Source: a virus | UHGV virus genome: UHGV-1669119 | Reading direction: 5' to 3' (one strand) | Length of the DNA stretch: 18,390 bases | In this document: piece by piece, positions 1-18,390 of the stretch | How positions within the stretch are numbered: the stretch's first letter is position 1 | Layout of the letters: every line of letters starts with the position of its first letter | Notes under the pieces: model-generated | The model's input: only the letters and a program-made list of their open reading frames with translations | Told to the model about the DNA's origin: nothing | The model's database searches: none | Program-made: the position numbers and the translations under genes

Positions 1-7
1 GAGACAG
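1..7. other. Possible remnant of Tn5/Nextera mosaic-end sequence (GAGACAG) at contig start
   Basis: First 7 nt equal the last 7 nt of the reverse-complemented Nextera mosaic end (AGATGTGTATAAGAGACAG); the opposite contig end carries an unambiguous adapter. Only 7 nt, and it also reads in frame with the terminase ORF, so tentative. Confidence 0.3.
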
Positions 8-402
8 TCTTTACGGGAGCCGAAACCGATAACCATTTCTTTGTTGAAGAGACAAAGCGAGCAGGCCAGTCCGATCGCGGTCCAACTGAGCCCCATTTCA
101 CGGGATTTTTCGGTAATACCATTCTCCCGATTGCCCCAGCGTTCCATAATCCAGTAGATCCACTCCTCCTGCTTAGGGAAGAGTAAAAACGGAATGGTCA
201 CCGGCAGGCCATAATCAATATTACGCGGGTCCGTTGTCATGCCCCAGTCGATGATGAACTGAGCCGGATTGGTTCGGTAAAACTGTTTTAGTGCAGGCAA
301 TATTTCAGGATTCTGGCGAATGCGCTGTAGGCGTTCCATCCGCCATTCAAAAACCATCTGGTAATCAGGATGTTTAAAATCGAAGGGGAATGGTAACGGC
401 AT
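1..402 (-). CDS. Terminase large subunit, N-terminal 134 codons (3' part lies beyond the window start)
   Basis: Minus-strand ATG at 400-402; translation [35 protein letters not shown]...[12 protein letters not shown]... is open to position 1. Sits immediately downstream of the small subunit, 2 nt after its stop. ATPase-like KSRxxGxS motif typical of phage TerL. Confidence 0.7.
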
Positions 403-404
403 AC

Positions 405-977
405 TTAGCCCATCATTTTTCTATACGCCTCTGCAGCCTGCTCCGGCGTTAAGTTGGTAATTTCTGTTCTGACTGGTCCTCCATCAGCGCCAGTCACTTC
501 ATTTTTGACGTTGTCTTTAAACGCCTGAACAGAAACATGACGCCCAAGCAACTCAAGGTTTTTAACCTTATCAGGCCACTTAATCTTTTTAAGGATCCCG
601 ACCATTTCTCTGTCATCTCCTCGCCCCTCAAACATTTCAGCGAGGTTAAATCCACTCAGGTACCGACGCCACGATTCCGGCCACGCAGACAGAGGCTTAA
701 TACTTAAATCGTCCTCCAGGATGTCAGCCACATCGAGCCTGTCGATCTCAACCAGTCGCATCAGCACATAATTCGCATCAATGCCCAGTTGATCAATACG
801 CTCCTGCTTTAGCTCGTTGATGCGGGCGCGTATCTCAGGTTTACCGTATAGTTCAGCCCCCGTAACATGTGCTCGCCTGGAGGCGTAGCCTGCGCGAATA
901 GCTGCTTGTGTAGCATTCAGATCGACAAGAAACTCGCGACAAAACACCTCGTGTTTTGCTTTCAGCTTCTTAGTCAT
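405..977 (-). CDS. Terminase small subunit (Terminase_2 / P27-like family)
   Basis: 190 aa ORF, ATG at 975-977. N-terminal [32 protein letters not shown] is typical of phage small terminase subunits; position directly upstream of TerL. Confidence 0.75.
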
Positions 978-1038
978 TTTATTTTCCAGTTATCAGGTCA
1001 TTATCGAAGCCCCTCCTGGAAGAGCTTCTGTAATGCTA

Positions 1039-1563
1039 TTACCGGGACTGTTCTATTTGTCGGACACCAGCCAACTGGTTATTCGCCTTCTCGATGGCTG
1101 CCAACAGTGGGTTAATCCACAGAACAGCCTGGCAATATGTCAACGTTCTGGGGGTAGTGGCACGATCACCGGCTGAGTCAATGTCCCCGGAATCGGCGTG
1201 CAATGCGCTGGCGCGTAAACGGTTCGCGTAGTTGAGCAACCCGACAGCAATATCAACAGGAACAGGGAAATCACAGTTCTTTTCACGGAGCAGAACCTCA
1301 CGGTATTTGATGACTGTCTTCTCGTGACCGATGTCGACCAGAGAATTTAATCGGCTTGCGTTTTCTGCTATCTGGTTAAAACGATTGAAGTTTAATGCCT
1401 GATTAGCTATCACTTTCCCTTGATATTCAGCTTCACCTTCCGCTTTATCAGCCCGCAACTTTTCTGCCTGATACTTGCTGTGGTAATGGTTTGCAGACCA
1501 GACGAGCGCCCCAAAGGCAGAGAAGAAAAATGCCGCGATGACAATCTTATAAGTCAGCTTCAT
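1039..1563 (-). CDS. Rz: Rz-like i-spanin (inner-membrane spanin subunit)
   Basis: 174 aa with N-terminal transmembrane segment (IVIAAFFFSAFGALVW), immediately after the endolysin with a 17-nt overlap, and containing an embedded lipoprotein ORF in the +1 frame. Sequence is not lambda Rz-like; call rests on position and architecture. Confidence 0.65.
   Translation of the reverse strand: MKLTYKIVIAAFFFSAFGALVWSANHYHSKYQAEKLRADKAEGEAEYQGKVIANQALNFNRFNQIAENASRLNSLVDIGHEKTVIKYREVLLREKNCDFPVPVDIAVGLLNYANRLRASALHADSGDIDSAGDRATTPRTLTYCQAVLWINPLLAAIEKANNQLAGVRQIEQSR
1140..1286 (-). CDS. Rz1: Rz1-like o-spanin (outer-membrane lipoprotein), embedded in Rz in the +1 frame
   Basis: Not in the ORF track (48 codons, GTG start at 1284-1286; alternative GTG at 1299-1301). 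Hand translation: VKRTVISLFLLILLSGCSTTRTVYAPAHCTPIPGTLTQPVIVPLPPER-stop. Lipobox L-S-G-C followed by a proline-rich mature part; stop TGA at 1140-1142. Confidence 0.55.
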   Translation of the reverse strand: MKRTVISLFLLILLSGCSTTRTVYAPAHCTPIPGTLTQPVIVPLPPER

Positions 1564-2023
1564 TTACCACCCCACCAGCATCTTTAAACCTGGAAATCAG
1601 GTCACCGATTTTATGTTCATACTGACCGTAACCTGCACCAGGTAACGACGCCCAGATATTGCTGCAACGGTCGATTGCCTGACGAATATCGCCACGGTCA
1701 ATCATCGGTAAAGCGCCACGCTCTTTAATCTGCTGCAGCGCCACAGCGTCCTGACTTTCTGGCGAAAAATCTTTCAGGCCAAGCTGCTTACGGTAGGCAT
1801 CCCACCAGCGTGAAAGAAGCTGATACCGGCCTGCGGCTGTTGATTTAAGCTTCGGGTTTAGCGTGACAAGTTTGCGAGGGTGATCGGAGTAATCAGTGAA
1901 CAACTCACCTCCGACAATAACGTCATAACCGTGATTACGTGTCGGTTGTCGCCCGTTATCCGTTCCTTCTGACCATGCCACCATATCCAGGAAAGCTTTA
2001 CGTTGGGAATTTAGTGTCTGCAT
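1547..2023 (-). CDS. R: Endolysin, lambda R-type lytic transglycosylase
   Basis: 158 aa; ...QRKAFLDMVAWSEGTDNGRQPTRNHGYDVIVGGELFTDYSDHPRK...DRCSNIWASLPGAGYGQ... is near-identical over long stretches to phage lambda R as I recall it. AAGGAG Shine-Dalgarno 7 nt upstream of ATG 2021-2023. Confidence 0.9.
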   Translation of the reverse strand: MQTLNSQRKAFLDMVAWSEGTDNGRQPTRNHGYDVIVGGELFTDYSDHPRKLVTLNPKLKSTAAGRYQLLSRWWDAYRKQLGLKDFSPESQDAVALQQIKERGALPMIDRGDIRQAIDRCSNIWASLPGAGYGQYEHKIGDLISRFKDAGGVVNEADL

Positions 2024-2026
2024 GAA

Positions 2027-2368
2027 TTACTCCTTAGAGCCACCAAACTTGTTACCGATTACTCGCATTGCAGCCCCACGAATAGCATCGACACCGATCA
2101 GCCCAACACCACCACCAATGGCAACAGAAAGCGATTTAGGCCATCCAACATACTCAAGAGCGGATGCAAAGGTCAGCGTCAGAGCACCACAGAGCAAAAT
2201 CTCAAGCGTTTTTCGTTTCCAGCCGCCGCCACCGCCAAAATAGGCAATGCGCAAACCAGCCATAACAATTGACATAACCACTGCGCCCAACGGCGTATCT
2301 CCACGCCACCAACTTTGTAAGAGTTCCAGTAAGTCAGGCCAGGAATGAGGAGCATTGTGCATTTTCAT
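2027..2368 (-). CDS. Class I holin with dual-start Met-Lys-Met motif
   Basis: Track ORF 2027..2386; likely true start is the MKM motif (ATG 2366-2368 and 2360-2362) preceded by GGAGGTGGG. Three predicted transmembrane segments and a charged C-terminal tail; immediately upstream of the endolysin. Confidence 0.8.
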   Translation of the reverse strand: MKMHNAPHSWPDLLELLQSWWRGDTPLGAVVMSIVMAGLRIAYFGGGGGWKRKTLEILLCGALTLTFASALEYVGWPKSLSVAIGGGVGLIGVDAIRGAAMRVIGNKFGGSKE

Positions 2369-2470
2369 ACTTCCCACCTCCGCCATTACGGGGTGTTGTT
2401 GAAAGGCGGGCCCTGCGTATACGCCCGTAGGATTGGGTTATGAGCCGTCCTTCGGTGGGCCCTGAATACA

Positions 2471-2493
2471 AAAAAAGTTCGCCATAGCGAACC
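2471..2493 (-). terminator. Rho-independent terminator (minus strand) in the late-operon leader, about 100 nt upstream of the holin
   Basis: Minus-strand RNA GUUCGC-UAUG-GCGAAC followed by UUUUUUU (plus-strand A7 at 2471-2477; stem 2478-2493). Position is compatible with a tR'-like terminator that Q would read through. Confidence 0.5.
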
Positions 2494-2719
2494 TTGTTAA
2501 ATTTGTTAAAAAAGGAGGTTATTTAACATAATGTATGTTATAGGAACCACACGATCCCCGCTCGCAATAGATTTGCGATGAAAGGCCTATTTAATCAACT
2601 TAAGTGGTCCAGAATGACGAAATTCGAGTGAATAAAAGGTGCATAAAAAAGGGCAAAAACTGCATAGCGTTTTTTCGCAGCGAAAGCCCTGTTTTATTAA
2701 CTTTTCCCCAGAATGGGGC

Positions 2720-2746
2720 AATAAAAAAGGCCCCCTTGCGGAAGCC
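2720..2746 (-). terminator. Candidate rho-independent terminator (minus strand) downstream of the Q / 113-aa ORF pair
   Basis: Minus-strand RNA GGCUUCC-GCAA-GGGGGCC (GNRA-type loop, two G-U wobble pairs) followed by UUUUUUAUU. Lies about 65 nt after the stop of ORF 2814..3155. Confidence 0.4.
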
Positions 2747-2813
2747 TCTTCGTGATGAACTGTTTTCAACGGATATCAGGCTAATCGGCTTTTTGGAATT
2801 CCACAACTATTTT

Positions 2814-3155
2814 TTATCTTACCTTGATGCCTGATGCCGTCAGATGTTTACGACAGTCCTGAATACCTTCGTTATAACCCGCATCGTAGAAGCTATCCGG
2901 CTTTGCCTTCAGCGCAGGAAGCGTAACGCTGGTAGCTCTTCGTTCGGCCAGAACACCTGCCTGAAAGAGTGTCCACATCAACTGAACTGCTGAATCACAG
3001 TAAGTAACATCTTCACTGTACAATTCTCGTTCAATCCTGATGCCAAGTTGAGCCTTCATTGATGCGCTAATATTACCTTTGACCTGCAACGACAGGTCTG
3101 GGTACCTCTGTTCCATGAAGCTTTCAAATCTGTTGCGAACGCTGATCAGAGCCAT
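2814..3155 (-). CDS. Hypothetical protein (113 aa) between Q and the late leader
   Basis: ATG 3153-3155 with AAGGGA 6 nt upstream; 31 nt after the Q stop and in a different frame. An in-frame stop 3 codons upstream of the ATG shows it is not a frameshifted Q extension. No recognisable motifs. Confidence 0.55.
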   Translation of the reverse strand: MALISVRNRFESFMEQRYPDLSLQVKGNISASMKAQLGIRIERELYSEDVTYCDSAVQLMWTLFQAGVLAERRATSVTLPALKAKPDSFYDAGYNEGIQDCRKHLTASGIKVR

Positions 3156-3186
3156 CTGGTTCCCTTACGTGATTGATTGCTGGATA

Positions 3187-3609
3187 TTATGCCGCCGAGC
3201 AGCTCCTACGCAAAGTCCTGATAGCCTGAGGCTTTGACTGAACCGACTGATCCATTTCGAGCACCACATCCAGCATGGCTAAGCAACCGTCAATAAATCC
3301 CTCTGCCGCCTGAAGCCTCTTCAGAACGTGGGTGTGAGATACGCCGAGCTTCTCACCCATCGCCCGCACGGGCATGGCCTGGACGTAATGCCACTCAAGG
3401 AGCGTGCACAGATACGGATCTTTTTTCTTCAGGCAGCTCATAGCGGAGTTGATGATAAGACCGTCATTGTCACTGCATTTCAGCCTTCCAGACTGCGTCG
3501 CGGGTAGCAGATTCTTAAACCCGGCTGCAACAGGAGGAAAGTAGACACTACCACCTTCACTCGCTGCCCAGCCACCCCAGCGCTCTAAAACCTGTTGAAT
3601 ATTACGCAT
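3187..3609 (-). CDS. Q: Late-gene antitermination protein Q (DLP12 QuuD / phage 21-82 type)
   Basis: 140 aa; MRNIQQVLERWGGWAA...CSDNDGL...LKRLQAAEGFIDGCLAMLDVVLEMD closely parallels the QuuD-type Q sequence as I recall it (MRDIQMVLERWGAWAA...). Located upstream of the lysis cassette in the same orientation. Confidence 0.75.
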   Translation of the reverse strand: MRNIQQVLERWGGWAASEGGSVYFPPVAAGFKNLLPATQSGRLKCSDNDGLIINSAMSCLKKKDPYLCTLLEWHYVQAMPVRAMGEKLGVSHTHVLKRLQAAEGFIDGCLAMLDVVLEMDQSVQSKPQAIRTLRRSCSAA

Positions 3610-3662
3610 AGCTCTGACCTCTACGTTTTGCTACGAAAAAATTTTCTGAGAACCACGTTTGT

Positions 3663-3682
3663 TTATCCGTGGGTGTGGATAA
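3663..3682. promoter_or_regulatory. DnaA-box pair: inverted TTATCCGTG / TGTGGATAA (reverse strand matches the TTATCCACA consensus exactly)
   Basis: Plus 3674-3682 tgtggataa is the reverse complement of the DnaA box consensus TTATCCACA; an imperfect inverted copy sits at 3663-3671. Located 60 nt from the iteron cluster. Confidence 0.4.
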
Positions 3683-3796
3683 CGCAGTTCCGATTCGCTT
3701 ATTACACGCTGTTATGTGCAAAAAATTCCTTGTTCGGCCTGTACCAACCTGTACCCACCTGTACCAGCTCTTTTCAAACCTTTTCCCCAAGCGACT

Positions 3797-3809
3797 TATA
3801 TATATATAT
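3797..3809. repeat. (TA)n dinucleotide tract, candidate DNA unwinding element
   Basis: tatatatatatat at 3797-3809, centred between the direct and inverted iteron blocks. Confidence 0.85.
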
Positions 3810-3870
3810 GGGGTTCTTAGTAATTAGGTTGGTACAGATGGTACAGTTGGTACTGGCCTTTAAATTCAAT

Positions 3871-3909
3871 TAGTTAAAATGTACCAACCTCTATTTTGAG
3901 GTTGGTACA
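3871..3909 (-). terminator. Hairpin plus U-tract at the primase 3' end (minus strand); formed by an iteron inverted pair
   Basis: 12-bp perfect inverted repeat TGTACCAACCTC / GAGGTTGGTACA (3880-3909) with a 6-nt spacer overlapping the primase stop codon; followed on the minus strand by UUUUAACUAAUU. May act as both terminator and iteron pair. Confidence 0.35.
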
Positions 3910-6083
3910 GGTTGGGACACCGCCTCAAAAATTCGAGTCATTTTCCCCCCAATTCGCCTTTGGGCACGCTTATACCCGCAATTTTGCAAAACATTACTAA
4001 TTCGCATTTCTTCGCGTTTTCCGATGCGGTCAGGATTTAGCCCAATCGCATCACGCAAAACATCACTTGCGCGTAAAAATTCGCAATTTCGCGGAAGTTC
4101 ATTAGTCATCAGGTCTGGCGTGTCGAGCCATTTCTCTACCGTTTCAAGCCAAGCATCCTTGATGGTGTACTGTTCATGGACACTCGCTGCCAGTTGTTCA
4201 GCCTCACGGAACTGGATACCCCCCAGACGCTGAAACACCTCACGAGCCTCAGCCCAAAGTAAAAGGAGATCTCTTTTTATCGCTTTCACGTCGACTTTCG
4301 ACACTTCCACGGGGAGCCAGCGACGGTTACCAGTCTTGTCCGCAAGGAATTCGTCCTCATTGGTGGTACCAACGAACACCAGGCGACGAGGAAACTGGGT
4401 GGCGAACTCCCGGTATTTCGGGATCCAGTTTTCGTGAGTACGCGTCACAAACGCTTTGATTGACTCCAGCTCTTTGGTATTAAGTCCGCGCAGTTCACCA
4501 ATCTCTGCCACCAGCCGACCACGCATTTTTCGAGCGAGATCATCGTCTTTTTCGGCAAAAGAGATTTCAGTAAAAAACGCAGGATCAGGGCTCAGTGCCT
4601 CCACTCCGGAAGACTTACCGCAGCCCTGCGGACCAACGAGGATCGGCACCATATCCGCTTTGATGCCTGGCTCCAGTACTCGCCCCGCCAACGCGGTCCA
4701 CATGTACATAGACACCGCACGGGTATAAGGCGTGTCGGCGGTACCGAAGTGCGTATGGTAGAAACATTCGATGCGCGGCACGCCATCCCACTCCAGTCCG
4801 TTCAGCCAAGTGATCGCTGAATCGAATGGTTGTTCATCGGCTGCAAGTAACACCACATCGCGAATAAGTTCACGACCAACAGGTTTAAATCCCCGCTTTT
4901 CCATCGTGATGCGCAGGCGCGCATAATCCGCATCGGTGAATGCCCGCCATTGTCCGGATCCTGCAGGGGCAAACATGATTTCGTCGCGGAACTGGTCAAA
5001 GCGAATATCGATGTCCACAAAATCAGGGCGTACTACTGCTTTGGCTGCGTTGCTGATTGTTGCCTCGATACGCCCCCATTTATCACGCTCGAAAGCAGGC
5101 AGCGGTAAAGGTTCCGCCACTTCGGTGCTGGTCAGATCTTCGAAATCGTCGTTGCGGATCCCGATGGCATTAAGGAAATCTCCGTCATCACGATGCGCAC
5201 AACTGGCATGCAGGCATTTAAAATGCCCCTGCTCAAAGCCCGCGGTTCCCGCAGGAAAATAAACTGTGCTTGTTGGATCGCCCCCGCTACTGTGGCCGTC
5301 TTCAAACGGACAGCGGATATATCGTTCACCATTTGCGCCATCCAGCAGCGTCCAGCCATTGGCATCAAGATATTCAGCTGTATCATCCGTCGCGCCGGGC
5401 GTGAATGCTGATCGGTCGCGCATCTTCGTGTTGCCCGCTTCGGTGGTTACCGACACAGGGAGTTGTTCAGCCAGGCGCTGCCACAGCGTTTCAAGCTGCT
5501 CACCAGTAATAGCCGGAGGTTCATCCGGCAAACCGCCGTCCCATTCAATACGCGCGCCGCTGCTGTGCGTACCGCAGGCAACGAACTGCTGCCCGTTCGC
5601 CAGCAACTCGATAATGCCCATATCCCCCGCCAGGCGATGGATACGCTTACGGAAATCACCATCAACGGCCAGCAGATACAGACACTTATTACTGTTTGCT
5701 CGCCAGCGTCGCGGCGGCAACTCACCCAGAAGTTGCACAAGCGTTTTGCGAATATCTGCCTGAATGTCTTCATCTTCGCTATCACAGTCCAGCGCCAGCC
5801 AGCCATGGCCTGTACGCACGCAGATGCCATAATCCGGTTCATTCGACCAGCGGGCAAAATCATGCTCAGTAACAACATGCCCGGTCCATTGAGCAATACC
5901 GGTGACCTGGCGGTCCCGGTTATAGCGACTCGGCGTCTTACCCAACGCTTTCAGTTTACTATCAGGGGATATGGTCGCACTGGGGTTACATACAACTGGG
6001 AGAAGATGATCAGTTCTCCCCAATACCAGGTCGAAATGAAACCACTCATCAGGCGTAGCTCCCCATGGTTTGCTATCGGACAT
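3891..6083 (-). CDS. Replication primase/helicase-like protein: N-terminal bifunctional primase-polymerase domain plus C-terminal VirE/P-loop NTPase domain (P4 alpha-like)
   Basis: 730 aa. N-terminal prim-pol style motifs (GICVRTGHGWLALDCDSED), central Cys/His cluster (CPFEDGH...HFKCLHASCAH), Walker A VGPQGCGKSS. Start ATG 6081-6083 is 3 nt after the cro stop. Confidence 0.8.
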   Translation of the reverse strand: MSDSKPWGATPDEWFHFDLVLGRTDHLLPVVCNPSATISPDSKLKALGKTPSRYNRDRQVTGIAQWTGHVVTEHDFARWSNEPDYGICVRTGHGWLALDCDSEDEDIQADIRKTLVQLLGELPPRRWRANSNKCLYLLAVDGDFRKRIHRLAGDMGIIELLANGQQFVACGTHSSGARIEWDGGLPDEPPAITGEQLETLWQRLAEQLPVSVTTEAGNTKMRDRSAFTPGATDDTAEYLDANGWTLLDGANGERYIRCPFEDGHSSGGDPTSTVYFPAGTAGFEQGHFKCLHASCAHRDDGDFLNAIGIRNDDFEDLTSTEVAEPLPLPAFERDKWGRIEATISNAAKAVVRPDFVDIDIRFDQFRDEIMFAPAGSGQWRAFTDADYARLRITMEKRGFKPVGRELIRDVVLLAADEQPFDSAITWLNGLEWDGVPRIECFYHTHFGTADTPYTRAVSMYMWTALAGRVLEPGIKADMVPILVGPQGCGKSSGVEALSPDPAFFTEISFAEKDDDLARKMRGRLVAEIGELRGLNTKELESIKAFVTRTHENWIPKYREFATQFPRRLVFVGTTNEDEFLADKTGNRRWLPVEVSKVDVKAIKRDLLLLWAEAREVFQRLGGIQFREAEQLAASVHEQYTIKDAWLETVEKWLDTPDLMTNELPRNCEFLRASDVLRDAIGLNPDRIGKREEMRISNVLQNCGYKRAQRRIGGKMTRIFEAVSQPVPTSK

Positions 6084-6086
6084 GGG

Positions 6087-6299
6087 TTAAGCCTTTTTAT
6101 CGTTTTGTGAGCCATACAACAGCCAATTAGGGTCGCAATCCAATGCTATAGACATTTCAAGAAGATAACGTGGCCGAGCAATAACACCACTTTCAATTCT
6201 GTTTATTGCCTGCTGGCTCACTCCTGTGAGCTCAGCCAACGTAACTTGCGTCATTTTGAGTTCTTTACGTCGTTCTTTTACTCGGGTCGCTAAGGTCAT
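6087..6299 (-). CDS. cro: Cro-like HTH repressor (XRE family)
   Basis: Track ORF 6087..6317 begins at a TTG; likely ATG start at 6297-6299 with GAGGTGA upstream, giving a 70-aa protein MTLATRVKERRKELKMTQVTLAELTGVSQQAINRIESG... Divergent from the cI-like gene and similar to the N-terminal HTH of that repressor. Confidence 0.75.
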   Translation of the reverse strand: MTLATRVKERRKELKMTQVTLAELTGVSQQAINRIESGVIARPRYLLEMSIALDCDPNWLLYGSQNDKKA

Positions 6300-6317
6300 T
6301 GCTTTCACCTCATACAA

Positions 6318-6419
6318 TTTTAGTGGTATTTAGCAACAACAAACGAGGTTTGTCAAATACAACAAAAATTGTTTTTAATGTGGGGATACACATTAATACA
6401 ACCCAGAAGGACTAATCCC
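6318..6419. promoter_or_regulatory. Immunity-region operator/promoter interval (OR-like) between divergent cro and cI
   Basis: Palindromes with ACAA...TTGT half-sites: ACAAACGAGGTTTGT (6338-6352) and ACAACAAAAATTGT (6358-6373). GAAGGA Shine-Dalgarno for cI at 6405-6410. Confidence 0.5.
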
Positions 6420-7043
6420 ATGTCTCTCGCAGCCCGTTTTAAAGCACGTCGTTTGGAATTAGGAATGACTCAAGTGGAAGTAGCGAATTCTGCAGGGGTT
6501 AGCCAACAATCCATAGAATCCATCGAAAGTGGACGAACCAGAAAGCCACGCAATCTTCTGGATCTGGCTAAGGCCTTGAAATGTAGCCCAGACTGGCTAC
6601 TGAACGGTAAAAATATTATGCCTCTCGCGGAGATAAGTACCAGACGCATACCTATATTAAGTTACGTTCAGGCAGGAGAGCTTACAGAAGCAAGAGACAT
6701 AACAGATCTGACAGGGGAATTTGAATATATTTTGGCAGACTCTGACATTCCAGAAACATGCTTCGCATTACGTATCGATGGCGACAGCATGCAACCAGAG
6801 TTTAAAGAAGGAGACATTGTTATCATCGATCCTGATCTATGTCCTGCACCAGGGGAGTTTGTTGTCGCCAAAAACGACGGTCACGAAGCTACATTTAAAA
6901 AATACCGTCCATTAGGAATCGGCATCGACGACTTTGAATTAATCCCCCTAAATCCTGATTACCCTATTTTTCGTAGTGCAGATATGAACTTACAGATCAT
7001 AGGTGTAATGATCGAACACCGTATTTACCGCCGTAAACGTTAG
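6420..7043 (+). CDS. cI: CI-like repressor: N-terminal HTH_XRE plus C-terminal S24 (LexA-like) self-cleaving peptidase domain
   Basis: Track ORF starts at TTG 6369; likely true start is ATG 6420 (MSLAARFKARRLELGMTQVEVANSAGVSQQSIESIESG...). Ala-Gly cleavage motif (VQAGE), catalytic GDSM serine and downstream FKK lysine. Confidence 0.85.
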   Translation: MSLAARFKARRLELGMTQVEVANSAGVSQQSIESIESGRTRKPRNLLDLAKALKCSPDWLLNGKNIMPLAEISTRRIPILSYVQAGELTEARDITDLTGEFEYILADSDIPETCFALRIDGDSMQPEFKEGDIVIIDPDLCPAPGEFVVAKNDGHEATFKKYRPLGIGIDDFELIPLNPDYPIFRSADMNLQIIGVMIEHRIYRRKR

Positions 7044-7062
7044 TATTCCCACCGTAAATATC

Positions 7063-7082
7063 GGGAGGCGTAACAGCCTCCC
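7063..7082. terminator. GC-rich stem-loop just after cI (possible weak or bidirectional terminator)
   Basis: GGGAGGC-gtaaca-GCCTCCC, 7-bp perfect stem; flanking T-tracts are poor on both strands. Confidence 0.3.
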
Positions 7083-7147
7083 TTACCCCATTTGTAAAGT
7101 CTTACAAATTAAATTCACTTAAATATCAATAAAGTAGTATTCACACC

Positions 7148-7198
7148 CCACAAAATACCACATTTGTGGTTTACATAATACAACTCAAATTGTATCTT
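7148..7198. promoter_or_regulatory. OL-like operator region downstream of cI
   Basis: CCACAAAATACCACATTTGTGG (7148-7169) and ATACAACTCAAATTGTAT (7178-7195) share the ACAA/TTGT half-site and the ATACAAC...AATTGT core with the OR palindromes. Confidence 0.4.
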
Positions 7199-7365
7199 TA
7201 GCCACAAGTCGAACGGCGCGACTCTAAACCATGCGTCGGGACCGTGGCGGGACAGGATGTCGGCAATACGGGTCAGTAAGTTCCCTTTGGGGTGCGGCGA
7301 AGCACTGTCTACTGATACAAGTCGAAGCCGCCGAACCACCAAAGTGAACTGAATGAGGAAACGGC

Positions 7366-7560
7366 GTGAAAACGTATAAACCGCTCAAAGGTGAATGCCC
7401 TGCTTGCCAAACACAGCTTCTGACACCAAAGCCAAAACGATACCAAATCAACGAATGTTATGAGCACTGCCCTGGATGTGGTGCTTTCCTGCATACCATT
7501 GCAACGCACTGGCGTGTCCGCTTCAACCTTGTGGTACCACGTACGCACAATACCAACTGA
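7366..7560 (+). CDS. Small zinc-ribbon protein (64 aa), first gene of the early-left operon
   Basis: GTG start with GAGGAA 7 nt upstream; two CxxC pairs (CPAC ... CPGC); basic C-terminus. Followed immediately by a strong terminator. Confidence 0.5.
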   Translation: MKTYKPLKGECPACQTQLLTPKPKRYQINECYEHCPGCGAFLHTIATHWRVRFNLVVPRTHNTN

Positions 7561-7591
7561 ATCATCCATGTAATTGCTGTGTGTAGTCTTT

Positions 7592-7617
7592 GCCCGCCTC
7601 ACGTGACGGGCTTTTTT
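7592..7617 (+). terminator. Rho-independent terminator (plus strand) after the zinc-ribbon gene
   Basis: GCCCG-cctcacgtga-CGGGC followed by TTTTTTAT (7612-7619). Confidence 0.6.
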
Positions 7618-7676
7618 ATGTCTGAAAGCGCACTCGCAACAGCGTGCTCCCCGATATGAAAAAAGGAATACAACCG

Positions 7677-7826
7677 ATGAAACCTGAACACATCCATCGA
7701 CTGACGGGGCGCGATGTTCTCCGTTATCGCCGTAAAAACTTCGATTTGATGACCGGTCTGGCCGTTGCCACTGCGCTCGGTCTGATCATCACTTTCATTC
7801 TCCTTGTAGCGAGGACCACAGTATGA
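7677..7826 (+). CDS. Small membrane protein (49 aa, single C-terminal transmembrane helix)
   Basis: Track ORF 7644..7826 starts at a GTG; ATG 7677 has AAGGAA 8 nt upstream. Hydrophobic stretch LMTGLAVATALGLIITFILLV. Stop overlaps the start of the next gene (ATGA). Confidence 0.45.
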   Translation: MKPEHIHRLTGRDVLRYRRKNFDLMTGLAVATALGLIITFILLVARTTV

Positions 7827-8725
7827 GTTTAGAAACCAGTCTAGAACTTAATAATCAACTTCTGGCACAACATAATGCGCTGCTTGAACGTCTTATCCGC
7901 ACAATGGCATCAGGCATTGTTATGCATCCTGACACGATTTCACGAGTGCAGGAATGTCGGGATACAGCAACTGAAACTGAAAATATGTCAGCGGCAATGA
8001 CACTGGATGATCTGGAGTTCAGCGACGTTATCGCACTGGCTGGTTTCTACCCGGTAGCCACCCCTATCACAGAAGACATGCTGCAACGTGCTGTTGCCTA
8101 CCGTGATGCTGAAGGCGATAAACGAGTTGTTCAGATTGATGCTCTCGACAGCGCATTGCAGGGCGTCAAACGAGCCAGGGCGCTGCTTAAACCTGCTCTC
8201 CTGGACCTGTCCCGTAACATCCTTAAGTTCTGGGACGACCTGCCAACCATCGGCGAGCGACGTGCTTTTGCCGAGCAGCTACTTGATGCACCTGCAGATG
8301 GGCGTGATGAAGTTAAGCCGAAAAAGGCCAGTAACAAAGATGGAGAACGCACGGGGCCGTTTTACGTCAAAAATGTATCCGGCACAGCAGCCAGTGAACT
8401 CCATACCTTACGCAAGTTGAACGAGATGCTTAAAAAAGGCCATATCGAGATCAACCGTGTTGAGTACCTTCAGCTGCAGGAAGAATTTGCACGCAGAGAC
8501 GCAGCAAATTCCAGCCAGAATAATGACGCCAAAGATGACCATACAATTGATTTCGCGGCACTACGCAAACAAGCTGAAGGGTTGATCCTCCAGTTAGCAA
8601 AAGGGGGTTACCGGGCAGAAGCTATTGCAATTCTGGAAAAACAGGGAGCCAGGAAACTTGGTGAAGTAACGGATGAAAATCTCGCTGAAGTAATCACCCT
8701 GGCTGAAAAAGCACTGGAGGGTTAA
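7823..8725 (+). CDS. Hypothetical protein (300 aa), acidic and predicted largely helical
   Basis: Long ORF translationally coupled to the upstream small membrane protein and ending 2 nt before the DUF2800 gene. No catalytic motif recognised. Confidence 0.55.
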
Positions 8726-8727
8726 TC

Positions 8728-10029
8728 ATGCCAGACGTTCATGCACAACTTTCTCCATCATCAGCGCATCGATGGATGCGCTGCCCAGGAAGTCTGGCGC
8801 TGGAGGCCACACAACCGGATAAAGAAACAACTTTTGCAATCGAGGGCACTGCAGCGCATGCACTTGCCGAAAAGGTGCTGCGCAACCGCCAGAGCCACCC
8901 GGAGCACTATGCAGGTTGCAACGTCGCGATGTTCCTTGGATCCTATCCTCTTGCTGAGCACCCGGATGATACTTCCGGCCCGCAGGTAGATGAGGAAATG
9001 GTCGAAGCCGTTGGTCGTTACGTCGACACTGTTTGGGCGCTGGCGCAGGGCAATGAGCTGCTGGTCGAGCAGCGTGTCGACTTCTCCCATATAACGGGTG
9101 TGGAAGAATCTTTCGGAACTGCCGACAGCATAATCATTGCTGGTAGCGAATTACAAATCCACGACCTGAAATATGGCAAAGGCGTCCGCATTGATGCAGA
9201 ACAAAATGAGCAACTACAACTGTATGCTCTGGGTGCGCTCGAACAATTCAGCATGCTGTATGACTTTGAGACTGTAAGATTATTTATTCACCAGCCGCGG
9301 CTTAACCACGTTTCAGAGTGGGCTCTGACGGTGGAAGAGCTCCAGGCGTTCGGTGAACGGGCACAGGAGGCCGCAACCAGTGCGATCCTTGTTCTCAATA
9401 TTGCTGAATGCGAAGGCATTGAGACACTACCGCTGGAAAACTTCATACCTGGAGAAAAACAGTGCCGCTTCTGTAAAGCAAAAGCTATTTGCACTGCCCA
9501 GAAAATGCAGCATTTACAAACAGCGGCCAGCGACTTTGAAGATCTGACAAAGCCTGTCAGCGAAATAATCACCAATGCCAGCGCACGTGTACCTCTGTTA
9601 ACCATTGAGCAGCTTGCGGAGATCTATAGCCAGACCGACTTTATTGAGTCCTGGCTAAAGGCAGTACGGGACCGGGTTCACAATGAACTCAATGCCGGAC
9701 ATCCGGTACCGGGGTTTAAACTGGTAACAGGAAAACAAGGTAACCGGGCCTGGAGTGATGAAGAGGCAGCTCGCGCACTTCTGAAGGACCAGTTCAGGTA
9801 CAAAACTGAAGAAGTATTCGACTTTAAACTTATTAGTCCCACAAAAGCCGAAAAACTTATCAAAAAGGCCAGTCCGCGCCGTTGGTCAAAAGTCGAGGCA
9901 CTGATAACACGAGCTGATGGTAAACCCACCGTCGTTCCCGAGTCAGACCCACGCCCCGCACTCAATATCAACCCTGTAAATGATTTCGACGACGTATCCG
10001 ACGATACGCTAACCGCAGACCTCATCTGA
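8728..10029 (+). CDS. DUF2800-family PD-(D/E)XK nuclease (Cas4/RecB-like exonuclease fold)
   Basis: N-terminal [15 protein letters not shown] signature, D...K core (IHDLKYGKG) and C-terminal cysteine cluster ([10 protein letters not shown]). GGAGGG Shine-Dalgarno. Confidence 0.7.
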
Positions 10030-10044
10030 TTTAAGGAAATCCCC

Positions 10045-10593
10045 ATGAAACTGAAGCTGAACAATGTTCGTCTGGCCTTCCCGTCTCTGTTTGAAGCTAA
10101 AACTGTAAACGGCGAAGGCGATCCGCGTTTCTCCGCAGTATTTTTAATGTCTCCCAAACACCCACAACTGGAAGAAATCCGTAAAGCTATGAAGCAGGTA
10201 GCGAAGGAAAAATGGGGGGAGAAGTGGGAGTCCATTTATAACCAGCTGGAGAAAAAACTCAATCTGTGCCTGCATGATGGTGATGAAAAAGCAGAGTATG
10301 AAGGCTTTCCCGGCAATTTCTTCCTGAACGCTGCTAACAAAGCGCGCCCAGCTGTTCTTGATCGCGATCGTTCGCCACTAATTCAGGCTGATGGACGTCC
10401 CTATGCAGGGTGCTATGTAAACGCCGTTATCGATATCTGGGCACAGGACAATAATTTCGGTAAACGCATTAATGCCTCACTCGGCGGAGTCCAGTTCCTG
10501 CGAGACGGCGATGCATTCGCTGGCGGCGGAGTGGCAAGCGCTGACGATTTCGACGATATCAGCGAAGGTGCTGATGCTGAAGCACTAATTTAA
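10045..10593 (+). CDS. DUF2815-family protein (ssDNA-binding-like partner of DUF2800 and phage DNA polymerase)
   Basis: MKLKLNNVRLAFPSLFEAK... N-terminus characteristic of DUF2815; acidic C-terminal tail (DDFDDISEGADAEALI); conserved position between DUF2800 and polA. Confidence 0.65.
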   Translation: MKLKLNNVRLAFPSLFEAKTVNGEGDPRFSAVFLMSPKHPQLEEIRKAMKQVAKEKWGEKWESIYNQLEKKLNLCLHDGDEKAEYEGFPGNFFLNAANKARPAVLDRDRSPLIQADGRPYAGCYVNAVIDIWAQDNNFGKRINASLGGVQFLRDGDAFAGGGVASADDFDDISEGADAEALI

Positions 10594-10644
10594 AAATATT
10601 CATCCCCCAGCTGCGTGCTGGGGGATCTCATGAGGGAAAGAATA

Positions 10645-11283
10645 ATGTCACAGCCCGTATTAACTAATTACCTTAAAACTCAAATCATCAATAACGCACT
10701 TGAGAAAGCGGGTATCCCCAAACGTAAATCAGCACTACGAGCTGCTCGTGTTGAATGGGCCGAACGTGTTCGGCTTGCAGCTATCGGGGGCGTAGAGAAA
10801 GAAGCTGAAATATTAAAAAATATAAAAAAAATAGAAACACTGGTATCAAAATTCCCCGAAGCATTAAAAACCGCCAATAACATTATCAGGGAAGAGTGTT
10901 ACATGTGTCTGAATCTGGCAGGTTCTCGGGTTACCGTCTATTTCAACGGTAACTACCGAGGATATGAATCAGGGTCACCAGACCATATTCACAAAATCGC
11001 GCCGGGGGAATTTACCCTTCTGGCAAATGACCCTCTAGTTACAGAGTTTTACGGGTTTGATACACTTTATGAGCAGATACAGAGCGATGAGTCAGACATT
11101 CGACAGAATGTCAGCGCTGCACTCAGTAAAGTGCGCACAGTTAAGCGCCTGCTGGAAGAGTGGCCTGAAGCTAAAGAACTTCTGCCAGCCGATGCACCAT
11201 CTGCTCCGCTTCCGCCAGCTATACGACGCGAAACTCTCAACGAAATGATCGGCCTCCCTTCTGACGAAGGGGTAGATGCTTAA
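10645..11283 (+). CDS. Hypothetical protein (212 aa) in a low-GC island
   Basis: Track ORF 10615..11283; ATG 10645 has AGGGAA 6 nt upstream. AT-rich codon usage relative to the flanking replication genes. No recognisable motif. Confidence 0.5.
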   Translation: MSQPVLTNYLKTQIINNALEKAGIPKRKSALRAARVEWAERVRLAAIGGVEKEAEILKNIKKIETLVSKFPEALKTANNIIREECYMCLNLAGSRVTVYFNGNYRGYESGSPDHIHKIAPGEFTLLANDPLVTEFYGFDTLYEQIQSDESDIRQNVSAALSKVRTVKRLLEEWPEAKELLPADAPSAPLPPAIRRETLNEMIGLPSDEGVDA

Positions 11284-11350
11284 TATTTCTTATAACAAAG
11301 GCTGGCTTAAGAAAATAGTTATCCAAACCAGCCTACCGCAATACTAAAAA

Positions 11351-11620
11351 TTAAAATTCATTGAATTTAAAAAGACATTTCCCTATTGGATTGCCATAGT
11401 CTCTACATACCGAAATGCTGTCCCATACAGGCTGAGCCAAACACCCAAGAAAGAACCCAATAAGCGCAAAAATTATAATTTTGGGAAGAACACGATCCTT
11501 AGGACCTTCTTCACGTTCGAGCCATGCGCCACCAGCCCGAACTATTCTCCCTAAAATATAAAGAATGGGGAAAGCAATAATACCTATCAATGAAAGTATT
11601 CCGATACCAAAGCTAAACAC
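11351..11620 (-). CDS. Small membrane protein (89 aa, two predicted transmembrane helices), antisense to the surrounding operon
   Basis: GTG start 11618-11620 preceded by AAGGAG at 6-nt spacing; hydrophobic segments FGIGILSLIGIIAFPILYILG and IIIFALIGFFLGCLA; low GC; convergent with the 212-aa ORF and divergent from polA. Confidence 0.55.
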   Translation of the reverse strand: MFSFGIGILSLIGIIAFPILYILGRIVRAGGAWLEREEGPKDRVLPKIIIFALIGFFLGCLAQPVWDSISVCRDYGNPIGKCLFKFNEF

Positions 11621-11676
11621 CGCCGTCTCCTTGTTTATTTACACCTACATAACCATATATCACACAAGGTTATTTT

Positions 11677-13740
11677 ATGTCCAATATACTATGGGGTGAC
11701 CTAGAAACCTATTGCGAAATCCCTATTACGAACGGTACCCATGCGTATGCCGAAGGCGTTGAAGTGATGCTGTTCGCATGGGCTATCAACGACGAGCCCG
11801 TAAACGTGTGGGATATCACTGCCGGTGGTGGTATTCCACACGGCTTATACGAAGCAATCGCAGCCCCTGAAACCCTGCTTTATTTTCATAACTCTCACTT
11901 CGACCGCACCGTCCTGCGTTATGCAATGCCGCGCCTGGCACCGCCAGTCGAACGTTGGCGCGACACAATGGTGCAGGCGCTGGCGCACGGTCTCCCGGGG
12001 TCTCTGGGGGAACTCTGCGAAGTACTAGGCGTCCCGCAAGACAAAGCGAAGGACAAAGAAGGTAAAGCGCTGATCCAGCTGTTCTGTAAGCCACGCCCGA
12101 AAAACAGCAAACTGCGCCGGGCCACCAGCAAAACCCACCCGGAAGAATGGCGGCGCTTTGTTGCTTACGCCGGACTGGATATCGAGGCAATGCGCGAAGT
12201 CTATAAACGTCTGCCGAAGTGGAATTATCAGGGGACAGAACTGGCGCTCTGGCATCGTGATCAGCAGATCAACGACCGGGGCGTCTGCATGGACATTCAA
12301 CTCGCGCGCGCTGCGATCGAAGCGGTAGACCAGGAGCAAAAGCGCCTGGCAAAGCGTACACAGGAAATGACTGATGGCGAAGTGCAGGCAGCAACACAAC
12401 GGGACGCGTTGATTAAGCACATCGTTGAATCCTACGGTGTGGAGCTACCAGACATGCAACGCAGTACTCTGGAACGTCGTATAGCCGACCCCGATTTACC
12501 ATCTGCCGTGAAAGAACTGCTGGCTATCCGCCTGCAGGCCAGTACTACCAGCACCAGTAAATACAAGGCACTGATGAAAGGCGTAAGCCACGACGGGCGC
12601 TTACGCGGTACGCTACAGTTCTGCGGGGCGTCACGTACCGGTCGTTGGGCCGGACGGCTATTCCAGCCCCAGAACCTTCCCCGCCCTTCACTAAAACAGG
12701 AACAAATAGACGAAGGCATCGAAGCACTGAAAGCCGGATGTGCAGACCTGCTGTTTGACAATATCATGGAACTAACCAGTTCAGCGTTACGTGGCTGCAT
12801 TATCGCGCCAACAGGCAAAAAACTGGTGGTAAGTGACTTGTCGAACATTGAAGGCCGTATGCTGGCATGGCTGGCGGGAGAAGAATGGAAACTGAATGCA
12901 TTCAGAGAGTACGACGCCGGAACGGGTCCGGACTTATATAAACTGGCGTATGCAAAAGCTTTCGATATTGCACCAGATGATGTTGATAAACACATGCGTC
13001 AGATCGGTAAAGTCATGGAACTCGGTCTGGGTTATGGAGGTGGTGTATCGGCTTTCATCACTTTTGCTCTGGTTTACGGTCTCGATCTCGACGAGCTGGC
13101 GAACGCCGCACTGCCAAACATTCCCCGCGATGTTATCCGCGAGGCGAAAAGCTGGTACAACGAATCGGTTAAACGTAAGTCGACCTTTGGCCTGTCCGAG
13201 CGTGTATTCATCGCATGTGACTCGCTCAAGCGCCTGTGGCGCAGGGCGCACCCGGCGACCTGCGATTTCTGGTACGAACTGGAGCGCACCGTCCGCACTG
13301 CAATCGCCACACCGCAAAAAACATTGTATTGCGGTTATCTTAAAATCCGCCGCGATGGCGCGTGGCTGCGCATACAGCTACCATCCGGACGCGCTGTATG
13401 CTACCCCTCTCCGGTTATCGAAAAAGGGAATATCACCTATATGGGTGTTAACTCTTATTCGCGTAAATGGCAACGACTCAAAACCTACGGCGGAAAGCTG
13501 GTAGAGAACGTCACCCAGGCGGCCGCCCGCGACGTTCTGGCCGGAAACATGCCGCTTATCGAAGATGCCGGTTACAGCATTGTGCTGACGGTACACGACG
13601 AGGTGATCACCGAAGCACCTGACACAGAAGATTTCAACGATAAAGCGCTTTCCGCGCTTCTCTCCACTAACCCCGAATGGGCGCCCGATATCCCACTGAA
13701 CGCTGGCGGTTTTGAGGCGTACCACTACCGTAAGGATTAA
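11677..13740 (+). CDS. DNA polymerase, family A (phage-type, with N-terminal 3'-5' exonuclease-like region)
   Basis: 687 aa; Pol A palm motifs including ...[11 protein letters not shown]... (motif A-like D...E), ...[16 protein letters not shown]... (motif B-like K...YG) and ...[11 protein letters not shown]... (motif C HDE). Confidence 0.85.
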
Positions 13741-13745
13741 TCGCT

Positions 13746-13949
13746 ATGACTGTAATCAAAACGCATACCGGAACGGTTATTACCCGCACCGGTGAAAAGC
13801 AGGTGCAATTGCATCAAAACGCGACAACGTGGGTGGCTGGCCCAAAAGAGTATTACTACAAAGACACTGGCCGCCGCGGTGGTGCTGTCGGTGTCCGCAC
13901 TCGTCTGGTGCTGAGCAGCATCCGCCCAATCGAAGCAAAGCAGGAGTAA
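13746..13949 (+). CDS. Hypothetical small protein (67 aa)
   Basis: ATG 6 nt after the polA stop, AAGGA upstream; no motifs recognised. Confidence 0.4.
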   Translation: MTVIKTHTGTVITRTGEKQVQLHQNATTWVAGPKEYYYKDTGRRGGAVGVRTRLVLSSIRPIEAKQE

Positions 13950-13954
13950 CCCCT

Positions 13955-14176
13955 ATGTCATTTAAATATCGGGACAGTCCGCTTTATTACCGGGCTGCGA
14001 GGGAGGCCTTGCGCCTTGAGCAGTCCGGCGAATATGACCGGGCAGCGAAGGTCTGGGCCAAGGCTAACCGCCAGTCACGTAACGAACTGAATCAGGACTG
14101 GAGCGAACGCCGGTCTGATTTTTGTCTGATGCAGAACATGCGCGAAAAGCGTAAGGCGGTGAGCGATGACTTGTGA
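13955..14176 (+). CDS. ANR-family-like small regulator (73 aa)
   Basis: Track ORF 13829..14176; ATG 13955 with GGAG 8 nt upstream. MSFKYRDSPLYYRAAREALRLEQSGEYDRAAKVWAKANRQSRNELNQDWSERRSDFC fits the ANR pattern as I recall it (Y..AA..A..E..G.Y..A..W..A ... W ... C). Confidence 0.5.
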   Translation: MSFKYRDSPLYYRAAREALRLEQSGEYDRAAKVWAKANRQSRNELNQDWSERRSDFCLMQNMREKRKAVSDDL

Positions 14177-14648
14177 GCAGACCATTCTTGACATGTGCTG
14201 CGGCTCTCGTATGTTTTGGTTCGACAAGGAGGACAAGCGCGCCGTGTTCAGTGATATCCGCGCCGAGCAGCATGAGCTTTGCGACGGTCGCCAGTTGGTT
14301 ATAAGTCCGGACCTTATAGCTGATTTCCGCGCCCTTCCCTTTGCCGATAACACTTTCCCTGTCGTCGTTTTCGATCCGCCGCACCTCGAGCGCGTCGGCG
14401 ATAACGCATGGATGAGGAAAAAGTACGGGCGGCTCAACAAAGAAACATGGCGCGATGATCTTCGCGACGGCTTCGCCGAAGCATTCAGGGTATTGCGGCC
14501 CCACGGTGTACTCATATTCAAATGGAACGAAACGCAGATCCCGGTAAGCAATATCTTGGCGCTGACCGACGAGAAGCCGGCCATATGGCAACGAACCGGA
14601 AAAGCCGACAAAACCCACTGGGTTATTTTCGTCAAAGGTGTGGAATGA
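14166..14648 (+). CDS. Small SAM-dependent DNA methyltransferase (N6-adenine / N4-cytosine class, DPPH motif)
   Basis: Motif I-like LDMCCGS and motif IV VVVFDPPH; 160 aa; start overlaps the ANR-like stop (ATGACTTGTGA) and stop overlaps the VRR-NUC start. Confidence 0.6.
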   Translation: MTCEQTILDMCCGSRMFWFDKEDKRAVFSDIRAEQHELCDGRQLVISPDLIADFRALPFADNTFPVVVFDPPHLERVGDNAWMRKKYGRLNKETWRDDLRDGFAEAFRVLRPHGVLIFKWNETQIPVSNILALTDEKPAIWQRTGKADKTHWVIFVKGVE

Positions 14649-14941
14649 TGGCCTACGAACGTGAAAGCCTTATCGAAAAGCACCTCGTCGCCGAAGTGAA
14701 AAAGGCTGGCGGGGTCGCCTTTAAGTTCGTGTCACCCGGTCGCCGCTCGGTACCGGATCGCATTGTCCTGCTACCCGGCGGTCGCATCGTCTTTGTCGAA
14801 TGCAAAGCGCCAAGCAAACCACCACGGCCTGACCAGTTACGCGAGCACGAACGGCTGCGCGCGTTGGGCTTTACCGTGGTGGTATTAGATAGCAAAAATC
14901 TGGAGGGGATATTGTGCGGGGAGCCTATTACAACGAAATAG
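14645..14941 (+). CDS. VRR-NUC domain nuclease
   Basis: Track ORF 14522..14941; probable start ATG 14645 (MMAYERESLIEKHLVAEVKKAGG...). PD-(D/E)XK core PDRIVLL...IVFVECKAP typical of VRR-NUC. Confidence 0.65.
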   Translation: MMAYERESLIEKHLVAEVKKAGGVAFKFVSPGRRSVPDRIVLLPGGRIVFVECKAPSKPPRPDQLREHERLRALGFTVVVLDSKNLEGILCGEPITTK

Positions 14942-15942
14942 ACCCTAACGCAGCACAATGGCTGCGTAACCTTATTGCTGCAGGTCATATCGCCCCGGGT
15001 GAAGTTGATGAAAGGAGTATCGAAGATGTCGCACCAGACGACTTGCGCGGATTCACACAGTGCCATTTCTTCGCCGGGATCGGCGTCTGGTCTTATGCTC
15101 TGCGTCTGGCCGGATGGCCGGATAACAAACCGGTCTGGACAGGAAGTTGCCCGTGCCAGCCTTTCAGCTCGGCTGGTAAAGGCGCTGGGTTTGATGACGA
15201 GCGGCACCTATGGCCAGCACTATTCCACCTCATCAGCGAGCGACGCCCTAAGCTGGTATTTGGCGAACAGGTTGCGGGAGTCAATGCCTGGTTCGATCTT
15301 GTACAAACTGACGTGGAAGCAGTGGACTACGCCTTTGGGCTTGTCCCGTTTCCGGCTGCGGGCGTCGGTGCCCCGCATATCCGAGATAGAGCGTATTGGG
15401 TGGCCGACGCCAGCGGCGAGCGATCACAGCGGTGGCGAAAGCGCCTCAATAGCATTGAGGAAGATGTCTGGAGATCGTCGACCGTCCGGCAACACGCTAC
15501 ACAGCTCCCTGCGGAATTTTGCTCACCTAGCGGGGTGGTACACCCCAACCTGCAACACAAACCCACAGCCGGAGACAAAACGCGGTCTAGAAACCTTAGC
15601 GGGACTATCCAGATTAGCGGGATGGCCGACAGTGACGACGATCGACAACAACCAAGTTCGTGCCGAGGGCGCAGCGGCCAATCATACCGAACGGGGAACG
15701 ACCCTCGGCGGCGCTGCGAGAATCTGCGGCCCAATACGATTAACGGCTGCTGGGATGGTGCTGACTGGCTCCTCTGCCGGGATGGTCGCTGGCGGCCAGT
15801 TGAATCCGGCACATGCCCGTTGGCTAATGGGATTACCTCCAGAGTGGGACGACTGCGCGCCTACGGCAACGCGATAGTCGCACCAGCTGCCGCAACATTC
15901 ATCCGCTCGTTTATGGAATGCGCAGGATACGACCTTATTTAA
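14914..15942 (+). pseudogene. DNA cytosine-5 methyltransferase whose central segment (about 15396-15860) lies in a different reading frame from its N- and C-terminal motifs
   Basis: Frame 1 (GTG 14914, GGAGG upstream) carries motif I FFAGIG, motif IV PCQPFS, motif VI-like GEQV and motif [11 protein letters not shown], then after about 15860 motif X YGNAIVAP. Motif IX ([16 protein letters not shown]) and the repeated GWPTP-type motifs are in frame 2 (track ORF 14975..15877). Both frames are stop-free, so a 342-aa polypeptide is still encoded. Confidence 0.55.
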
Positions 15943-16259
15943 TGCCACTCACATCTGGCATGATACCGTCCAGAAGGTAATTGCTTATATACAACGGAGC
16001 CGCCCATGGCATAAGTATAAGCATGAAGTTTTGTCCAGAAGTCCCCATAAACTAGTATTGGGGCTAAAAATTTTGGATCGCTAACCATAGATGTAGCAGG
16101 AAGCTCGAAACCTTTAGAAAGAATGTTTACCAGTGAAGGGTAATTTTCAAAATCAGTGCTATTCCCGCCCACCTCTAAAGCATCCAGTTCAAAGTCGAGC
16201 ACTCCACCATTTTTGTAATACTCCGGAACAGTTAACCCTGATGTTAACAAAGTAGCCAT
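15939..16259 (-). CDS. Hypothetical protein (106 aa) in a low-GC island, antisense to the flanking genes
   Basis: ATG 16257-16259 with AGGAGG 8 nt upstream; island 15943-16290 is visibly AT-rich (roughly 40% GC by eye) against GC-richer neighbours; stop overlaps the C5-MTase stop. Confidence 0.5.
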   Translation of the reverse strand: MATLLTSGLTVPEYYKNGGVLDFELDALEVGGNSTDFENYPSLVNILSKGFELPATSMVSDPKFLAPILVYGDFWTKLHAYTYAMGGSVVYKQLPSGRYHARCEWH

Positions 16260-16293
16260 TAAACAATCCTCCTGAATTTTAAAGGGTTACATT

Positions 16294-17688
16294 ATGCCCA
16301 AAGTTTTCACGCCTCGCCCCTACCAAGATCTAATTATCAACCACGAAATCGACATTCACCGCTGCAACATCTGGGCAGGGATGGGGATGGGTAAAACCGT
16401 AGCGACACTCACCACGCTGGAAGATCTTTTCATGGCGGGCTCAGAGACACAGCCCGCGCTGGTCCTCGCGCCCCTACGCGTTGCAGCAAGCACATGGCCG
16501 GATGAAGCGCTGAAATGGGGGCATCTGCGCAATATCGAGGTGCAGCCGATTGTTGGTAACGCCAAAGCACGCTCTGCAGCGCTGGCGAACAGCAACGCGA
16601 GCGTGTTCACCATCAACTACGATAACCTTGTCTGGCTGGTTGAGGAATTGGGAGAACGATGGCCGTTCGGTACTGTCATTCCAGATGAAAGCACCCGGCT
16701 AAAATCCTTCCGGCTGCGAGGTGGTGGTAAGCGCGCGGCGGCGCTGGGCAAAGTGGCGCATAAGTATGTCCAGCGCTGGATAAATCTCACCGGTACGCCA
16801 GCACCGAACGGCCTGGTAGATTTGTGGGGACAATTGTGGTTTGTGGACCAGGGGCAACGTCTCGGGCGCACTTACGGCGCGTTTACCTCACGCTGGTTCA
16901 ACTCGATACAGTTTCCGGGGCAGAGCTGGACCAAACTGGAGCCGTTTGCTCACTCACATGCTGAAATACAGCGAGCGTTAGCCGATGTGACCCTCTCGCT
17001 GGATGCGGCCGACTGGTTCGATATCAAAGACCCCATCCATAACGTAATCCGCGTGGATATGCCGCCGAAGGCCCGTCAGCAGTATCGTGAAATGGAAAAG
17101 GAAATGTTCCTCGAGCTGAACGGCGAAGGCATCGAAGCACCAAACGCCGCGGCAAAGACACTGAAGTGTCTGCAAATCGCCAGTGGCGCAGTATACACAG
17201 ACGACACCGGAAGTTGGTCAGAACTGCATGACACCAAACTACAAGCGCTGGACAGCATACTGACCGAAGCAGCTGGCGCACCTGTGCTGGTTGCTTATCA
17301 CTGGAAACACGATCTTGAACGCTTGCTTAAAGCATTCCCTCGCGGTCGTCACCTCGACCAAGATCCACAGACACTGCGCGACTGGAATTCCGGAAAGATT
17401 CCTGTTCTCTTTGCACACCCAGCCAGCGCGGGCCACGGTCTGAACATGCAGGACGGCGGAAACATACTGGTATTTTTCTCACACTGGTGGGACCTGGAGC
17501 AGTATCAGCAAATTATTGAACGTATCGGCCCCACCAGGCAGATACAGGCCGGACACAATCGTCCGGTATTTATTCACCACATTATTGCGGCCGACACTAT
17601 GGACGAAATGGTGATGGAGCGGCGCAACTCAAAACGAACAGTGCAGGACATCCTGCTCGATGCCATGAAAAAGAGAGGTATAGCATGA
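16294..17688 (+). CDS. SNF2-related DEAD/DEAH-box helicase (phage replication/recombination helicase)
   Basis: 464 aa; Walker A GMGKT, motif II VIPDESTRLK, helicase C-terminal motifs; commonly co-encoded with DUF2800, DUF2815, PolA and VRR-NUC. Confidence 0.8.
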   Translation: MPKVFTPRPYQDLIINHEIDIHRCNIWAGMGMGKTVATLTTLEDLFMAGSETQPALVLAPLRVAASTWPDEALKWGHLRNIEVQPIVGNAKARSAALANSNASVFTINYDNLVWLVEELGERWPFGTVIPDESTRLKSFRLRGGGKRAAALGKVAHKYVQRWINLTGTPAPNGLVDLWGQLWFVDQGQRLGRTYGAFTSRWFNSIQFPGQSWTKLEPFAHSHAEIQRALADVTLSLDAADWFDIKDPIHNVIRVDMPPKARQQYREMEKEMFLELNGEGIEAPNAAAKTLKCLQIASGAVYTDDTGSWSELHDTKLQALDSILTEAAGAPVLVAYHWKHDLERLLKAFPRGRHLDQDPQTLRDWNSGKIPVLFAHPASAGHGLNMQDGGNILVFFSHWWDLEQYQQIIERIGPTRQIQAGHNRPVFIHHIIAADTMDEMVMERRNSKRTVQDILLDAMKKRGIA

Positions 17689-17885
17689 GCGAGAAACCCG
17701 ACGATTTACTCACCCCAGATGAAGTATGCCAAAAGTTAGGTATTACACAGAAAACGCTATGTGAGTGGAATATTAAGCATCGTCATCGGGCTATCCTGGC
17801 ACCAATTCGTTTCAGTGCAAAAGTAGTTCGTTATGAGCGCCGAAATGTCGACGCTTTTATTCAAAAGTGTCGCAGCCAGTATTAA
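17685..17885 (+). CDS. AlpA/excisionase-like helix-turn-helix protein (66 aa)
   Basis: LLTPDEVCQKLGITQKTLCEWNIKHRH...APIRFSAKVVRYERRNVDAFI fits the small excisionase/AlpA HTH pattern; ATGA overlap with the helicase stop. Confidence 0.5.
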   Translation: MSEKPDDLLTPDEVCQKLGITQKTLCEWNIKHRHRAILAPIRFSAKVVRYERRNVDAFIQKCRSQY

Positions 17886-18348
17886 CCTCGCCGCCGTAGC
17901 AATGCAACCTGCGCAAGTATGCTCCGCTCGTGAGCCTCGAAAGCTTCGCGCTTTAACGCAATCTCTTCCTGTAAAATCTCATCAGAAAAGTCGTAATGTT
18001 CTGCCATCGGGTCATCTGACTTGCTGGAGTGGTGAAGGCAAAGGAGGCTGATTTCCCTTCGGTCTGATCGGGAATAGCCTCTTTCCTTCATCAAGGCAAT
18101 AACATTGCTCTTAAGGAATTTACGGCACATCGTATTAAATGCACCGTCTTTCCCTTTAACAGTCCCATCATGTTTTATTCCTTTTACAGCCCCGTCCGGG
18201 CTGTATGTTTTCACCAGCTTATCCAGTGATCGTTTTGAAAATGGCTGCATTGGATCACGTGGCTGCAAAAATACATAATCCCTGTTGCACTCAGGAACTG
18301 AATCACGCCAGGCTTTCTGCTCGTCGATAATCCGCCGGATCTCAGGCG
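17882..18348 (-). CDS. 5'-truncated ORF (C-terminal 155 codons), possible tyrosine recombinase C-terminal region
   Basis: Minus-strand frame is open from the adapter junction to the stop at 17882-17884 (the track start at 18268 is an internal TTG). Segment ...LLCLHHSSKSDDPMAEHY resembles the LLGHxS...Y region of phage integrases, but the upstream HxxR box is not clear. Confidence 0.35.
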
Positions 18349-18390
18349 CTGTCTCTTATACACATCTCCGAGCCCACGAGACGTAGAGGA
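18349..18390. other. Illumina Nextera transposase adapter read-through (CTGTCTCTTATACACATCTCCGAGCCCACGAGAC) plus 8-nt i7 index GTAGAGGA; not biological sequence
   Basis: Exact 34-nt match to the Nextera read-1 3' adapter at 18349-18382, followed by GTAGAGGA, which matches the i7 index I recall as N712. Confidence 0.9.

Follow-up and report, generated by a model that had tools for sequence, protein, structure and literature searches.

The window, which is the whole 18,390-nt stretch of the virus genome UHGV-1669119 that was analysed, carries on its minus strand a Q-type antiterminator gene, a 113-codon ORF, a predicted late promoter (PR', 2806-2778), a predicted terminator (tR', 2748-2723), a leader and a holin gene, in that order (Table 1). 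The initial annotation had described a 113-aa gene here without stating its strand, and exactly this ORF was identified. It begins 31 nt downstream of the Q gene and ends with a stop codon at 2816-2814. The ribosome-binding site of its own that had been claimed for it was also recovered.

Table 1. Positions of the features discussed (in the window unless another sequence is named)
Feature	Position	Strand	Basis or remark
113-aa ORF	2814-3155	minus	ATG start, 113 codons
Ribosome-binding site AAGGGA	3161-3166	minus	5 nt 5' of the ATG at 3155-3153; read from the sequence
Deleted 286-bp segment	2868-3153	minus	absent in 689R2-type phages and ~32 E. coli genomes
PR' (predicted late promoter)	2778-2806	minus	position and conservation
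First intrinsic terminator after PR', putative tR'	2723-2748	minus	GAGGCUUCC-GCAA-GGGGGCCUUUUUU; RNAfold -17.1 kcal/mol
Second hairpin and U-tract, terminator-like, in the leader	2645-2691	minus	-14.6 kcal/mol
Third intrinsic terminator, in the leader	2470-2495	minus	-10.4 kcal/mol
Lambda-S-type holin, first late gene	2027-2368	minus	PF05106; RefSeq start
Q-type antiterminator, 140 aa	3187-3609	minus	PF06530 Phage_antitermQ, E=5e-42
VapE primase	3891-6083	minus	
cro-like gene	6087-6317	minus	
cI/LexA-like repressor, divergent	6369-7043	plus	
phiTE_015	L050:5364-5648	minus	founder gene, Pectobacterium phage phiTE

Judged from its sequence, the ORF is a genuine gene and not a chance reading frame. 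At least 1000 public contigs encode exactly this 113-aa protein, and comparison with a homologue of 85% identity gave a dN/dS of 0.07, a value that the Q gene shares. The short length of the frame, and the absence of matches for it and four homologues in NCBIfam and in a local Pfam copy (one without the PF26207 model), could suggest that it is spurious. This is barely credible, however, given the low dN/dS, the PHROG profile matches, full-length homologues that keep conserved motifs at identities down to 28%, and a structure model that is confidently folded (pLDDT >80 across the core helices).

The protein is identical to RefSeq WP_001174015.1, named "hypothetical protein" in older annotations and "phiTE_015 family protein" in recent ones. 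The statement that it belongs to no recognisable family does not hold. It matches phrog_343 over nearly its full length (E=2.8e-18), with partial matches to phrog_37465 and phrog_15831, and precomputed annotation assigns the Pfam family PF26207 (PF26207.1, Phage_phiTE_015) to most homologues as well as to the representatives of its cluster, P0001 and P0002, which are 98% identical to it. A comparison by hhalign of the 23-sequence family alignment (A3) with phiTE_015 itself gave a probability of 83% (E=8.8e-6) over 81 columns, with motifs in common. The label "head closure", attached to phrog_15831, was considered and rejected: this profile matches the C-terminal half only, and the genomic context offers no support for a virion role. 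This is a small family: 1.84 billion proteins include 16 representatives of it at 50% identity. Full-length homologues in other Enterobacterales are 28-50% identical to the window protein, and those at 37-50% identity come from Rahnella, Yersinia, Proteus, Providencia and Xenorhabdus. A pattern scan of genome contigs returned matches, none of which was confirmed by tblastn. A literature search found nothing relevant on phiTE_015, PF26207, phrog_343, the PR' 12-mer or the 689R2 phages. Present sequence records already contain this exact protein and a family for it, no member of which has a known function.

Members of the Phage_phiTE_015 family are, like the ORF product, small proteins of ~90-115 aa. 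Common to both are an N-terminal R-x-x-F-E motif, a central W-containing helix, V-x-L-P, and the C-terminal motif (Y)N/DE-[AG]-I-x-D-C-x-x-x-[LI]-x-x-x-G-[IV]-K. The enterobacterial subgroup that includes the ORF differs from phiTE_015 in having an extra variable insert of ~20 residues (29-46) and a YDAGYNEGI motif, and in adjoining Q. In contrast, phiTE is a virulent myovirus in which phiTE_015 belongs to a cluster of small genes; the surrounding genes include those for DNA polymerase and primase/helicase, and Q is lacking. Within this early cluster phiTE_015 overlaps a Lar-like restriction-alleviation gene, and its neighbours also include NinX-like and HNH genes. Three distant PF26207 members are placed among small phage genes with no Q nearby, one of them downstream of a primase-polymerase gene.

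The 113-aa protein is soluble, with a pI of 8.6, and modelling points to a small alpha/beta fold. Helices are predicted at residues 6-17, 55-74 and 89-107, the strands are short, and the variable insert (residues 29-46) is modelled with low confidence. Few residues are invariant across the family (F10, E11 and P80). No membrane, signal, DNA- or nucleic-acid-binding, or catalytic motif was found in the protein, and the PADLOC defence-system HMMs gave no matches at E<=1. In BFVD the model comes structurally closest to uncharacterised proteins of Salmonella phages Seszw_1 (E=3e-4) and VSt472, and it weakly matches an Ead/Ea22-like protein; the TM-scores range from only 0.33 to 0.44, and no function is known for any of these proteins. 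When the family profile was searched against PDB sequences, nothing matched at E<=10. The remote-homology and structure searches proposed in the initial annotation thus led to a family, through the link to phiTE_015, but not to a resembling solved structure, as the PDB fold search gave only weak, insignificant matches (RuvC and BRCT, E>1).

Over segment 2000-3900 the window matches, at 100% identity, a prophage of E. coli F11, BH100 and Ecol_542 that is integrated beside yfhL. Beyond its Q and lysis modules this prophage cannot be called lambdoid: its baseplate and tail genes are of myovirus type, and its replication module has DNA-polymerase, DUF2800, SNF2 and VapE genes. A 280-nt intergenic region separates the VapE primase gene from Q. 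At 3736-3920 we identified ~10 copies of a 10-11 bp iteron (GGTTGGTACAG / CTGTACCAACC), in both orientations, around an AT-rich ATATATATATATA tract; this region is probably a replication origin served by the adjacent primase. One inverted iteron pair followed by TTTT (3909-3880) also scores as an intrinsic terminator before Q. On the other side of the locus, the holin gene is followed by genes for a GH24 lysozyme, Rz (1039-1563) and the small terminase subunit (terS). Nested in the Rz gene is a lipoprotein ORF (1140-1301, minus strand) of 53 aa with the lipobox LLSGC, which resembles an o-spanin of the Rz1 type. For the holin gene, the longest ORF begins at 2386, and the RefSeq start at 2368, preceded by GGAGGTGGGAAGT, gives an MKM dual start (holin/antiholin).

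The Q gene product is 44% identical to DLP12 QuuD and 61% identical to the Q protein of phiP27. Structures of Q21 are reported to have been deposited (6P1A, 6P1B and 6P1C; doi 10.1101/651190). A PDB sequence search with the window's Q matched no chain, solved Q structures included, so the label "Q21-type" was dropped and the protein is described here as PF06530 / QuuD-like. The main text of the same preprint gives PF06530 for both the Q21/Q933W and the Q82 families (doi 10.1101/651190), which is presumably a typo.

In the established layout, a Q gene is followed by PR', a sigma-dependent pause element and the terminator tR' (Yin et al. 2019, doi 10.1101/651190). Because of this layout, and because of its position and conservation, we interpret the cassette that follows the ORF as the cognate PR'/tR' of Q. 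Its -35 hexamer, TTGTGG (2806-2801), lies 7 nt past the ORF stop and is separated by a 17-nt spacer (AATTCCAAAAAGCCGAT) from the -10 hexamer, TAGCCT (2783-2778). The motif occurs once in the window, against 0.03 occurrences expected. It was not called by a consensus scan because each hexamer matches the consensus at only 3/6 positions. Transcription is predicted to start near 2771, tR' begins ~30 nt past TAGCCT, and the predicted short PR' RNA is ~45-50 nt long. The locus has in common with lambdoid Q cassettes a Q-family gene, a conserved promoter cassette, a terminator ~50 nt further on, and lysis genes. However, PR' directly follows Q in the canonical lambdoid layout, whereas here the ORF is interposed.

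A perfect 10-bp palindrome, TGGAATTCCA (2795-2804, minus strand), lies inside the -35 and spacer region. Every PF06530-type cassette examined retains this candidate Q-binding element. It differs in form from the Q21 binding element, which has been described as a direct repeat (doi 10.1101/651190). Downstream of the ORF, the terminator-rich leader of about 420 nt that had been noted previously is real: it measures 427 nt (2387-2813), or spans 2369-2813 with the RefSeq holin start, and contains three hairpin and U-tract elements. The rest of the leader (2401-2722) is identical to phage 689R2 except at two positions. A GC-rich 64-nt structure (2464-2401, -25 kcal/mol), without an Rfam match, is located just before the holin gene. 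Rfam searches of 2000-4000 returned sub-threshold matches only, on a terminator hairpin.

A moron in Hendrix's sense is an autonomous extra gene between conserved neighbours, equipped with its own promoter and terminator. The initial annotation placed the gene in a moron integration hotspot, and its signals and composition do not bear out a moron character. A promoter scan of the minus strand from 2300 to 3950 called no promoter. No terminator was called between Q and the ORF, and the scan found no terminator private to the ORF; the first one downstream is the tR' of the PR' cassette, which also occurs in loci without the ORF. Base composition is ordinary and not distinct from that of the neighbours (GC 47.1% and GC3 48% in the ORF; GC 53.7% in Q, 50.8% in the holin gene and 50.5% in the window). 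Reading the sequence revealed, where Q ends, a sub-threshold site that resembles a promoter (TTGCGT-16 nt-CATAAT, 3213-3186, matching at 8/12 positions), owing to which some Q-independent or lysogen expression of the ORF is possible.

We scanned IMG/VR for PR' cassettes with the 16-mer TTGTGGAATTCCAAAA. At ~21 loci a PF06530 Q gene ends 18-47 nt 5' of the motif with no gene between. At 17-19 loci the end of Q lies 350-383 nt, and the end of the ORF 5-10 nt, 5' of the motif. The other ~80 matches are unrelated chance ones. In this sample PF26207 is the only family seen in the gap between Q and PR', which is not occupied by varied cargo. Each cassette consists of an A-rich tract, TTGTGG, AATTCCAAAA plus 6-7 further bases (17-nt spacer), TAnnnT, an initial transcribed region and a terminator. 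Across at least 13 distinct ORF-less and 5 ORF-bearing cassette sequences, the -35 hexamer is conserved, and the 17-nt spacer and the -10 positions T1, A2 and T6 are invariant across lineages. A terminator is present 50-90 nt past the cassette in all related loci. The cassette also lies directly 3' of the ORF in L024, L025 and L029, whose ORFs are only 44-47% identical. No recognisable copy was found downstream of quuD in DLP12, which was therefore set aside as a reference.

Complete E. coli genomes gave a similar picture of presence and absence between Q and PR'. The full ORF was identified in 62 of 5426 genomes, this Q allele at full length also in 62, and this PR' cassette in 94-95. The remainder, about 32 of the 94 cassette-bearing genomes, keep only the last 57 nt of the ORF. 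The lesion is a 286-bp deletion, flanked by ATGG/AAGG microhomology, that spares the ATG and the last 54-57 nt and leaves a 9-codon frame. It is present in four deposited phages (vB_EcoM-689R2 and relatives); sequences that show it include L001, L041 and L042, and in L041 and L042, the two deletion genomes examined, the Q allele is 89% identical to that of the window. From this lesion we conclude that the ORF is ancestral to the prophage group and was lost without loss of the prophage lineage.

The gene is therefore found in certain genomes but lacking in relatives that are otherwise collinear, as is typical of a moron, and the description of it as variable cargo is upheld by both the IMG/VR loci without the ORF and the deletion in E. 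coli genomes and phages. The initial annotation had set against this the possibility of a conserved late-regulation component, present in all Q-homologous phages. Such conservation was not found: the ORF does not occur wherever its cognate Q and PR' do, being absent from the ~21 loci with the same Q and PR' and deleted in ~32 of the 94 E. coli genomes. Judging by this distribution, it is an accessory, dispensable phage gene. The 286-bp deletion constitutes a ready-made natural knockout for comparison.

Perhaps the most intriguing feature of the family is its repeated adjacency to Q genes of different kinds. Of 18 diverse loci, 17 have a homologue of 37-50% identity no more than ~200 nt from a Q-type gene. 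The neighbour on its 5' side is a PF06530 Q in the window, L021, L024, L025/26, L029 and L032; a lambda-type Q (PF03589) in L003, L027, L028 and L030; and a DUF1133/PF06576 Q-like protein in L034-L040. The sole exception is L033, where the neighbour is HicB. Among the three Q Pfam families found beside homologues, two are unrelated. In Pm34 the gene comes after those for RusA, KilA-N and Q. In the loci with lambda-type Q or DUF1133, and in L032, Q is separated from the ORF by a promoter and/or a terminator, and a further terminator comes after the ORF. By this arrangement the ORF in these loci is the first late gene, just past PR'-tR'; no terminator is evident before the ORF in L027. The placement is not that of random cargo, as it recurs at the Q junction, and a simple "cargo" reading leaves this recurrence unexplained.

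One locus, L028 (3823-4500), is a hybrid in which a lambda-type Q, PR', tR' and the ORF are followed by a remnant of the PF06530-type initial transcribed region and terminator (TAAGAGT...ACACAGCTTATTGAATTA...). Such a hybrid suggests that recombination carries flanking cassette sequence along with the ORF. We also observed a DNA methyltransferase gene (~350 aa, MKNTVNLNS...DPPYF) that recurs 3' of the ORF in L024, L025/L026 and L035-L039, between the PR' region and the lysis genes. The methyltransferase gene L24 of phiP27 occupies the same slot, and this position is the true late-operon moron slot.

The locus of phiP27 (L171, NC_003356, 1787-6733) allows a direct comparison with a Shiga toxin phage. 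Its order is Q, L22, the PR' cassette (TTGCGG-AATTCCAAAAATCCGAA-TATCCT-GTTAAGAGTGG...terminator), the methyltransferase gene, tRNA genes and stx2e, the last ~2 kb downstream of the cassette. L22 (GIY-YIG) has in common with the ORF its slot between a PF06530 Q and the same PR' cassette, but is an unrelated protein of 409 aa. Its presence indicates that the gap between Q and PR' accepts other genes. The position of stx2e past the cassette indicates that the toxin slot lies downstream of the cassette and the ORF slot upstream.

Like the Shiga toxin and nmpC morons (933W, phiP27, DLP12), the ORF is located between Q and the lysis genes and varies among related phages; this part of the comparison drawn in the initial annotation stands. 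The equation with a Shiga-toxin-type slot does not. In phiP27, stx2e lies past PR' and tR' and is preceded by tRNA genes, whereas the ORF lies upstream of PR', on the Q transcript, and nmpC differs from it in being on the opposite strand. A position downstream of PR'-tR', as for the Shiga toxin genes, was found for the homologues beside lambda-type Q and DUF1133 and in L032, and not for the ORF of the window. The true moron slot of the window begins after 2723.

We consider it probable that the ORF is a genuine, conserved but dispensable PF26207 accessory gene, placed between Q and its cognate PR', with a role in the lytic cycle that may be one of protein binding. It would be the last, promoter-distal cistron of the Q transcript, translated via its own ribosome-binding site from an early message that it has in common with Q and that ends at tR'. 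Given its location upstream of PR' and within the Q transcription unit, its expression would follow that of Q without being Q-dependent, unlike that of Shiga toxin genes. Production would then coincide with that of Q, being confined to lytic development and absent from the lysogen. A lytic-phase role is supported by the family members in the early cluster of the virulent phage phiTE, beside the Lar-like gene. More tentatively, we favour a product that would act stoichiometrically by binding a host factor or a component of host defence, in host takeover or counter-defence. Such binding would bring a conditional advantage at the early-to-late transition, as with other small early "host-takeover" proteins. 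This is the weakest step, drawn from context; it is suggested by the size and solubility of the protein, its lack of motifs, its presence in virulent phiTE and its dispensability. The adjacency of homologues to Q genes of three Pfam families is taken in this reading as a matter of position, although it could point to a functional tie with the late switch.

The gene could instead be a moron proper, that is, lysogenic-conversion or fitness cargo in the Q-to-lysis hotspot, expressed from its own signals or late under the control of Q. Its presence in some phages and absence from otherwise collinear ones would fit, as would the ribosome-binding site of its own, the weak promoter-like site at the 3' end of Q, and the occurrence of L22 in the same gap of phiP27, where insertions are evidently accepted. 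We nevertheless regard this as quite unlikely. The ORF is upstream of PR'-tR' and stx2e of phiP27 downstream; there is no scan promoter on the ORF strand, no private terminator and no unusual composition. The family is also found in virulent phiTE, which has no lysogen to convert, and it is the same family, not assorted cargo, that sits at the junction in the IMG/VR sample. Equally, the gene might be a nin-region-like accessory of DNA metabolism, placed last in the early operon and serving replication, recombination or DNA modification. This is very unlikely for a small protein with few invariant residues, no nucleic-acid-binding or catalytic motif and insignificant PDB fold matches, even if one distant member lies downstream of a primase-polymerase gene, the phiTE neighbours include NinX-like, Lar-like and HNH genes, the Pm34 gene comes after RusA, KilA-N and Q, and a VapE primase is encoded in the early operon here.

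The association with Q raises the further possibility that the protein modulates the Q-dependent early-to-late switch, via Q loading, RNA polymerase, NusA, sigma-70 or lysis timing. A homologue lies beside a Q-type gene (PF06530, PF03589 or PF06576), on either side of PR'-tR', in 17/18 loci, and co-expression with Q is predicted in the window. Set against this are the near-identical Q/PR' pairs without the ORF at ~21 loci and the gene-deleted prophage lineage in ~32 E. coli genomes. The lambda-type and PF06530-type Q families have no sequence relationship, which makes a specific Q partner improbable, and distant PF26207 members come from phages where no Q lies near them. The second-cassette remnants in L028 suggest that the linkage could arise via recombination at conserved cassette sequences. 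On balance, a switch modulator is unlikely. A more general form of the idea, a functional link between the early-to-late switch and the PF26207 proteins that temperate phages of enterobacteria encode, is likewise doubtful. The target would have to be something common to all Q types, such as RNA polymerase, sigma-70, NusA or a host response at the onset of late-gene expression. Coupling of this kind would explain why the gene is found within ~200 nt of varied Q families, on either side of PR'-tR', even though it would be dispensable in the laboratory.

For the reading that we favour, an accessory gene expressed in the lytic cycle, the main correction to the earlier view is that the gene belongs to the Q (early) transcript and not to the Q-dependent toxin slot. 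The late promoter and tR' of the window can now be placed at about 2806-2723. If the adjacency to different kinds of Q gene reflects function, the PF26207 family would represent a hitherto overlooked accessory factor in the late switch of temperate phages of enterobacteria, relatives of Stx phages among them.

Follow-up and report, generated by a model that had tools for sequence, protein, structure and literature searches.

The segment at 3740–3919 of the window (the whole 18,390-nt stretch that was analysed) very probably serves an APSE-like temperate phage, integrated in E. coli, as its replication origin. It abuts and overlaps the 3' end of the gene for a 730-aa primase/helicase, and comparative data strongly support the suggestion of the initial annotation that its repeat array is an origin to which this adjacent protein would bind: in related loci the architecture and the spacing are kept, and the iterons are swapped in covariation with the predicted wing of the protein. 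The replicon is best read as a SaPI/PICI-type origin for a self-loading helicase and not as a P4 alpha-type origin, because the protein combines PrimPol, VapE, and winged-helix domains, has SaPI1 Rep as its nearest solved relative, and is accompanied by the same origin design.

The iteron array

Nine copies of TGTACCAACC with at most two mismatches (two being needed for three of the nine), four direct and five inverted, surround a 13-nt TA tract within the array (Table 1); this mismatch-tolerant search bore out the arrangement initially described. With at most one mismatch, six of the seven sites in the window fall in the 180 bp of the array, and shuffled sequences hold on average 0.88 such sites per whole window, none of 200 reaching seven. 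With at most two mismatches, the array holds 9 of 19 sites and the remaining ten are spread over 18.2 kb. A motif-blind scan, in which any repeated 9-mer is counted per 200 bp, ranks the interval 3701–3950 first with seven sites; all other intervals have at most four, and nearly all at most three.

Table 1. Features of the candidate origin and its surroundings (window coordinates)
Feature	Position	Strand	Description
Q antiterminator gene	3187..3609	-	Pfam Phage_antitermQ 5e-42; downstream neighbour of the candidate origin
Q-leader hairpin	~3649-3691, within 3636..3691	-	predicted; U6 at 3636-3641 comes next in the transcript
DnaA box	3674-3682		TGTGGATAA; reads TTATCCACA on the - strand; perfect match
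Left triplet I1-I3	3740..3769	+	TGTACCAACC (3740-3749, 0 mismatches), TGTACCCACC (3750-3759, 1), TGTACCAGCT (3760-3769, 2); period 10 bp; ACC ends toward the TA tract
Spacer motif	3776..3788	+	AAACCTTTTCCCC (family consensus TTCTAACCTTTCC); between left triplet and TA tract
TA tract	3797..3809		(TA)6T, TATATATATATAT; 13 nt; symmetry centre of the two iteron triplets
Right triplet I4-I6	3827..3854	-	inverted copies starting at 3827, 3836, and 3845: 3827-3836 (0 mismatches), 3836-3845 (2), 3845-3854 (2); period 9 bp
AT-rich spacer	3855..3879		IHF-consensus-like ATTCAATTAGTTA at 3864-3876, 1 mismatch to WATCAANNNNTTR
Third iteron group I7-I9	3880..3919		I7 (+, 3880-3889, 0 mismatches), I8 (-, 3900-3909, 0), I9 (-, 3910-3919, 1)
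Initiator gene	3894..6083	-	730 aa; PrimPol + VapE (SF3-like) helicase + predicted C-terminal winged helix
Wing beta-hairpin codons (predicted)	3921..3974	-	residues 704-721, YKRAQRRIGGKMTRIFEA, of the C-terminal winged helix

No second iteron cluster was found in the 18-kb window, where the only further one-mismatch site is a stray one at 15533 and repeated 9-mers form no cluster outside the array. This bears on the possibility that the true origin lies elsewhere, for instance in the cI–cro intergenic region or inside a gene, and that the array is no more than auxiliary, a cis element comparable to P4 crr, or else a site for handcuffing or copy control. In the APSE-8 record, a "putative origin" is indeed annotated between cI and cro, but it was derived with originX, which works from skew and was designed for chromosomes. 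P4 has two separate cis elements: ori is found some 2 kb upstream of alpha, and what lies just downstream of this gene is only the auxiliary, iteron-bearing crr. The phage, in contrast, has one cluster, and this already holds the full set of SaPI/PICI origin features, including the central AT-rich element. We therefore regard an origin elsewhere as highly improbable.

The GC content is 33–38% across 3760–3920 versus approximately 45–60% in the flanks. The TA tract, of which TATATATA is kept in most relatives, is proposed as the DNA-unwinding element, and the spacer motif, kept across iteron types as far as a Burkholderiales MAG, may be the start site of priming or unwinding. The IHF-like site matches the consensus perfectly in seven of 34 representative origins and nearly so in many others, with GC-rich sequence in its place in the TGGAACCACC group; it appears to be an optional feature, at which IHF might bind. 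The position and orientation of I4–I6 are kept in the relatives, which have another iteron sequence at the same three positions as I1–I3. The third iteron group is present in all relatives examined, and I8 and I9 are at the same time the codons of primase residues 722–728.

The initiator protein and its relatives

The 730-aa protein matches the Pfam VapE-like family (2.3e-60), and the PF09250 Prim-Pol domain was found in its homologues. Among solved structures, SaPI1 Rep (7PDS; phmmer 8e-34) is nearest to it; the Foldseek match to the same structure (1e-17) spans the whole Rep chain. The helicase matches SaPI1 Rep both in sequence and in predicted fold, and the C-terminal domain matches it as well. 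The C-terminal domain (residues ~632–730) is predicted to form a winged helix (pLDDT 74), and a profile of this domain detected no solved relative by sequence in the PDB. The stop codon of the gene (TAG on the minus strand, 3891–3893) lies inside the iteron array.

A P4 alpha-type initiator, as originally expected, is contradicted by the absence of sequence similarity, the PrimPol/AEP primase, and the SaPI1 Rep-like helicase and C-terminal domain. Homology to P4 alpha was rejected, the best BLASTP E value being 0.71. The primase domain of P4 alpha is DnaG/Toprim-like, and that of the phage protein differs from it in being of the PrimPol/AEP type. The resemblance between the two systems is one of organization: primase, helicase, and C-terminal origin-binding domain in one polypeptide, short iterons in both orientations, and, just downstream of alpha, crr and a putative terminator.

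Foldseek also matched the 730-aa protein to the PrimPol proteins of pRN1 and NrS-1. In pRN1 ORF904 and in the protein of phage NrS-1, an N-terminal PrimPol fold is likewise fused to an SF3-type helicase, but these are archaeal-plasmid and deep-sea-phage proteins, and the relation is distant and at the fold level only. We know of no comparable iteron origin for either of them.

The lambdoid O protein and ori-lambda show similarities in design. There too, origin and initiator gene overlap, the iterons have an AT-rich region next to them, the early rightward transcript crosses the origin, and the iterons co-vary with the DNA-binding part of the initiator between related phages, giving replication-specificity types. 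However, O is unrelated and recruits host DnaB via P, whereas the phage helicase is predicted to be self-loading; and the lambda iterons, about 19 bp long, are found within the middle part of O and are recognized by its N-terminal domain, while those of the phage would be read by a C-terminal wing.

The SaPI Rep origin is located immediately downstream of rep and comprises 6–12 iterons in opposite orientation on either side of an AT-rich centre; the iterons are bound by the C-terminal winged helix of Rep, and no loader is involved (PMC9371898). E. coli PICIs have the same origin design, and their dependence on rep and ori has been demonstrated (PMC6092414). The phage protein, homologous to SaPI Rep, falls into the initiator class of these Rep–ori replicons (SaPI1 Rep1, SaPI5 PriRep5, E. 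coli EcCICFT073 pri-rep-ori), that of VapE-type self-loading helicases with a C-terminal winged helix, which in the phage is a prediction, and it shares with SaPI5 the fusion of the primase to the helicase. Its candidate origin is situated directly 3' of the initiator gene, has three direct and three inverted iterons placed symmetrically about (TA)6T, and resembles the SaPI/PICI replicons in that the iteron/initiator specificity varies from element to element. The differences are that the phage iterons are 9–10 bp long versus 5–6 bp; that the third iteron group covers the stop codon and supplies codons for the protein tail; that specificity would map to the wing, in the last ~25 residues of an otherwise near-identical scaffold; and that the phage origin is a prediction from sequence comparison. 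Moreover, the replicon is carried by a temperate phage of full size, with its own PolA and SSB, and not by a satellite island. Satellites have no structural or lysis genes of their own, whereas the window encodes Q, holin, endolysin, spanin, and the small terminase subunit in addition to PolA and SSB, and its relatives are phages of 35–45 kb such as YeP4 and APSE, with head and connector genes found in relatives such as YeP4. Given these lysis and terminase genes and the size of the related phages, the replicon would work like that of a PICI, but the element itself is not a PICI.

Covariation of the iterons and the wing

About 100 related loci have the layout and spacing seen in the window (conserved iteron offsets 10, 10; 67; 9, 9; 35; 20; 10 bp), with approximately 14 different iteron sequences. 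They come from E. coli prophage variants, Yersinia phage YeP4, the Hamiltonella APSE phages, Xenorhabdus, Photorhabdus, Providencia, Arsenophonus, and a Burkholderiales MAG. All nine iteron copies of a locus change together, and the iteron type follows the last ~25 residues of the 730-aa protein, i.e., the predicted wing, and neither the rest of the protein nor the repressor type. For example, the proteins of the window and of DEC5B/IAI1 are 98% identical, with the divergence concentrated in the last 17 residues and only scattered single substitutions elsewhere, and the iterons are TGTACCAACC in the window versus TGGAACCACC in DEC5B/IAI1; the matching protein tails are KMTRIFEAVSQPVPTSK in the window and KKCKVWEPLEPRGTT in DEC5B.

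Covariation with iteron type was assessed within the compared segments, which included the wing, the helicase core, and cI. Over 3321 locus pairs, wing identity predicted a shared iteron type with an AUC of 0.93, versus 0.60 for helicase-core identity, although counting by pairs inflates the number of independent events, the loci being phylogenetically related. Only 20% of the pairs with at least 95% core identity have the same iteron type, and the same type is seen down to 72% core identity. The most strongly associated columns are residues 715, 716, and 708, none of which is encoded by iterons; residues 722–728, in contrast, covary trivially, since the iterons encode them. As the wing codons lie 2–55 bp from the nearest iteron, a part of the covariation could reflect physical linkage in a recombining cassette and not a coupling of function. 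Covariation, read with this linkage in mind, points to cognate specificity between the C-terminal domain and the iterons, for which the wing beta-hairpin is proposed as the determinant. The APSE phages have the iteron of the window but a wing (VCRVWE) nearer to those of other groups, so that no simple residue-to-base code applies.

Binding of the iterons by cI or Cro was rejected, because the immunity type is decoupled from the iteron type: cI is nearly identical between the window and DEC5B, whose iterons differ, whereas DEC5B and IAI1 share their iterons despite just 26% identity between their cI proteins. Each of the 11 IMG/VR loci with the iteron dimer inside a cluster of at least six iterons also encodes this PrimPol-VapE primase. 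No origin-only parasites, with the same iterons and without the primase, were found in that database; the one apparent exception, locus L143, has a split pair of VapE helicase and PrimPol genes.

A possible transcription signal at the primase stop codon

I7 and I8 form an inverted repeat with 12-bp arms (3880–3891 and 3898–3909) and a 6-nt spacer, with the primase stop codon inside. It had been described as a 12-bp perfect palindrome overlapping the stop codon; the overlap is real, but the arms are separated. On the minus strand, the 12-bp stem is followed by TTTT (UUUU in RNA), so that in the window phage the hairpin is indeed terminator-like, in line with the initial proposal that it may end primase transcription upstream of Q. 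The hairpin itself is universal in the relatives because the iterons are inverted; the T-rich tail, however, follows it in only 25 of 67 distinct relatives. The coupling of replication to Q expression through this hairpin is for this reason lineage-specific at best.

These data also make it improbable that the array serves mainly to control transcription between the replication gene and Q, and thereby the timing of the late genes, with origin function absent or secondary. In such a scheme the iteron hairpin would terminate or pause the early transcript, or the bound C-terminal domain of the primase would act as a roadblock or autoregulator. The location of the array between the early operon and Q, the hairpin with its TTTT tail exactly at the stop codon, and the putative terminator directly after P4 alpha are all in line with this scheme. 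But a terminator scan found one site, no more than in shuffled sequences (1.2 +/- 1.3); the large TGGAACCACC and CTAGACCACC groups have no T-rich tail after the hairpin; the full array is kept in relatives that have no Q downstream; a terminator does not need the six further phased iterons around the TA tract; and a separate, better conserved hairpin followed by U6 is located nearer to Q.

The DnaA box and the Q leader

The perfect DnaA box pointed out initially is present, 58 bp outside the iteron array, and is paired with an inverted half-match, TTATCCGTG, at 3663–3671; its role as an origin component did not hold up. It is invariant among the E. coli variants with the same Q leader, which could be taken to mean that host DnaA, bound to the box and the half-match, is needed for opening of the origin or for helicase recruitment. 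However, at least one perfect box arises in 23 of 200 shuffles (chance probability ~0.12), and the box is degenerate in homologous Q leaders (CGTGGGTAA, CGTGGTTAA, CATAGGTAA, and similar) and absent from relatives with the same origin but a different downstream gene; on these grounds it was rejected as a conserved origin component. The phage also has its own polymerase and SSB and a helicase-primase predicted to be self-loading, and SaPI-type Reps need no host initiator (PMC9371898). A DnaA-dependent origin seems to us very unlikely.

The DnaA-box sequence forms the 5' arm of the apical stem of the Q-leader hairpin, which is outside the conserved origin. What is conserved in the transcript is the 11-bp basal stem and not the box: the stem is kept in ten leader variants by one-sided changes, with no compensatory double changes among them, and the fold of the 126-nt leader is not unusual (z = -1.1). 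The hairpin is a tentative proposal. A consensus scan found no sigma-70 promoter in 3100–4300, so nothing points to Q having a promoter of its own within the origin; in the intergenic region, Rfam returned no RNA family at E<=1 and no tRNA was found.

Proposed mechanism and significance

The following scenario is consistent with these comparisons. Upon derepression, the rightward operon would be expressed, with cro followed by the 730-aa PrimPol-VapE helicase, whose C-terminal winged helix would bind the 10-bp iterons. The recognition helix, which hardly varies, probably reads the iteron positions that are invariant (C6, A8, C9, and C10), and the variable wing (residues ~704–721) probably reads those that vary (2–5 and 7). 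The two helically phased triplets, opposed across (TA)6T, would seat a pair of helicase rings head to head on the AT-rich centre, and the DNA there would melt. The helicase would load itself without a separate loader, its own PrimPol domain would prime, and extension would be carried out by the family-A polymerase and the Enc34-type SSB of the phage, both from the leftward operon. The third iteron group over the stop codon would be an auxiliary binding site and, as an RNA hairpin, may also attenuate read-through toward Q in the lineage of the window. Genes for PolA, SSB, a nuclease, and an SNF2 helicase are all present on the phage itself, a set that fits an autonomous replicon.

A more tentative idea, toward which we remain slightly on the sceptical side, is that the origin and the last ~17–25 codons of the helicase gene make up a self-contained, exchangeable specificity cassette, with at least ~14 mutually orthogonal pairs on a near-identical scaffold and discrimination by the wing and not by the recognition helix. 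Because some of the binding site is at once coding sequence for the tail of the protein that would read it, recombination could not easily part the two. If such a cassette exists, it would allow coexistence or competition within a cell among related prophages and any satellites with copied iterons, and it would constitute a natural, ready-made set of orthogonal replicons that might be of use in engineering. The natural series of iteron and wing variants, moreover, offers a cheap and direct handle on DNA discrimination by winged helices.

Most likely, this is an origin of a familiar kind, but the first to be located in the APSE-like phage group; in the literature covered, the scope of which did not extend to the 1999 APSE-1 paper, no prior description of the present origin was found. 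The origin design that the authors of the PICI work called unique to PICIs is also found in complete phages, which bears on the ancestry of satellite replicons. A probable origin is thereby placed for a widespread, unstudied group of temperate phages, whose relatives span the Enterobacterales and include the APSE phages that underlie the defensive symbiosis of aphids. Prophages of the type seen in the window occur in 140 of 5426 complete E. coli genomes, among them those of the O26, O111, O103, and O55 pathotypes.

The iteron array and its conservation

Comparative evidence supports well the reading of the nine-iteron array as a replication origin, which we consider quite probable on the sequence data. 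The nine iterons, the TA tract and the inverted repeat across the stop codon, all proposed in the initial annotation, were confirmed. From 3740 to 3910 in coordinate order, the copies differ from TGTACCAACC by 0, 1, 2, 0, 2, 2, 0, 0 and 1 mismatches. Six of the seven window sites with at most one mismatch fall inside the 180-bp array (whole-window expectation 0.88), and seven such sites were reached in none of 200 shuffles. A motif-blind scan identified 3701-3950 as the sole outstanding cluster of repeated 9-mers in 18 kb.

Coordinates of the features discussed
Feature	Position	Strand	Remark
Q antiterminator	3187-3609	-	after 281-bp intergenic region
Q-leader hairpin	about 3649-3691	-	followed by U6, 3636-3641
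DnaA box	3674-3682	-	perfect match
Direct iterons	3740, 3750, 3760, 3880		
TTCTAACCTTTCC motif	3776-3788		between left triplet and TA tract
TA tract	3797-3809		13 nt
Inverted iterons	3827, 3836, 3845, 3900, 3910		
IHF-like sequence	3864-3876		one mismatch to consensus
Stop-codon inverted repeat	3880-3891 / 3898-3909		12-bp arms; TAG stop 3891-3893
VapE-domain protein, 730 aa	3891-6083	-	after cro
Intergenic region, 281 bp			between VapE protein gene and Q
cro	6087-6317	-	first listed in early rightward operon
Holin, endolysin, spanin, small terminase subunit		-	after Q in early rightward operon
LexA-like cI	6369-7043		divergent from cro operon
RprA-like stretch	7512-7621	+	just downstream of cI
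Leftward operon	7823-17688	+	after cI
300-aa protein	7823-8725	+	leftward operon; no Pfam family

Unexpectedly, a distant DNA search matched the non-coding region in the APSE phages of Hamiltonella, which share with the window the gene order (cI, cro, VapE protein, intergenic region, Q), the iteron (GTACCAACC), a TA tract and a hairpin that spans the VapE stop codon. The most informative comparison is with E. coli variants about 79% identical over the origin stretch, in which the flanks and central spacer are kept and all iteron positions read TGGAACCACC; in Yersinia phage YeP4 the iteron is TAGACAACC in an unchanged arrangement. Among about 100 usable loci (species-representative genomes gave 23 and IMG/VR 80), a single architecture with three iteron groups was found: three direct iterons, the TTCTAACCTTTCC motif, a (TA)n tract, GGGG, three inverted iterons, a spacer of about 25 bp and, spanning the stop codon, one direct iteron and two inverted ones. 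Iteron spacing is nearly constant (10,10 | 67 | 9,9 | 35 | 20 | 10 bp). About 14 iteron sequences occur, with C6 and A8-C9-C10 invariant and positions 2-5 and 7 variable, and all copies of one locus share its variant, as is characteristic of sites that a single protein recognises.

Arrays of 11-12 iterons, observed in Photorhabdus caribbeanensis (L028) and two further loci (L105, L106), have their extra copies inside the helicase gene, at its 3' end, or else upstream of the left triplet, so nine is not a fixed number. About 30 origin types, L012 among them, carry the TTCTAACCTTTCC motif at the corresponding place, and it is conserved in all Enterobacterales iteron types and one Burkholderiales MAG; being constant across iteron types, it must have a reader distinct from the variable wing. 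Ahead of the stop-codon hairpin, the spacer that follows the inverted triplet often fits the IHF consensus WATCAANNNNTTR, perfectly in 7 of 34 representative origins; IHF-like spacers were noted in the window, L008, L016, L021, L064, APSE (L001) and Arsenophonus (L020), and the TGGAACCACC group has a GC-rich spacer instead.

Correspondence between iteron type and the C-terminal wing

The window protein and those of the E. coli variants DEC5B and IAI1 are 98% identical, with differences clustered in the final 17 residues (GGK-MTRIFEAVSQPVPTSK versus GGK-KCKVWEPLEPRGTT) and elsewhere limited to scattered single substitutions. Across loci, each C-terminal signature corresponds to one iteron type, with the exception of VCRVWE, which occurs with two.

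C-terminal signatures and their iterons
Signature	Iteron
[MV][TV]RIFE	TGTACCAACC
KMRIFE	TGTCCCAACC
K[CS]K[VLI]W	TGGAACCACC
LMKVW	TGTTACCACC
QQR[IV]F	TAGACAACC
QIRVWV	TAGACCACC

In 3321 pairs of distinct loci, a shared iteron type is predicted by identity over residues 703-721 with an AUC of 0.93; for identity in the helicase core the value is 0.60. Of the pairs with core identity of at least 95%, four fifths differ in iteron type, and core identity down to 72% is still seen among pairs sharing it. Residues 722-728 covary trivially, because the iterons encode them; the most informative columns, 715, 716 and 708, are not encoded by iterons. With 2-55 bp between the wing codons and the nearest iteron, however, linkage in a recombining cassette contributes to this signal. 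The repressor cI is decoupled from the iterons: the window and DEC5B share cI and differ in iterons, whereas DEC5B and IAI1 share iterons and differ in cI.

The N-terminus of the homologues belongs to Pfam Prim-Pol, and in the AF2 model the N-terminal part matches the pRN1 and NrS-1 primase-polymerases. For the VapE helicase, SaPI1 Rep (PDB 7PDS) is a match in sequence (8e-34) and, over the entire Rep chain, in fold (1e-17). Modelled alone (pLDDT 74, pTM 0.61), the C-terminal 95 or so residues form a helix, a strand, a helix, the nearly invariant helix 689-701 (KREEMRISNVLQNCGY) and a beta-hairpin (704-711 / 714-721), so that the variable residues are predicted to form the wing. A profile of this domain gave zero sequence matches in PDB. 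In Photorhabdus, Xenorhabdus, Providencia, Morganella and Arsenophonus (L013-L022, L028, L029), the match to the query starts only at residue 307-316 or so; there the same helicase, winged helix and origin module are fused to a different N-terminal (primase) domain.

Relation to known replicons

In SaPIs, the origin directly follows rep and has six to twelve iterons, at least two on each side of an AT-rich centre in opposite directions, which are recognised by the C-terminal winged helix of Rep with no loader required (PMC9371898). The PICIs of E. coli have the same design, with demonstrated dependence on rep and ori, an organisation that its authors considered common to no other known replicon (PMC6092414). 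All features of this replicon that can be sought in sequence were found in the present element, which therefore appears to carry an origin of the SaPI/PICI type with a self-loading helicase; SaPIs and PICIs are satellites, whereas this origin resides in a complete phage. The analogy with P4 drawn at first proved wrong beyond outline likeness: similarity between the VapE protein and P4 alpha was not found, and alpha is followed by crr rather than ori. No earlier description of this origin was found in the literature searched. An added attraction of the group is its natural series of wing/iteron specificity variants.

An exact scan of IMG/VR for the iteron dimer gave 37 loci, of which 11 have at least six iterons nearby; each of these 11 also encodes the primase. 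The remainder are single chance hits, except L143 (contig 3300009715_000223, 3570-3795), where four related iterons separate the genes of a VapE helicase and a PrimPol. On this unrelated small phage contig, iterons GGTTGGTACA / GGTTGGAC surround an AT-rich stretch in both orientations, and the genes encode a stand-alone 529-aa VapE helicase and a PrimPol plus zinc-ribbon primase. L143 follows this replicon logic in split form, which extends the theme to split replicons.

The public record of APSE-8 (LR794148.1; L002) marks 1265-1365, in the cI-cro interval, as a "putative origin of replication region" and leaves unannotated the iteron array that follows the VapE gene (about 3850-4140). This annotation of an origin, the sole one for APSE, is the output of a skew-based program, originX.

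DnaA box and transcriptional hairpins

The perfect DnaA box reported initially does exist, but as an origin element it is incidental, lying 58 bp outside the array and lacking conservation. One box in 18 kb was seen in 23 of 200 shuffles. The perfect match is confined to the E. coli-type Q leader; homologous leaders of related phages have CGTGGGTAA, CGTGGTTAA or CATAGGTAA at this position, and the box is absent from relatives with another gene after the origin. It forms the 5' arm (transcript strand) of the apical stem in the Q-leader hairpin, whose 11-bp basal stem persists across ten leader variants, with one-sided changes only. With modest support, this hairpin and its U6 are probably an attenuator or terminator upstream of Q, not an origin element. 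An N-like antiterminator is not obvious in this phage.

Termination of primase transcription had also been suggested as a possible role of the stop-codon palindrome, as a coupling of replication to late-gene control. The iteron hairpin is indeed terminator-like here; however, this is lineage-specific, with a T-rich tail in only 25 of 67 distinct relatives, so the role is not a conserved origin property.

Prophage context

The window is a prophage with 100% identical copies in E. coli 97-3250 and other strains, and 140 of 5426 complete E. coli genomes match a 441-bp test stretch around the origin. Its leftward operon also encodes a DUF2800/PD-(D/E)XK nuclease, an Enc34-type SSB, Nmad5 (a nucleotide-modification-associated domain), a family-A DNA polymerase, SAM and C5-cytosine methyltransferases and a SNF2 helicase; the phage thus carries most of its own replisome and possibly encodes its own DNA modification.

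Neither an Rfam family nor a tRNA was found in the origin region. Elsewhere in the prophage, a full-length, sub-threshold match to the sRNA RprA (RF00034) was observed (score 50.5 bits, gathering score 70; whole-window E = 6e-4). Its 3' half (AAUUGCUGUGUGUAGUCUUUGCCCG...CGGGCUUUUUU), comprising the target-pairing region and terminator, nearly equals the family consensus, and the 5' half is diverged. Similar DNA occurs in 179 E. coli genomes, the 3' half also on plasmids, and the stretch may be a phage-borne RprA mimic.

Follow-up and report, generated by a model that had tools for sequence, protein, structure and literature searches.

The window analyzed here, an 18,390-nt stretch of the virus genome UHGV-1669119, is by its sequence an Escherichia coli prophage. 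Positions 7050-7640, which hold the region of interest, are 100% identical to the chromosomes of E. coli BH100, F11, and Ecol_542, and 151 of 5,426 complete E. coli genomes match some part of this stretch. The prophage copy in E. coli O55:H7 CB9615, which adjoins yfhL, is 99.2% identical over the same stretch. RefSeq annotation of the E. coli chromosomes places nothing over 7050-7640, neither the leader nor the 64-aa open reading frame (ORF) described below. According to the CB9615 copy and the ORFs of the window, the layout comprises an integrase on the opposite strand, a plus-strand early-left operon, the studied region, and a CI-like S24 repressor. Divergent from the repressor gene are genes for a Cro-like HTH protein, a VapE-type primase, and a Q-family antiterminator, followed by lysis genes, terminase, and a contractile-tail module. 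The CI-like repressor (6420-7043, plus strand, as are the other genes and transcribed elements given coordinates below) combines an HTH domain with an S24 peptidase (Pfam Peptidase_S24, 2.3e-21; HTH_3, 1.2e-12), and the gene at the equivalent position of O55:H7 CB9615 is a LexA family protein in RefSeq. Just behind it, a hairpin at 7063-7082 (GGGAGGC-GUAACA-GCCUCCC; dG -16.1 kcal/mol, z -3.5) is probably the terminator of the repressor gene, with a weak U tract.

The early-left operon was delimited at 7644-17885 by Pfam and PHROG matches, a terminator scan, and the map of the CB9615 prophage. Its products include a 60-aa membrane peptide, a 300-aa protein, a DUF2800 nuclease, an Enc34-type SSB, and Nmad5, and further a family A DNA polymerase, methyltransferases, an SNF2 helicase, and an excisionase-like HTH protein. 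As described in an earlier note on this DNA, a GC-rich leader, a four-cysteine ORF, and a terminator (7592-7617) precede these genes, which reach 17885 on the plus strand (~10.3 kb). A second terminator-like site was found within the operon at 14095-14116 by the terminator scan, so that two such sites lie downstream in the transcription unit that begins with the leader. Expression of the operon should depend on read-through. The note had also seen no evident N-like antiterminator, and we likewise found no N-like protein among the tested ORFs of the window (Pfam, PHROG) or in the RefSeq annotation of the CB9615 copy; the sole antiterminator protein of the prophage is of the Q family, for the late genes. 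A tRNA/tmRNA scan of the window gave no matches.

A promoter scan identified a sigma-70-like early-left promoter (TTTACA-17-TATCTT, 7170-7198), whose -35 and -10 elements align column for column with those of the annotated pL of HK022/O276. An operator-like palindrome, ATACAA-N6-TTGTAT (7178-7195), overlaps the -10 element, and a second palindrome, ACCACATTTGTGGT, lies close by at 7157-7170. Since the operator-like motif recurs in the cI/cro intergenic region, the early-left transcript is plausibly controlled by the repressor. The GC content is 0.62 at 7200-7299 versus 0.26 at 7100-7199. With the start taken from the promoter position, the leader runs from ~7205 to 7365 (~161 nt). The same scan also returned promoter-like sites at 7828-7876, within the early-left operon.

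When 7050-7640 was compared with phage records by sensitive blastn, 7162-7278 matched the pL-putL regions of HK022, O276, HK75, and HK639 (E down to 1e-10); phiEt88 and several Salmonella phages also matched, in stretches that carry no annotation. The matched region is annotated as "putL: antiterminator RNA" in O276, an HK022 derivative, and as "putL-like antiterminator RNA" in HK639. The alignment to HK022 shows no shift of register between the -35 hexamer and the end of put. Together with further alignments, covariation, and a covariance model, these matches delimit a put-type (putL-like) antiterminator RNA at 7205-7274, which makes up the first ~70 of the 161 leader bases; the remainder forms a separate conserved hairpin. 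The "put" RNA of phage HK022 makes E. coli RNA polymerase ignore terminators without a protein factor.

We numbered the element as in the cryo-EM study of HK022 putL (7XUE, Hwang et al. 2022, PMC9378689), with A3 at 7207. The 5' duplex then pairs A3-G7 (7207-7211) with C15-U19 (7219-7223), the triplex strand lies at 7225-7229, stem Ib joins 7214-7218 to 7234-7238, G35 is at 7239, and stem II spans 7240-7274 with A64 at 7266. A -10-like AACCAU of the NANNAT type occupies 7227-7232 (+23 to +28), with U28 at 7232, as in HK022. Every pair of the two-stem, V-shaped scheme derived from the cryo-EM work can be formed by the window sequence. The core of put is present both in stem I (AGNCGAACGGCGCGNC...UAAACCAUGCGUCGG) and in the stem II internal loop (GGCGGG/CGGCAAU), which is the same as in HK022. 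Within positions 7-47, differences from HK022 putL are confined to 17, U20, and the paired stem II positions 38 and 41. The change at position 17 is the partner in a compensatory A5-U17 change, and U20 is the one position of HK022 putL at which mutations were inert (PMC9378689); stem I is thus the same in both phages apart from one compensated pair and an inert base.

HK022 putL is inactivated by deletion of positions 3-7 or by mutation of A9, U28, G35, G45, or A64 (PMC9378689). All of these residues are kept in the window, at 7207-7211, 7213 (A9), 7232 (U28), 7239 (G35), 7249 (G45), and 7266 (A64). The sequence of the lower and upper parts of stem II differs from that of HK022 through compensatory changes. 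Across the element, A5-U17 has become U-A, G38-C70 has become C-G, and C41-G66 has become U-A, while U48-A58 is A-U here, with the loss of one pair. This leaves upper stem II one pair shorter than in HK022, as in roughly a third of the family. At the bulged position 68 the window has G where HK022 has U; deletion of U68 abolishes antitermination by HK022 putL (PMC9378689), but the bulge base is still present in the window, and the position varies across the family. A 28-nt put pattern matched the window once and none of 200 shuffles, and the put covariance model scored 92.7 bits on this element (E about 1e-25). These comparisons support homology with HK022 putL, not mere analogy. The earlier note had proposed a cis-acting leader RNA in the manner of HK022 put, and the homology of the 5' 70 nt to putL goes beyond that proposal. 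On this sequence evidence, 7205-7274 very likely encodes an antiterminator RNA of the put type, with which a repressor-controlled early-left transcript begins.

The structural study of put used only ten sequences (PMC9378689). We retrieved relatives with a pattern that fixed the stem I core only, and took 51 distinct sequences. The pairing scheme, including the pseudoknot-like 5' duplex, was written from the cryo-EM description, and a covariance model was built from the resulting alignment. Across the 51 relatives, 93.5% of cells in this scheme were paired, and double changes occurred at 11 of the 22 pairs. The covariation score was 0.373, versus 0.109 for shuffled alignments (0 of 500 reached 0.373); because the retrieval pattern makes stem Ib and stem I invariant by ascertainment, this signal comes from the 5' duplex and stem II. 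In slid registers, with partners shifted by 1-3 columns, covariation was 0.083 or less. The note had suggested such a covariance analysis, and the put structure covaries strongly across the relatives.

The stem I core of put was found in at least 120 IMG/VR viral contigs and in 23 species-representative genomes, among them members of Escherichia, Enterobacter, Erwinia, Pantoea, Mixta, Morganella, Providencia, and Gilliamella. Phages with repressors of only 25-60% identity retain the same put variant, and the variant of the window also occurs in Erwinia and Izhakiella genomes.

Energy-only folding of the 72-nt put gave z +0.29, no better than shuffles. Such a result is expected where folding takes place on the polymerase and involves a pseudoknot-like 5' duplex, a triplex, and non-canonical pairs. 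For the whole 182-nt leader z was -1.5, with the signal coming from the second hairpin (7279-7350). Structure prediction, also suggested earlier, was set aside for put as uninformative. At the gathering threshold, Rfam 15 had no matches anywhere in the window, and in E-value mode nothing up to E 10 covered the put region; Rfam thus appears to be without a put family. No second put (putR-like) was found on either strand of the window with the covariance model run without filters or with a loose pattern, the next best score being 9.5 bits, although the model is putL-biased and a very divergent putR could escape it. The cro-like gene has no intergenic space after it.

A long imperfect hairpin (7279-7350), with dG -29.5 kcal/mol and z -3.8 (0 of 200 shuffles folded as well), separates put from the ribosome-binding site of the first ORF. 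It recurs at the same place before different ORFs in the related loci L012, L029, L043, L087, and L121, with indels in its tip and a single compensatory pair. Possible roles are insulation of put folding from downstream RNA or ribosomes, stabilization of the mRNA, or provision of a processing site. The note had also pointed to a duplicated motif and to CGGGAC repeats in the leader. The motif, ACAAGTCGAA, does occur twice, at 7204-7213 and 7317-7326, so that the first copy starts at 7204 and the second at 7317, not at 7313 as given there. The second copy lies in the variable apical loop of the hairpin and is only partly kept in relatives (ACAAGCCGAA in L012, GGGTCGAA in L087), and we rejected the repeat as a functional duplicate. 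The CGGGAC repeats are likewise present (7237-7242 and 7248-7253), but as parts of put stems I and II (positions 33-38 and 44-50, on the 5' strand of stem II).

The first ORF after the leader (7366-7560) has a GTG start preceded by GAGGA at 7355-7359 and encodes a 64-aa, zinc-ribbon-like protein with two cysteine pairs (CPAC...CPGC). The protein is rare, with only three clusters in 5.8 billion proteins. Its homologues are 88% and 75% identical, and C11, C14, C35, and C38 are invariant across the three known homologues, so the ORF looks like a real gene. The match to Pfam zf-IS66 reached 25.9 bits, under the cut-off of 27.3, and all Pfam and PHROG matches were sub-threshold or of unknown function. 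Of 123 other put loci, 3 have the ORF. Sister phages that share the put, the hairpin, the terminator, and the operon have unrelated ORFs of 34 to about 180 aa in its slot. From this distribution, the 64-aa ORF is judged to be cargo in a variable slot, not the antitermination device.

Behind this ORF lies an intrinsic terminator module (7572-7617) that was defined by folding and Rfam and resembles the processed form of the host small RNA RprA. It consists of a single-stranded AAUUGCUGUGUGUAGUCUUU, a hairpin at 7592-7611, and a U6 tract at 7612-7617. The hairpin, GCCCGCC-UCACGU-GACGGGC, has five G-C pairs, one C.A mismatch, and one more pair, and the terminator at 7592-7617 has a dG of -9.8 kcal/mol (7 of 200 shuffles fold as well). 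A simple terminator scan missed it only through its loop counting. The site, described earlier as a strong terminator, is a canonical intrinsic terminator, but its predicted strength is moderate rather than exceptional.

In E-value mode, Rfam reported RprA (RF00034) over 7512-7621 with 50.5 bits (E about 1e-5), below the gathering score of 70, and only model positions ~60 to 108 aligned with high posterior probability; the region is thus no member of the RprA family by the whole model. The last 47 nt of RprA have their counterpart in the terminator together with the 20 nt that precede its stem: AAUUGCUGUGUGUAGUCUUUGCCC, an equivalent terminator hairpin, and the U tail (U6) are all present. A run of 23 consecutive bases, AUUGCUGUGUGUAGUCUUUGCCC (7573-7595), is identical to E. 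coli K-12 rprA, with an equally spaced G+C-rich hairpin and U run behind it. The 5' hairpin of RprA is absent from the window, as is any evident Rcs-type promoter. The rpoS-pairing region, partly conserved in L012 and L013, shows no conservation in the window; the element here is the 3' end of a phage mRNA.

The exact 23-mer was found in at least 120 viral contigs, none of which is the host rprA itself. It occurs in two contexts, the phage family of the window and the long untranslated early-left leader of LLS-type lambdoid phages. The put model had no match in vB_EcoM-606R2, phage LLS, or 11 other loci of the LLS leader type. These sites were retrieved by the 23-mer itself; around them, neighboring proteins fall to 60-80% identity while the 23-mer is exact or minus one GT unit, and the stem that follows varies with compensation, its position 5 being G-C, A-U, C-G, or U-A. 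The 23-mer is either selected as a sequence (for Hfq binding, base-pairing, or as a processing site) or repeatedly refreshed from host rprA. A literature search for an RprA-like phage element, including an 18-nt sequence string, returned only papers on RprA itself.

We collected 121 viral sites with the terminator module, 54 of which precede the same operon of 60-aa, 300-aa, and DUF2800 genes. Within 2.5 kb upstream, put was present at 18 of these 54 sites. At 28 of them a consensus boxA, GCTCTTTAACAA, was found instead, as in vB_EcoM-606R2, and no site had both. Two unrelated antitermination devices thus alternate at one position. Such an alternation would be expected if read-through were required there, and it supports this requirement.

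The alternation also bears on how the leader should be read. The earlier note had offered nut-like sites as another candidate and had pointed to a boxA-like CGACTCTAAA. In such a reading, boxA/boxB elements would be served by Nus factors of the host, whether or not an N-like protein that escaped recognition takes part. The CGACTCTAAA string is present at 7219-7228, but it lies inside put stem I as C15-A24, where it forms the 3' strand of the 5' duplex and the triplex strand, and it is off the boxA consensus. Close relatives do carry a consensus boxA at the equivalent place. However, GCTCTTTAACAA was not found in the leader of the window, nor was any consensus boxA (CGCUCUUA / GCUCUUUAACAA), put and boxA are mutually exclusive among relatives, and the searches for an N-like protein gave no match. 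We therefore regard the nut-like reading as highly improbable. The other candidate, the 64-aa zinc-ribbon protein as an antiterminator acting on polymerase or on leader RNA, with the put-like sequence being incidental, fares no better. As the gene closest behind the promoter, the ORF does take the place of lambda N, all three homologues preserve the four cysteines, and some small zinc-binding proteins are able to bind polymerase or nucleic acids. However, the protein is missing from nearly all other put loci and replaced in sister phages that keep the same surroundings, it has no arginine-rich motif, and, being encoded upstream of the terminator, it would need to act in trans after translation, while put explains read-through alone. 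An antitermination role for this protein is scarcely credible.

The main rival to a functional put is that the sequence is an inactive relic and that a leaky terminator or internal promoters express the downstream genes. The modest terminator stem, with its five G-C pairs and a mismatch, and the promoter-like sites at 7828-7876 would suit this explanation, and the prophage may be defective in some hosts. However, a relic would not keep every critical residue, nor change by compensatory substitutions alone, and the same variant persists beside strongly diverged repressors and in Erwinia and Izhakiella; we consider a relic quite unlikely. A further explanation, compatible with an active put, is that 7572-7617 mainly makes a small regulatory RNA, equivalent to the active 47-nt form of RprA and working via Hfq on host targets, with put setting the split between small RNA and early genes. 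The 23-nt identity begins where the last 47 nt of RprA begin, the terminator architecture is equivalent, and two unrelated leader contexts preserve the 23-mer without a mismatch, while stem changes are compensated and neighboring proteins diverge. RprAproc, the processed form made up of these 47 nt, is active on its own (PMC9262595). On the other hand, the promoter scan found no promoter-like site just upstream of 7572-7617, the match is under the Rfam threshold without a conserved rpoS-pairing region, exact conservation could reflect repeated recombination with host rprA, and a good terminator may simply have been borrowed. We hold this explanation as a tentative possibility.

A put-type RNA at the head of the early-left transcript is supported directly by homology, the kept critical residues, covariation of the structure, putL-type placement, the downstream terminator, the lack of an N-like protein among the tested ORFs and in RefSeq, and the alternation with boxA. 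Its biochemical action in this phage we infer from HK022, whose put acts on the same polymerase, the host being E. coli. Mutants of the beta' zinc-binding domain, such as rpoC Y75N, block the put of HK022. Once repression is lifted, RNA polymerase would initiate at ~7205. The -10-like AACCAU at +23 to +28 may briefly hold sigma-70 while the nascent put folds; in HK022 putL, NANNAT at these positions has been proposed to aid folding through a sigma-dependent pause (PMC9378689). The put RNA in its V-shaped, two-stem fold would then bind the polymerase transcribing it, at the beta' zinc-binding domain and the beta flap tip, and travel along with it. Bound put would keep the polymerase non-swivelled, hinder hairpin formation at the RNA exit channel, and suppress pausing. 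A polymerase modified in this way would pass the terminator at 7592-7617 first and later intrinsic or Rho-dependent stops, so that ~10 kb of replication, modification, and excision genes could be read without a phage protein. Polymerases without put would stop at 7617 and release a ~410-nt RNA with the small ORF and the RprA-like 3' end.

The short RNA leads to a more speculative extension, which we consider rather doubtful. The terminator may be a phage-borne copy of the active 47-nt RprA that temperate enterobacterial phages with at least two unrelated leader types preserve without any change where their early-left operons begin. In this case, put or boxA would decide, polymerase by polymerase, between production of an Hfq-binding RprA mimic or competitor and entry into the replication genes. 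If true, a short phage RNA would touch RpoS, NarP, and biofilm control, and the locus would be a coupled switch of an RNA antiterminator and a small-RNA mimic.

Among known systems, HK022 putL is the closest in placement, with an element of ~70 nt directly after a repressor-controlled left promoter; as the cI gene lies upstream of pL in HK022, the CI-like repressor gene lies directly upstream of the put promoter here. The genomes around the elements differ. In HK022 the first downstream gene is nun and the operon has lambda-type recombination genes, whereas the window has no nun at this place and carries a polA/DUF2800/VapE-type replication set. A second element, putR, is typical of HK022 and HK75 but is no defining trait of the RNA; HK022 has two put sites, whereas one put was found here and no putR on the other operon. 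The putL-like RNA of HK639 (GenBank HM208537) shares the 5' duplex variant AGUCG/CGACU and stem I with the window, but it lies farther from its promoter behind a conserved 'TCGGTC' lead-in, has another stem II sequence, and belongs to a lambdoid genome. Lambda nut with N, or rrn-type boxA, has the same task and the same genomic position, at the head of an early operon before the first terminator. However, these sites recruit NusB/NusE (and N), whereas put needs no protein, and the window lacks a boxA consensus, boxB, and an N-like protein.

RNAs of the put type are a classic case of an RNA that reprograms its own polymerase, and HK022 put has been studied since the 1990s. The putL-like RNA of HK639 was reportedly studied experimentally by King et al. 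in 2011, who are also said to have reported further put-like RNAs in prophages. The kind of element described here is thus already known; what is new is an unannotated copy, in a prophage that possibly figures in the list of King et al. already. The phage around this copy has a single put and a replication module of a different type.

In summary, the early-left operon of a polA/VapE-type E. coli prophage begins with a put element. Natural sequence variation supports the cryo-EM pairing scheme of put, and the family assembled here provides a seed alignment and a model for annotating put, whose core reaches several enterobacterial genera as well as Morganella, Providencia, and Gilliamella. The swap of put and boxA before the same terminator and operon amounts to a natural experiment on two antitermination mechanisms. 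The breadth of the family, this alternation, and the RprA-like terminator are the parts that might be worth specialist follow-up. The RprA-like module, which heads the early-left operons of many phages, is a separate lead that could connect phage induction to the stress small-RNA network of the host.

The terminator module ahead of the early-left operon, which comprises the terminator and the 20 nt 5' of its stem (7572-7617), matched the final 47 nt of the host small RNA RprA, a segment previously described as the processed, active form of that RNA (PMC9262595). Copies of this RprA-like module were also found in phages vB_EcoM-606R2 (L126:2508-2556) and LLS (L236:2213-2260) and in eight further loci (L012, L013, L029, L043, L053, L065, L087, and L093). 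Viral contigs with exact copies of the 23-mer ATTGCTGTGTGTAGTCTTTGCCC of this module numbered at least 120, and host rprA was not among them. While ATTGCTGTGTGTAGTCTTTGCCC stayed exact across these sites, the hairpin 3' of it covaried, and the flanking proteins fell to 60-80% identity.

Upstream of the module, the antiterminator RNA put of the leader was replaced in sister phages by a consensus rrn-type boxA (GCTCTTTAACAA), with the terminator module and the downstream operon unchanged. This boxA was located at L126:1594-1606 in vB_EcoM-606R2 and was present in the leaders of 28 IMG/VR loci (e.g., L134, L136, and L147). Among sister phages sharing the terminator module and the operon, no case of put and boxA together was found.

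Hybrid leaders were observed in L057, L074, L246, and L248 (Mixta mediterraneensis), in which put stem I is intact and a consensus boxA comes immediately after it. The boxA of these leaders (…GCGTCGGAACCGCTCTTTAACAATCTGG…) occupies the expected place of put stem II.

The use of put by LLS, a lambdoid phage lacking N, has been suggested as a possibility (PMC12315714). The put covariance model found no put in LLS positions 1796-2423, where the top score was 10.3 bits. The LLS leader is 630 nt long, ends 3' in the RprA-like terminator, and contains a GCCTGATGTGGTTAAAAGCAGGC hairpin that is also found in vB_EcoM-606R2.

Between put and the ribosome-binding site lies a long conserved hairpin (7279-7350), which occurs in a short form in the window and L087 and in a long form in L012, L029, L043, and L121. 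It is always immediately 5' of the first ORF, irrespective of the identity of that ORF. The following interval (7351-7571) is a variable gene slot with counterparts in L012, L013, L043, L053, and L087, and the ORFs inside it are unrelated from phage to phage. Its left border reads ...AAAGTGAACTGAATGAGGAA and its right border ...CTGAATCATCC(ATGTA)ATTGCTG, with CTGAAT present in both. In the window, the slot holds a 64-aa four-cysteine ORF (7366-7560), whose cysteines are conserved in a homologue from Enterobacter that is 75% identical. Full-length matches of at least 99.0% identity were listed for 30 E. coli genomes, and RefSeq annotated this ORF in none of them.

The put promoter (7157-7195) and the cI/cro intergenic region (6312-6372) have two operator-like palindromes in common, ATACAA-N6-TTGTAT and ACCACATTTGTGGT. 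Elsewhere, on the minus strand between the VapE primase and Q genes, dense direct and inverted GGTACA/TGTACC(AAC) repeats surround an (AT)n run (3610-3910). This array resembles an iteron-containing replication origin, and a terminator-like hairpin at 3880-3909 belongs to it.

The put family appears to be absent from Rfam release 15, since the put region of the window had no matches even at E values up to 10. Our alignment of put relatives (A2) and the covariance model (R1) could serve as a seed for an Rfam put family.

Follow-up and report, generated by a model that had tools for sequence, protein, structure and literature searches.

A swappable AT-rich cargo slot in the replication operon of an Escherichia coli prophage holds an Nmad5-family gene and an antisense gene for a predicted two-helix membrane protein

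Why should two convergent genes stand between two replication genes that adjoin each other in a related phage, and do those genes work together? The interval that raises this question lies between the DUF2815 and polA genes of an 18,390-nt stretch of viral DNA (UHGV-1669119; hereafter the window). The window represents a temperate phage of E. coli integrated beside yfhL, being 100% identical to the prophage adjoining that gene in several strains, including BH100, F11 and Ecol_542. The original prediction, made from the sequence alone, had read the interval as an AT-rich insert with a 212-aa protein and, on the opposite strand, an 89-aa membrane protein (here TM89). Both ORFs are real and both are annotated in RefSeq. 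The early module of the window comprises, in gene order, a VapE-type primase (minus strand), a repressor/Cro pair, a DUF2800 PD-(D/E)XK nuclease and a DUF2815 Gp2.5-like SSB, and it continues after the DUF2815 gene with a family A DNA polymerase (polA), a VRR-NUC nuclease and an SNF2 helicase. Phage Enc34 has the identical replication gene set in the identical order (VapE primase, DUF2800, DUF2815, PolA, VRR-NUC, SNF2), but its DUF2815 gene abuts polA, whereas the window carries cargo there. Since the gap in Enc34 is only 72 bp, the premise of an insert is sound, and the adjacency of the two genes, which the original prediction had proposed to check in relatives, is borne out in Enc34. Unlike the Enc34 archetype, the window has cargo at three junctions, namely DUF2815|polA, polA|VRR-NUC and VRR-NUC|SNF2. 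The literature that we found mentions neither the protein accessions nor the related phages.

The ends of the interval (Table 1) are homology breakpoints against related prophages. Aligned with phage vB_EcoM-606R2, the window stops matching about 2 nt past the DUF2815 TAA and matches again from the polA ATG. The GC content of the interval is 0.430, compared with about 0.505–0.507 for the window, and only 1.7% of 1083-bp segments are equally AT-rich, all the others being in the immunity region at 6.0–7.3 kb; the insert is thus AT-rich, as had been claimed. By gene, GC content is 0.492 for DUF2815, 0.459 for nmad5 (the 212-aa gene; GC3 0.385), 0.393 for the TM89 gene (GC3 0.30) and 0.544 for polA, so that the drop is moderate in nmad5 and marked in the TM89 gene. 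Rfam and tRNA scans of positions 10594–11676 found no RNA genes.

Table 1. Positions of the features in and around the interval between the DUF2815 and polA genes (numbering of the window)
Feature	Position	Strand	Remarks
Cargo slot	10594..11676	.	Bounded by the DUF2815 stop codon (10593) and the polA ATG (11677)
Left GC hairpin	10603..10625	-	Terminator-like; minus-strand tail GAAUAUUUUU; no U-tract on the plus strand
Shine-Dalgarno sequence of nmad5	10632..10635	+	GAGG, 9 nt upstream of the ATG
nmad5	10645..11283	+	212 aa, ATG start; co-oriented with the replication operon
Intergenic hairpin	11295..11339	-	Between the convergent genes; minus-strand tail UUUGUUAU
TM89 gene	11351..11620	-	89 aa, GTG start; RefSeq CDS WP_000490741.1
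Shine-Dalgarno sequence of the TM89 gene	11627..11632	-	AAGGAG, 6 nt upstream of the GTG
Sigma-70-like promoter candidate of the TM89 gene	11672..11700	-	GTCACC-17-TAAAAT, 8/12; straddles the polA start

The DUF2815/polA flanks are present in 159 of 5,426 complete E. coli genomes, and the whole interval in just 32 of these. At exactly the DUF2815|polA site, related E. coli prophages hold at least seven alternative contents, and we compared the junction sequences across eight slot alleles. The pair found in the window, Nmad5 with TM89 (allele A), fills the slot in 32 of the 159 genomes. A second allele (B), in about 27 of them, combines an Nmad5 gene with an antisense gene for an unrelated soluble protein of 229 aa; its Nmad5 shares 77–79% amino acid and about 80% nucleotide identity with the window copy. 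Other prophages have a single antisense gene here; its product is a membrane protein (178, 199 or 209 aa) that has one TM segment near the N-terminus and two near the C-terminus. A BRO-N protein is a further occupant, as is, in strain TUM1880, a 493-aa SIR2 protein that corresponds to the PADLOC candidate PDC-S25 (E=4e-157). In the prophage with the SIR2 allele, the next slot, which follows polA, holds a TIR protein (PDC-S35). When the antisense occupants were compared with one another, only the 178- and 209-aa proteins were clearly related; the 199-aa protein resembles these two in architecture (E about 0.2), and the remaining ones are unrelated. The cassettes have a GC content of 0.30–0.43 in all alleles but BRO-N, and every cassette that we read carries its own hairpin just past DUF2815.

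We conclude that the early (replication) operon has a swappable, recombinational cargo slot here, of which the interval is one allele. The slot is real but represents fairly ordinary prophage mosaicism, since prophage cargo hotspots with morons are already known as a kind. Rousset and colleagues reportedly described the defence hotspots of P2 and P4 in 2022. Like these and the lambdoid morons, the slot occupies a constant position between conserved genes and has sharply defined breakpoints, and its cargo is AT-rich, often antisense with its own signals, and different between near-identical prophages. The likeness to the P2/P4 hotspots extends to defence-type cargo, here the SIR2 protein and the TIR protein of the neighbouring slot. 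Unlike the known hotspots, which are at prophage ends or beside late genes, this one is inside the replication operon, between an SSB-like gene and the polymerase gene. In literature searches aimed at other points, we found no paper on a hotspot at DUF2815|polA.

The original prediction had found no recognisable domain in the 212-aa protein, and on this point it does not hold. The protein matches Pfam PF18757 (Nmad5) over profile positions 3–206 of 206 with E=3e-56 and 191.2 bits (the gathering cut-off is 27 bits) and phrog_1965 with E=2e-62, and PGAP/RefSeq names it ‘Nmad5 family putative nucleotide modification protein’. Allele-B Nmad5 scores 189.5 bits against the same Pfam model. We conclude from these profile matches that the 212-aa protein is a full-length member of the Nmad5 family; the family is already named, and the description as an unknown protein should be dropped. 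Nmad5 stands for ‘nucleotide modification associated domain 5’, which Iyer and colleagues are said to have defined in 2013. To our knowledge, the biochemical function of the family has never been established, and its name rests on gene neighbourhood. AF2 (pLDDT 85) models the protein as a bundle of helices that includes a small beta insert and ends in a disordered tail, and a fold search with this model returned no enzyme-like match. The motifs WPE(A/V) and, at the C-terminus, LNxx(I/L)G(L/I)P are shared by the window protein and the N4-like, eiAU, Amjad_SA and Yuavirus homologues. Conserved residues are otherwise mostly hydrophobic, and the most conserved feature is the short C-terminal peptide, carried on a disordered linker. 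In this peptide, NxM-I-G-L resembles a beta-clamp motif of the Pol IV/Hda type (QLVLGL, QLSLPL), a resemblance that we offer as a lead only. The window protein thus agrees with its family in size, in helical architecture, in the WPEA and LNxxIGLP motifs, and in its early or replication setting near polA.

Homologues of Nmad5 are numerous in Enterobacterales prophages, and 153 deposited phage records match. In most contexts that we read, the gene is in or near replication or nucleotide-metabolism genes. Salmonella prophages have the order DUF2800, DUF2815, a PerC-like gene, Nmad5, further genes and polA, and Xenorhabdus has DUF2815, Nmad5, a 206-aa antisense gene and polA. In the N4-like Klebsiella phage Pylas the order is polA, HNH, thyA, Nmad5, a PD-(D/E)XK nuclease, primase, an AAA-domain gene and SSB, and in Edwardsiella phage eiAU Nmad5 is downstream of the helicase-primase. 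Two copies are in lambdoid early or nin-type regions: that of Salmonella phage SPN3UB is downstream of the O/DnaC replication genes and upstream of ninG, and that of Proteus is in a lambdoid early-left operon. Nmad5 of the window type occurs in 59 of the 159 genomes (the 32 with the window allele and about 27 with the second allele), and it is therefore optional for the DUF2800-DUF2815-polA replication module. The original prediction was to fall if the genes proved to be core members of the replication module or to have a known phage function. Nmad5 comes close to this, being typical of phage replication and nucleotide-metabolism regions, but its presence in only part of the genomes makes it an optional, operon-embedded member of a known phage family rather than a core gene.

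What might such a protein do? We favour an adaptor role: Nmad5 would be transcribed with the DUF2800-DUF2815-polA operon on induction, and its lack of an enzyme signature suggests a non-catalytic adaptor in phage DNA metabolism. The name of the family and the Yuavirus setting described below speak against such a role and for base modification. Under that alternative, Nmad5 would be a genuine modifier of bases, in DNA or in nucleotides, and would change the phage genome so that it evades host restriction. Three settings support it. In Yuavirus SN1 and M6-like phages, Nmad5 lies within a thymidine-hypermodification cluster, upstream of polA (PMC9476957); in Pylas, it directly follows the thymidylate synthase gene; and in a Dhillonvirus, a K-to-E change in the gene annotated nmad5 leads to escape from the Tmn defence (PMC11846954). 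However, deletion of nmad5 in the Dhillonvirus leaves Tmn sensitivity in place (PMC11846954). In the same work, which is the only experimental work on Nmad5 that we found, the wild-type gene also resisted cloning. Further evidence against base modification comes from gene content. By Pfam and annotation, aGPT-Pplase, kinase and hydroxymethylase genes are all missing from the window, and the part of the allele-B early operon that runs from DUF2815 to the integrase has no annotated methyltransferase. The window and the allele-B prophage thus differ from the setting that gave the family its name in having Nmad5 without a base-hypermodification enzyme. The predicted helical bundle and the pattern of conservation, mainly hydrophobic residues and the terminal peptide, also count against the alternative, and we regard it as unlikely. 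Two methyltransferase genes, MT160 and Dcm, lie downstream of nmad5 in the window. A tie between these and Nmad5 was considered and rejected, as the allele-B prophage has Nmad5 and no annotated methyltransferase in that part of its early operon. Because Nmad5 is dispensable, occurs here without modification enzymes and has a universally conserved C-terminal peptide, the data suggest that the label ‘nucleotide modification’ may mislead and that a binding partner is worth seeking.

As to expression signals, the original prediction had noted a GC hairpin without a U-tract at the left boundary. This description is correct for the plus strand but not for the minus strand, on which the tail GAAUAUUUUU comes after the hairpin, and a terminator scan scored the site (10626..10602, minus strand) as an intrinsic terminator. 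The predicted folding energy of the left hairpin is -21.9 kcal/mol on the plus strand and -20.8 on the minus strand (z -3.6 and -4.0). This hairpin is common to alleles A and B, and the other alleles have a different hairpin at the same place. The hairpin between the two convergent genes has a dG of -20.3 on the minus strand (z -3.6, with 0 of 200 shuffles as good). On the plus strand, where it has no U-tract, it folds far less stably (dG -10.6, z -1.7). We conclude that the intergenic hairpin is likely the terminator of the TM89 gene, as predicted from its fold and tail. Both hairpins are terminator-like on the minus strand only, and they should therefore halt minus-strand transcripts and let the plus-strand operon reach polA. 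A promoter scan found no plus-strand promoter ahead of nmad5 or polA. The best promoter candidate for the TM89 gene is weak (8/12), and a stricter scan found none there. The membrane gene is thus a moron in form, with its own Shine-Dalgarno sequence, a likely minus-strand terminator and the lowest GC content of the genes compared. The moron reading of the original prediction fits the membrane gene, whose relatives are also at accessory sites, but not nmad5, which is co-oriented with the operon and belongs to the Nmad5 family.

TM89 was described as a two-TM protein with a strong Shine-Dalgarno sequence, and this description holds. Hydropathy gives hydrophobic segments at about residues 1–30 and 42–67, the AF2 model has helices at 5–37, 44–74 and 79–87, two of them long, and the AAGGAG stands 6 nt from the GTG (Table 1). 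In the DNA search, 32 E. coli genomes each had a single copy of the TM89 segment (≥99.5% identity), and no further copies turned up. A word-index search with the protein likewise returned only near-identical E. coli copies, which would make TM89 an ORFan; that reading is rejected by an exhaustive phmmer search, which gave 118 cluster representatives at E≤1e-3, 36 of them at E≤1e-10. The relatives are all about 85–95 aa long and match end to end with 30–50% identity. They are seen in E. coli, Serratia, Pantoea, Pseudomonas and metagenomes. Residues G59, Q63, C72 and C82 are invariant, and the motifs are FSxGxxS, FPxxYL, AWxxRxxxPK(D/E)R and GFxxGSxxQPxWD...C...G.....C. No model in Pfam, PHROGs, NCBIfam or PADLOC covers the family. 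The statement that the interval encodes no known family therefore survives for TM89 and fails for the Nmad5 protein. We conclude from the alignment that the TM89 family is real; it lies outside the four libraries searched. The inter-helix loop has six Lys/Arg residues and the tail has three, and the C-terminal CX9C is invariant. Because of these charge counts and the invariant cysteine pair, we predict an N-out/C-out topology, in which the loop is probably cytoplasmic and the CX9C tail periplasmic and disulfide-bonded.

Nearly all settings of the TM89 family that we read are prophage accessory sites. The exception is a metagenome contig in which a relative stands beside an IS1595 transposase. 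Serratia nevei has a decayed relative of the window prophage, with a degraded DUF2815 gene and a polA at 73% amino acid identity; its slot holds the membrane gene alone, in the same orientation and without Nmad5. In a Pantoea lambdoid prophage the relative lies between the lysis genes and terminase, and P. aeruginosa prophages carry one in antisense orientation, flanked by endolysin and terS (the protein is found in 342 collection blocks). One contig has a relative between terL and portal, and a scan of viral contigs placed another, on a P2-like contig, beside a Tox-REase-5/Imm52 pair and an N6 methyltransferase. Presence of the TM89 gene also varies between near-identical prophages: it is found in 32 of the 159 genomes that bear the module, with breakpoints at the stop codon of DUF2815 and the ATG of polA.

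Since early transcription towards polA must cross the TM89 gene antisense, TM89 would be expressed mainly in the lysogen. We envisage that it is made while the early operon is repressed and that, upon induction, antisense read-through silences it. The protein would act at the envelope, most likely by blocking superinfecting phage at DNA entry. Exclusion is the most economical function, because TM89 is small, stand-alone, prophage-borne and directed to the inner membrane, with a conserved and presumably periplasmic loop. T4 Imm and HK97 gp15 are small inner-membrane superinfection-exclusion proteins. TM89 resembles them in being small, encoded by a phage or prophage and located in the inner membrane, and at most of the loci that we read its gene stands alone, in the manner of a moron. 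It differs from them in having no sequence relationship to either, and the PK(D/E)R loop and the CX9C tail are peculiar to its own family. Neither TM89 nor 52 of its relatives matched the Pfam family Imm_superinfect or any other exclusion family, and among the exclusion, Abi, holin and toxin families of Pfam, PHROGs, PADLOC and NCBIfam none matched TM89. We therefore put exclusion at DNA entry forward tentatively, as a possible function that is by no means assured.

Two membrane-spanning helices and a holin-like size would also suit a lysis-related or toxic membrane protein (holin, antiholin or small toxin), and the Pantoea and Pseudomonas relatives adjoin lysis cassettes. However, these relatives are on the strand opposite to the lysis and late genes. 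The E. coli and Serratia copies are far from the lysis genes (1039–2386 in the window), the TM89 gene lies antisense in the early operon, and the window already has a lambda-family holin (2027–2386). Furthermore, a search with 52 members of the family gave few Pfam or PHROG matches, with no holin family among them, and the invariant cysteine pair would fit an N-out/C-out arrangement and not the topology of a class II holin. The orientation and location of the gene and the absence of family matches thus make a toxin or lysis role less likely than exclusion, and we consider it improbable.

A further possibility, akin to the accessory system suggested by the original prediction, is that the two genes form a single system (a toxin-antitoxin, abortive-infection or defence pair) with a soluble sensor and a membrane executor. 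The genes are adjacent, convergent, jointly AT-rich and co-inherited in 32 E. coli genomes, and the slot can house a defence-type SIR2 gene. However, Nmad5 is paired with four other, unrelated downstream antisense genes, among them those for the 229-aa soluble protein of allele B, a 203-aa protein with a signal peptide in Salmonella and the 206-aa protein in Xenorhabdus, and it occurs in phages that have no TM89 relative nearby. Conversely, Serratia has a TM89 relative at the same slot without Nmad5, and at the other TM89-family loci that we read, including those in Pantoea and Pseudomonas, no neighbour was recorded or scanned as Nmad5. PADLOC-DB v2 yielded no family, whether toxin, Abi or other defence model, for either protein, in a search for which the SIR2 occupant of TUM1880 served as the positive control. 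Given this independent assortment, and since genes on opposite strands cannot be co-transcribed, the genomic distribution indicates that nmad5 and the TM89 gene are two independent genes and not one system; a joint system is very unlikely.

Because the 89-aa ORF is short, starts with GTG and has no matches in the four libraries or, beyond near-identical copies, in the word-index search, it might be taken for a fortuitous ORF or an error of annotation. This can be dismissed, given 118 full-length relatives of the same size that share conserved motifs and the invariant residues (G, Q and two C), a strong Shine-Dalgarno sequence, a likely terminator of its own and a 49%-identical relative at the same position in Serratia.

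Taken together, we consider it probable that the interval is an allele of a cargo slot with two independent genes, an optional Nmad5 adaptor and an envelope moron expressed in the lysogen. The original prediction was largely right in what it observed and half right in how it interpreted this: slot and membrane moron are both true accessory features. A bolder reading, which we hold to be doubtful, is that the TM89 family comprises undescribed, widespread two-helix prophage proteins that block genome entry via a periplasmic disulfide loop, and that DUF2815|polA is an unrecognised defence hotspot whose other uncharacterised occupants (the three-TM proteins of 178–209 aa and the 229-aa soluble protein) are new immunity genes. 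The TM89 family is common in P. aeruginosa prophages yet unmodelled, which makes it a reasonable candidate for phage challenge. The slot itself is a tidy natural experiment, as near-identical prophages in 159 E. coli genomes vary at a single junction, and it is of modest interest as a cheap hunting ground for genes that may protect the lysogen.

Among the loci sampled here, the most frequent E. coli occupants of the DUF2815–polA cargo slot were antisense genes for membrane proteins of 178–209 aa. These genes are AT-rich (GC about 0.30–0.33) and encode uncharacterised proteins with one N-terminal and two C-terminal transmembrane segments; searches of Pfam and PADLOC returned no match. In the allele of the slot that holds a BRO-N protein, DUF2800 and DUF2815 are separated by an inserted HNH endonuclease, and polA is 2,835 bp long. 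Since this is about 770 bp longer than polA of the window, a further insertion in polA or at its start is suggested.

Of the two genes that fill the slot in the window, nmad5 encodes a protein whose most conserved feature is its extreme C-terminus, LNxx(I/L)G(L/I)P, in alignments that span E. coli prophages, N4-like phages and Yuavirus. The peptide is carried on a proline-rich linker of low confidence, and may loosely resemble hexapeptide beta-clamp-binding motifs.

Relatives of the second gene, which encodes the two-transmembrane protein TM89, occur in Serratia and Pseudomonas. In Serratia nevei, only frameshifted or truncated remnants of DUF2815 and DUF2800 are present, adjoining the host genes YCII, QueH and TonB; polA and the small membrane gene are intact. 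The prophage appears to have decayed, with the membrane gene kept. In P. aeruginosa prophages, the TM89-family gene is immediately preceded by a gene of 95–110 aa that runs in the same direction. Its product had no match in Pfam, and the E. coli locus lacks this gene, which could be a partner of the TM89-family gene in the P. aeruginosa lineage.

The contents of the polA–VRR-NUC junction also vary among related prophages. In the window it encodes a 67-aa protein, an ANR regulator and a SAM methyltransferase of 160 aa; in relatives it encodes a TIR-domain protein (matching PDC-S35 of PADLOC at E=2e-109), an Ant antirepressor or DUF4406. In E. coli TUM1880, a SIR2-family protein fills the DUF2815–polA slot and the TIR gene directly follows polA, such that two defence-type genes flank the polymerase gene.

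A second low-GC antisense gene of the window, of 106 aa, lies between the Dcm methyltransferase and SNF2 helicase genes, and its product had no match in Pfam or PADLOC. In relatives this junction is occupied by Rha/Arc regulators, a 195-aa protein or a DUF6338 protein. Because the contents differ in this way, we conclude that the Dcm–SNF2 helicase junction is another cargo slot.

Positions of the features compared in the window and in related loci (L-numbers)
Feature	Position	Strand	Source or match
Nmad5 C-terminal peptide, residues about 195–212	window 11227–11283		alignments A3, A6
178–209-aa membrane proteins	L004 2121–2720; L005 2147–2683; L006 2147–2776; L002 5647–6276	-	
BRO-N allele, extra features	L007 1545–2060 and 3865 onward		E. 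coli O121 201805972
SIR2-family protein, 493 aa	L008 9706–11187		E. coli TUM1880; PADLOC PDC-S25, E=4e-157
polA–VRR-NUC variable junction	window 13741–14650; L008 13393–14154; L002 8451–9212		
106-aa gene	window 15939–16259	-	GC 0.417; phrog_28127
DUF2815/DUF2800 remnants	L019/L020 about 6320–7100		Serratia nevei
95–110-aa gene	L033–L036 6613–6945		P. aeruginosa prophages

What the first reader, a model, noticed from the sequence alone, without database searches (positions are those of the whole stretch)
14914..15942. Cytosine-5 methyltransferase with its target-recognition segment in a different frame from both catalytic ends
Motifs I, IV, VI and VIII and the C-terminal motif X (YGNAIVAP) read in frame 1, while motif IX ([10 protein letters not shown]) and three GWPTP-type repeats ([27 protein letters not shown]) read in frame 2. 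The switch points map to slippage-prone sites: tattgggtgg near 15393-15402 and a (GC)3 run at 15855-15860. Removing one T at the first site gives RDRAYGWPTP and removing one GC at the second gives EWDDCAYGNAIV, i.e. an intact canonical MTase. About 150 codons are stop-free in both frames, which is unlikely by chance. This could be two assembly indels, a recently inactivated or phase-variable orphan MTase, or a protein with a recoded middle. Motif VI is also non-canonical (EQV rather than ENV).
Basis: partly seen in the sequence, partly recalled or inferred. Interest (0 to 1): 0.7.

Follow-up and report, generated by a model that had tools for sequence, protein, structure and literature searches.

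The report
Methyltransferase gene with a nested second gene
This prophage DNA cytosine methyltransferase gene is not broken: it carries a second, unannotated gene nested inside it in the +1 reading frame, an arrangement conserved in many Proteobacteria phages and prophages, and the two products probably assemble into one enzyme as in the known oddity M.EcoHK31I.

Summary
Window 14914-15942 is a 342-codon ORF (A) carrying C5-methyltransferase motifs I, IV, VI, VIII and X. The +1 frame is also open across nearly the whole gene and carries W-x-T-P repeats and a motif-IX-like '[17 protein letters not shown]'.

The indel, pseudogene and phase-variation readings fail. The sequence is identical in 11 complete E. 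coli genomes. The same A/+1 layout occurs in 162/162 related loci from diverse Proteobacteria and phages.

Codon-level analysis shows which frame is selected where:
- A only: up to 15159.
- Both frames: 15160-15405.
- B only, with A merely kept stop-free (98/98 loci against 12.6 expected): 15406-15738.
- Both frames: 15739-15864.
- A only: the tail.

The nested gene B (15026-15877, 283 aa) has its own start. ATG is present in 88/98 representatives, preceded by GGAG, both built from atypical synonymous codons of A. No conserved slippery site exists.

Best explanation: two polypeptides. A would be the catalytic core plus motif X joined by an unconstrained linker. B would be the recognition and motif IX part. 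This matches M.EcoHK31I, whose beta chain lies inside the alpha gene in another frame. Subunit function is inferred, not shown. RefSeq annotates only A.

The parts
14914..15942 (+). Gene A (alpha-like): 342-aa C5-cytosine methyltransferase ORF with motifs I, IV, VI, VIII and X in one frame. RefSeq annotates it as WP_001213772.1, 'DNA cytosine methyltransferase'.
   Evidence: Pfam PF00145 scores 48.1 bits against a cutoff of 22. phrog_363 E=3e-90. The AF2 catalytic domain has pLDDT about 90, and Foldseek matches M.HhaI and M.HaeIII.
15013..15017 (+). Shine-Dalgarno AGGAG for gene B, 8 nt upstream of its ATG. It is built from A's Arg-Ser codons AGG AGT.
   Evidence: Arg29 is AGG or CGG in 73/98 representatives, against 9% elsewhere. 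Ser30 is AGY in 75/89, against 27% elsewhere.
15026..15877 (+). Gene B (beta-like, not annotated): 283-aa ORF nested in gene A in the +1 frame. In order it has an unconstrained N-terminal tail, a conserved helix plus hairpin ('[14 protein letters not shown]...RLRAS'), three W-x-T-P modules and a motif-IX-like '[18 protein letters not shown]'.
- ATG at this position in 88/98 representatives.
- 19,243 representative proteins match the B profile.
- phrog_1008 and phrog_31772.
14914..15159 (+). A-only coding segment. Frame B is open from 14975 but not constrained at the amino-acid level.
   Evidence: Third-position diversity of A is 0.45-0.58 against 0.1-0.2 at positions 1 and 2. Diversity at 4-fold sites is 0.60. 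B is stop-free over A codons 34-80 in 96/98 loci, against 61 expected.
15160..15405 (+). Dual-coding block 1. A motifs IV-VIII overlap B 'LSAR...[32 protein letters not shown]'.
   Evidence: Diversity at A's conserved 4-fold sites drops to 0.27, with many sites fixed, for example CTT 90/90, GCC 85/85 and GGG 89/89. Mann-Whitney p=2e-4 against the N-terminal region.
15406..15738 (+). B-only segment holding the W-x-T-P repeat modules. Frame A is kept stop-free here but is not conserved, so it is most likely a linker.
   Evidence: B third positions are the most variable. B 4-fold sites have diversity 0.5-0.73. A is stop-free in 98/98 loci against 12.6 expected. The A middle is rich in G, A, R, S, D and E.
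15739..15864 (+). Dual-coding block 2. A '[22 protein letters not shown]...RVGRLRAY' overlaps B '[41 protein letters not shown]'.
   Evidence: A 4-fold-site diversity is 0.22 (p=5e-7), and B 4-fold sites are frozen over B273-298. This stretch alone keeps 85-87% nucleotide identity to Burkholderia phages.
15797..15850 (+). Motif-IX-like element of B ([18 protein letters not shown]).
   Evidence: Q, L, P, H, W, P and W are invariant across 41 B sequences. It is the only part of B placed with confidence, pLDDT 84, against the catalytic domain in the AF2 model of a natural chimera.
15862..15879 (+). Motif X (YGNAIV) of A, 68 nt after the start of B's motif-IX-like element.
   Evidence: GNA[IV] is in frame A in 162/162 loci. 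The offset is 68 nt in 103 loci and 116 nt in 55.

Best explanation
The locus holds two same-strand overlapping genes, not one damaged gene.

Gene A (14914-15942) is translated end to end. It gives the catalytic core of a C5-cytosine methyltransferase (motifs I-VIII), a long non-conserved linker, and a conserved C-terminal segment with motif X.

Gene B (15026-15877) lies wholly inside A in the +1 frame. It is translated from its own ribosome-binding site (AGGAG, 8 nt, ATG), which is written into synonymous positions of A. Its product has a dispensable-looking N-terminal tail, a conserved helix-hairpin, a variable number of W-x-T-P modules and a motif-IX-like helix.

The most likely function is a heterodimeric, M.EcoHK31I-like methyltransferase. 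B would supply the target-recognition part and motif IX that A lacks. The enzyme would be an orphan methylase in the prophage replication module, probably protecting phage DNA from restriction.

Shown here: both frames are open, both are under purifying selection in defined blocks, B has a conserved start signal, and the layout is conserved across the whole family.

Inferred: B is actually translated, A and B associate, and both are needed for methylation.
For: (1) Not an error. The stretch is 100% identical in 11 complete E. coli genomes from different projects, and RefSeq annotates A as intact.

(2) Family-wide layout.
- The +1 offset holds in 162/162 loci found with B.
- A is open from motif IV past motif IX in 161/162.
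- Motif X is in frame A in 162/162.
- B is open at least 119 nt upstream of PCQ in 160/162.
- In loci chosen with A's N-terminal domain alone, B with the motif-IX-like element is present in 75/77, and B is open upstream of PCQ in 77/77.

(3) Selection.
- Codon-position diversity switches from the A pattern to the B pattern and back.
- A's conserved 4-fold sites have diversity 0.60, 0.27, 0.22 and 0.64 in the N-terminal region, block 1, block 2 and the tail respectively.
- B's 4-fold sites are free in the middle and frozen in block 2.

(4) Openness beyond chance. A is stop-free in the B-only middle in 98/98 loci against 12.6 expected. B is stop-free over A codons 34-80 in 96/98 against 61 expected.

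(5) B has its own start.
- ATG in 88/98 representatives, from Asp-Val 'GAT GTN' (GAT 90/97 here against 35% elsewhere).
- GGAG from Arg-Ser (AGG or CGG 75% against 9% elsewhere; AGY 84% against 27% elsewhere).
- Most gene-called B proteins in public data begin at this Met.

(6) Size of the B family. 19,243 representatives match at E<=1e-3 and 7,884 at E<=1e-30.

(7) Precedent. [quoted passage not shown] Alpha has motifs I-VIII and X, beta has motif IX, both chains are required, and the first 42 residues of beta are dispensable in vitro (PMC2836561; PMC3404938).

(8) Structure. AF2 on a natural A-B chimera places only the motif-IX-like helix of B confidently against the catalytic domain.
Against: - There is no direct evidence that B is translated or that it binds A. 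No ribosome profiling, proteomics or methylation data were available.
- Profile methods do not detect the homology of B to canonical recognition domains or motif IX. Pfam found nothing. A PDB profile search found nothing relevant. hhalign against E. coli Dcm gave probability 0.1. The motif IX assignment therefore rests on a short pattern match.
- AF2 gives low confidence for most of B, both alone and fused.
- In M.EcoHK31I the recognition domain is reported to be in alpha. Here A's corresponding segment is unconstrained, so the division of labour would differ.
- Sequence relatedness to M.EcoHK31I itself could not be tested.
Confidence: 0.72

Rival explanations
1. A alone is the complete methyltransferase, and B is a functionally unrelated protein overprinted on it, for example a DNA-binding or anti-defence factor. 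The motif-IX-like pattern would be coincidental or vestigial.
For: No profile method links B to methyltransferase domains. A has its own conserved C-terminal block, 'ADWL.CRDGKWRPVEPG', under selection, which could act as a minimal recognition element. B alone folds poorly in AF2.
Against: - A lacks any conserved segment between motif VIII and its last 70 or so residues. A canonical C5 enzyme has its recognition domain and motif IX there.
- B's invariant 'L-x-P-x-H-x-x-W-L-M-G-x-P-x-x-W' fits the motif IX pattern, compare Dcm 'LTPRECARLMGF'. It also sits just upstream of motif X in the DNA.
- M.EcoHK31I shows that exactly this split is functional.
- AF2 docks that helix on the catalytic domain.
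Confidence: 0.17
2. One polypeptide is made by two programmed ribosomal frameshifts: +1 after motif VIII and -1 before motif X. This would give a canonical single-chain methyltransferase, the reader's 'recoded middle'.
For: Motif order I-VIII (frame A), recognition region and motif IX (frame B), then X (frame A) would reconstitute the canonical order. Database proteins fusing A's N-terminus to B do exist.
Against: - A -1 slippery heptamer lies between motif IX and B's stop in only 5/98 loci. There is no stop or conserved shift-prone codon at the first junction.
- Frame A is kept open for the whole middle (98/98 against 12.6 expected), and frame B is open with SD and ATG about 370 nt upstream of the supposed shift. 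Frameshifting needs neither.
- B is under selection upstream of the supposed +1 site, in block 1.
- In the 68-nt class, B's 'PPEWDDCA' and A's 'SRVGRLRAY' are encoded by the same nucleotides, so one chain cannot hold both.
- The 59 natural fusions all switch frame at different places. That is what sporadic indels would produce.
Confidence: 0.07
3. The gene is an artefact or a dead gene: two assembly indels, a recently frameshifted pseudogene, or a phase-variable gene switched off.
For: This would be the default reading of a frame change inside a conserved domain, if only this one sequence were known.
Against: - The sequence is identical in 11 complete genomes.
- The same offsets hold in 162/162 and 75/77 distant loci.
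- There is purifying selection in both frames.
- No repeat tract is present.
Confidence: 0.01

Closest known systems
M.EcoHK31I (E. coli HK31, YGGCCR), a two-polypeptide C5-methyltransferase. Source: Lee, Kam & Shaw 1995, as described in PMC2836561 and PMC3404938.
   Same: [quoted passage not shown] The N-terminal 40 or so residues of beta are dispensable in vitro, which parallels the unconstrained first 45-50 residues of B here. Beta has internal translation starts within alpha.
   Different: - M.EcoHK31I belongs to a Type II restriction-modification system. This gene sits in a prophage replication module with no nuclease partner annotated in the window.
- In M.EcoHK31I the recognition domain is assigned to alpha. 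Here A's middle is unconstrained and the conserved variable region, with its W-x-T-P modules, is in B.
- From my recollection of the 1995 paper, not checked here, beta is about 176 aa. B here is 283 aa, and 249-379 aa across the family.
- Sequence relatedness to M.EcoHK31I was not testable.
M.AquI, a two-subunit C5-methyltransferase (PMC3404938)
   Same: It is a natural C5 enzyme made of two polypeptides, split within the variable region.
   Different: In M.AquI the subunits are consecutive, with I-VIII in the large subunit and IX-X in the small one. Here motif X stays in the same chain as I-VIII, and the second gene is fully nested in another frame.
Canonical single-chain C5-methyltransferases (M.HhaI, M.HaeIII, E. 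coli Dcm; Pfam PF00145)
   Same: The catalytic motifs I, IV (PCQ), VI, VIII and X and the fold of the large domain are shared.
   Different: The recognition region and motif IX are not in the same reading frame or chain. Motif VI is EQV throughout the family. The Pfam match covers only profile positions 66-168.
Programmed-frameshift genes (prfB, dnaX, the phage tail chaperone G/GT)
   Same: One stretch of DNA is read in two frames.
   Different: There is no conserved slippery site. Both frames are open far beyond any junction. The second frame has its own ribosome-binding site.

Membership tests
M.EcoHK31I-type two-polypeptide C5-methyltransferase | The alpha ORF carries motifs I-VIII and X in a single frame. 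| tested here: met
   Motif X is in frame A in 162/162 loci.
M.EcoHK31I-type two-polypeptide C5-methyltransferase | The beta ORF lies entirely within the alpha gene in a different reading frame and has its own translation start. | tested here: met
   B (15026-15877) lies inside A (14914-15942) in the +1 frame. SD and ATG are conserved.
M.EcoHK31I-type two-polypeptide C5-methyltransferase | Motif IX is absent from alpha and present in beta. | tested here: inconclusive
   An invariant motif-IX-like pattern is in B only. It is not recognised by Pfam, the PDB profile search or hhalign, so the match is at pattern level only.
M.EcoHK31I-type two-polypeptide C5-methyltransferase | The target-recognition domain is located in alpha. 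| tested here: not met
   A's segment between motif VIII and the C-terminal block is unconstrained, while B is the constrained frame there.
M.EcoHK31I-type two-polypeptide C5-methyltransferase | Both polypeptides are required for methylation, and they associate. | not testable with these tools
   This needs expression and methylation assays.
M.EcoHK31I-type two-polypeptide C5-methyltransferase | Specific sequence homology to M.EcoHK31I alpha and beta, beyond the C5 superfamily. | not testable with these tools
   The sequence could not be obtained. The original paper is not held and no supplement is held.
M.EcoHK31I-type two-polypeptide C5-methyltransferase | Part of a Type II restriction-modification pair. 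| tested here: not met
   The neighbours are a VRR-NUC protein, an SNF2 protein, DNA polymerase and an integrase, which together form a prophage replication module.
C5-cytosine DNA methyltransferase (PF00145) | Pfam gathering score, plus catalytic motifs I (FxGxG), IV (PCQ), VI (ENV), VIII (QxRxR) and X (GNAV). | tested here: met
   48.1 bits against a cutoff of 22. All motifs are present in A. Motif VI is EQV, invariant in the family.
Programmed ribosomal frameshift gene | A conserved slippery site, with the alternative frame open only from the shift site. | tested here: not met
   Heptamers occur in 5/98 loci. B is open from about 370 nt upstream, and A is open throughout.
Phase-variable methyltransferase | A simple-sequence repeat tract whose length varies between strains. 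| tested here: not met
   No tract is present. The sequence is identical in 11 genomes, and the frame offset is constant in 162 loci.
M.AquI-type split methyltransferase | Consecutive subunits, with I-VIII in one and IX-X in the other. | tested here: not met
   Motif X is in the same ORF as motifs I-VIII.

The most novel reading that the evidence does not exclude
This is not a one-off like M.EcoHK31I. It would be a very large, ancient family of phage and prophage methyltransferases built on a fully nested same-strand overlap of about 850 nt, with about 370 nt under purifying selection in both frames. The recognition subunit B is modular, with 1-6 W-x-T-P units that expand and contract by recombination. 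The catalytic subunit A tolerates this because its overlapping segment is only a linker. That would give a compact way for phages to change methylation specificity. It would also be among the longest deeply conserved overlapping gene pairs known in bacteria and phages, and standard annotation misses it because only A is called.
Probability: 0.45. Interest if true: 0.75.

Novelty: new member of a known kind. Interest (0 to 1): 0.62.

Why it matters
- **Annotation.** RefSeq and most phage records call only one of the two genes. Sporadic frameshifted A-B fusions are annotated as intact methyltransferases.
- **Overlapping-gene biology.** A 283-codon gene sits nested in the +1 frame of another. The arrangement is conserved across alpha-, beta- and gammaproteobacterial phages, with measurable dual purifying selection and a ribosome-binding site encoded in synonymous sites. 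This makes a clean natural model of long dual coding.
- **Enzymology.** The heterodimeric M.EcoHK31I design, treated in the papers read here as an unusual architecture, may be a common phage solution.
- **Phage-host conflict.** The modular B subunit may set the methylation specificity that protects these phages from restriction. This can be tested with mutations that are silent in the other frame.

Tried and rejected
- **Pfam, NCBIfam and PDB searches.** Only the catalytic half ever matched, so they gave no support for a canonical single-chain enzyme.
- **hhalign of the B alignment against E. coli Dcm.** No significant match.
- **AF2 of B alone** (pLDDT 60) **and of a natural A-B chimera** (B part below 45, except the motif-IX-like helix). 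Both are too weak to define B's fold. The Foldseek search only re-identified the catalytic domain.
- **Search for a conserved in-frame fused lineage using a chimeric query.** It found 59 fusions, all with different switch points, so I read them as sporadic indels.
- **Slippery-heptamer scan.** Negative.
- **Literature.** No description of this phage family was found. The original M.EcoHK31I paper and the supplement with its gene sequences are not held. Homology to M.EcoHK31I therefore stays untested.

Full report
**Observation**

The region was read directly.

Frame 1 (14914-15942, 342 codons, GTG start) contains motif I FFAGIG, motif IV PCQPFS, motif VI FGEQV, motif [13 protein letters not shown] and motif X YGNAIV.

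Frame 2 (+1 nt) contains three G-W-x-T-x repeats (15398, 15533, 15620) and [18 protein letters not shown] (15797-15850). It is stop-free for 300 codons (14975-15877). Frame 3 has dozens of stops.

The doubly open stretch is about twice as long as stated.

**Not an error, not a dead gene**

Megablast against 5,426 complete E. coli genomes found the 1401-nt stretch at 100% identity in 11 independently assembled genomes, and at 99% or more in 18. RefSeq annotates frame 1 as an intact 'DNA cytosine methyltransferase', WP_001213772.1.

The decisive result came from tblastn of the frame-2 ORF against phage genomes. It hit 233 records (Burkholderia BcepC6B, Salmonella epsilon15, Klebsiella, Pseudomonas, Rhodobacter and others) at 43-49% identity over nearly its whole length. 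In epsilon15 the match lies in the +1 frame of the annotated 390-aa 'cytosine methylase', and both frames are open there too. Two metagenomic phage contigs of very different G+C show the same layout.

**Family survey**

I fetched 160 loci with a profile of the frame-2 protein, from IMG/VR and from GTDB genomes. They cover Enterobacteriaceae, Yersinia, Pseudomonas, Burkholderia, Comamonas, Brucella, Sphingomonas and others. Call the catalytic frame A and the other frame B. One search gave:
- B = A+1 in 162/162 loci.
- A is open from motif IV to beyond motif IX in 161/162.
- Motif X is in frame A in 162/162, either 68 nt (103 loci) or 116 nt (55 loci) after the start of B's motif.
- B is open at least 119 nt upstream of PCQ in 160/162.

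After removing near-duplicates, 98 representatives remained (G+C 52-71%). Stops per gene are 0 in A, 2.6 in B (only at the two ends) and 16 in the third frame.

To avoid selection bias I repeated the survey with loci chosen only by A's N-terminal domain. B carrying the motif-IX-like element was present in 75/77, and B was open upstream of PCQ in 77/77.

**Which frame is selected where**

Nucleotide diversity by codon position:
- A codons 1-80 (numbered from YYNE): position 3 of A is far more variable than positions 1 and 2 (0.45-0.58 against 0.1-0.2). Only A is coding here.
- The W-x-T-P region: B's third position is the most variable. Only B is coding here.
- Two intervening blocks: all three positions are depressed.

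At conserved 4-fold-degenerate codons of A, third-position diversity is as follows:

| Region of A | Diversity |
|---|---|
| A1-80 | 0.60 |
| A81-158 | 0.27 |
| A272-313 | 0.22 |
| After motif X | 0.64 |

Many sites in the two low blocks are fixed across hosts of very different G+C, for example Leu CTT 90/90, Ala GCC 85/85, Gly GGG 89/89 and Pro CCG 97/97. Mann-Whitney tests against A1-80 give p=2e-4 for A81-158 and p=5e-7 for A272-313.

Conversely, B's 4-fold sites are free in the middle (0.5-0.73) and frozen over B273-298.

In window coordinates the gene divides as:

| Window coordinates | Frame under selection |
|---|---|
| 14914-15159 | A only |
| 15160-15405 | both |
| 15406-15738 | B only |
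| 15739-15864 | both |
| 15865-15942 | A only |

The second dual block explains why this stretch alone kept 85-87% nucleotide identity to Burkholderia phages in megablast.

**Openness is selected**

I permuted synonymous codons within each gene.
- Frame A should be stop-free across the B-only middle in 12.6 of 98 representatives. It is stop-free in 98.
- Frame B should be stop-free over A codons 34-80 in 61 of 98. It is stop-free in 96.

So ribosomes must read A right through the middle, although its sequence there is free to vary. They must also read B from far upstream of the point where its sequence becomes conserved.

**B has its own start**

At B codon 33 (window 15026) there is an ATG in 88/98 representatives. 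It is made from A's Asp-Val 'GAT GTN'. It is preceded at -13 to -9 by (A/C)GGAG, made from A's Arg-Ser codons.

These codon choices are highly atypical for the same genes:

| A codon | Usage at this site | Usage elsewhere in A-only regions |
|---|---|---|
| Asp33 GAT | 90/97 | 35% |
| Arg29 AGG or CGG | 73/98 | 9% |
| Ser30 AGY | 75/89 | 27% |

In the window the signal reads AGGAG (15013-15017), 8 nt, then ATG (15026). A profile of B run against 1.84 billion representative proteins found 19,243 relatives (7,884 at E<=1e-30). Most gene-called copies begin exactly at this methionine.

No -1 slippery heptamer is conserved between motif IX and B's stop (5/98). Nothing shift-prone is conserved at the first junction.

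**Fused versions**

A chimeric query (A N-terminus + B middle + A C-terminus) retrieved 59 proteins that fuse A's catalytic half to B. Their switch points are all different, and 13 of them even lose motif VIII. These look like sporadic +1 indels or sequencing errors. They stay open only because both frames are open. There is no conserved single-chain lineage.

In the 68-nt class, B's 'PPEWDDCA' and A's 'SRVGRLRAY' (the conserved lead-in to GNA) are encoded by the same nucleotides. No single chain could contain both.

**What B is**

B has no Pfam or NCBIfam match. It falls in PHROG families 1008 and 31772, labelled 'DNA methyltransferase', while A falls in phrog_363.

B's architecture, in order:
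- a variable N-terminal tail;
- a conserved helix plus beta-hairpin ('...RL....GSTLYKLTWK.W.TPSGR..SRLRAS.RRTS'), which is confident in AF2;
- 1-6 W-x-T-P modules, mode 3;
- the invariant '[20 protein letters not shown]'.

The last element fits the classical motif IX pattern; compare Dcm 'RRLTPRECARLMGF'. This is a pattern-level match only, because hhalign and the PDB profile searches were negative.

AF2 on a natural chimera models the catalytic domain at pLDDT about 90. Within B it places only that helix with confidence, at pLDDT 84. Foldseek confirms the M.HhaI-like large domain.

A's middle is rich in Gly, Ala, Arg, Ser, Asp and Glu, as expected for a flexible linker.

**Known precedent**

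[quoted passage not shown] Both chains are needed for activity. The first 42 residues of beta are dispensable in vitro, and internal methionines in the beta frame serve as starts (PMC2836561; PMC3404938).

The present locus has the same architecture. It differs in three ways:
- It is an orphan gene in a prophage replication module (DUF2800, DUF2815, Nmad5, DNA polymerase, SAM-methyltransferase, VRR-NUC, this gene, SNF2, integrase).
- The constrained variable region is in B, not A.
- B is longer and modular.

I could not obtain the M.EcoHK31I sequence, so specific homology is untested. Searches of the held literature found no description of this phage family.

**Verdict**

The best explanation is a conserved pair of nested same-strand genes encoding an M.EcoHK31I-like two-polypeptide C5-methyltransferase.
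- That there are two genes under selection is essentially shown.
- That B is a subunit supplying recognition and motif IX is an inference, with probability about 0.7.

I file it as a new member of a known kind, and by its distribution a very large family of such members.

Noticed in passing
Proteins P0121-P0230, e.g. P0145, P0162, P0192: Public databases hold many 'DNA cytosine methyltransferase' entries that are A-to-B frame-switched fusions. Each switches at a different point, and 13 of the 59 seen lack motif VIII. One is a RefSeq MULTISPECIES Pseudomonas protein. They pass as intact genes only because both frames are open.
   Followed up: partly
L001 (epsilon15) 2300-2597 and 55 other loci: There are two length classes between B's motif-IX-like element and A's motif X: 68 nt and 116 nt. 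The longer class has a 48-nt insertion, reading 'RLGRVEPGVARVASSN' in frame A of epsilon15.
   Followed up: partly
P0216 compared with L001 (epsilon15): Some family members have fewer W-x-T-P modules, apparently through in-frame deletion between repeats ('GLADTS...GLANSS' in frame A). The module number ranges from 1 to 6 across representatives.
   Followed up: partly
window 14914-14941: The start of gene A overlaps the end of the upstream VRR-NUC gene (14648-14941) by 28 nt. The downstream minus-strand hypothetical gene (15939-16259) overlaps A's stop by 4 nt.
   Followed up: no
window 10645-11283 and 14166-14648: The same prophage module also encodes an 'Nmad5 family putative nucleotide modification protein' and a small class I SAM-dependent methyltransferase. 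The phage may therefore carry several DNA-modification functions.
   Followed up: no
L104, L133, L137: Loci of this proteobacterial-phage family sit in MAGs labelled Woesearchaeota archaeon, Peribacteria and Lentisphaeraceae. These are probably binning contaminants.
   Followed up: no
L124 1376-2568: This is the only locus of 162 in which frame A is interrupted between motif IV and motif IX. It may be a genuine pseudogene or a sequencing error.
   Followed up: no

Follow-up and report, generated by a model that had tools for sequence, protein, structure and literature searches.

The p106 cassette and its slot

The window, which is the whole 18,390-nucleotide stretch of viral DNA analysed (UHGV virus genome UHGV-1669119), matches, at 100% identity, a prophage that uropathogenic E. 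coli strains such as BH100, F11 and Ecol_542 carry integrated beside yfhL. On one strand of this prophage a LexA-family repressor precedes an operon (in order: DUF2800 nuclease, DUF2815 single-strand-binding protein, Nmad5, PolA-type polymerase, ANR, SAM methyltransferase, VRR-NUC, C5 methyltransferase, SNF2 and an AlpA-like gene), and the opposite strand carries a Cro-like gene, VapE primase, Q, lysis genes and terminase. Between the C5 methyltransferase (C5-MTase) and the SNF2 helicase lies one gene in antisense orientation, here called p106, whose product is entered in RefSeq as a hypothetical protein (Table 1). The first-pass annotation, made from the letters of the window, had described an AT-rich island of about 350 bp that holds a single minus-strand gene of 106 codons with a strong AGGAGG ribosome-binding site and a stop codon overlapping that of the C5-MTase. 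This description was borne out: the island was recovered as a low-GC cassette with edges within 3–4 nt of those first given (15943–16293), the Shine-Dalgarno sequence precedes the ATG (16259–16257) at the expected place, and the TAA of p106 and the TAA of the C5-MTase are interlocked in a TTAA at 15939–15942. Only 34 nt separate the ATG of p106 from the divergent ATG of SNF2 (16294). The cassette is poor in GC compared with its flanks of 0.55–0.58 (C5-MTase 0.584, SNF2 0.550) and with the whole window (0.505), and the GC3 of the p106 ORF is 0.35 versus 0.61 for SNF2. Across related copies the Shine-Dalgarno sequence is mostly GGAG or AGGAG and is weakened in three (L008, L059, L061).

Table 1. 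Features of the p106 locus in window coordinates
Feature	Coordinates	Strand	Remarks
VRR-NUC nuclease	14648–14941	+	Conserved left-hand anchor of the slot
C5 cytosine DNA methyltransferase	14914–15942	+	PF00145, phrog_363; convergent neighbour of p106
p106 CDS	15939–16259	−	106 aa + stop; RefSeq WP_000212683.1; phrog_28127 member
Exchangeable cassette	15939–16290		352 bp, GC 0.409; blastn breakpoints versus L002 and L003
Upstream block	16260–16379	−	About −120 to −1; 34-nt spacer + first 29 SNF2 codons, antisense
Shine-Dalgarno AGGAGG	16268–16273	−	8 nt 5′ of the p106 ATG
Candidate −10 CATAAT	16291–16296	−	Overlaps SNF2 start codon; putative transcription start near 16284
SNF2-family helicase	16294–17688	+	PF00176, phrog_62; divergent neighbour, conserved right-hand anchor of the slot
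Alternative candidate −10 GATAAT	16333–16338	−	Putative; inside SNF2 codons 14–15

In a blastn comparison with the BstA-carrying sister prophages at yfhL, homology ends at 15938 and resumes at 16291. In place of the p106 cassette, these sister E. coli prophages have a 1,046-bp cassette with a minus-strand gene of 309 codons that encodes BstA, an abortive-infection protein, in full length (PADLOC E 2.5e-110). The first-pass annotation had proposed that presence or absence of the island be checked in related prophages. The 5′ end of SNF2 was matched in 154 of 5,426 complete E. coli genomes, and only 20 of these carry the p106 cassette (all at least 99.7% identical, single-copy and at the same position). 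Other E. coli prophages of the family, which lack the C5-MTase, have alternative cargo between VRR-NUC and SNF2; the alternatives seen in the slot are a set of three minus-strand genes, one of which encodes the candidate defence protein PDC-S42 (E 4.7e-40), a minus-strand hypothetical gene of 195 or 265 codons, and an Arc/Arc/Rha block. The region upstream of SNF2 is also highly variable in 37 SNF2-anchored loci from other species, and SNF2 itself stays 90–97% identical in amino acids among the enterobacterial prophages compared, irrespective of cargo. The C5-MTase is cargo too, being missing in the Klebsiella, Pectobacterium and Enterobacter relatives and in many E. coli prophages. Because the breakpoints are sharp and the cargo between the two anchors is so varied, the interval from VRR-NUC to SNF2 is a cargo hotspot in which much of the cargo is antisense and p106 is one alternative.

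The evidence thus supports reading the feature as a moron, an accessory cassette that is self-contained and holds a single gene, in a cargo hotspot of a temperate enterobacterial phage, as had first been suggested: a discrete, compositionally foreign, antisense gene that is present in some syntenic prophages and absent with sharp boundaries from others.

Several observations concern the rest of the window and the neighbouring prophages. In the sister prophages with BstA (L002/L003 4361-4471, E. coli), BstA is located between a methyltransferase and SNF2, not downstream of the prophage repressor, the SAM-dependent methyltransferase of the window (14166–14648) is replaced by a DUF4406 gene, and in strain EL361 the methyltransferase next to BstA is frameshifted. 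A second small antisense gene of the window (11351–11620, minus strand; 89-aa hypothetical protein WP_000490741.1, GC about 0.41) lies between Nmad5 and the PolA-type polymerase and is probably the "first" moron to which the earlier annotation alluded; in the Klebsiella and Pectobacterium relatives the matching position is taken by a different small antisense ORF. At 17685–17885 (plus strand) a 66-aa HTH_17 ORF (AlpA/excisionase-like) overlaps the stop codons of both SNF2 and the integrase; the BH100N record leaves this ORF unannotated, and it is annotated in sister prophages. The replication operons of related prophages carry further cargo, namely a CAP12-PCTIR TIR protein, a Band_7 protein and a DUF4145 protein (L058 6058-6819; L066 6297-7124; L067 6695-7378), and a Pectobacterium prophage (L008 1-3373) adjoins DarT/macrodomain and CbtA/CbeA modules.

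A consensus scan of the minus strand around p106 found no sigma-70 promoter and no intrinsic terminator, and between int and p106 (read-through from int was considered) there is only a weak 5-bp terminator-like site. Ahead of the ATG the cassette itself contributes just 31 nt, and therefore any promoter of p106 must use helicase DNA. Two −10-like hexamers are found there. The first, CATAAT, contains the complement of the SNF2 start codon and is present in all prophage copies (TAAAAT in L068); it is TGn-extended, as TGTCATAAT, in prophages with the 104-aa allele described below and, as TGGCATAAT, in three loci that lack SNF2 (L059, L061, L071). At the equivalent spot the BstA cassette has a perfect TATAAT, directly beside the complement of the SNF2 start codon. 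The second, GATAAT, is kept in most copies (GATGAT in L066, L067 and L087; AATAAT in L058); L068, with its decayed SNF2 frame, has a perfect TATAAT here, and L059 has TGTGATAAT. Neither hexamer has an acceptable −35.

The upstream block travels with p106 into islands outside prophages, and in the three loci without SNF2 homology to the window starts at −116 to −122. We considered above-neutral conservation of this 5′ block of SNF2 as a sign of a promoter and rejected it, since between L061 and L071 the block is 92% identical, the spacer 91% and the ORF 93%; in L068 the block is conserved no better than the rest of the SNF2 pseudogene. That about 120 nt of helicase 5′ sequence travel with the gene fits a promoter in it and is not by itself proof of one. 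The first-pass claim that the promoter must lie within the first helicase codons is thus plausible as to place, and as to signal it comes down to −10-like hexamers in the absence of a consensus.

Conservation of p106 within and outside prophages

p106 matches phrog_28127 as a full-length profile (positions 1–106 of 106, E 1.7e-59), a membership that names the protein but explains nothing, the family being without annotation. Close homologues (64–97% identity) occur in Salmonella, Klebsiella, Pectobacterium, Enterobacter and Buttiauxella, and every complete one has 106 amino acids; the length stays at 104–106 aa in relatives down to about 35% identity and at 104–112 aa in most relatives. A search of 1.84 billion representative proteins found 56 clusters at 50% identity that match the p106 profile (E up to 0.001), most of them single-domain proteins of 102–120 aa, and a metagenome collection was scanned for relatives with a 4-sequence alignment. 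Copies that are 100% identical were found on at least 1,000 contigs. In an alignment of 39 sequences G18, G19, F51, G87 and Y91 are invariant, and E38, L47, G50, P55, W75, Y83 and A101 are nearly so; this reads as a structural pattern of conservation, not a catalytic one.

Among nine close copies the pairwise dN/dS of p106 ranges from 0.06 to 0.18 with saturated dS, and the only exceptions are pairs with the Buttiauxella copy. With its conserved length and these values, p106 is a real gene under strong purifying selection. A stop-riddled ORF in close relatives, which had been named as evidence that would count against the gene, is not what was found: the ORF keeps both its length and its low dN/dS. 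Selection on the Buttiauxella copy (L059/L060) is relaxed or altered, its dN/dS against its closest relatives being 0.54–1.02 versus about 0.1 elsewhere; in its upstream block 11 nt are deleted.

The layout of the locus is constant in the Klebsiella, Pectobacterium, Enterobacter and metagenomic prophages: p106 is antisense, stands 32–35 nt from the ATG of SNF2 and overlaps the stop of the upstream gene by 4 nt. These prophages are without the C5-MTase, and in them p106 abuts VRR-NUC instead; a functional tie of p106 to the methyltransferase was therefore rejected. Prophages in IMG/VR have a second class of alleles, 104 aa long, in which 34–39 of 104 residues are identical to p106 of the window and the GC content is 0.36–0.40 (L082-L085, L087, L088); the geometry is identical and the flanks, including SNF2, are about 94% identical. 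This class is divided into two subtypes that are about 65% identical to each other. The p106 cassette is accordingly not a recent one-off insertion, as the family occupies the exact position in several prophage lineages in the form of deeply diverged alleles. Among the close alleles dN is about 0.2–0.3 for p106 versus 0.03–0.06 for the first 146 codons of SNF2. Given this difference, and the alleles of about 35% identity between flanks of 94% identity, the cargo evolves, or is swapped, much faster than its anchors. Such fast divergence is typical of genes in conflict, and we have no firmer explanation at hand.

Copies outside intact prophages bear on function most directly. At L068-70 SNF2 is a pseudogene (start lost, two stops, a deletion in Walker A, truncation at residue 146) whose dN to intact copies, 0.14–0.18, compares with 0.03–0.06 among the intact copies. 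The p106 gene beside it is intact, and its dN to phage-borne relatives (0.094–0.096) is below that between two intact prophages. At the loci without SNF2 (L059, L061, L071) only residues 1–29 of the helicase are left, and p106 is intact in both L061 and L071. As p106 stays intact in remnants in which the helicase has decayed, its benefit is independent of the helicase and of the lytic cycle. Retention by selection after loss of the phage is the strongest clue to function that these comparisons offer.

In one prophage type an antisense gene of 342 codons accompanies p106 (L067 3396-4424; L061 5646-6674; L071 5650-6677). It has a weak HATPase_c match and a weak similarity to the N-terminus of DrmA, and is intact in one remnant; in L071 this co-travelling gene is broken into three ORFs and p106 is intact. 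In an all-against-all BLAST of the neighbours from about 12 contexts, it was the only gene found repeatedly, being inherited from the one prophage type. A type II toxin-antitoxin module was rejected on this ground, there being no shared partner, and since no neighbour recurs across contexts we infer that p106 acts alone.

The genes around other relatives are diverse. At L068-70 p106 lies directly upstream of Septu (PtuA E 1.5e-230, PtuB E 5.6e-103), and in Dyella a relative is flanked by Lamassu (LmuB E 4.4e-114) and PDC-S06 (E 3e-161) within an integrase/AlpA island. L071 has PDC-S21 (E 6.1e-127) and also ArdC, a methylase and IS3, and a marine relative adjoins a PDC-S35 / CAP12-TIR protein. 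One relative is inside an ICE with TraU and HipA; others are on conjugative Burkholderia megaplasmids in long co-directional arrays of small unknown genes, and distant relatives are in islands with glyoxalase/VOC, MGMT, DUF6615 or zeta-toxin genes. The recurrence of p106 in defence hotspots and islands is suggestive, as a tally of about 18 contexts not set against a genomic background.

The first-pass annotation had judged the protein soluble and without an obvious motif, and neither a transmembrane segment nor a signal peptide nor any known domain is apparent in it. The structure prediction and remote homology search that it recommended gave a confident model without a relative in the PDB, viral predicted structures or domain libraries. 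The AlphaFold2 model, built with the 39-sequence alignment (pLDDT 93.6, pTM 0.84), is a compact alpha/beta domain with strands at 19–25, 88–93 and 99–105, short bridge strands, and helices at 11–17 and through 27–84. Foldseek against viral predicted structures returned nothing below E 0.028, and the PDB gave neither a match in a sequence profile search, even at E 10, nor a fold match. Searches of Pfam, NCBIfam and PADLOC had no match to p106, phrog_28127 being the only family found; a Pfam scan of the 39 aligned members gave scattered sub-threshold matches only. With a cut-off of E 1, p106 matched none of the defence families of PADLOC-DB v2.0.0, where BstA, run alongside as a control, reached 2.5e-110. 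No match was found by tblastn against 50,697 cultured phage records, no credible RNA family by an Rfam scan of 15000–17000, and no mention of WP_000212683 or A0A1A9PE73 in a literature search.

Two candidate identities were rejected on these data. p106 is not a homologue of BstA, with no PADLOC or Pfam match to the BstA domains and a length of 106 versus 309 aa. DNA-mimic anti-restriction proteins of the Ocr or ArdA type are very acidic, with a pI of about 4; p106 has a pI of 5.15 (family median 5.19, range 4.3–6.7) and no sequence or fold match in the PDB.

Possible roles of p106

No known defence family and no solved or viral predicted structure was matched, and therefore the function of p106 rests on guilt by association across the 18 or so contexts. 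We tentatively favour, at somewhat less than an even chance, a lysogen-expressed, non-enzymatic binder that takes part in phage-host conflict, most likely in defence against, or exclusion of, superinfecting phages. p106 would have a transcript of its own that runs counter to the early/replication operon and is driven by a weak or extended −10 promoter overlapping the helicase start. As the orientation of the gene suggests, the lysogen would make the protein, and in lytic growth head-on transcription would silence the gene. The protein would act as a stoichiometric binder, not as an enzyme, and would benefit the lysogen by interfering with a component of superinfecting phages. Counting for defence are a slot common to BstA and PDC-S42, the intact p106 in decayed remnants, and the Septu and Lamassu neighbours. 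Counting against it are the lack of a match to any known defence family or to a solved or viral predicted structure, the lack of a consensus promoter or terminator, the contexts with ArdC and a methylase, in an ICE and on megaplasmids, which fit counter-defence better, and the occurrence of some distant members among ordinary accessory genes. A more ambitious form of the proposal, in which the family (about 105–112 aa) is a new single-protein, non-enzymatic anti-phage system, present as an exchangeable allele at a prophage hotspot, domesticated in defence islands, with its promoter in the helicase start and switched off by lytic transcription, is conceivable and, in our estimate, rather unlikely.

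The rival that survives best, though we consider it unlikely, is counter-defence, by which p106 would be a small inhibitor or sponge carried by prophages, ICEs and conjugative plasmids against host immunity. The protein has the make-up for it, being small and mildly acidic, with conserved aromatics and glycines and without enzyme-like residues, and it evolves fast; its relatives stand beside ArdC and a C5 methylase, in the ICE with TraU and in the Burkholderia megaplasmid arrays, and accessory regions of phages are reported to be rich in anti-defence genes (10.1101/2023.04.06.535777). However, a gene antisense to the early/replication operon would not be co-expressed with early lytic genes, the slot and the orientation are those of BstA and PDC-S42, and p106 is constrained in chromosomal remnants, which no longer contain a mobile element that could profit from it. 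There was also no match among the 50,697 cultured phage genomes, and the protein is too weakly acidic for a DNA mimic. We consider defence the more likely of the two.

More doubtful still is a role in host fitness or immunity unrelated to phages, with p106 hitch-hiking in variable regions as an orphan immunity protein against a polymorphic toxin or as a modulator of stress or physiology. A compact alpha/beta fold with conservation confined to structural residues agrees with such a role, as do the retention in decayed prophages and the distant members in small-gene arrays with glyoxalase/VOC, MGMT, DUF6615 and zeta-toxin; yet no cognate toxin or recurrent neighbour was found, no known immunity family in Pfam was matched, and several contexts contain bona fide defence systems.

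We regard it as improbable that p106 is an internal regulator, in which the protein or the 350-nt antisense transcript tunes SNF2, VRR-NUC or the methyltransferase of its own phage. All prophage copies share an invariant geometry (32–35 nt to the SNF2 ATG, 4-nt stop overlap), and the p106 mRNA would fully complement the operon transcript immediately ahead of the ribosome-binding site of SNF2, but most sister prophages do without p106 and carry unrelated cargo, and the upstream partner varies between the methyltransferase and VRR-NUC. Moreover, p106 persists intact without SNF2, distant members have no SNF2 neighbour, and purifying selection acts on the protein, not only on the RNA. A chance frame or decaying gene in AT-rich filler, to which the missing promoter and terminator consensus and the lack of a known domain might point, is effectively refuted by conservation (dN/dS of 0.06–0.18 with saturated dS, 56 clusters at 50% identity, identical copies on at least 1,000 contigs), by the pLDDT of 93.6 and by a strong Shine-Dalgarno sequence at the correct spacing, and we give it next to no weight.

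With the lysogen-expressed binder as the preferred reading, p106 is a reasonable, unproven candidate for a new phage-conflict gene. Were it to protect lysogens or to disarm host immunity, the repertoire of phage conflict would gain a non-enzymatic family of very small proteins whose fold is unrecognised; were it to do neither, it would be an ordinary hypothetical moron. The cassette makes an easily cloned test case, being 352 bp long and having natural BstA-carrying sister prophages for comparison, and further candidates could be sought in the hotspot between VRR-NUC and SNF2, which belongs to a widespread family of enterobacterial prophages. A hypothetical moron as such will not surprise a specialist; the hotspot, the signal of domestication, the divergence of the alleles and the unmatched fold make this one a good and cheap candidate.

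Comparison with known systems

The locus is of a known kind, prophage hotspot cargo, and the protein family itself is uncharacterised. Among lambdoid phages the morons, a concept of Hendrix and colleagues, include bor and lom of lambda and gp15 of HK97; classical morons have their own recognisable promoter and terminator, and many encode envelope proteins. p106 resembles them as an extra gene of deviant composition and patchy presence between conserved neighbours, presumably expressed from the repressed prophage, and differs in that no recognisable promoter or terminator was found and that its product looks cytoplasmic.

Accessory loci between core genes of phages have been described by Silas et al. 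as carrying fast-evolving, exchanged small genes presumed to be directed against host defences or rival viruses, in a screen that covered cultured phages only and in a study that stressed counter-defence; a P4 satellite hotspot is mentioned in the same work (10.1101/2023.04.06.535777). The p106 slot is likewise a variable locus bracketed by conserved core genes. In contrast to that set, p106 has no match in cultured phages, so that it was probably outside the screen, and the evidence for it leans towards a benefit to the host. Defence hotspots of P2- and P4-like elements were reportedly described by Rousset et al. in 2022. As in these, cargo in the p106 slot is swapped between fixed anchors, and relatives of p106 lie beside Lamassu/PDC-S06 and Septu, whereas the phage is of another type (PolA, DUF2800, DUF2815, VapE, SNF2) and its anchors are VRR-NUC and SNF2.

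The closest concrete analogue of the p106 cassette is the BstA cassette of the same slot. BstA is an abortive-infection family with a proven phenotype (Owen et al. 2021, PMC8585504) and is usually described downstream of the prophage repressor. The two proteins have no sequence similarity (309 aa with a DNA-binding domain versus 106 aa), the BstA cassette brings 110 nt of its own upstream DNA and the p106 cassette 31 nt, and the function of p106, unlike that of BstA, is only predicted. In both cases, however, a single antisense gene of low GC fills the interval from the stop of the C5-MTase to the start of SNF2, and a −10-like hexamer lies directly against the start codon of the helicase.

Follow-up and report, generated by a model that had tools for sequence, protein, structure and literature searches.

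The last 42 nucleotides of the DNA analysed here, a stretch of 18,390 nucleotides from UHGV virus genome UHGV-1669119 (hereafter the window), are almost certainly Illumina Nextera (Tn5 tagmentation) library sequence left over from untrimmed or only partly trimmed reads. This tail is an ordinary assembly artefact and no biological feature, and it interrupts an integrase gene of an Escherichia coli prophage at the point where the genomic DNA of the window ends. A first-pass annotation had described the tail as a Nextera read-through adapter followed by an i7 index. The exact match of a 34-mer and the identity of the index, N712, confirm this description, and the coordinates given for it, 18349-18390, proved exact when the sequence was read directly. 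Two features go beyond that annotation: an in-frame stop codon contributed by the adapter, which masks the truncation of the integrase gene, and a 7-nt remnant of adapter at the left end of the window. The coordinates of all these features are collected in the table below.

Table. Adapter-derived and genuine parts of the window, with the basis of each assignment
Feature	Position in window	Strand	Basis
GAGACAG, the last 7 nt of the mosaic end AGATGTGTATAAGAGACAG; residual adapter	1..7	+	String comparison
Gene at the position of the large terminase, 5' part (first 131 codons), running into the adapter stub	8..402	-	Reference CDS WP_001130788.1
Genuine E. coli prophage DNA from terminase to integrase, colinear with NZ_CP025703.1 2825717-2844057	8..18348		Ungapped comparison
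Tyrosine integrase gene, 3' part (stop codon, C-terminal 154 codons and 2 nt)	17882..18348	-	Reference CDS WP_001138328.1
Synthetic Tn5 mosaic end (ME) CTGTCTCTTATACACATCT, 19 nt, read-through orientation	18349..18367	+	Exact match
Spurious in-frame TAA from the adapter (TTA on the + strand)	18356..18358	-	Minus-strand translation ...CV*ETAPEIRRIID...
Nextera i7-side adapter segment CCGAGCCCACGAGAC, reverse complement of GTCTCGTGGGCTCGG	18368..18382	+	Exact match
i7 sample index GTAGAGGA (N712, catalogue index), 8 nt	18383..18390	+	String comparison and published primer table

By string comparison, positions 18349-18382 agree in every base with the Nextera i7-side read-through adapter of 34 nt, CTGTCTCTTATACACATCTCCGAGCCCACGAGAC, and read directly the right end runs ...GGATCTCAGGCG, then CTGTCTCTTATACACATCTCCGAGCCCACGAGAC, then GTAGAGGA. 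The segment directly after the mosaic end is CCGAGCCCACGAGAC, which belongs to the i7 side, and not its i5-side counterpart GACGCTGCCGACGA. The same 34-mer is given as a trimming target for Nextera libraries, in a list that holds both 3' variants, those of the i7 and of the i5 side (PMC6460022), and in a published primer table N712 has the sequence GTAGAGGA (PMC7589761). The tail is like the i7-side read-through adapter of Illumina Nextera and Nextera XT in its exact 34-nt constant part followed by a catalogue 8-nt index, in its outward-pointing orientation at a contig terminus and in the break of homology at the first adapter base. It is unlike the full i7-side adapter (ME, CCGAGCCCACGAGAC, N712 and P7) in that the P7 tail ATCTCGTATGCCGTCTTCTGCTTG is missing, because the contig terminates at the last base of the index, just ahead of it. 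That genomic sequence should resemble an adapter to this extent by chance is so improbable that it can be neglected: about 2e-21 exact copies of the 42-mer are expected in the window, the mosaic-end 19-mer, present there in a single copy at up to three mismatches, was matched at that threshold in none of 200 shuffles, and E. coli strain BH100N (NZ_CP025703.1) has a different sequence at the position of the adapter.

The genomic part of the window stops exactly where the adapter begins. In a base-by-base comparison with NZ_CP025703.1, positions 8-18348 align over 18,341 bp with 0 mismatches and no gaps, whereas from position 18349 on only 6 of 42 bases match, fewer than the 25% expected for unrelated sequence; past the breakpoint the reference reads TTATCGGCAGGCGG... 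Among complete E. coli chromosomes, 161 have a match to the final 1,000 nt of the window; among the matches listed, all alignments (15 of 15) end at query base 958, that is, at window position 18348, eleven of them at 100% identity. The 42-mer itself has no match among 5,426 complete E. coli genomes. We also used as a probe 400 nt of the reference centred on the breakpoint: it was continuous across the breakpoint, in single copy and at 91-100% identity, in 160 of the 160 complete genomes that carry the integrase region. The claim of the first-pass annotation that the tail is library and not genome sequence thus stands, given that homology ends at 18348 and that the 42-mer is missing from the complete genomes; where it had pointed to an independent long-read assembly with the tail joined to genomic DNA as the evidence that would overturn its reading, all 160 complete genomes continue with integrase sequence instead.

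The mosaic end invites a biological reading, namely that a real transposon end lies in the integrase gene, either of a natural Tn5/IS50 or of a laboratory mini-Tn5 (EZ-Tn5-type), the contig being broken by the repeat. The first 19 nt of the tail are indeed a Tn5-derived end sequence, a likeness shared with the terminal inverted repeats of natural Tn5/IS50, and laboratory transposons use the mosaic end. Yet this 19-mer is the engineered, synthetic mosaic end, which differs at 3 positions from the 19-bp outside end of natural Tn5 (CTGACTCTTATACACAAGT) and at 4 from its inside end (CTGTCTCTTGATCAGATCT). What comes next is the Illumina-specific CCGAGCCCACGAGAC with a catalogue index, and not IS50 or marker-cassette sequence; the 42-mer is missing from the complete E. 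coli genomes, and in other contigs the same string is continued by the P7 flow-cell sequence. A search of the window at up to three mismatches to the mosaic-end 19-mer returned no second Tn5 end. We therefore reject an insertion of natural Tn5/IS50 or of a laboratory ME transposon, a reading to which we give hardly any probability, since a synthetic mosaic end leads here straight into Illumina adapter and index.

The left end of the window carries a shorter trace of the same kind. Homology to complete E. coli genomes begins at position 8 in 15 of 15 of the matches listed, 6 of the first 7 bases mismatch NZ_CP025703.1, and these bases spell the final 7 nt of the mosaic end, a 7-mer expected at a given contig end by chance with a frequency of 6e-5. 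Taken together, the 7-mer, the onset of homology at base 8 and the mismatches indicate that the left end is adapter-tipped too, and the adapter remnants at both ends suggest that the window represents an entire contig. The gene that runs into the left stub corresponds to a reference CDS of 1,623 nt (WP_001130788.1), which adjoins the small terminase subunit and is called 'TerL protein' in other genomes. Between the two ends no internal adapter copy or chimeric join was detected in the window, which has one mosaic-end match and is otherwise perfectly colinear with the reference.

At the right end, the gene cut by the adapter codes in the reference for a 465-aa tyrosine-type recombinase/integrase (WP_001138328.1), whose CDS corresponds to positions 17882-19279 in window numbering. 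The window lacks the opening 931 nt of this CDS (about 310 N-terminal codons), and the shared 467 nt are 100% identical between window and reference. It is by this nucleotide identity to an annotated gene that the fragment can be recognized as integrase: the full-length protein matches PF00589 at residues 246-359 (30.4 bits versus a cut-off of 27.1), whereas the 154-aa fragment in the window matches no Pfam family on its own. The first-pass annotation had called the minus-strand ORF abutting the adapter artificially truncated, in agreement with the 465 aa of the reference protein, of which the window retains the last 154 codons. The truncation is disguised, as the TAA supplied by the adapter closes the integrase frame upstream, and the mechanical list of open reading frames therefore reports a closed, 'complete' ORF of 128 aa that starts with TTG (17882-18268), and not a gene truncated by the contig edge.

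Granted that the adapter is an artefact, the breaks at 18348 and at window position 8 might still mark a real structural difference or strain heterogeneity: a mosaic junction, a deletion or a mixture of strains would create a branch in the assembly graph, at which the adapter tip survived. A variant in which the 5' half of the integrase gene was replaced or deleted, for example, would leave the assembler with no consistent path. Contigs often break at variable junctions, and prophage integrase regions are mosaic; moreover, both ends of the contig lie within genes and not at repeats. We nonetheless regard this explanation as unlikely, because the sequence runs through this point unbroken, in single copy and at 91-100% identity, in all 160 complete genomes that carry the region, because the window is 100% identical to NZ_CP025703.1 up to its last genomic base, because contigs often end in adapter sequence at arbitrary positions, and because a plain coverage gap accounts for both ends equally well. 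A repeat boundary as the cause of the break was rejected on the same grounds of a single-copy site that is continuous in all 160 genomes.

We thus favor an origin of both ends in library fragments. At the right end, a fragment whose insert ended at window position 18348 would have been shorter than the read, and the read would have run off the insert into the mosaic end, the i7-side adapter and finally the N712 sample index. If adapter reads were left untrimmed or only partly trimmed, the assembler, having no better-supported genomic path in what was probably a local coverage gap, would have extended the contig along such a read and then stopped. That it stopped exactly at the boundary between index and P7 may be an accident of read length or the work of a trimmer that removed only P7. 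At the left end an equivalent event on the opposite strand would have left 7 nt of mosaic end. The real genome very likely goes on in both directions, past 18348 into the missing 931 nt of the integrase gene and past window position 8 into the rest of the large-terminase gene.

The same string recurs in unrelated sequences. At least 120 IMG/VR contigs with no relation to the window contain the exact 42-mer, including the N712 index. Among the matches listed, 120 of 122 occurrences lie no more than 70 nt from the end of the locus to which the adapter points (median 7 nt), and 115 of 119 run on into a prefix of the P7 sequence; most of these contaminated contigs carry a few P7 bases, with a median of 7 among the matches listed. 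The 25 nt upstream of the 42-mer show no conservation among the IMG/VR matches listed. Immediately before the adapter, some positions show a skewed base composition in the loci listed (e.g., T at -6, A at -2 and C at -1), which is consistent with the known weak insertion-site preference of Tn5. A further 43 phage records in GenBank/RefSeq contain the constant 34 nt. Their hosts are both Gram-positive and Gram-negative and include Streptococcus, Listeria, Bacillus, Staphylococcus, Paenibacillus, Pseudomonas, Acinetobacter, Salmonella and E. coli, and these matches usually stop at position 34-35, at the start of the sample-specific index. The junction between genome and adapter seen in the window was not found in three public contig collections (viral, genome and metagenome), as would be expected of a one-off fragment end.

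Adapter contamination in deposited assemblies is what checks of the UniVec/VecScreen type are aimed at, and the tail of the window is like other such cases in that its string is common to the termini of the IMG/VR contigs and to the 43 phage records. Several deposited records carry it internally. The RefSeq record of Escherichia phage vB_EcoM_G4507 (NC_054919.1) contains a full Nextera adapter with index CGAGGCTG, P7 and poly-A runs. In the locus extracted from it (76326-77159, reverse complement) the adapter occupies positions 401-434 and sits between two adjacent CDS that are both annotated as 'baseplate hub subunit and tail lysozyme', so that a single gene seems to have been split by the contamination. 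The effect is comparable to that in the window, where the adapter truncates and falsely closes the integrase ORF. Similar internal matches were observed in MK327937.1 (110018-110055), MK327945.1 (123962-123995), NC_054922.1 (146327-146360), MH973725.1 (6673-6706), MT584805.1 (107548-107585), MZ092003.1 (28032-28065) and LR535910.1 (240196-240230). In IMGVR_UViG_3300009136_000256 (locus L079, 2545-2586), adapter, N712 and the full P7 lie internally with other DNA after them, so that the contig seems to be chimeric; in another IMG/VR locus (L029, 10630-10671) the adapter lies 141 nt short of the end and continues into P7, with one mismatch, and poly-A. Unlike these internal cases, the contamination of the window is terminal and truncates genes without any internal chimeric join.

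The genuine DNA between the two adapter remnants comprises 18.3 kb of an E. coli prophage, which adjoins yfhL in strain BH100N. According to the reference annotation, it encodes the 5' part of the large terminase, the small terminase, a lysis set of holin and GH24 lysozyme, a Q antiterminator, a VapE-domain protein, a pair of HTH/LexA-family repressors and the integrase. The annotations of the reference record also delineate a self-contained module for replication and modification on the + strand (window 7823-17688), which comprises DUF2800 and DUF2815 proteins, an Nmad5 'putative nucleotide modification protein', a DNA polymerase, a class I SAM methyltransferase, a VRR-NUC protein, a DNA cytosine methyltransferase and an SNF2 helicase, the gene for the VapE-domain protein lying on the other strand (window 3891-6083, -). 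Three Escherichia phage records (ON470579.1, ON470582.1 and ON470588.1) match the SNF2 helicase gene only (window 16391-17688, 95.8% identity), and these matches are located at the extreme ends of the records and stop at 17688, the end of the helicase gene. Two intervals have no gene annotated in the reference: one of about 430 bp (window 2387-2813), bounded by the holin gene and by a hypothetical gene that lies downstream of the Q antiterminator, and one of about 630 bp (window 7044-7676), downstream of the LexA-family repressor gene. Scans of the whole window for tRNAs and Rfam families, these two intervals included, gave no match.

The relevance of the finding is one of data hygiene only. 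Positions 1-7 and 18349-18390 are to be trimmed and the genes at both edges to be marked as partial, as a gene caller may otherwise report a complete-looking 128-aa ORF in place of a truncated 465-aa integrase, and the integrase fragment left in the window no longer reaches any Pfam threshold. The advice of the first-pass annotation to draw no biological inference from the contig end is borne out by the nature of the tail as a library artefact: this end offers no basis for inferring phage termini, the state of integration, or the loss or pseudogenization of the integrase. An equivalent artefact is visible in deposited phage genomes, where it splits genes.
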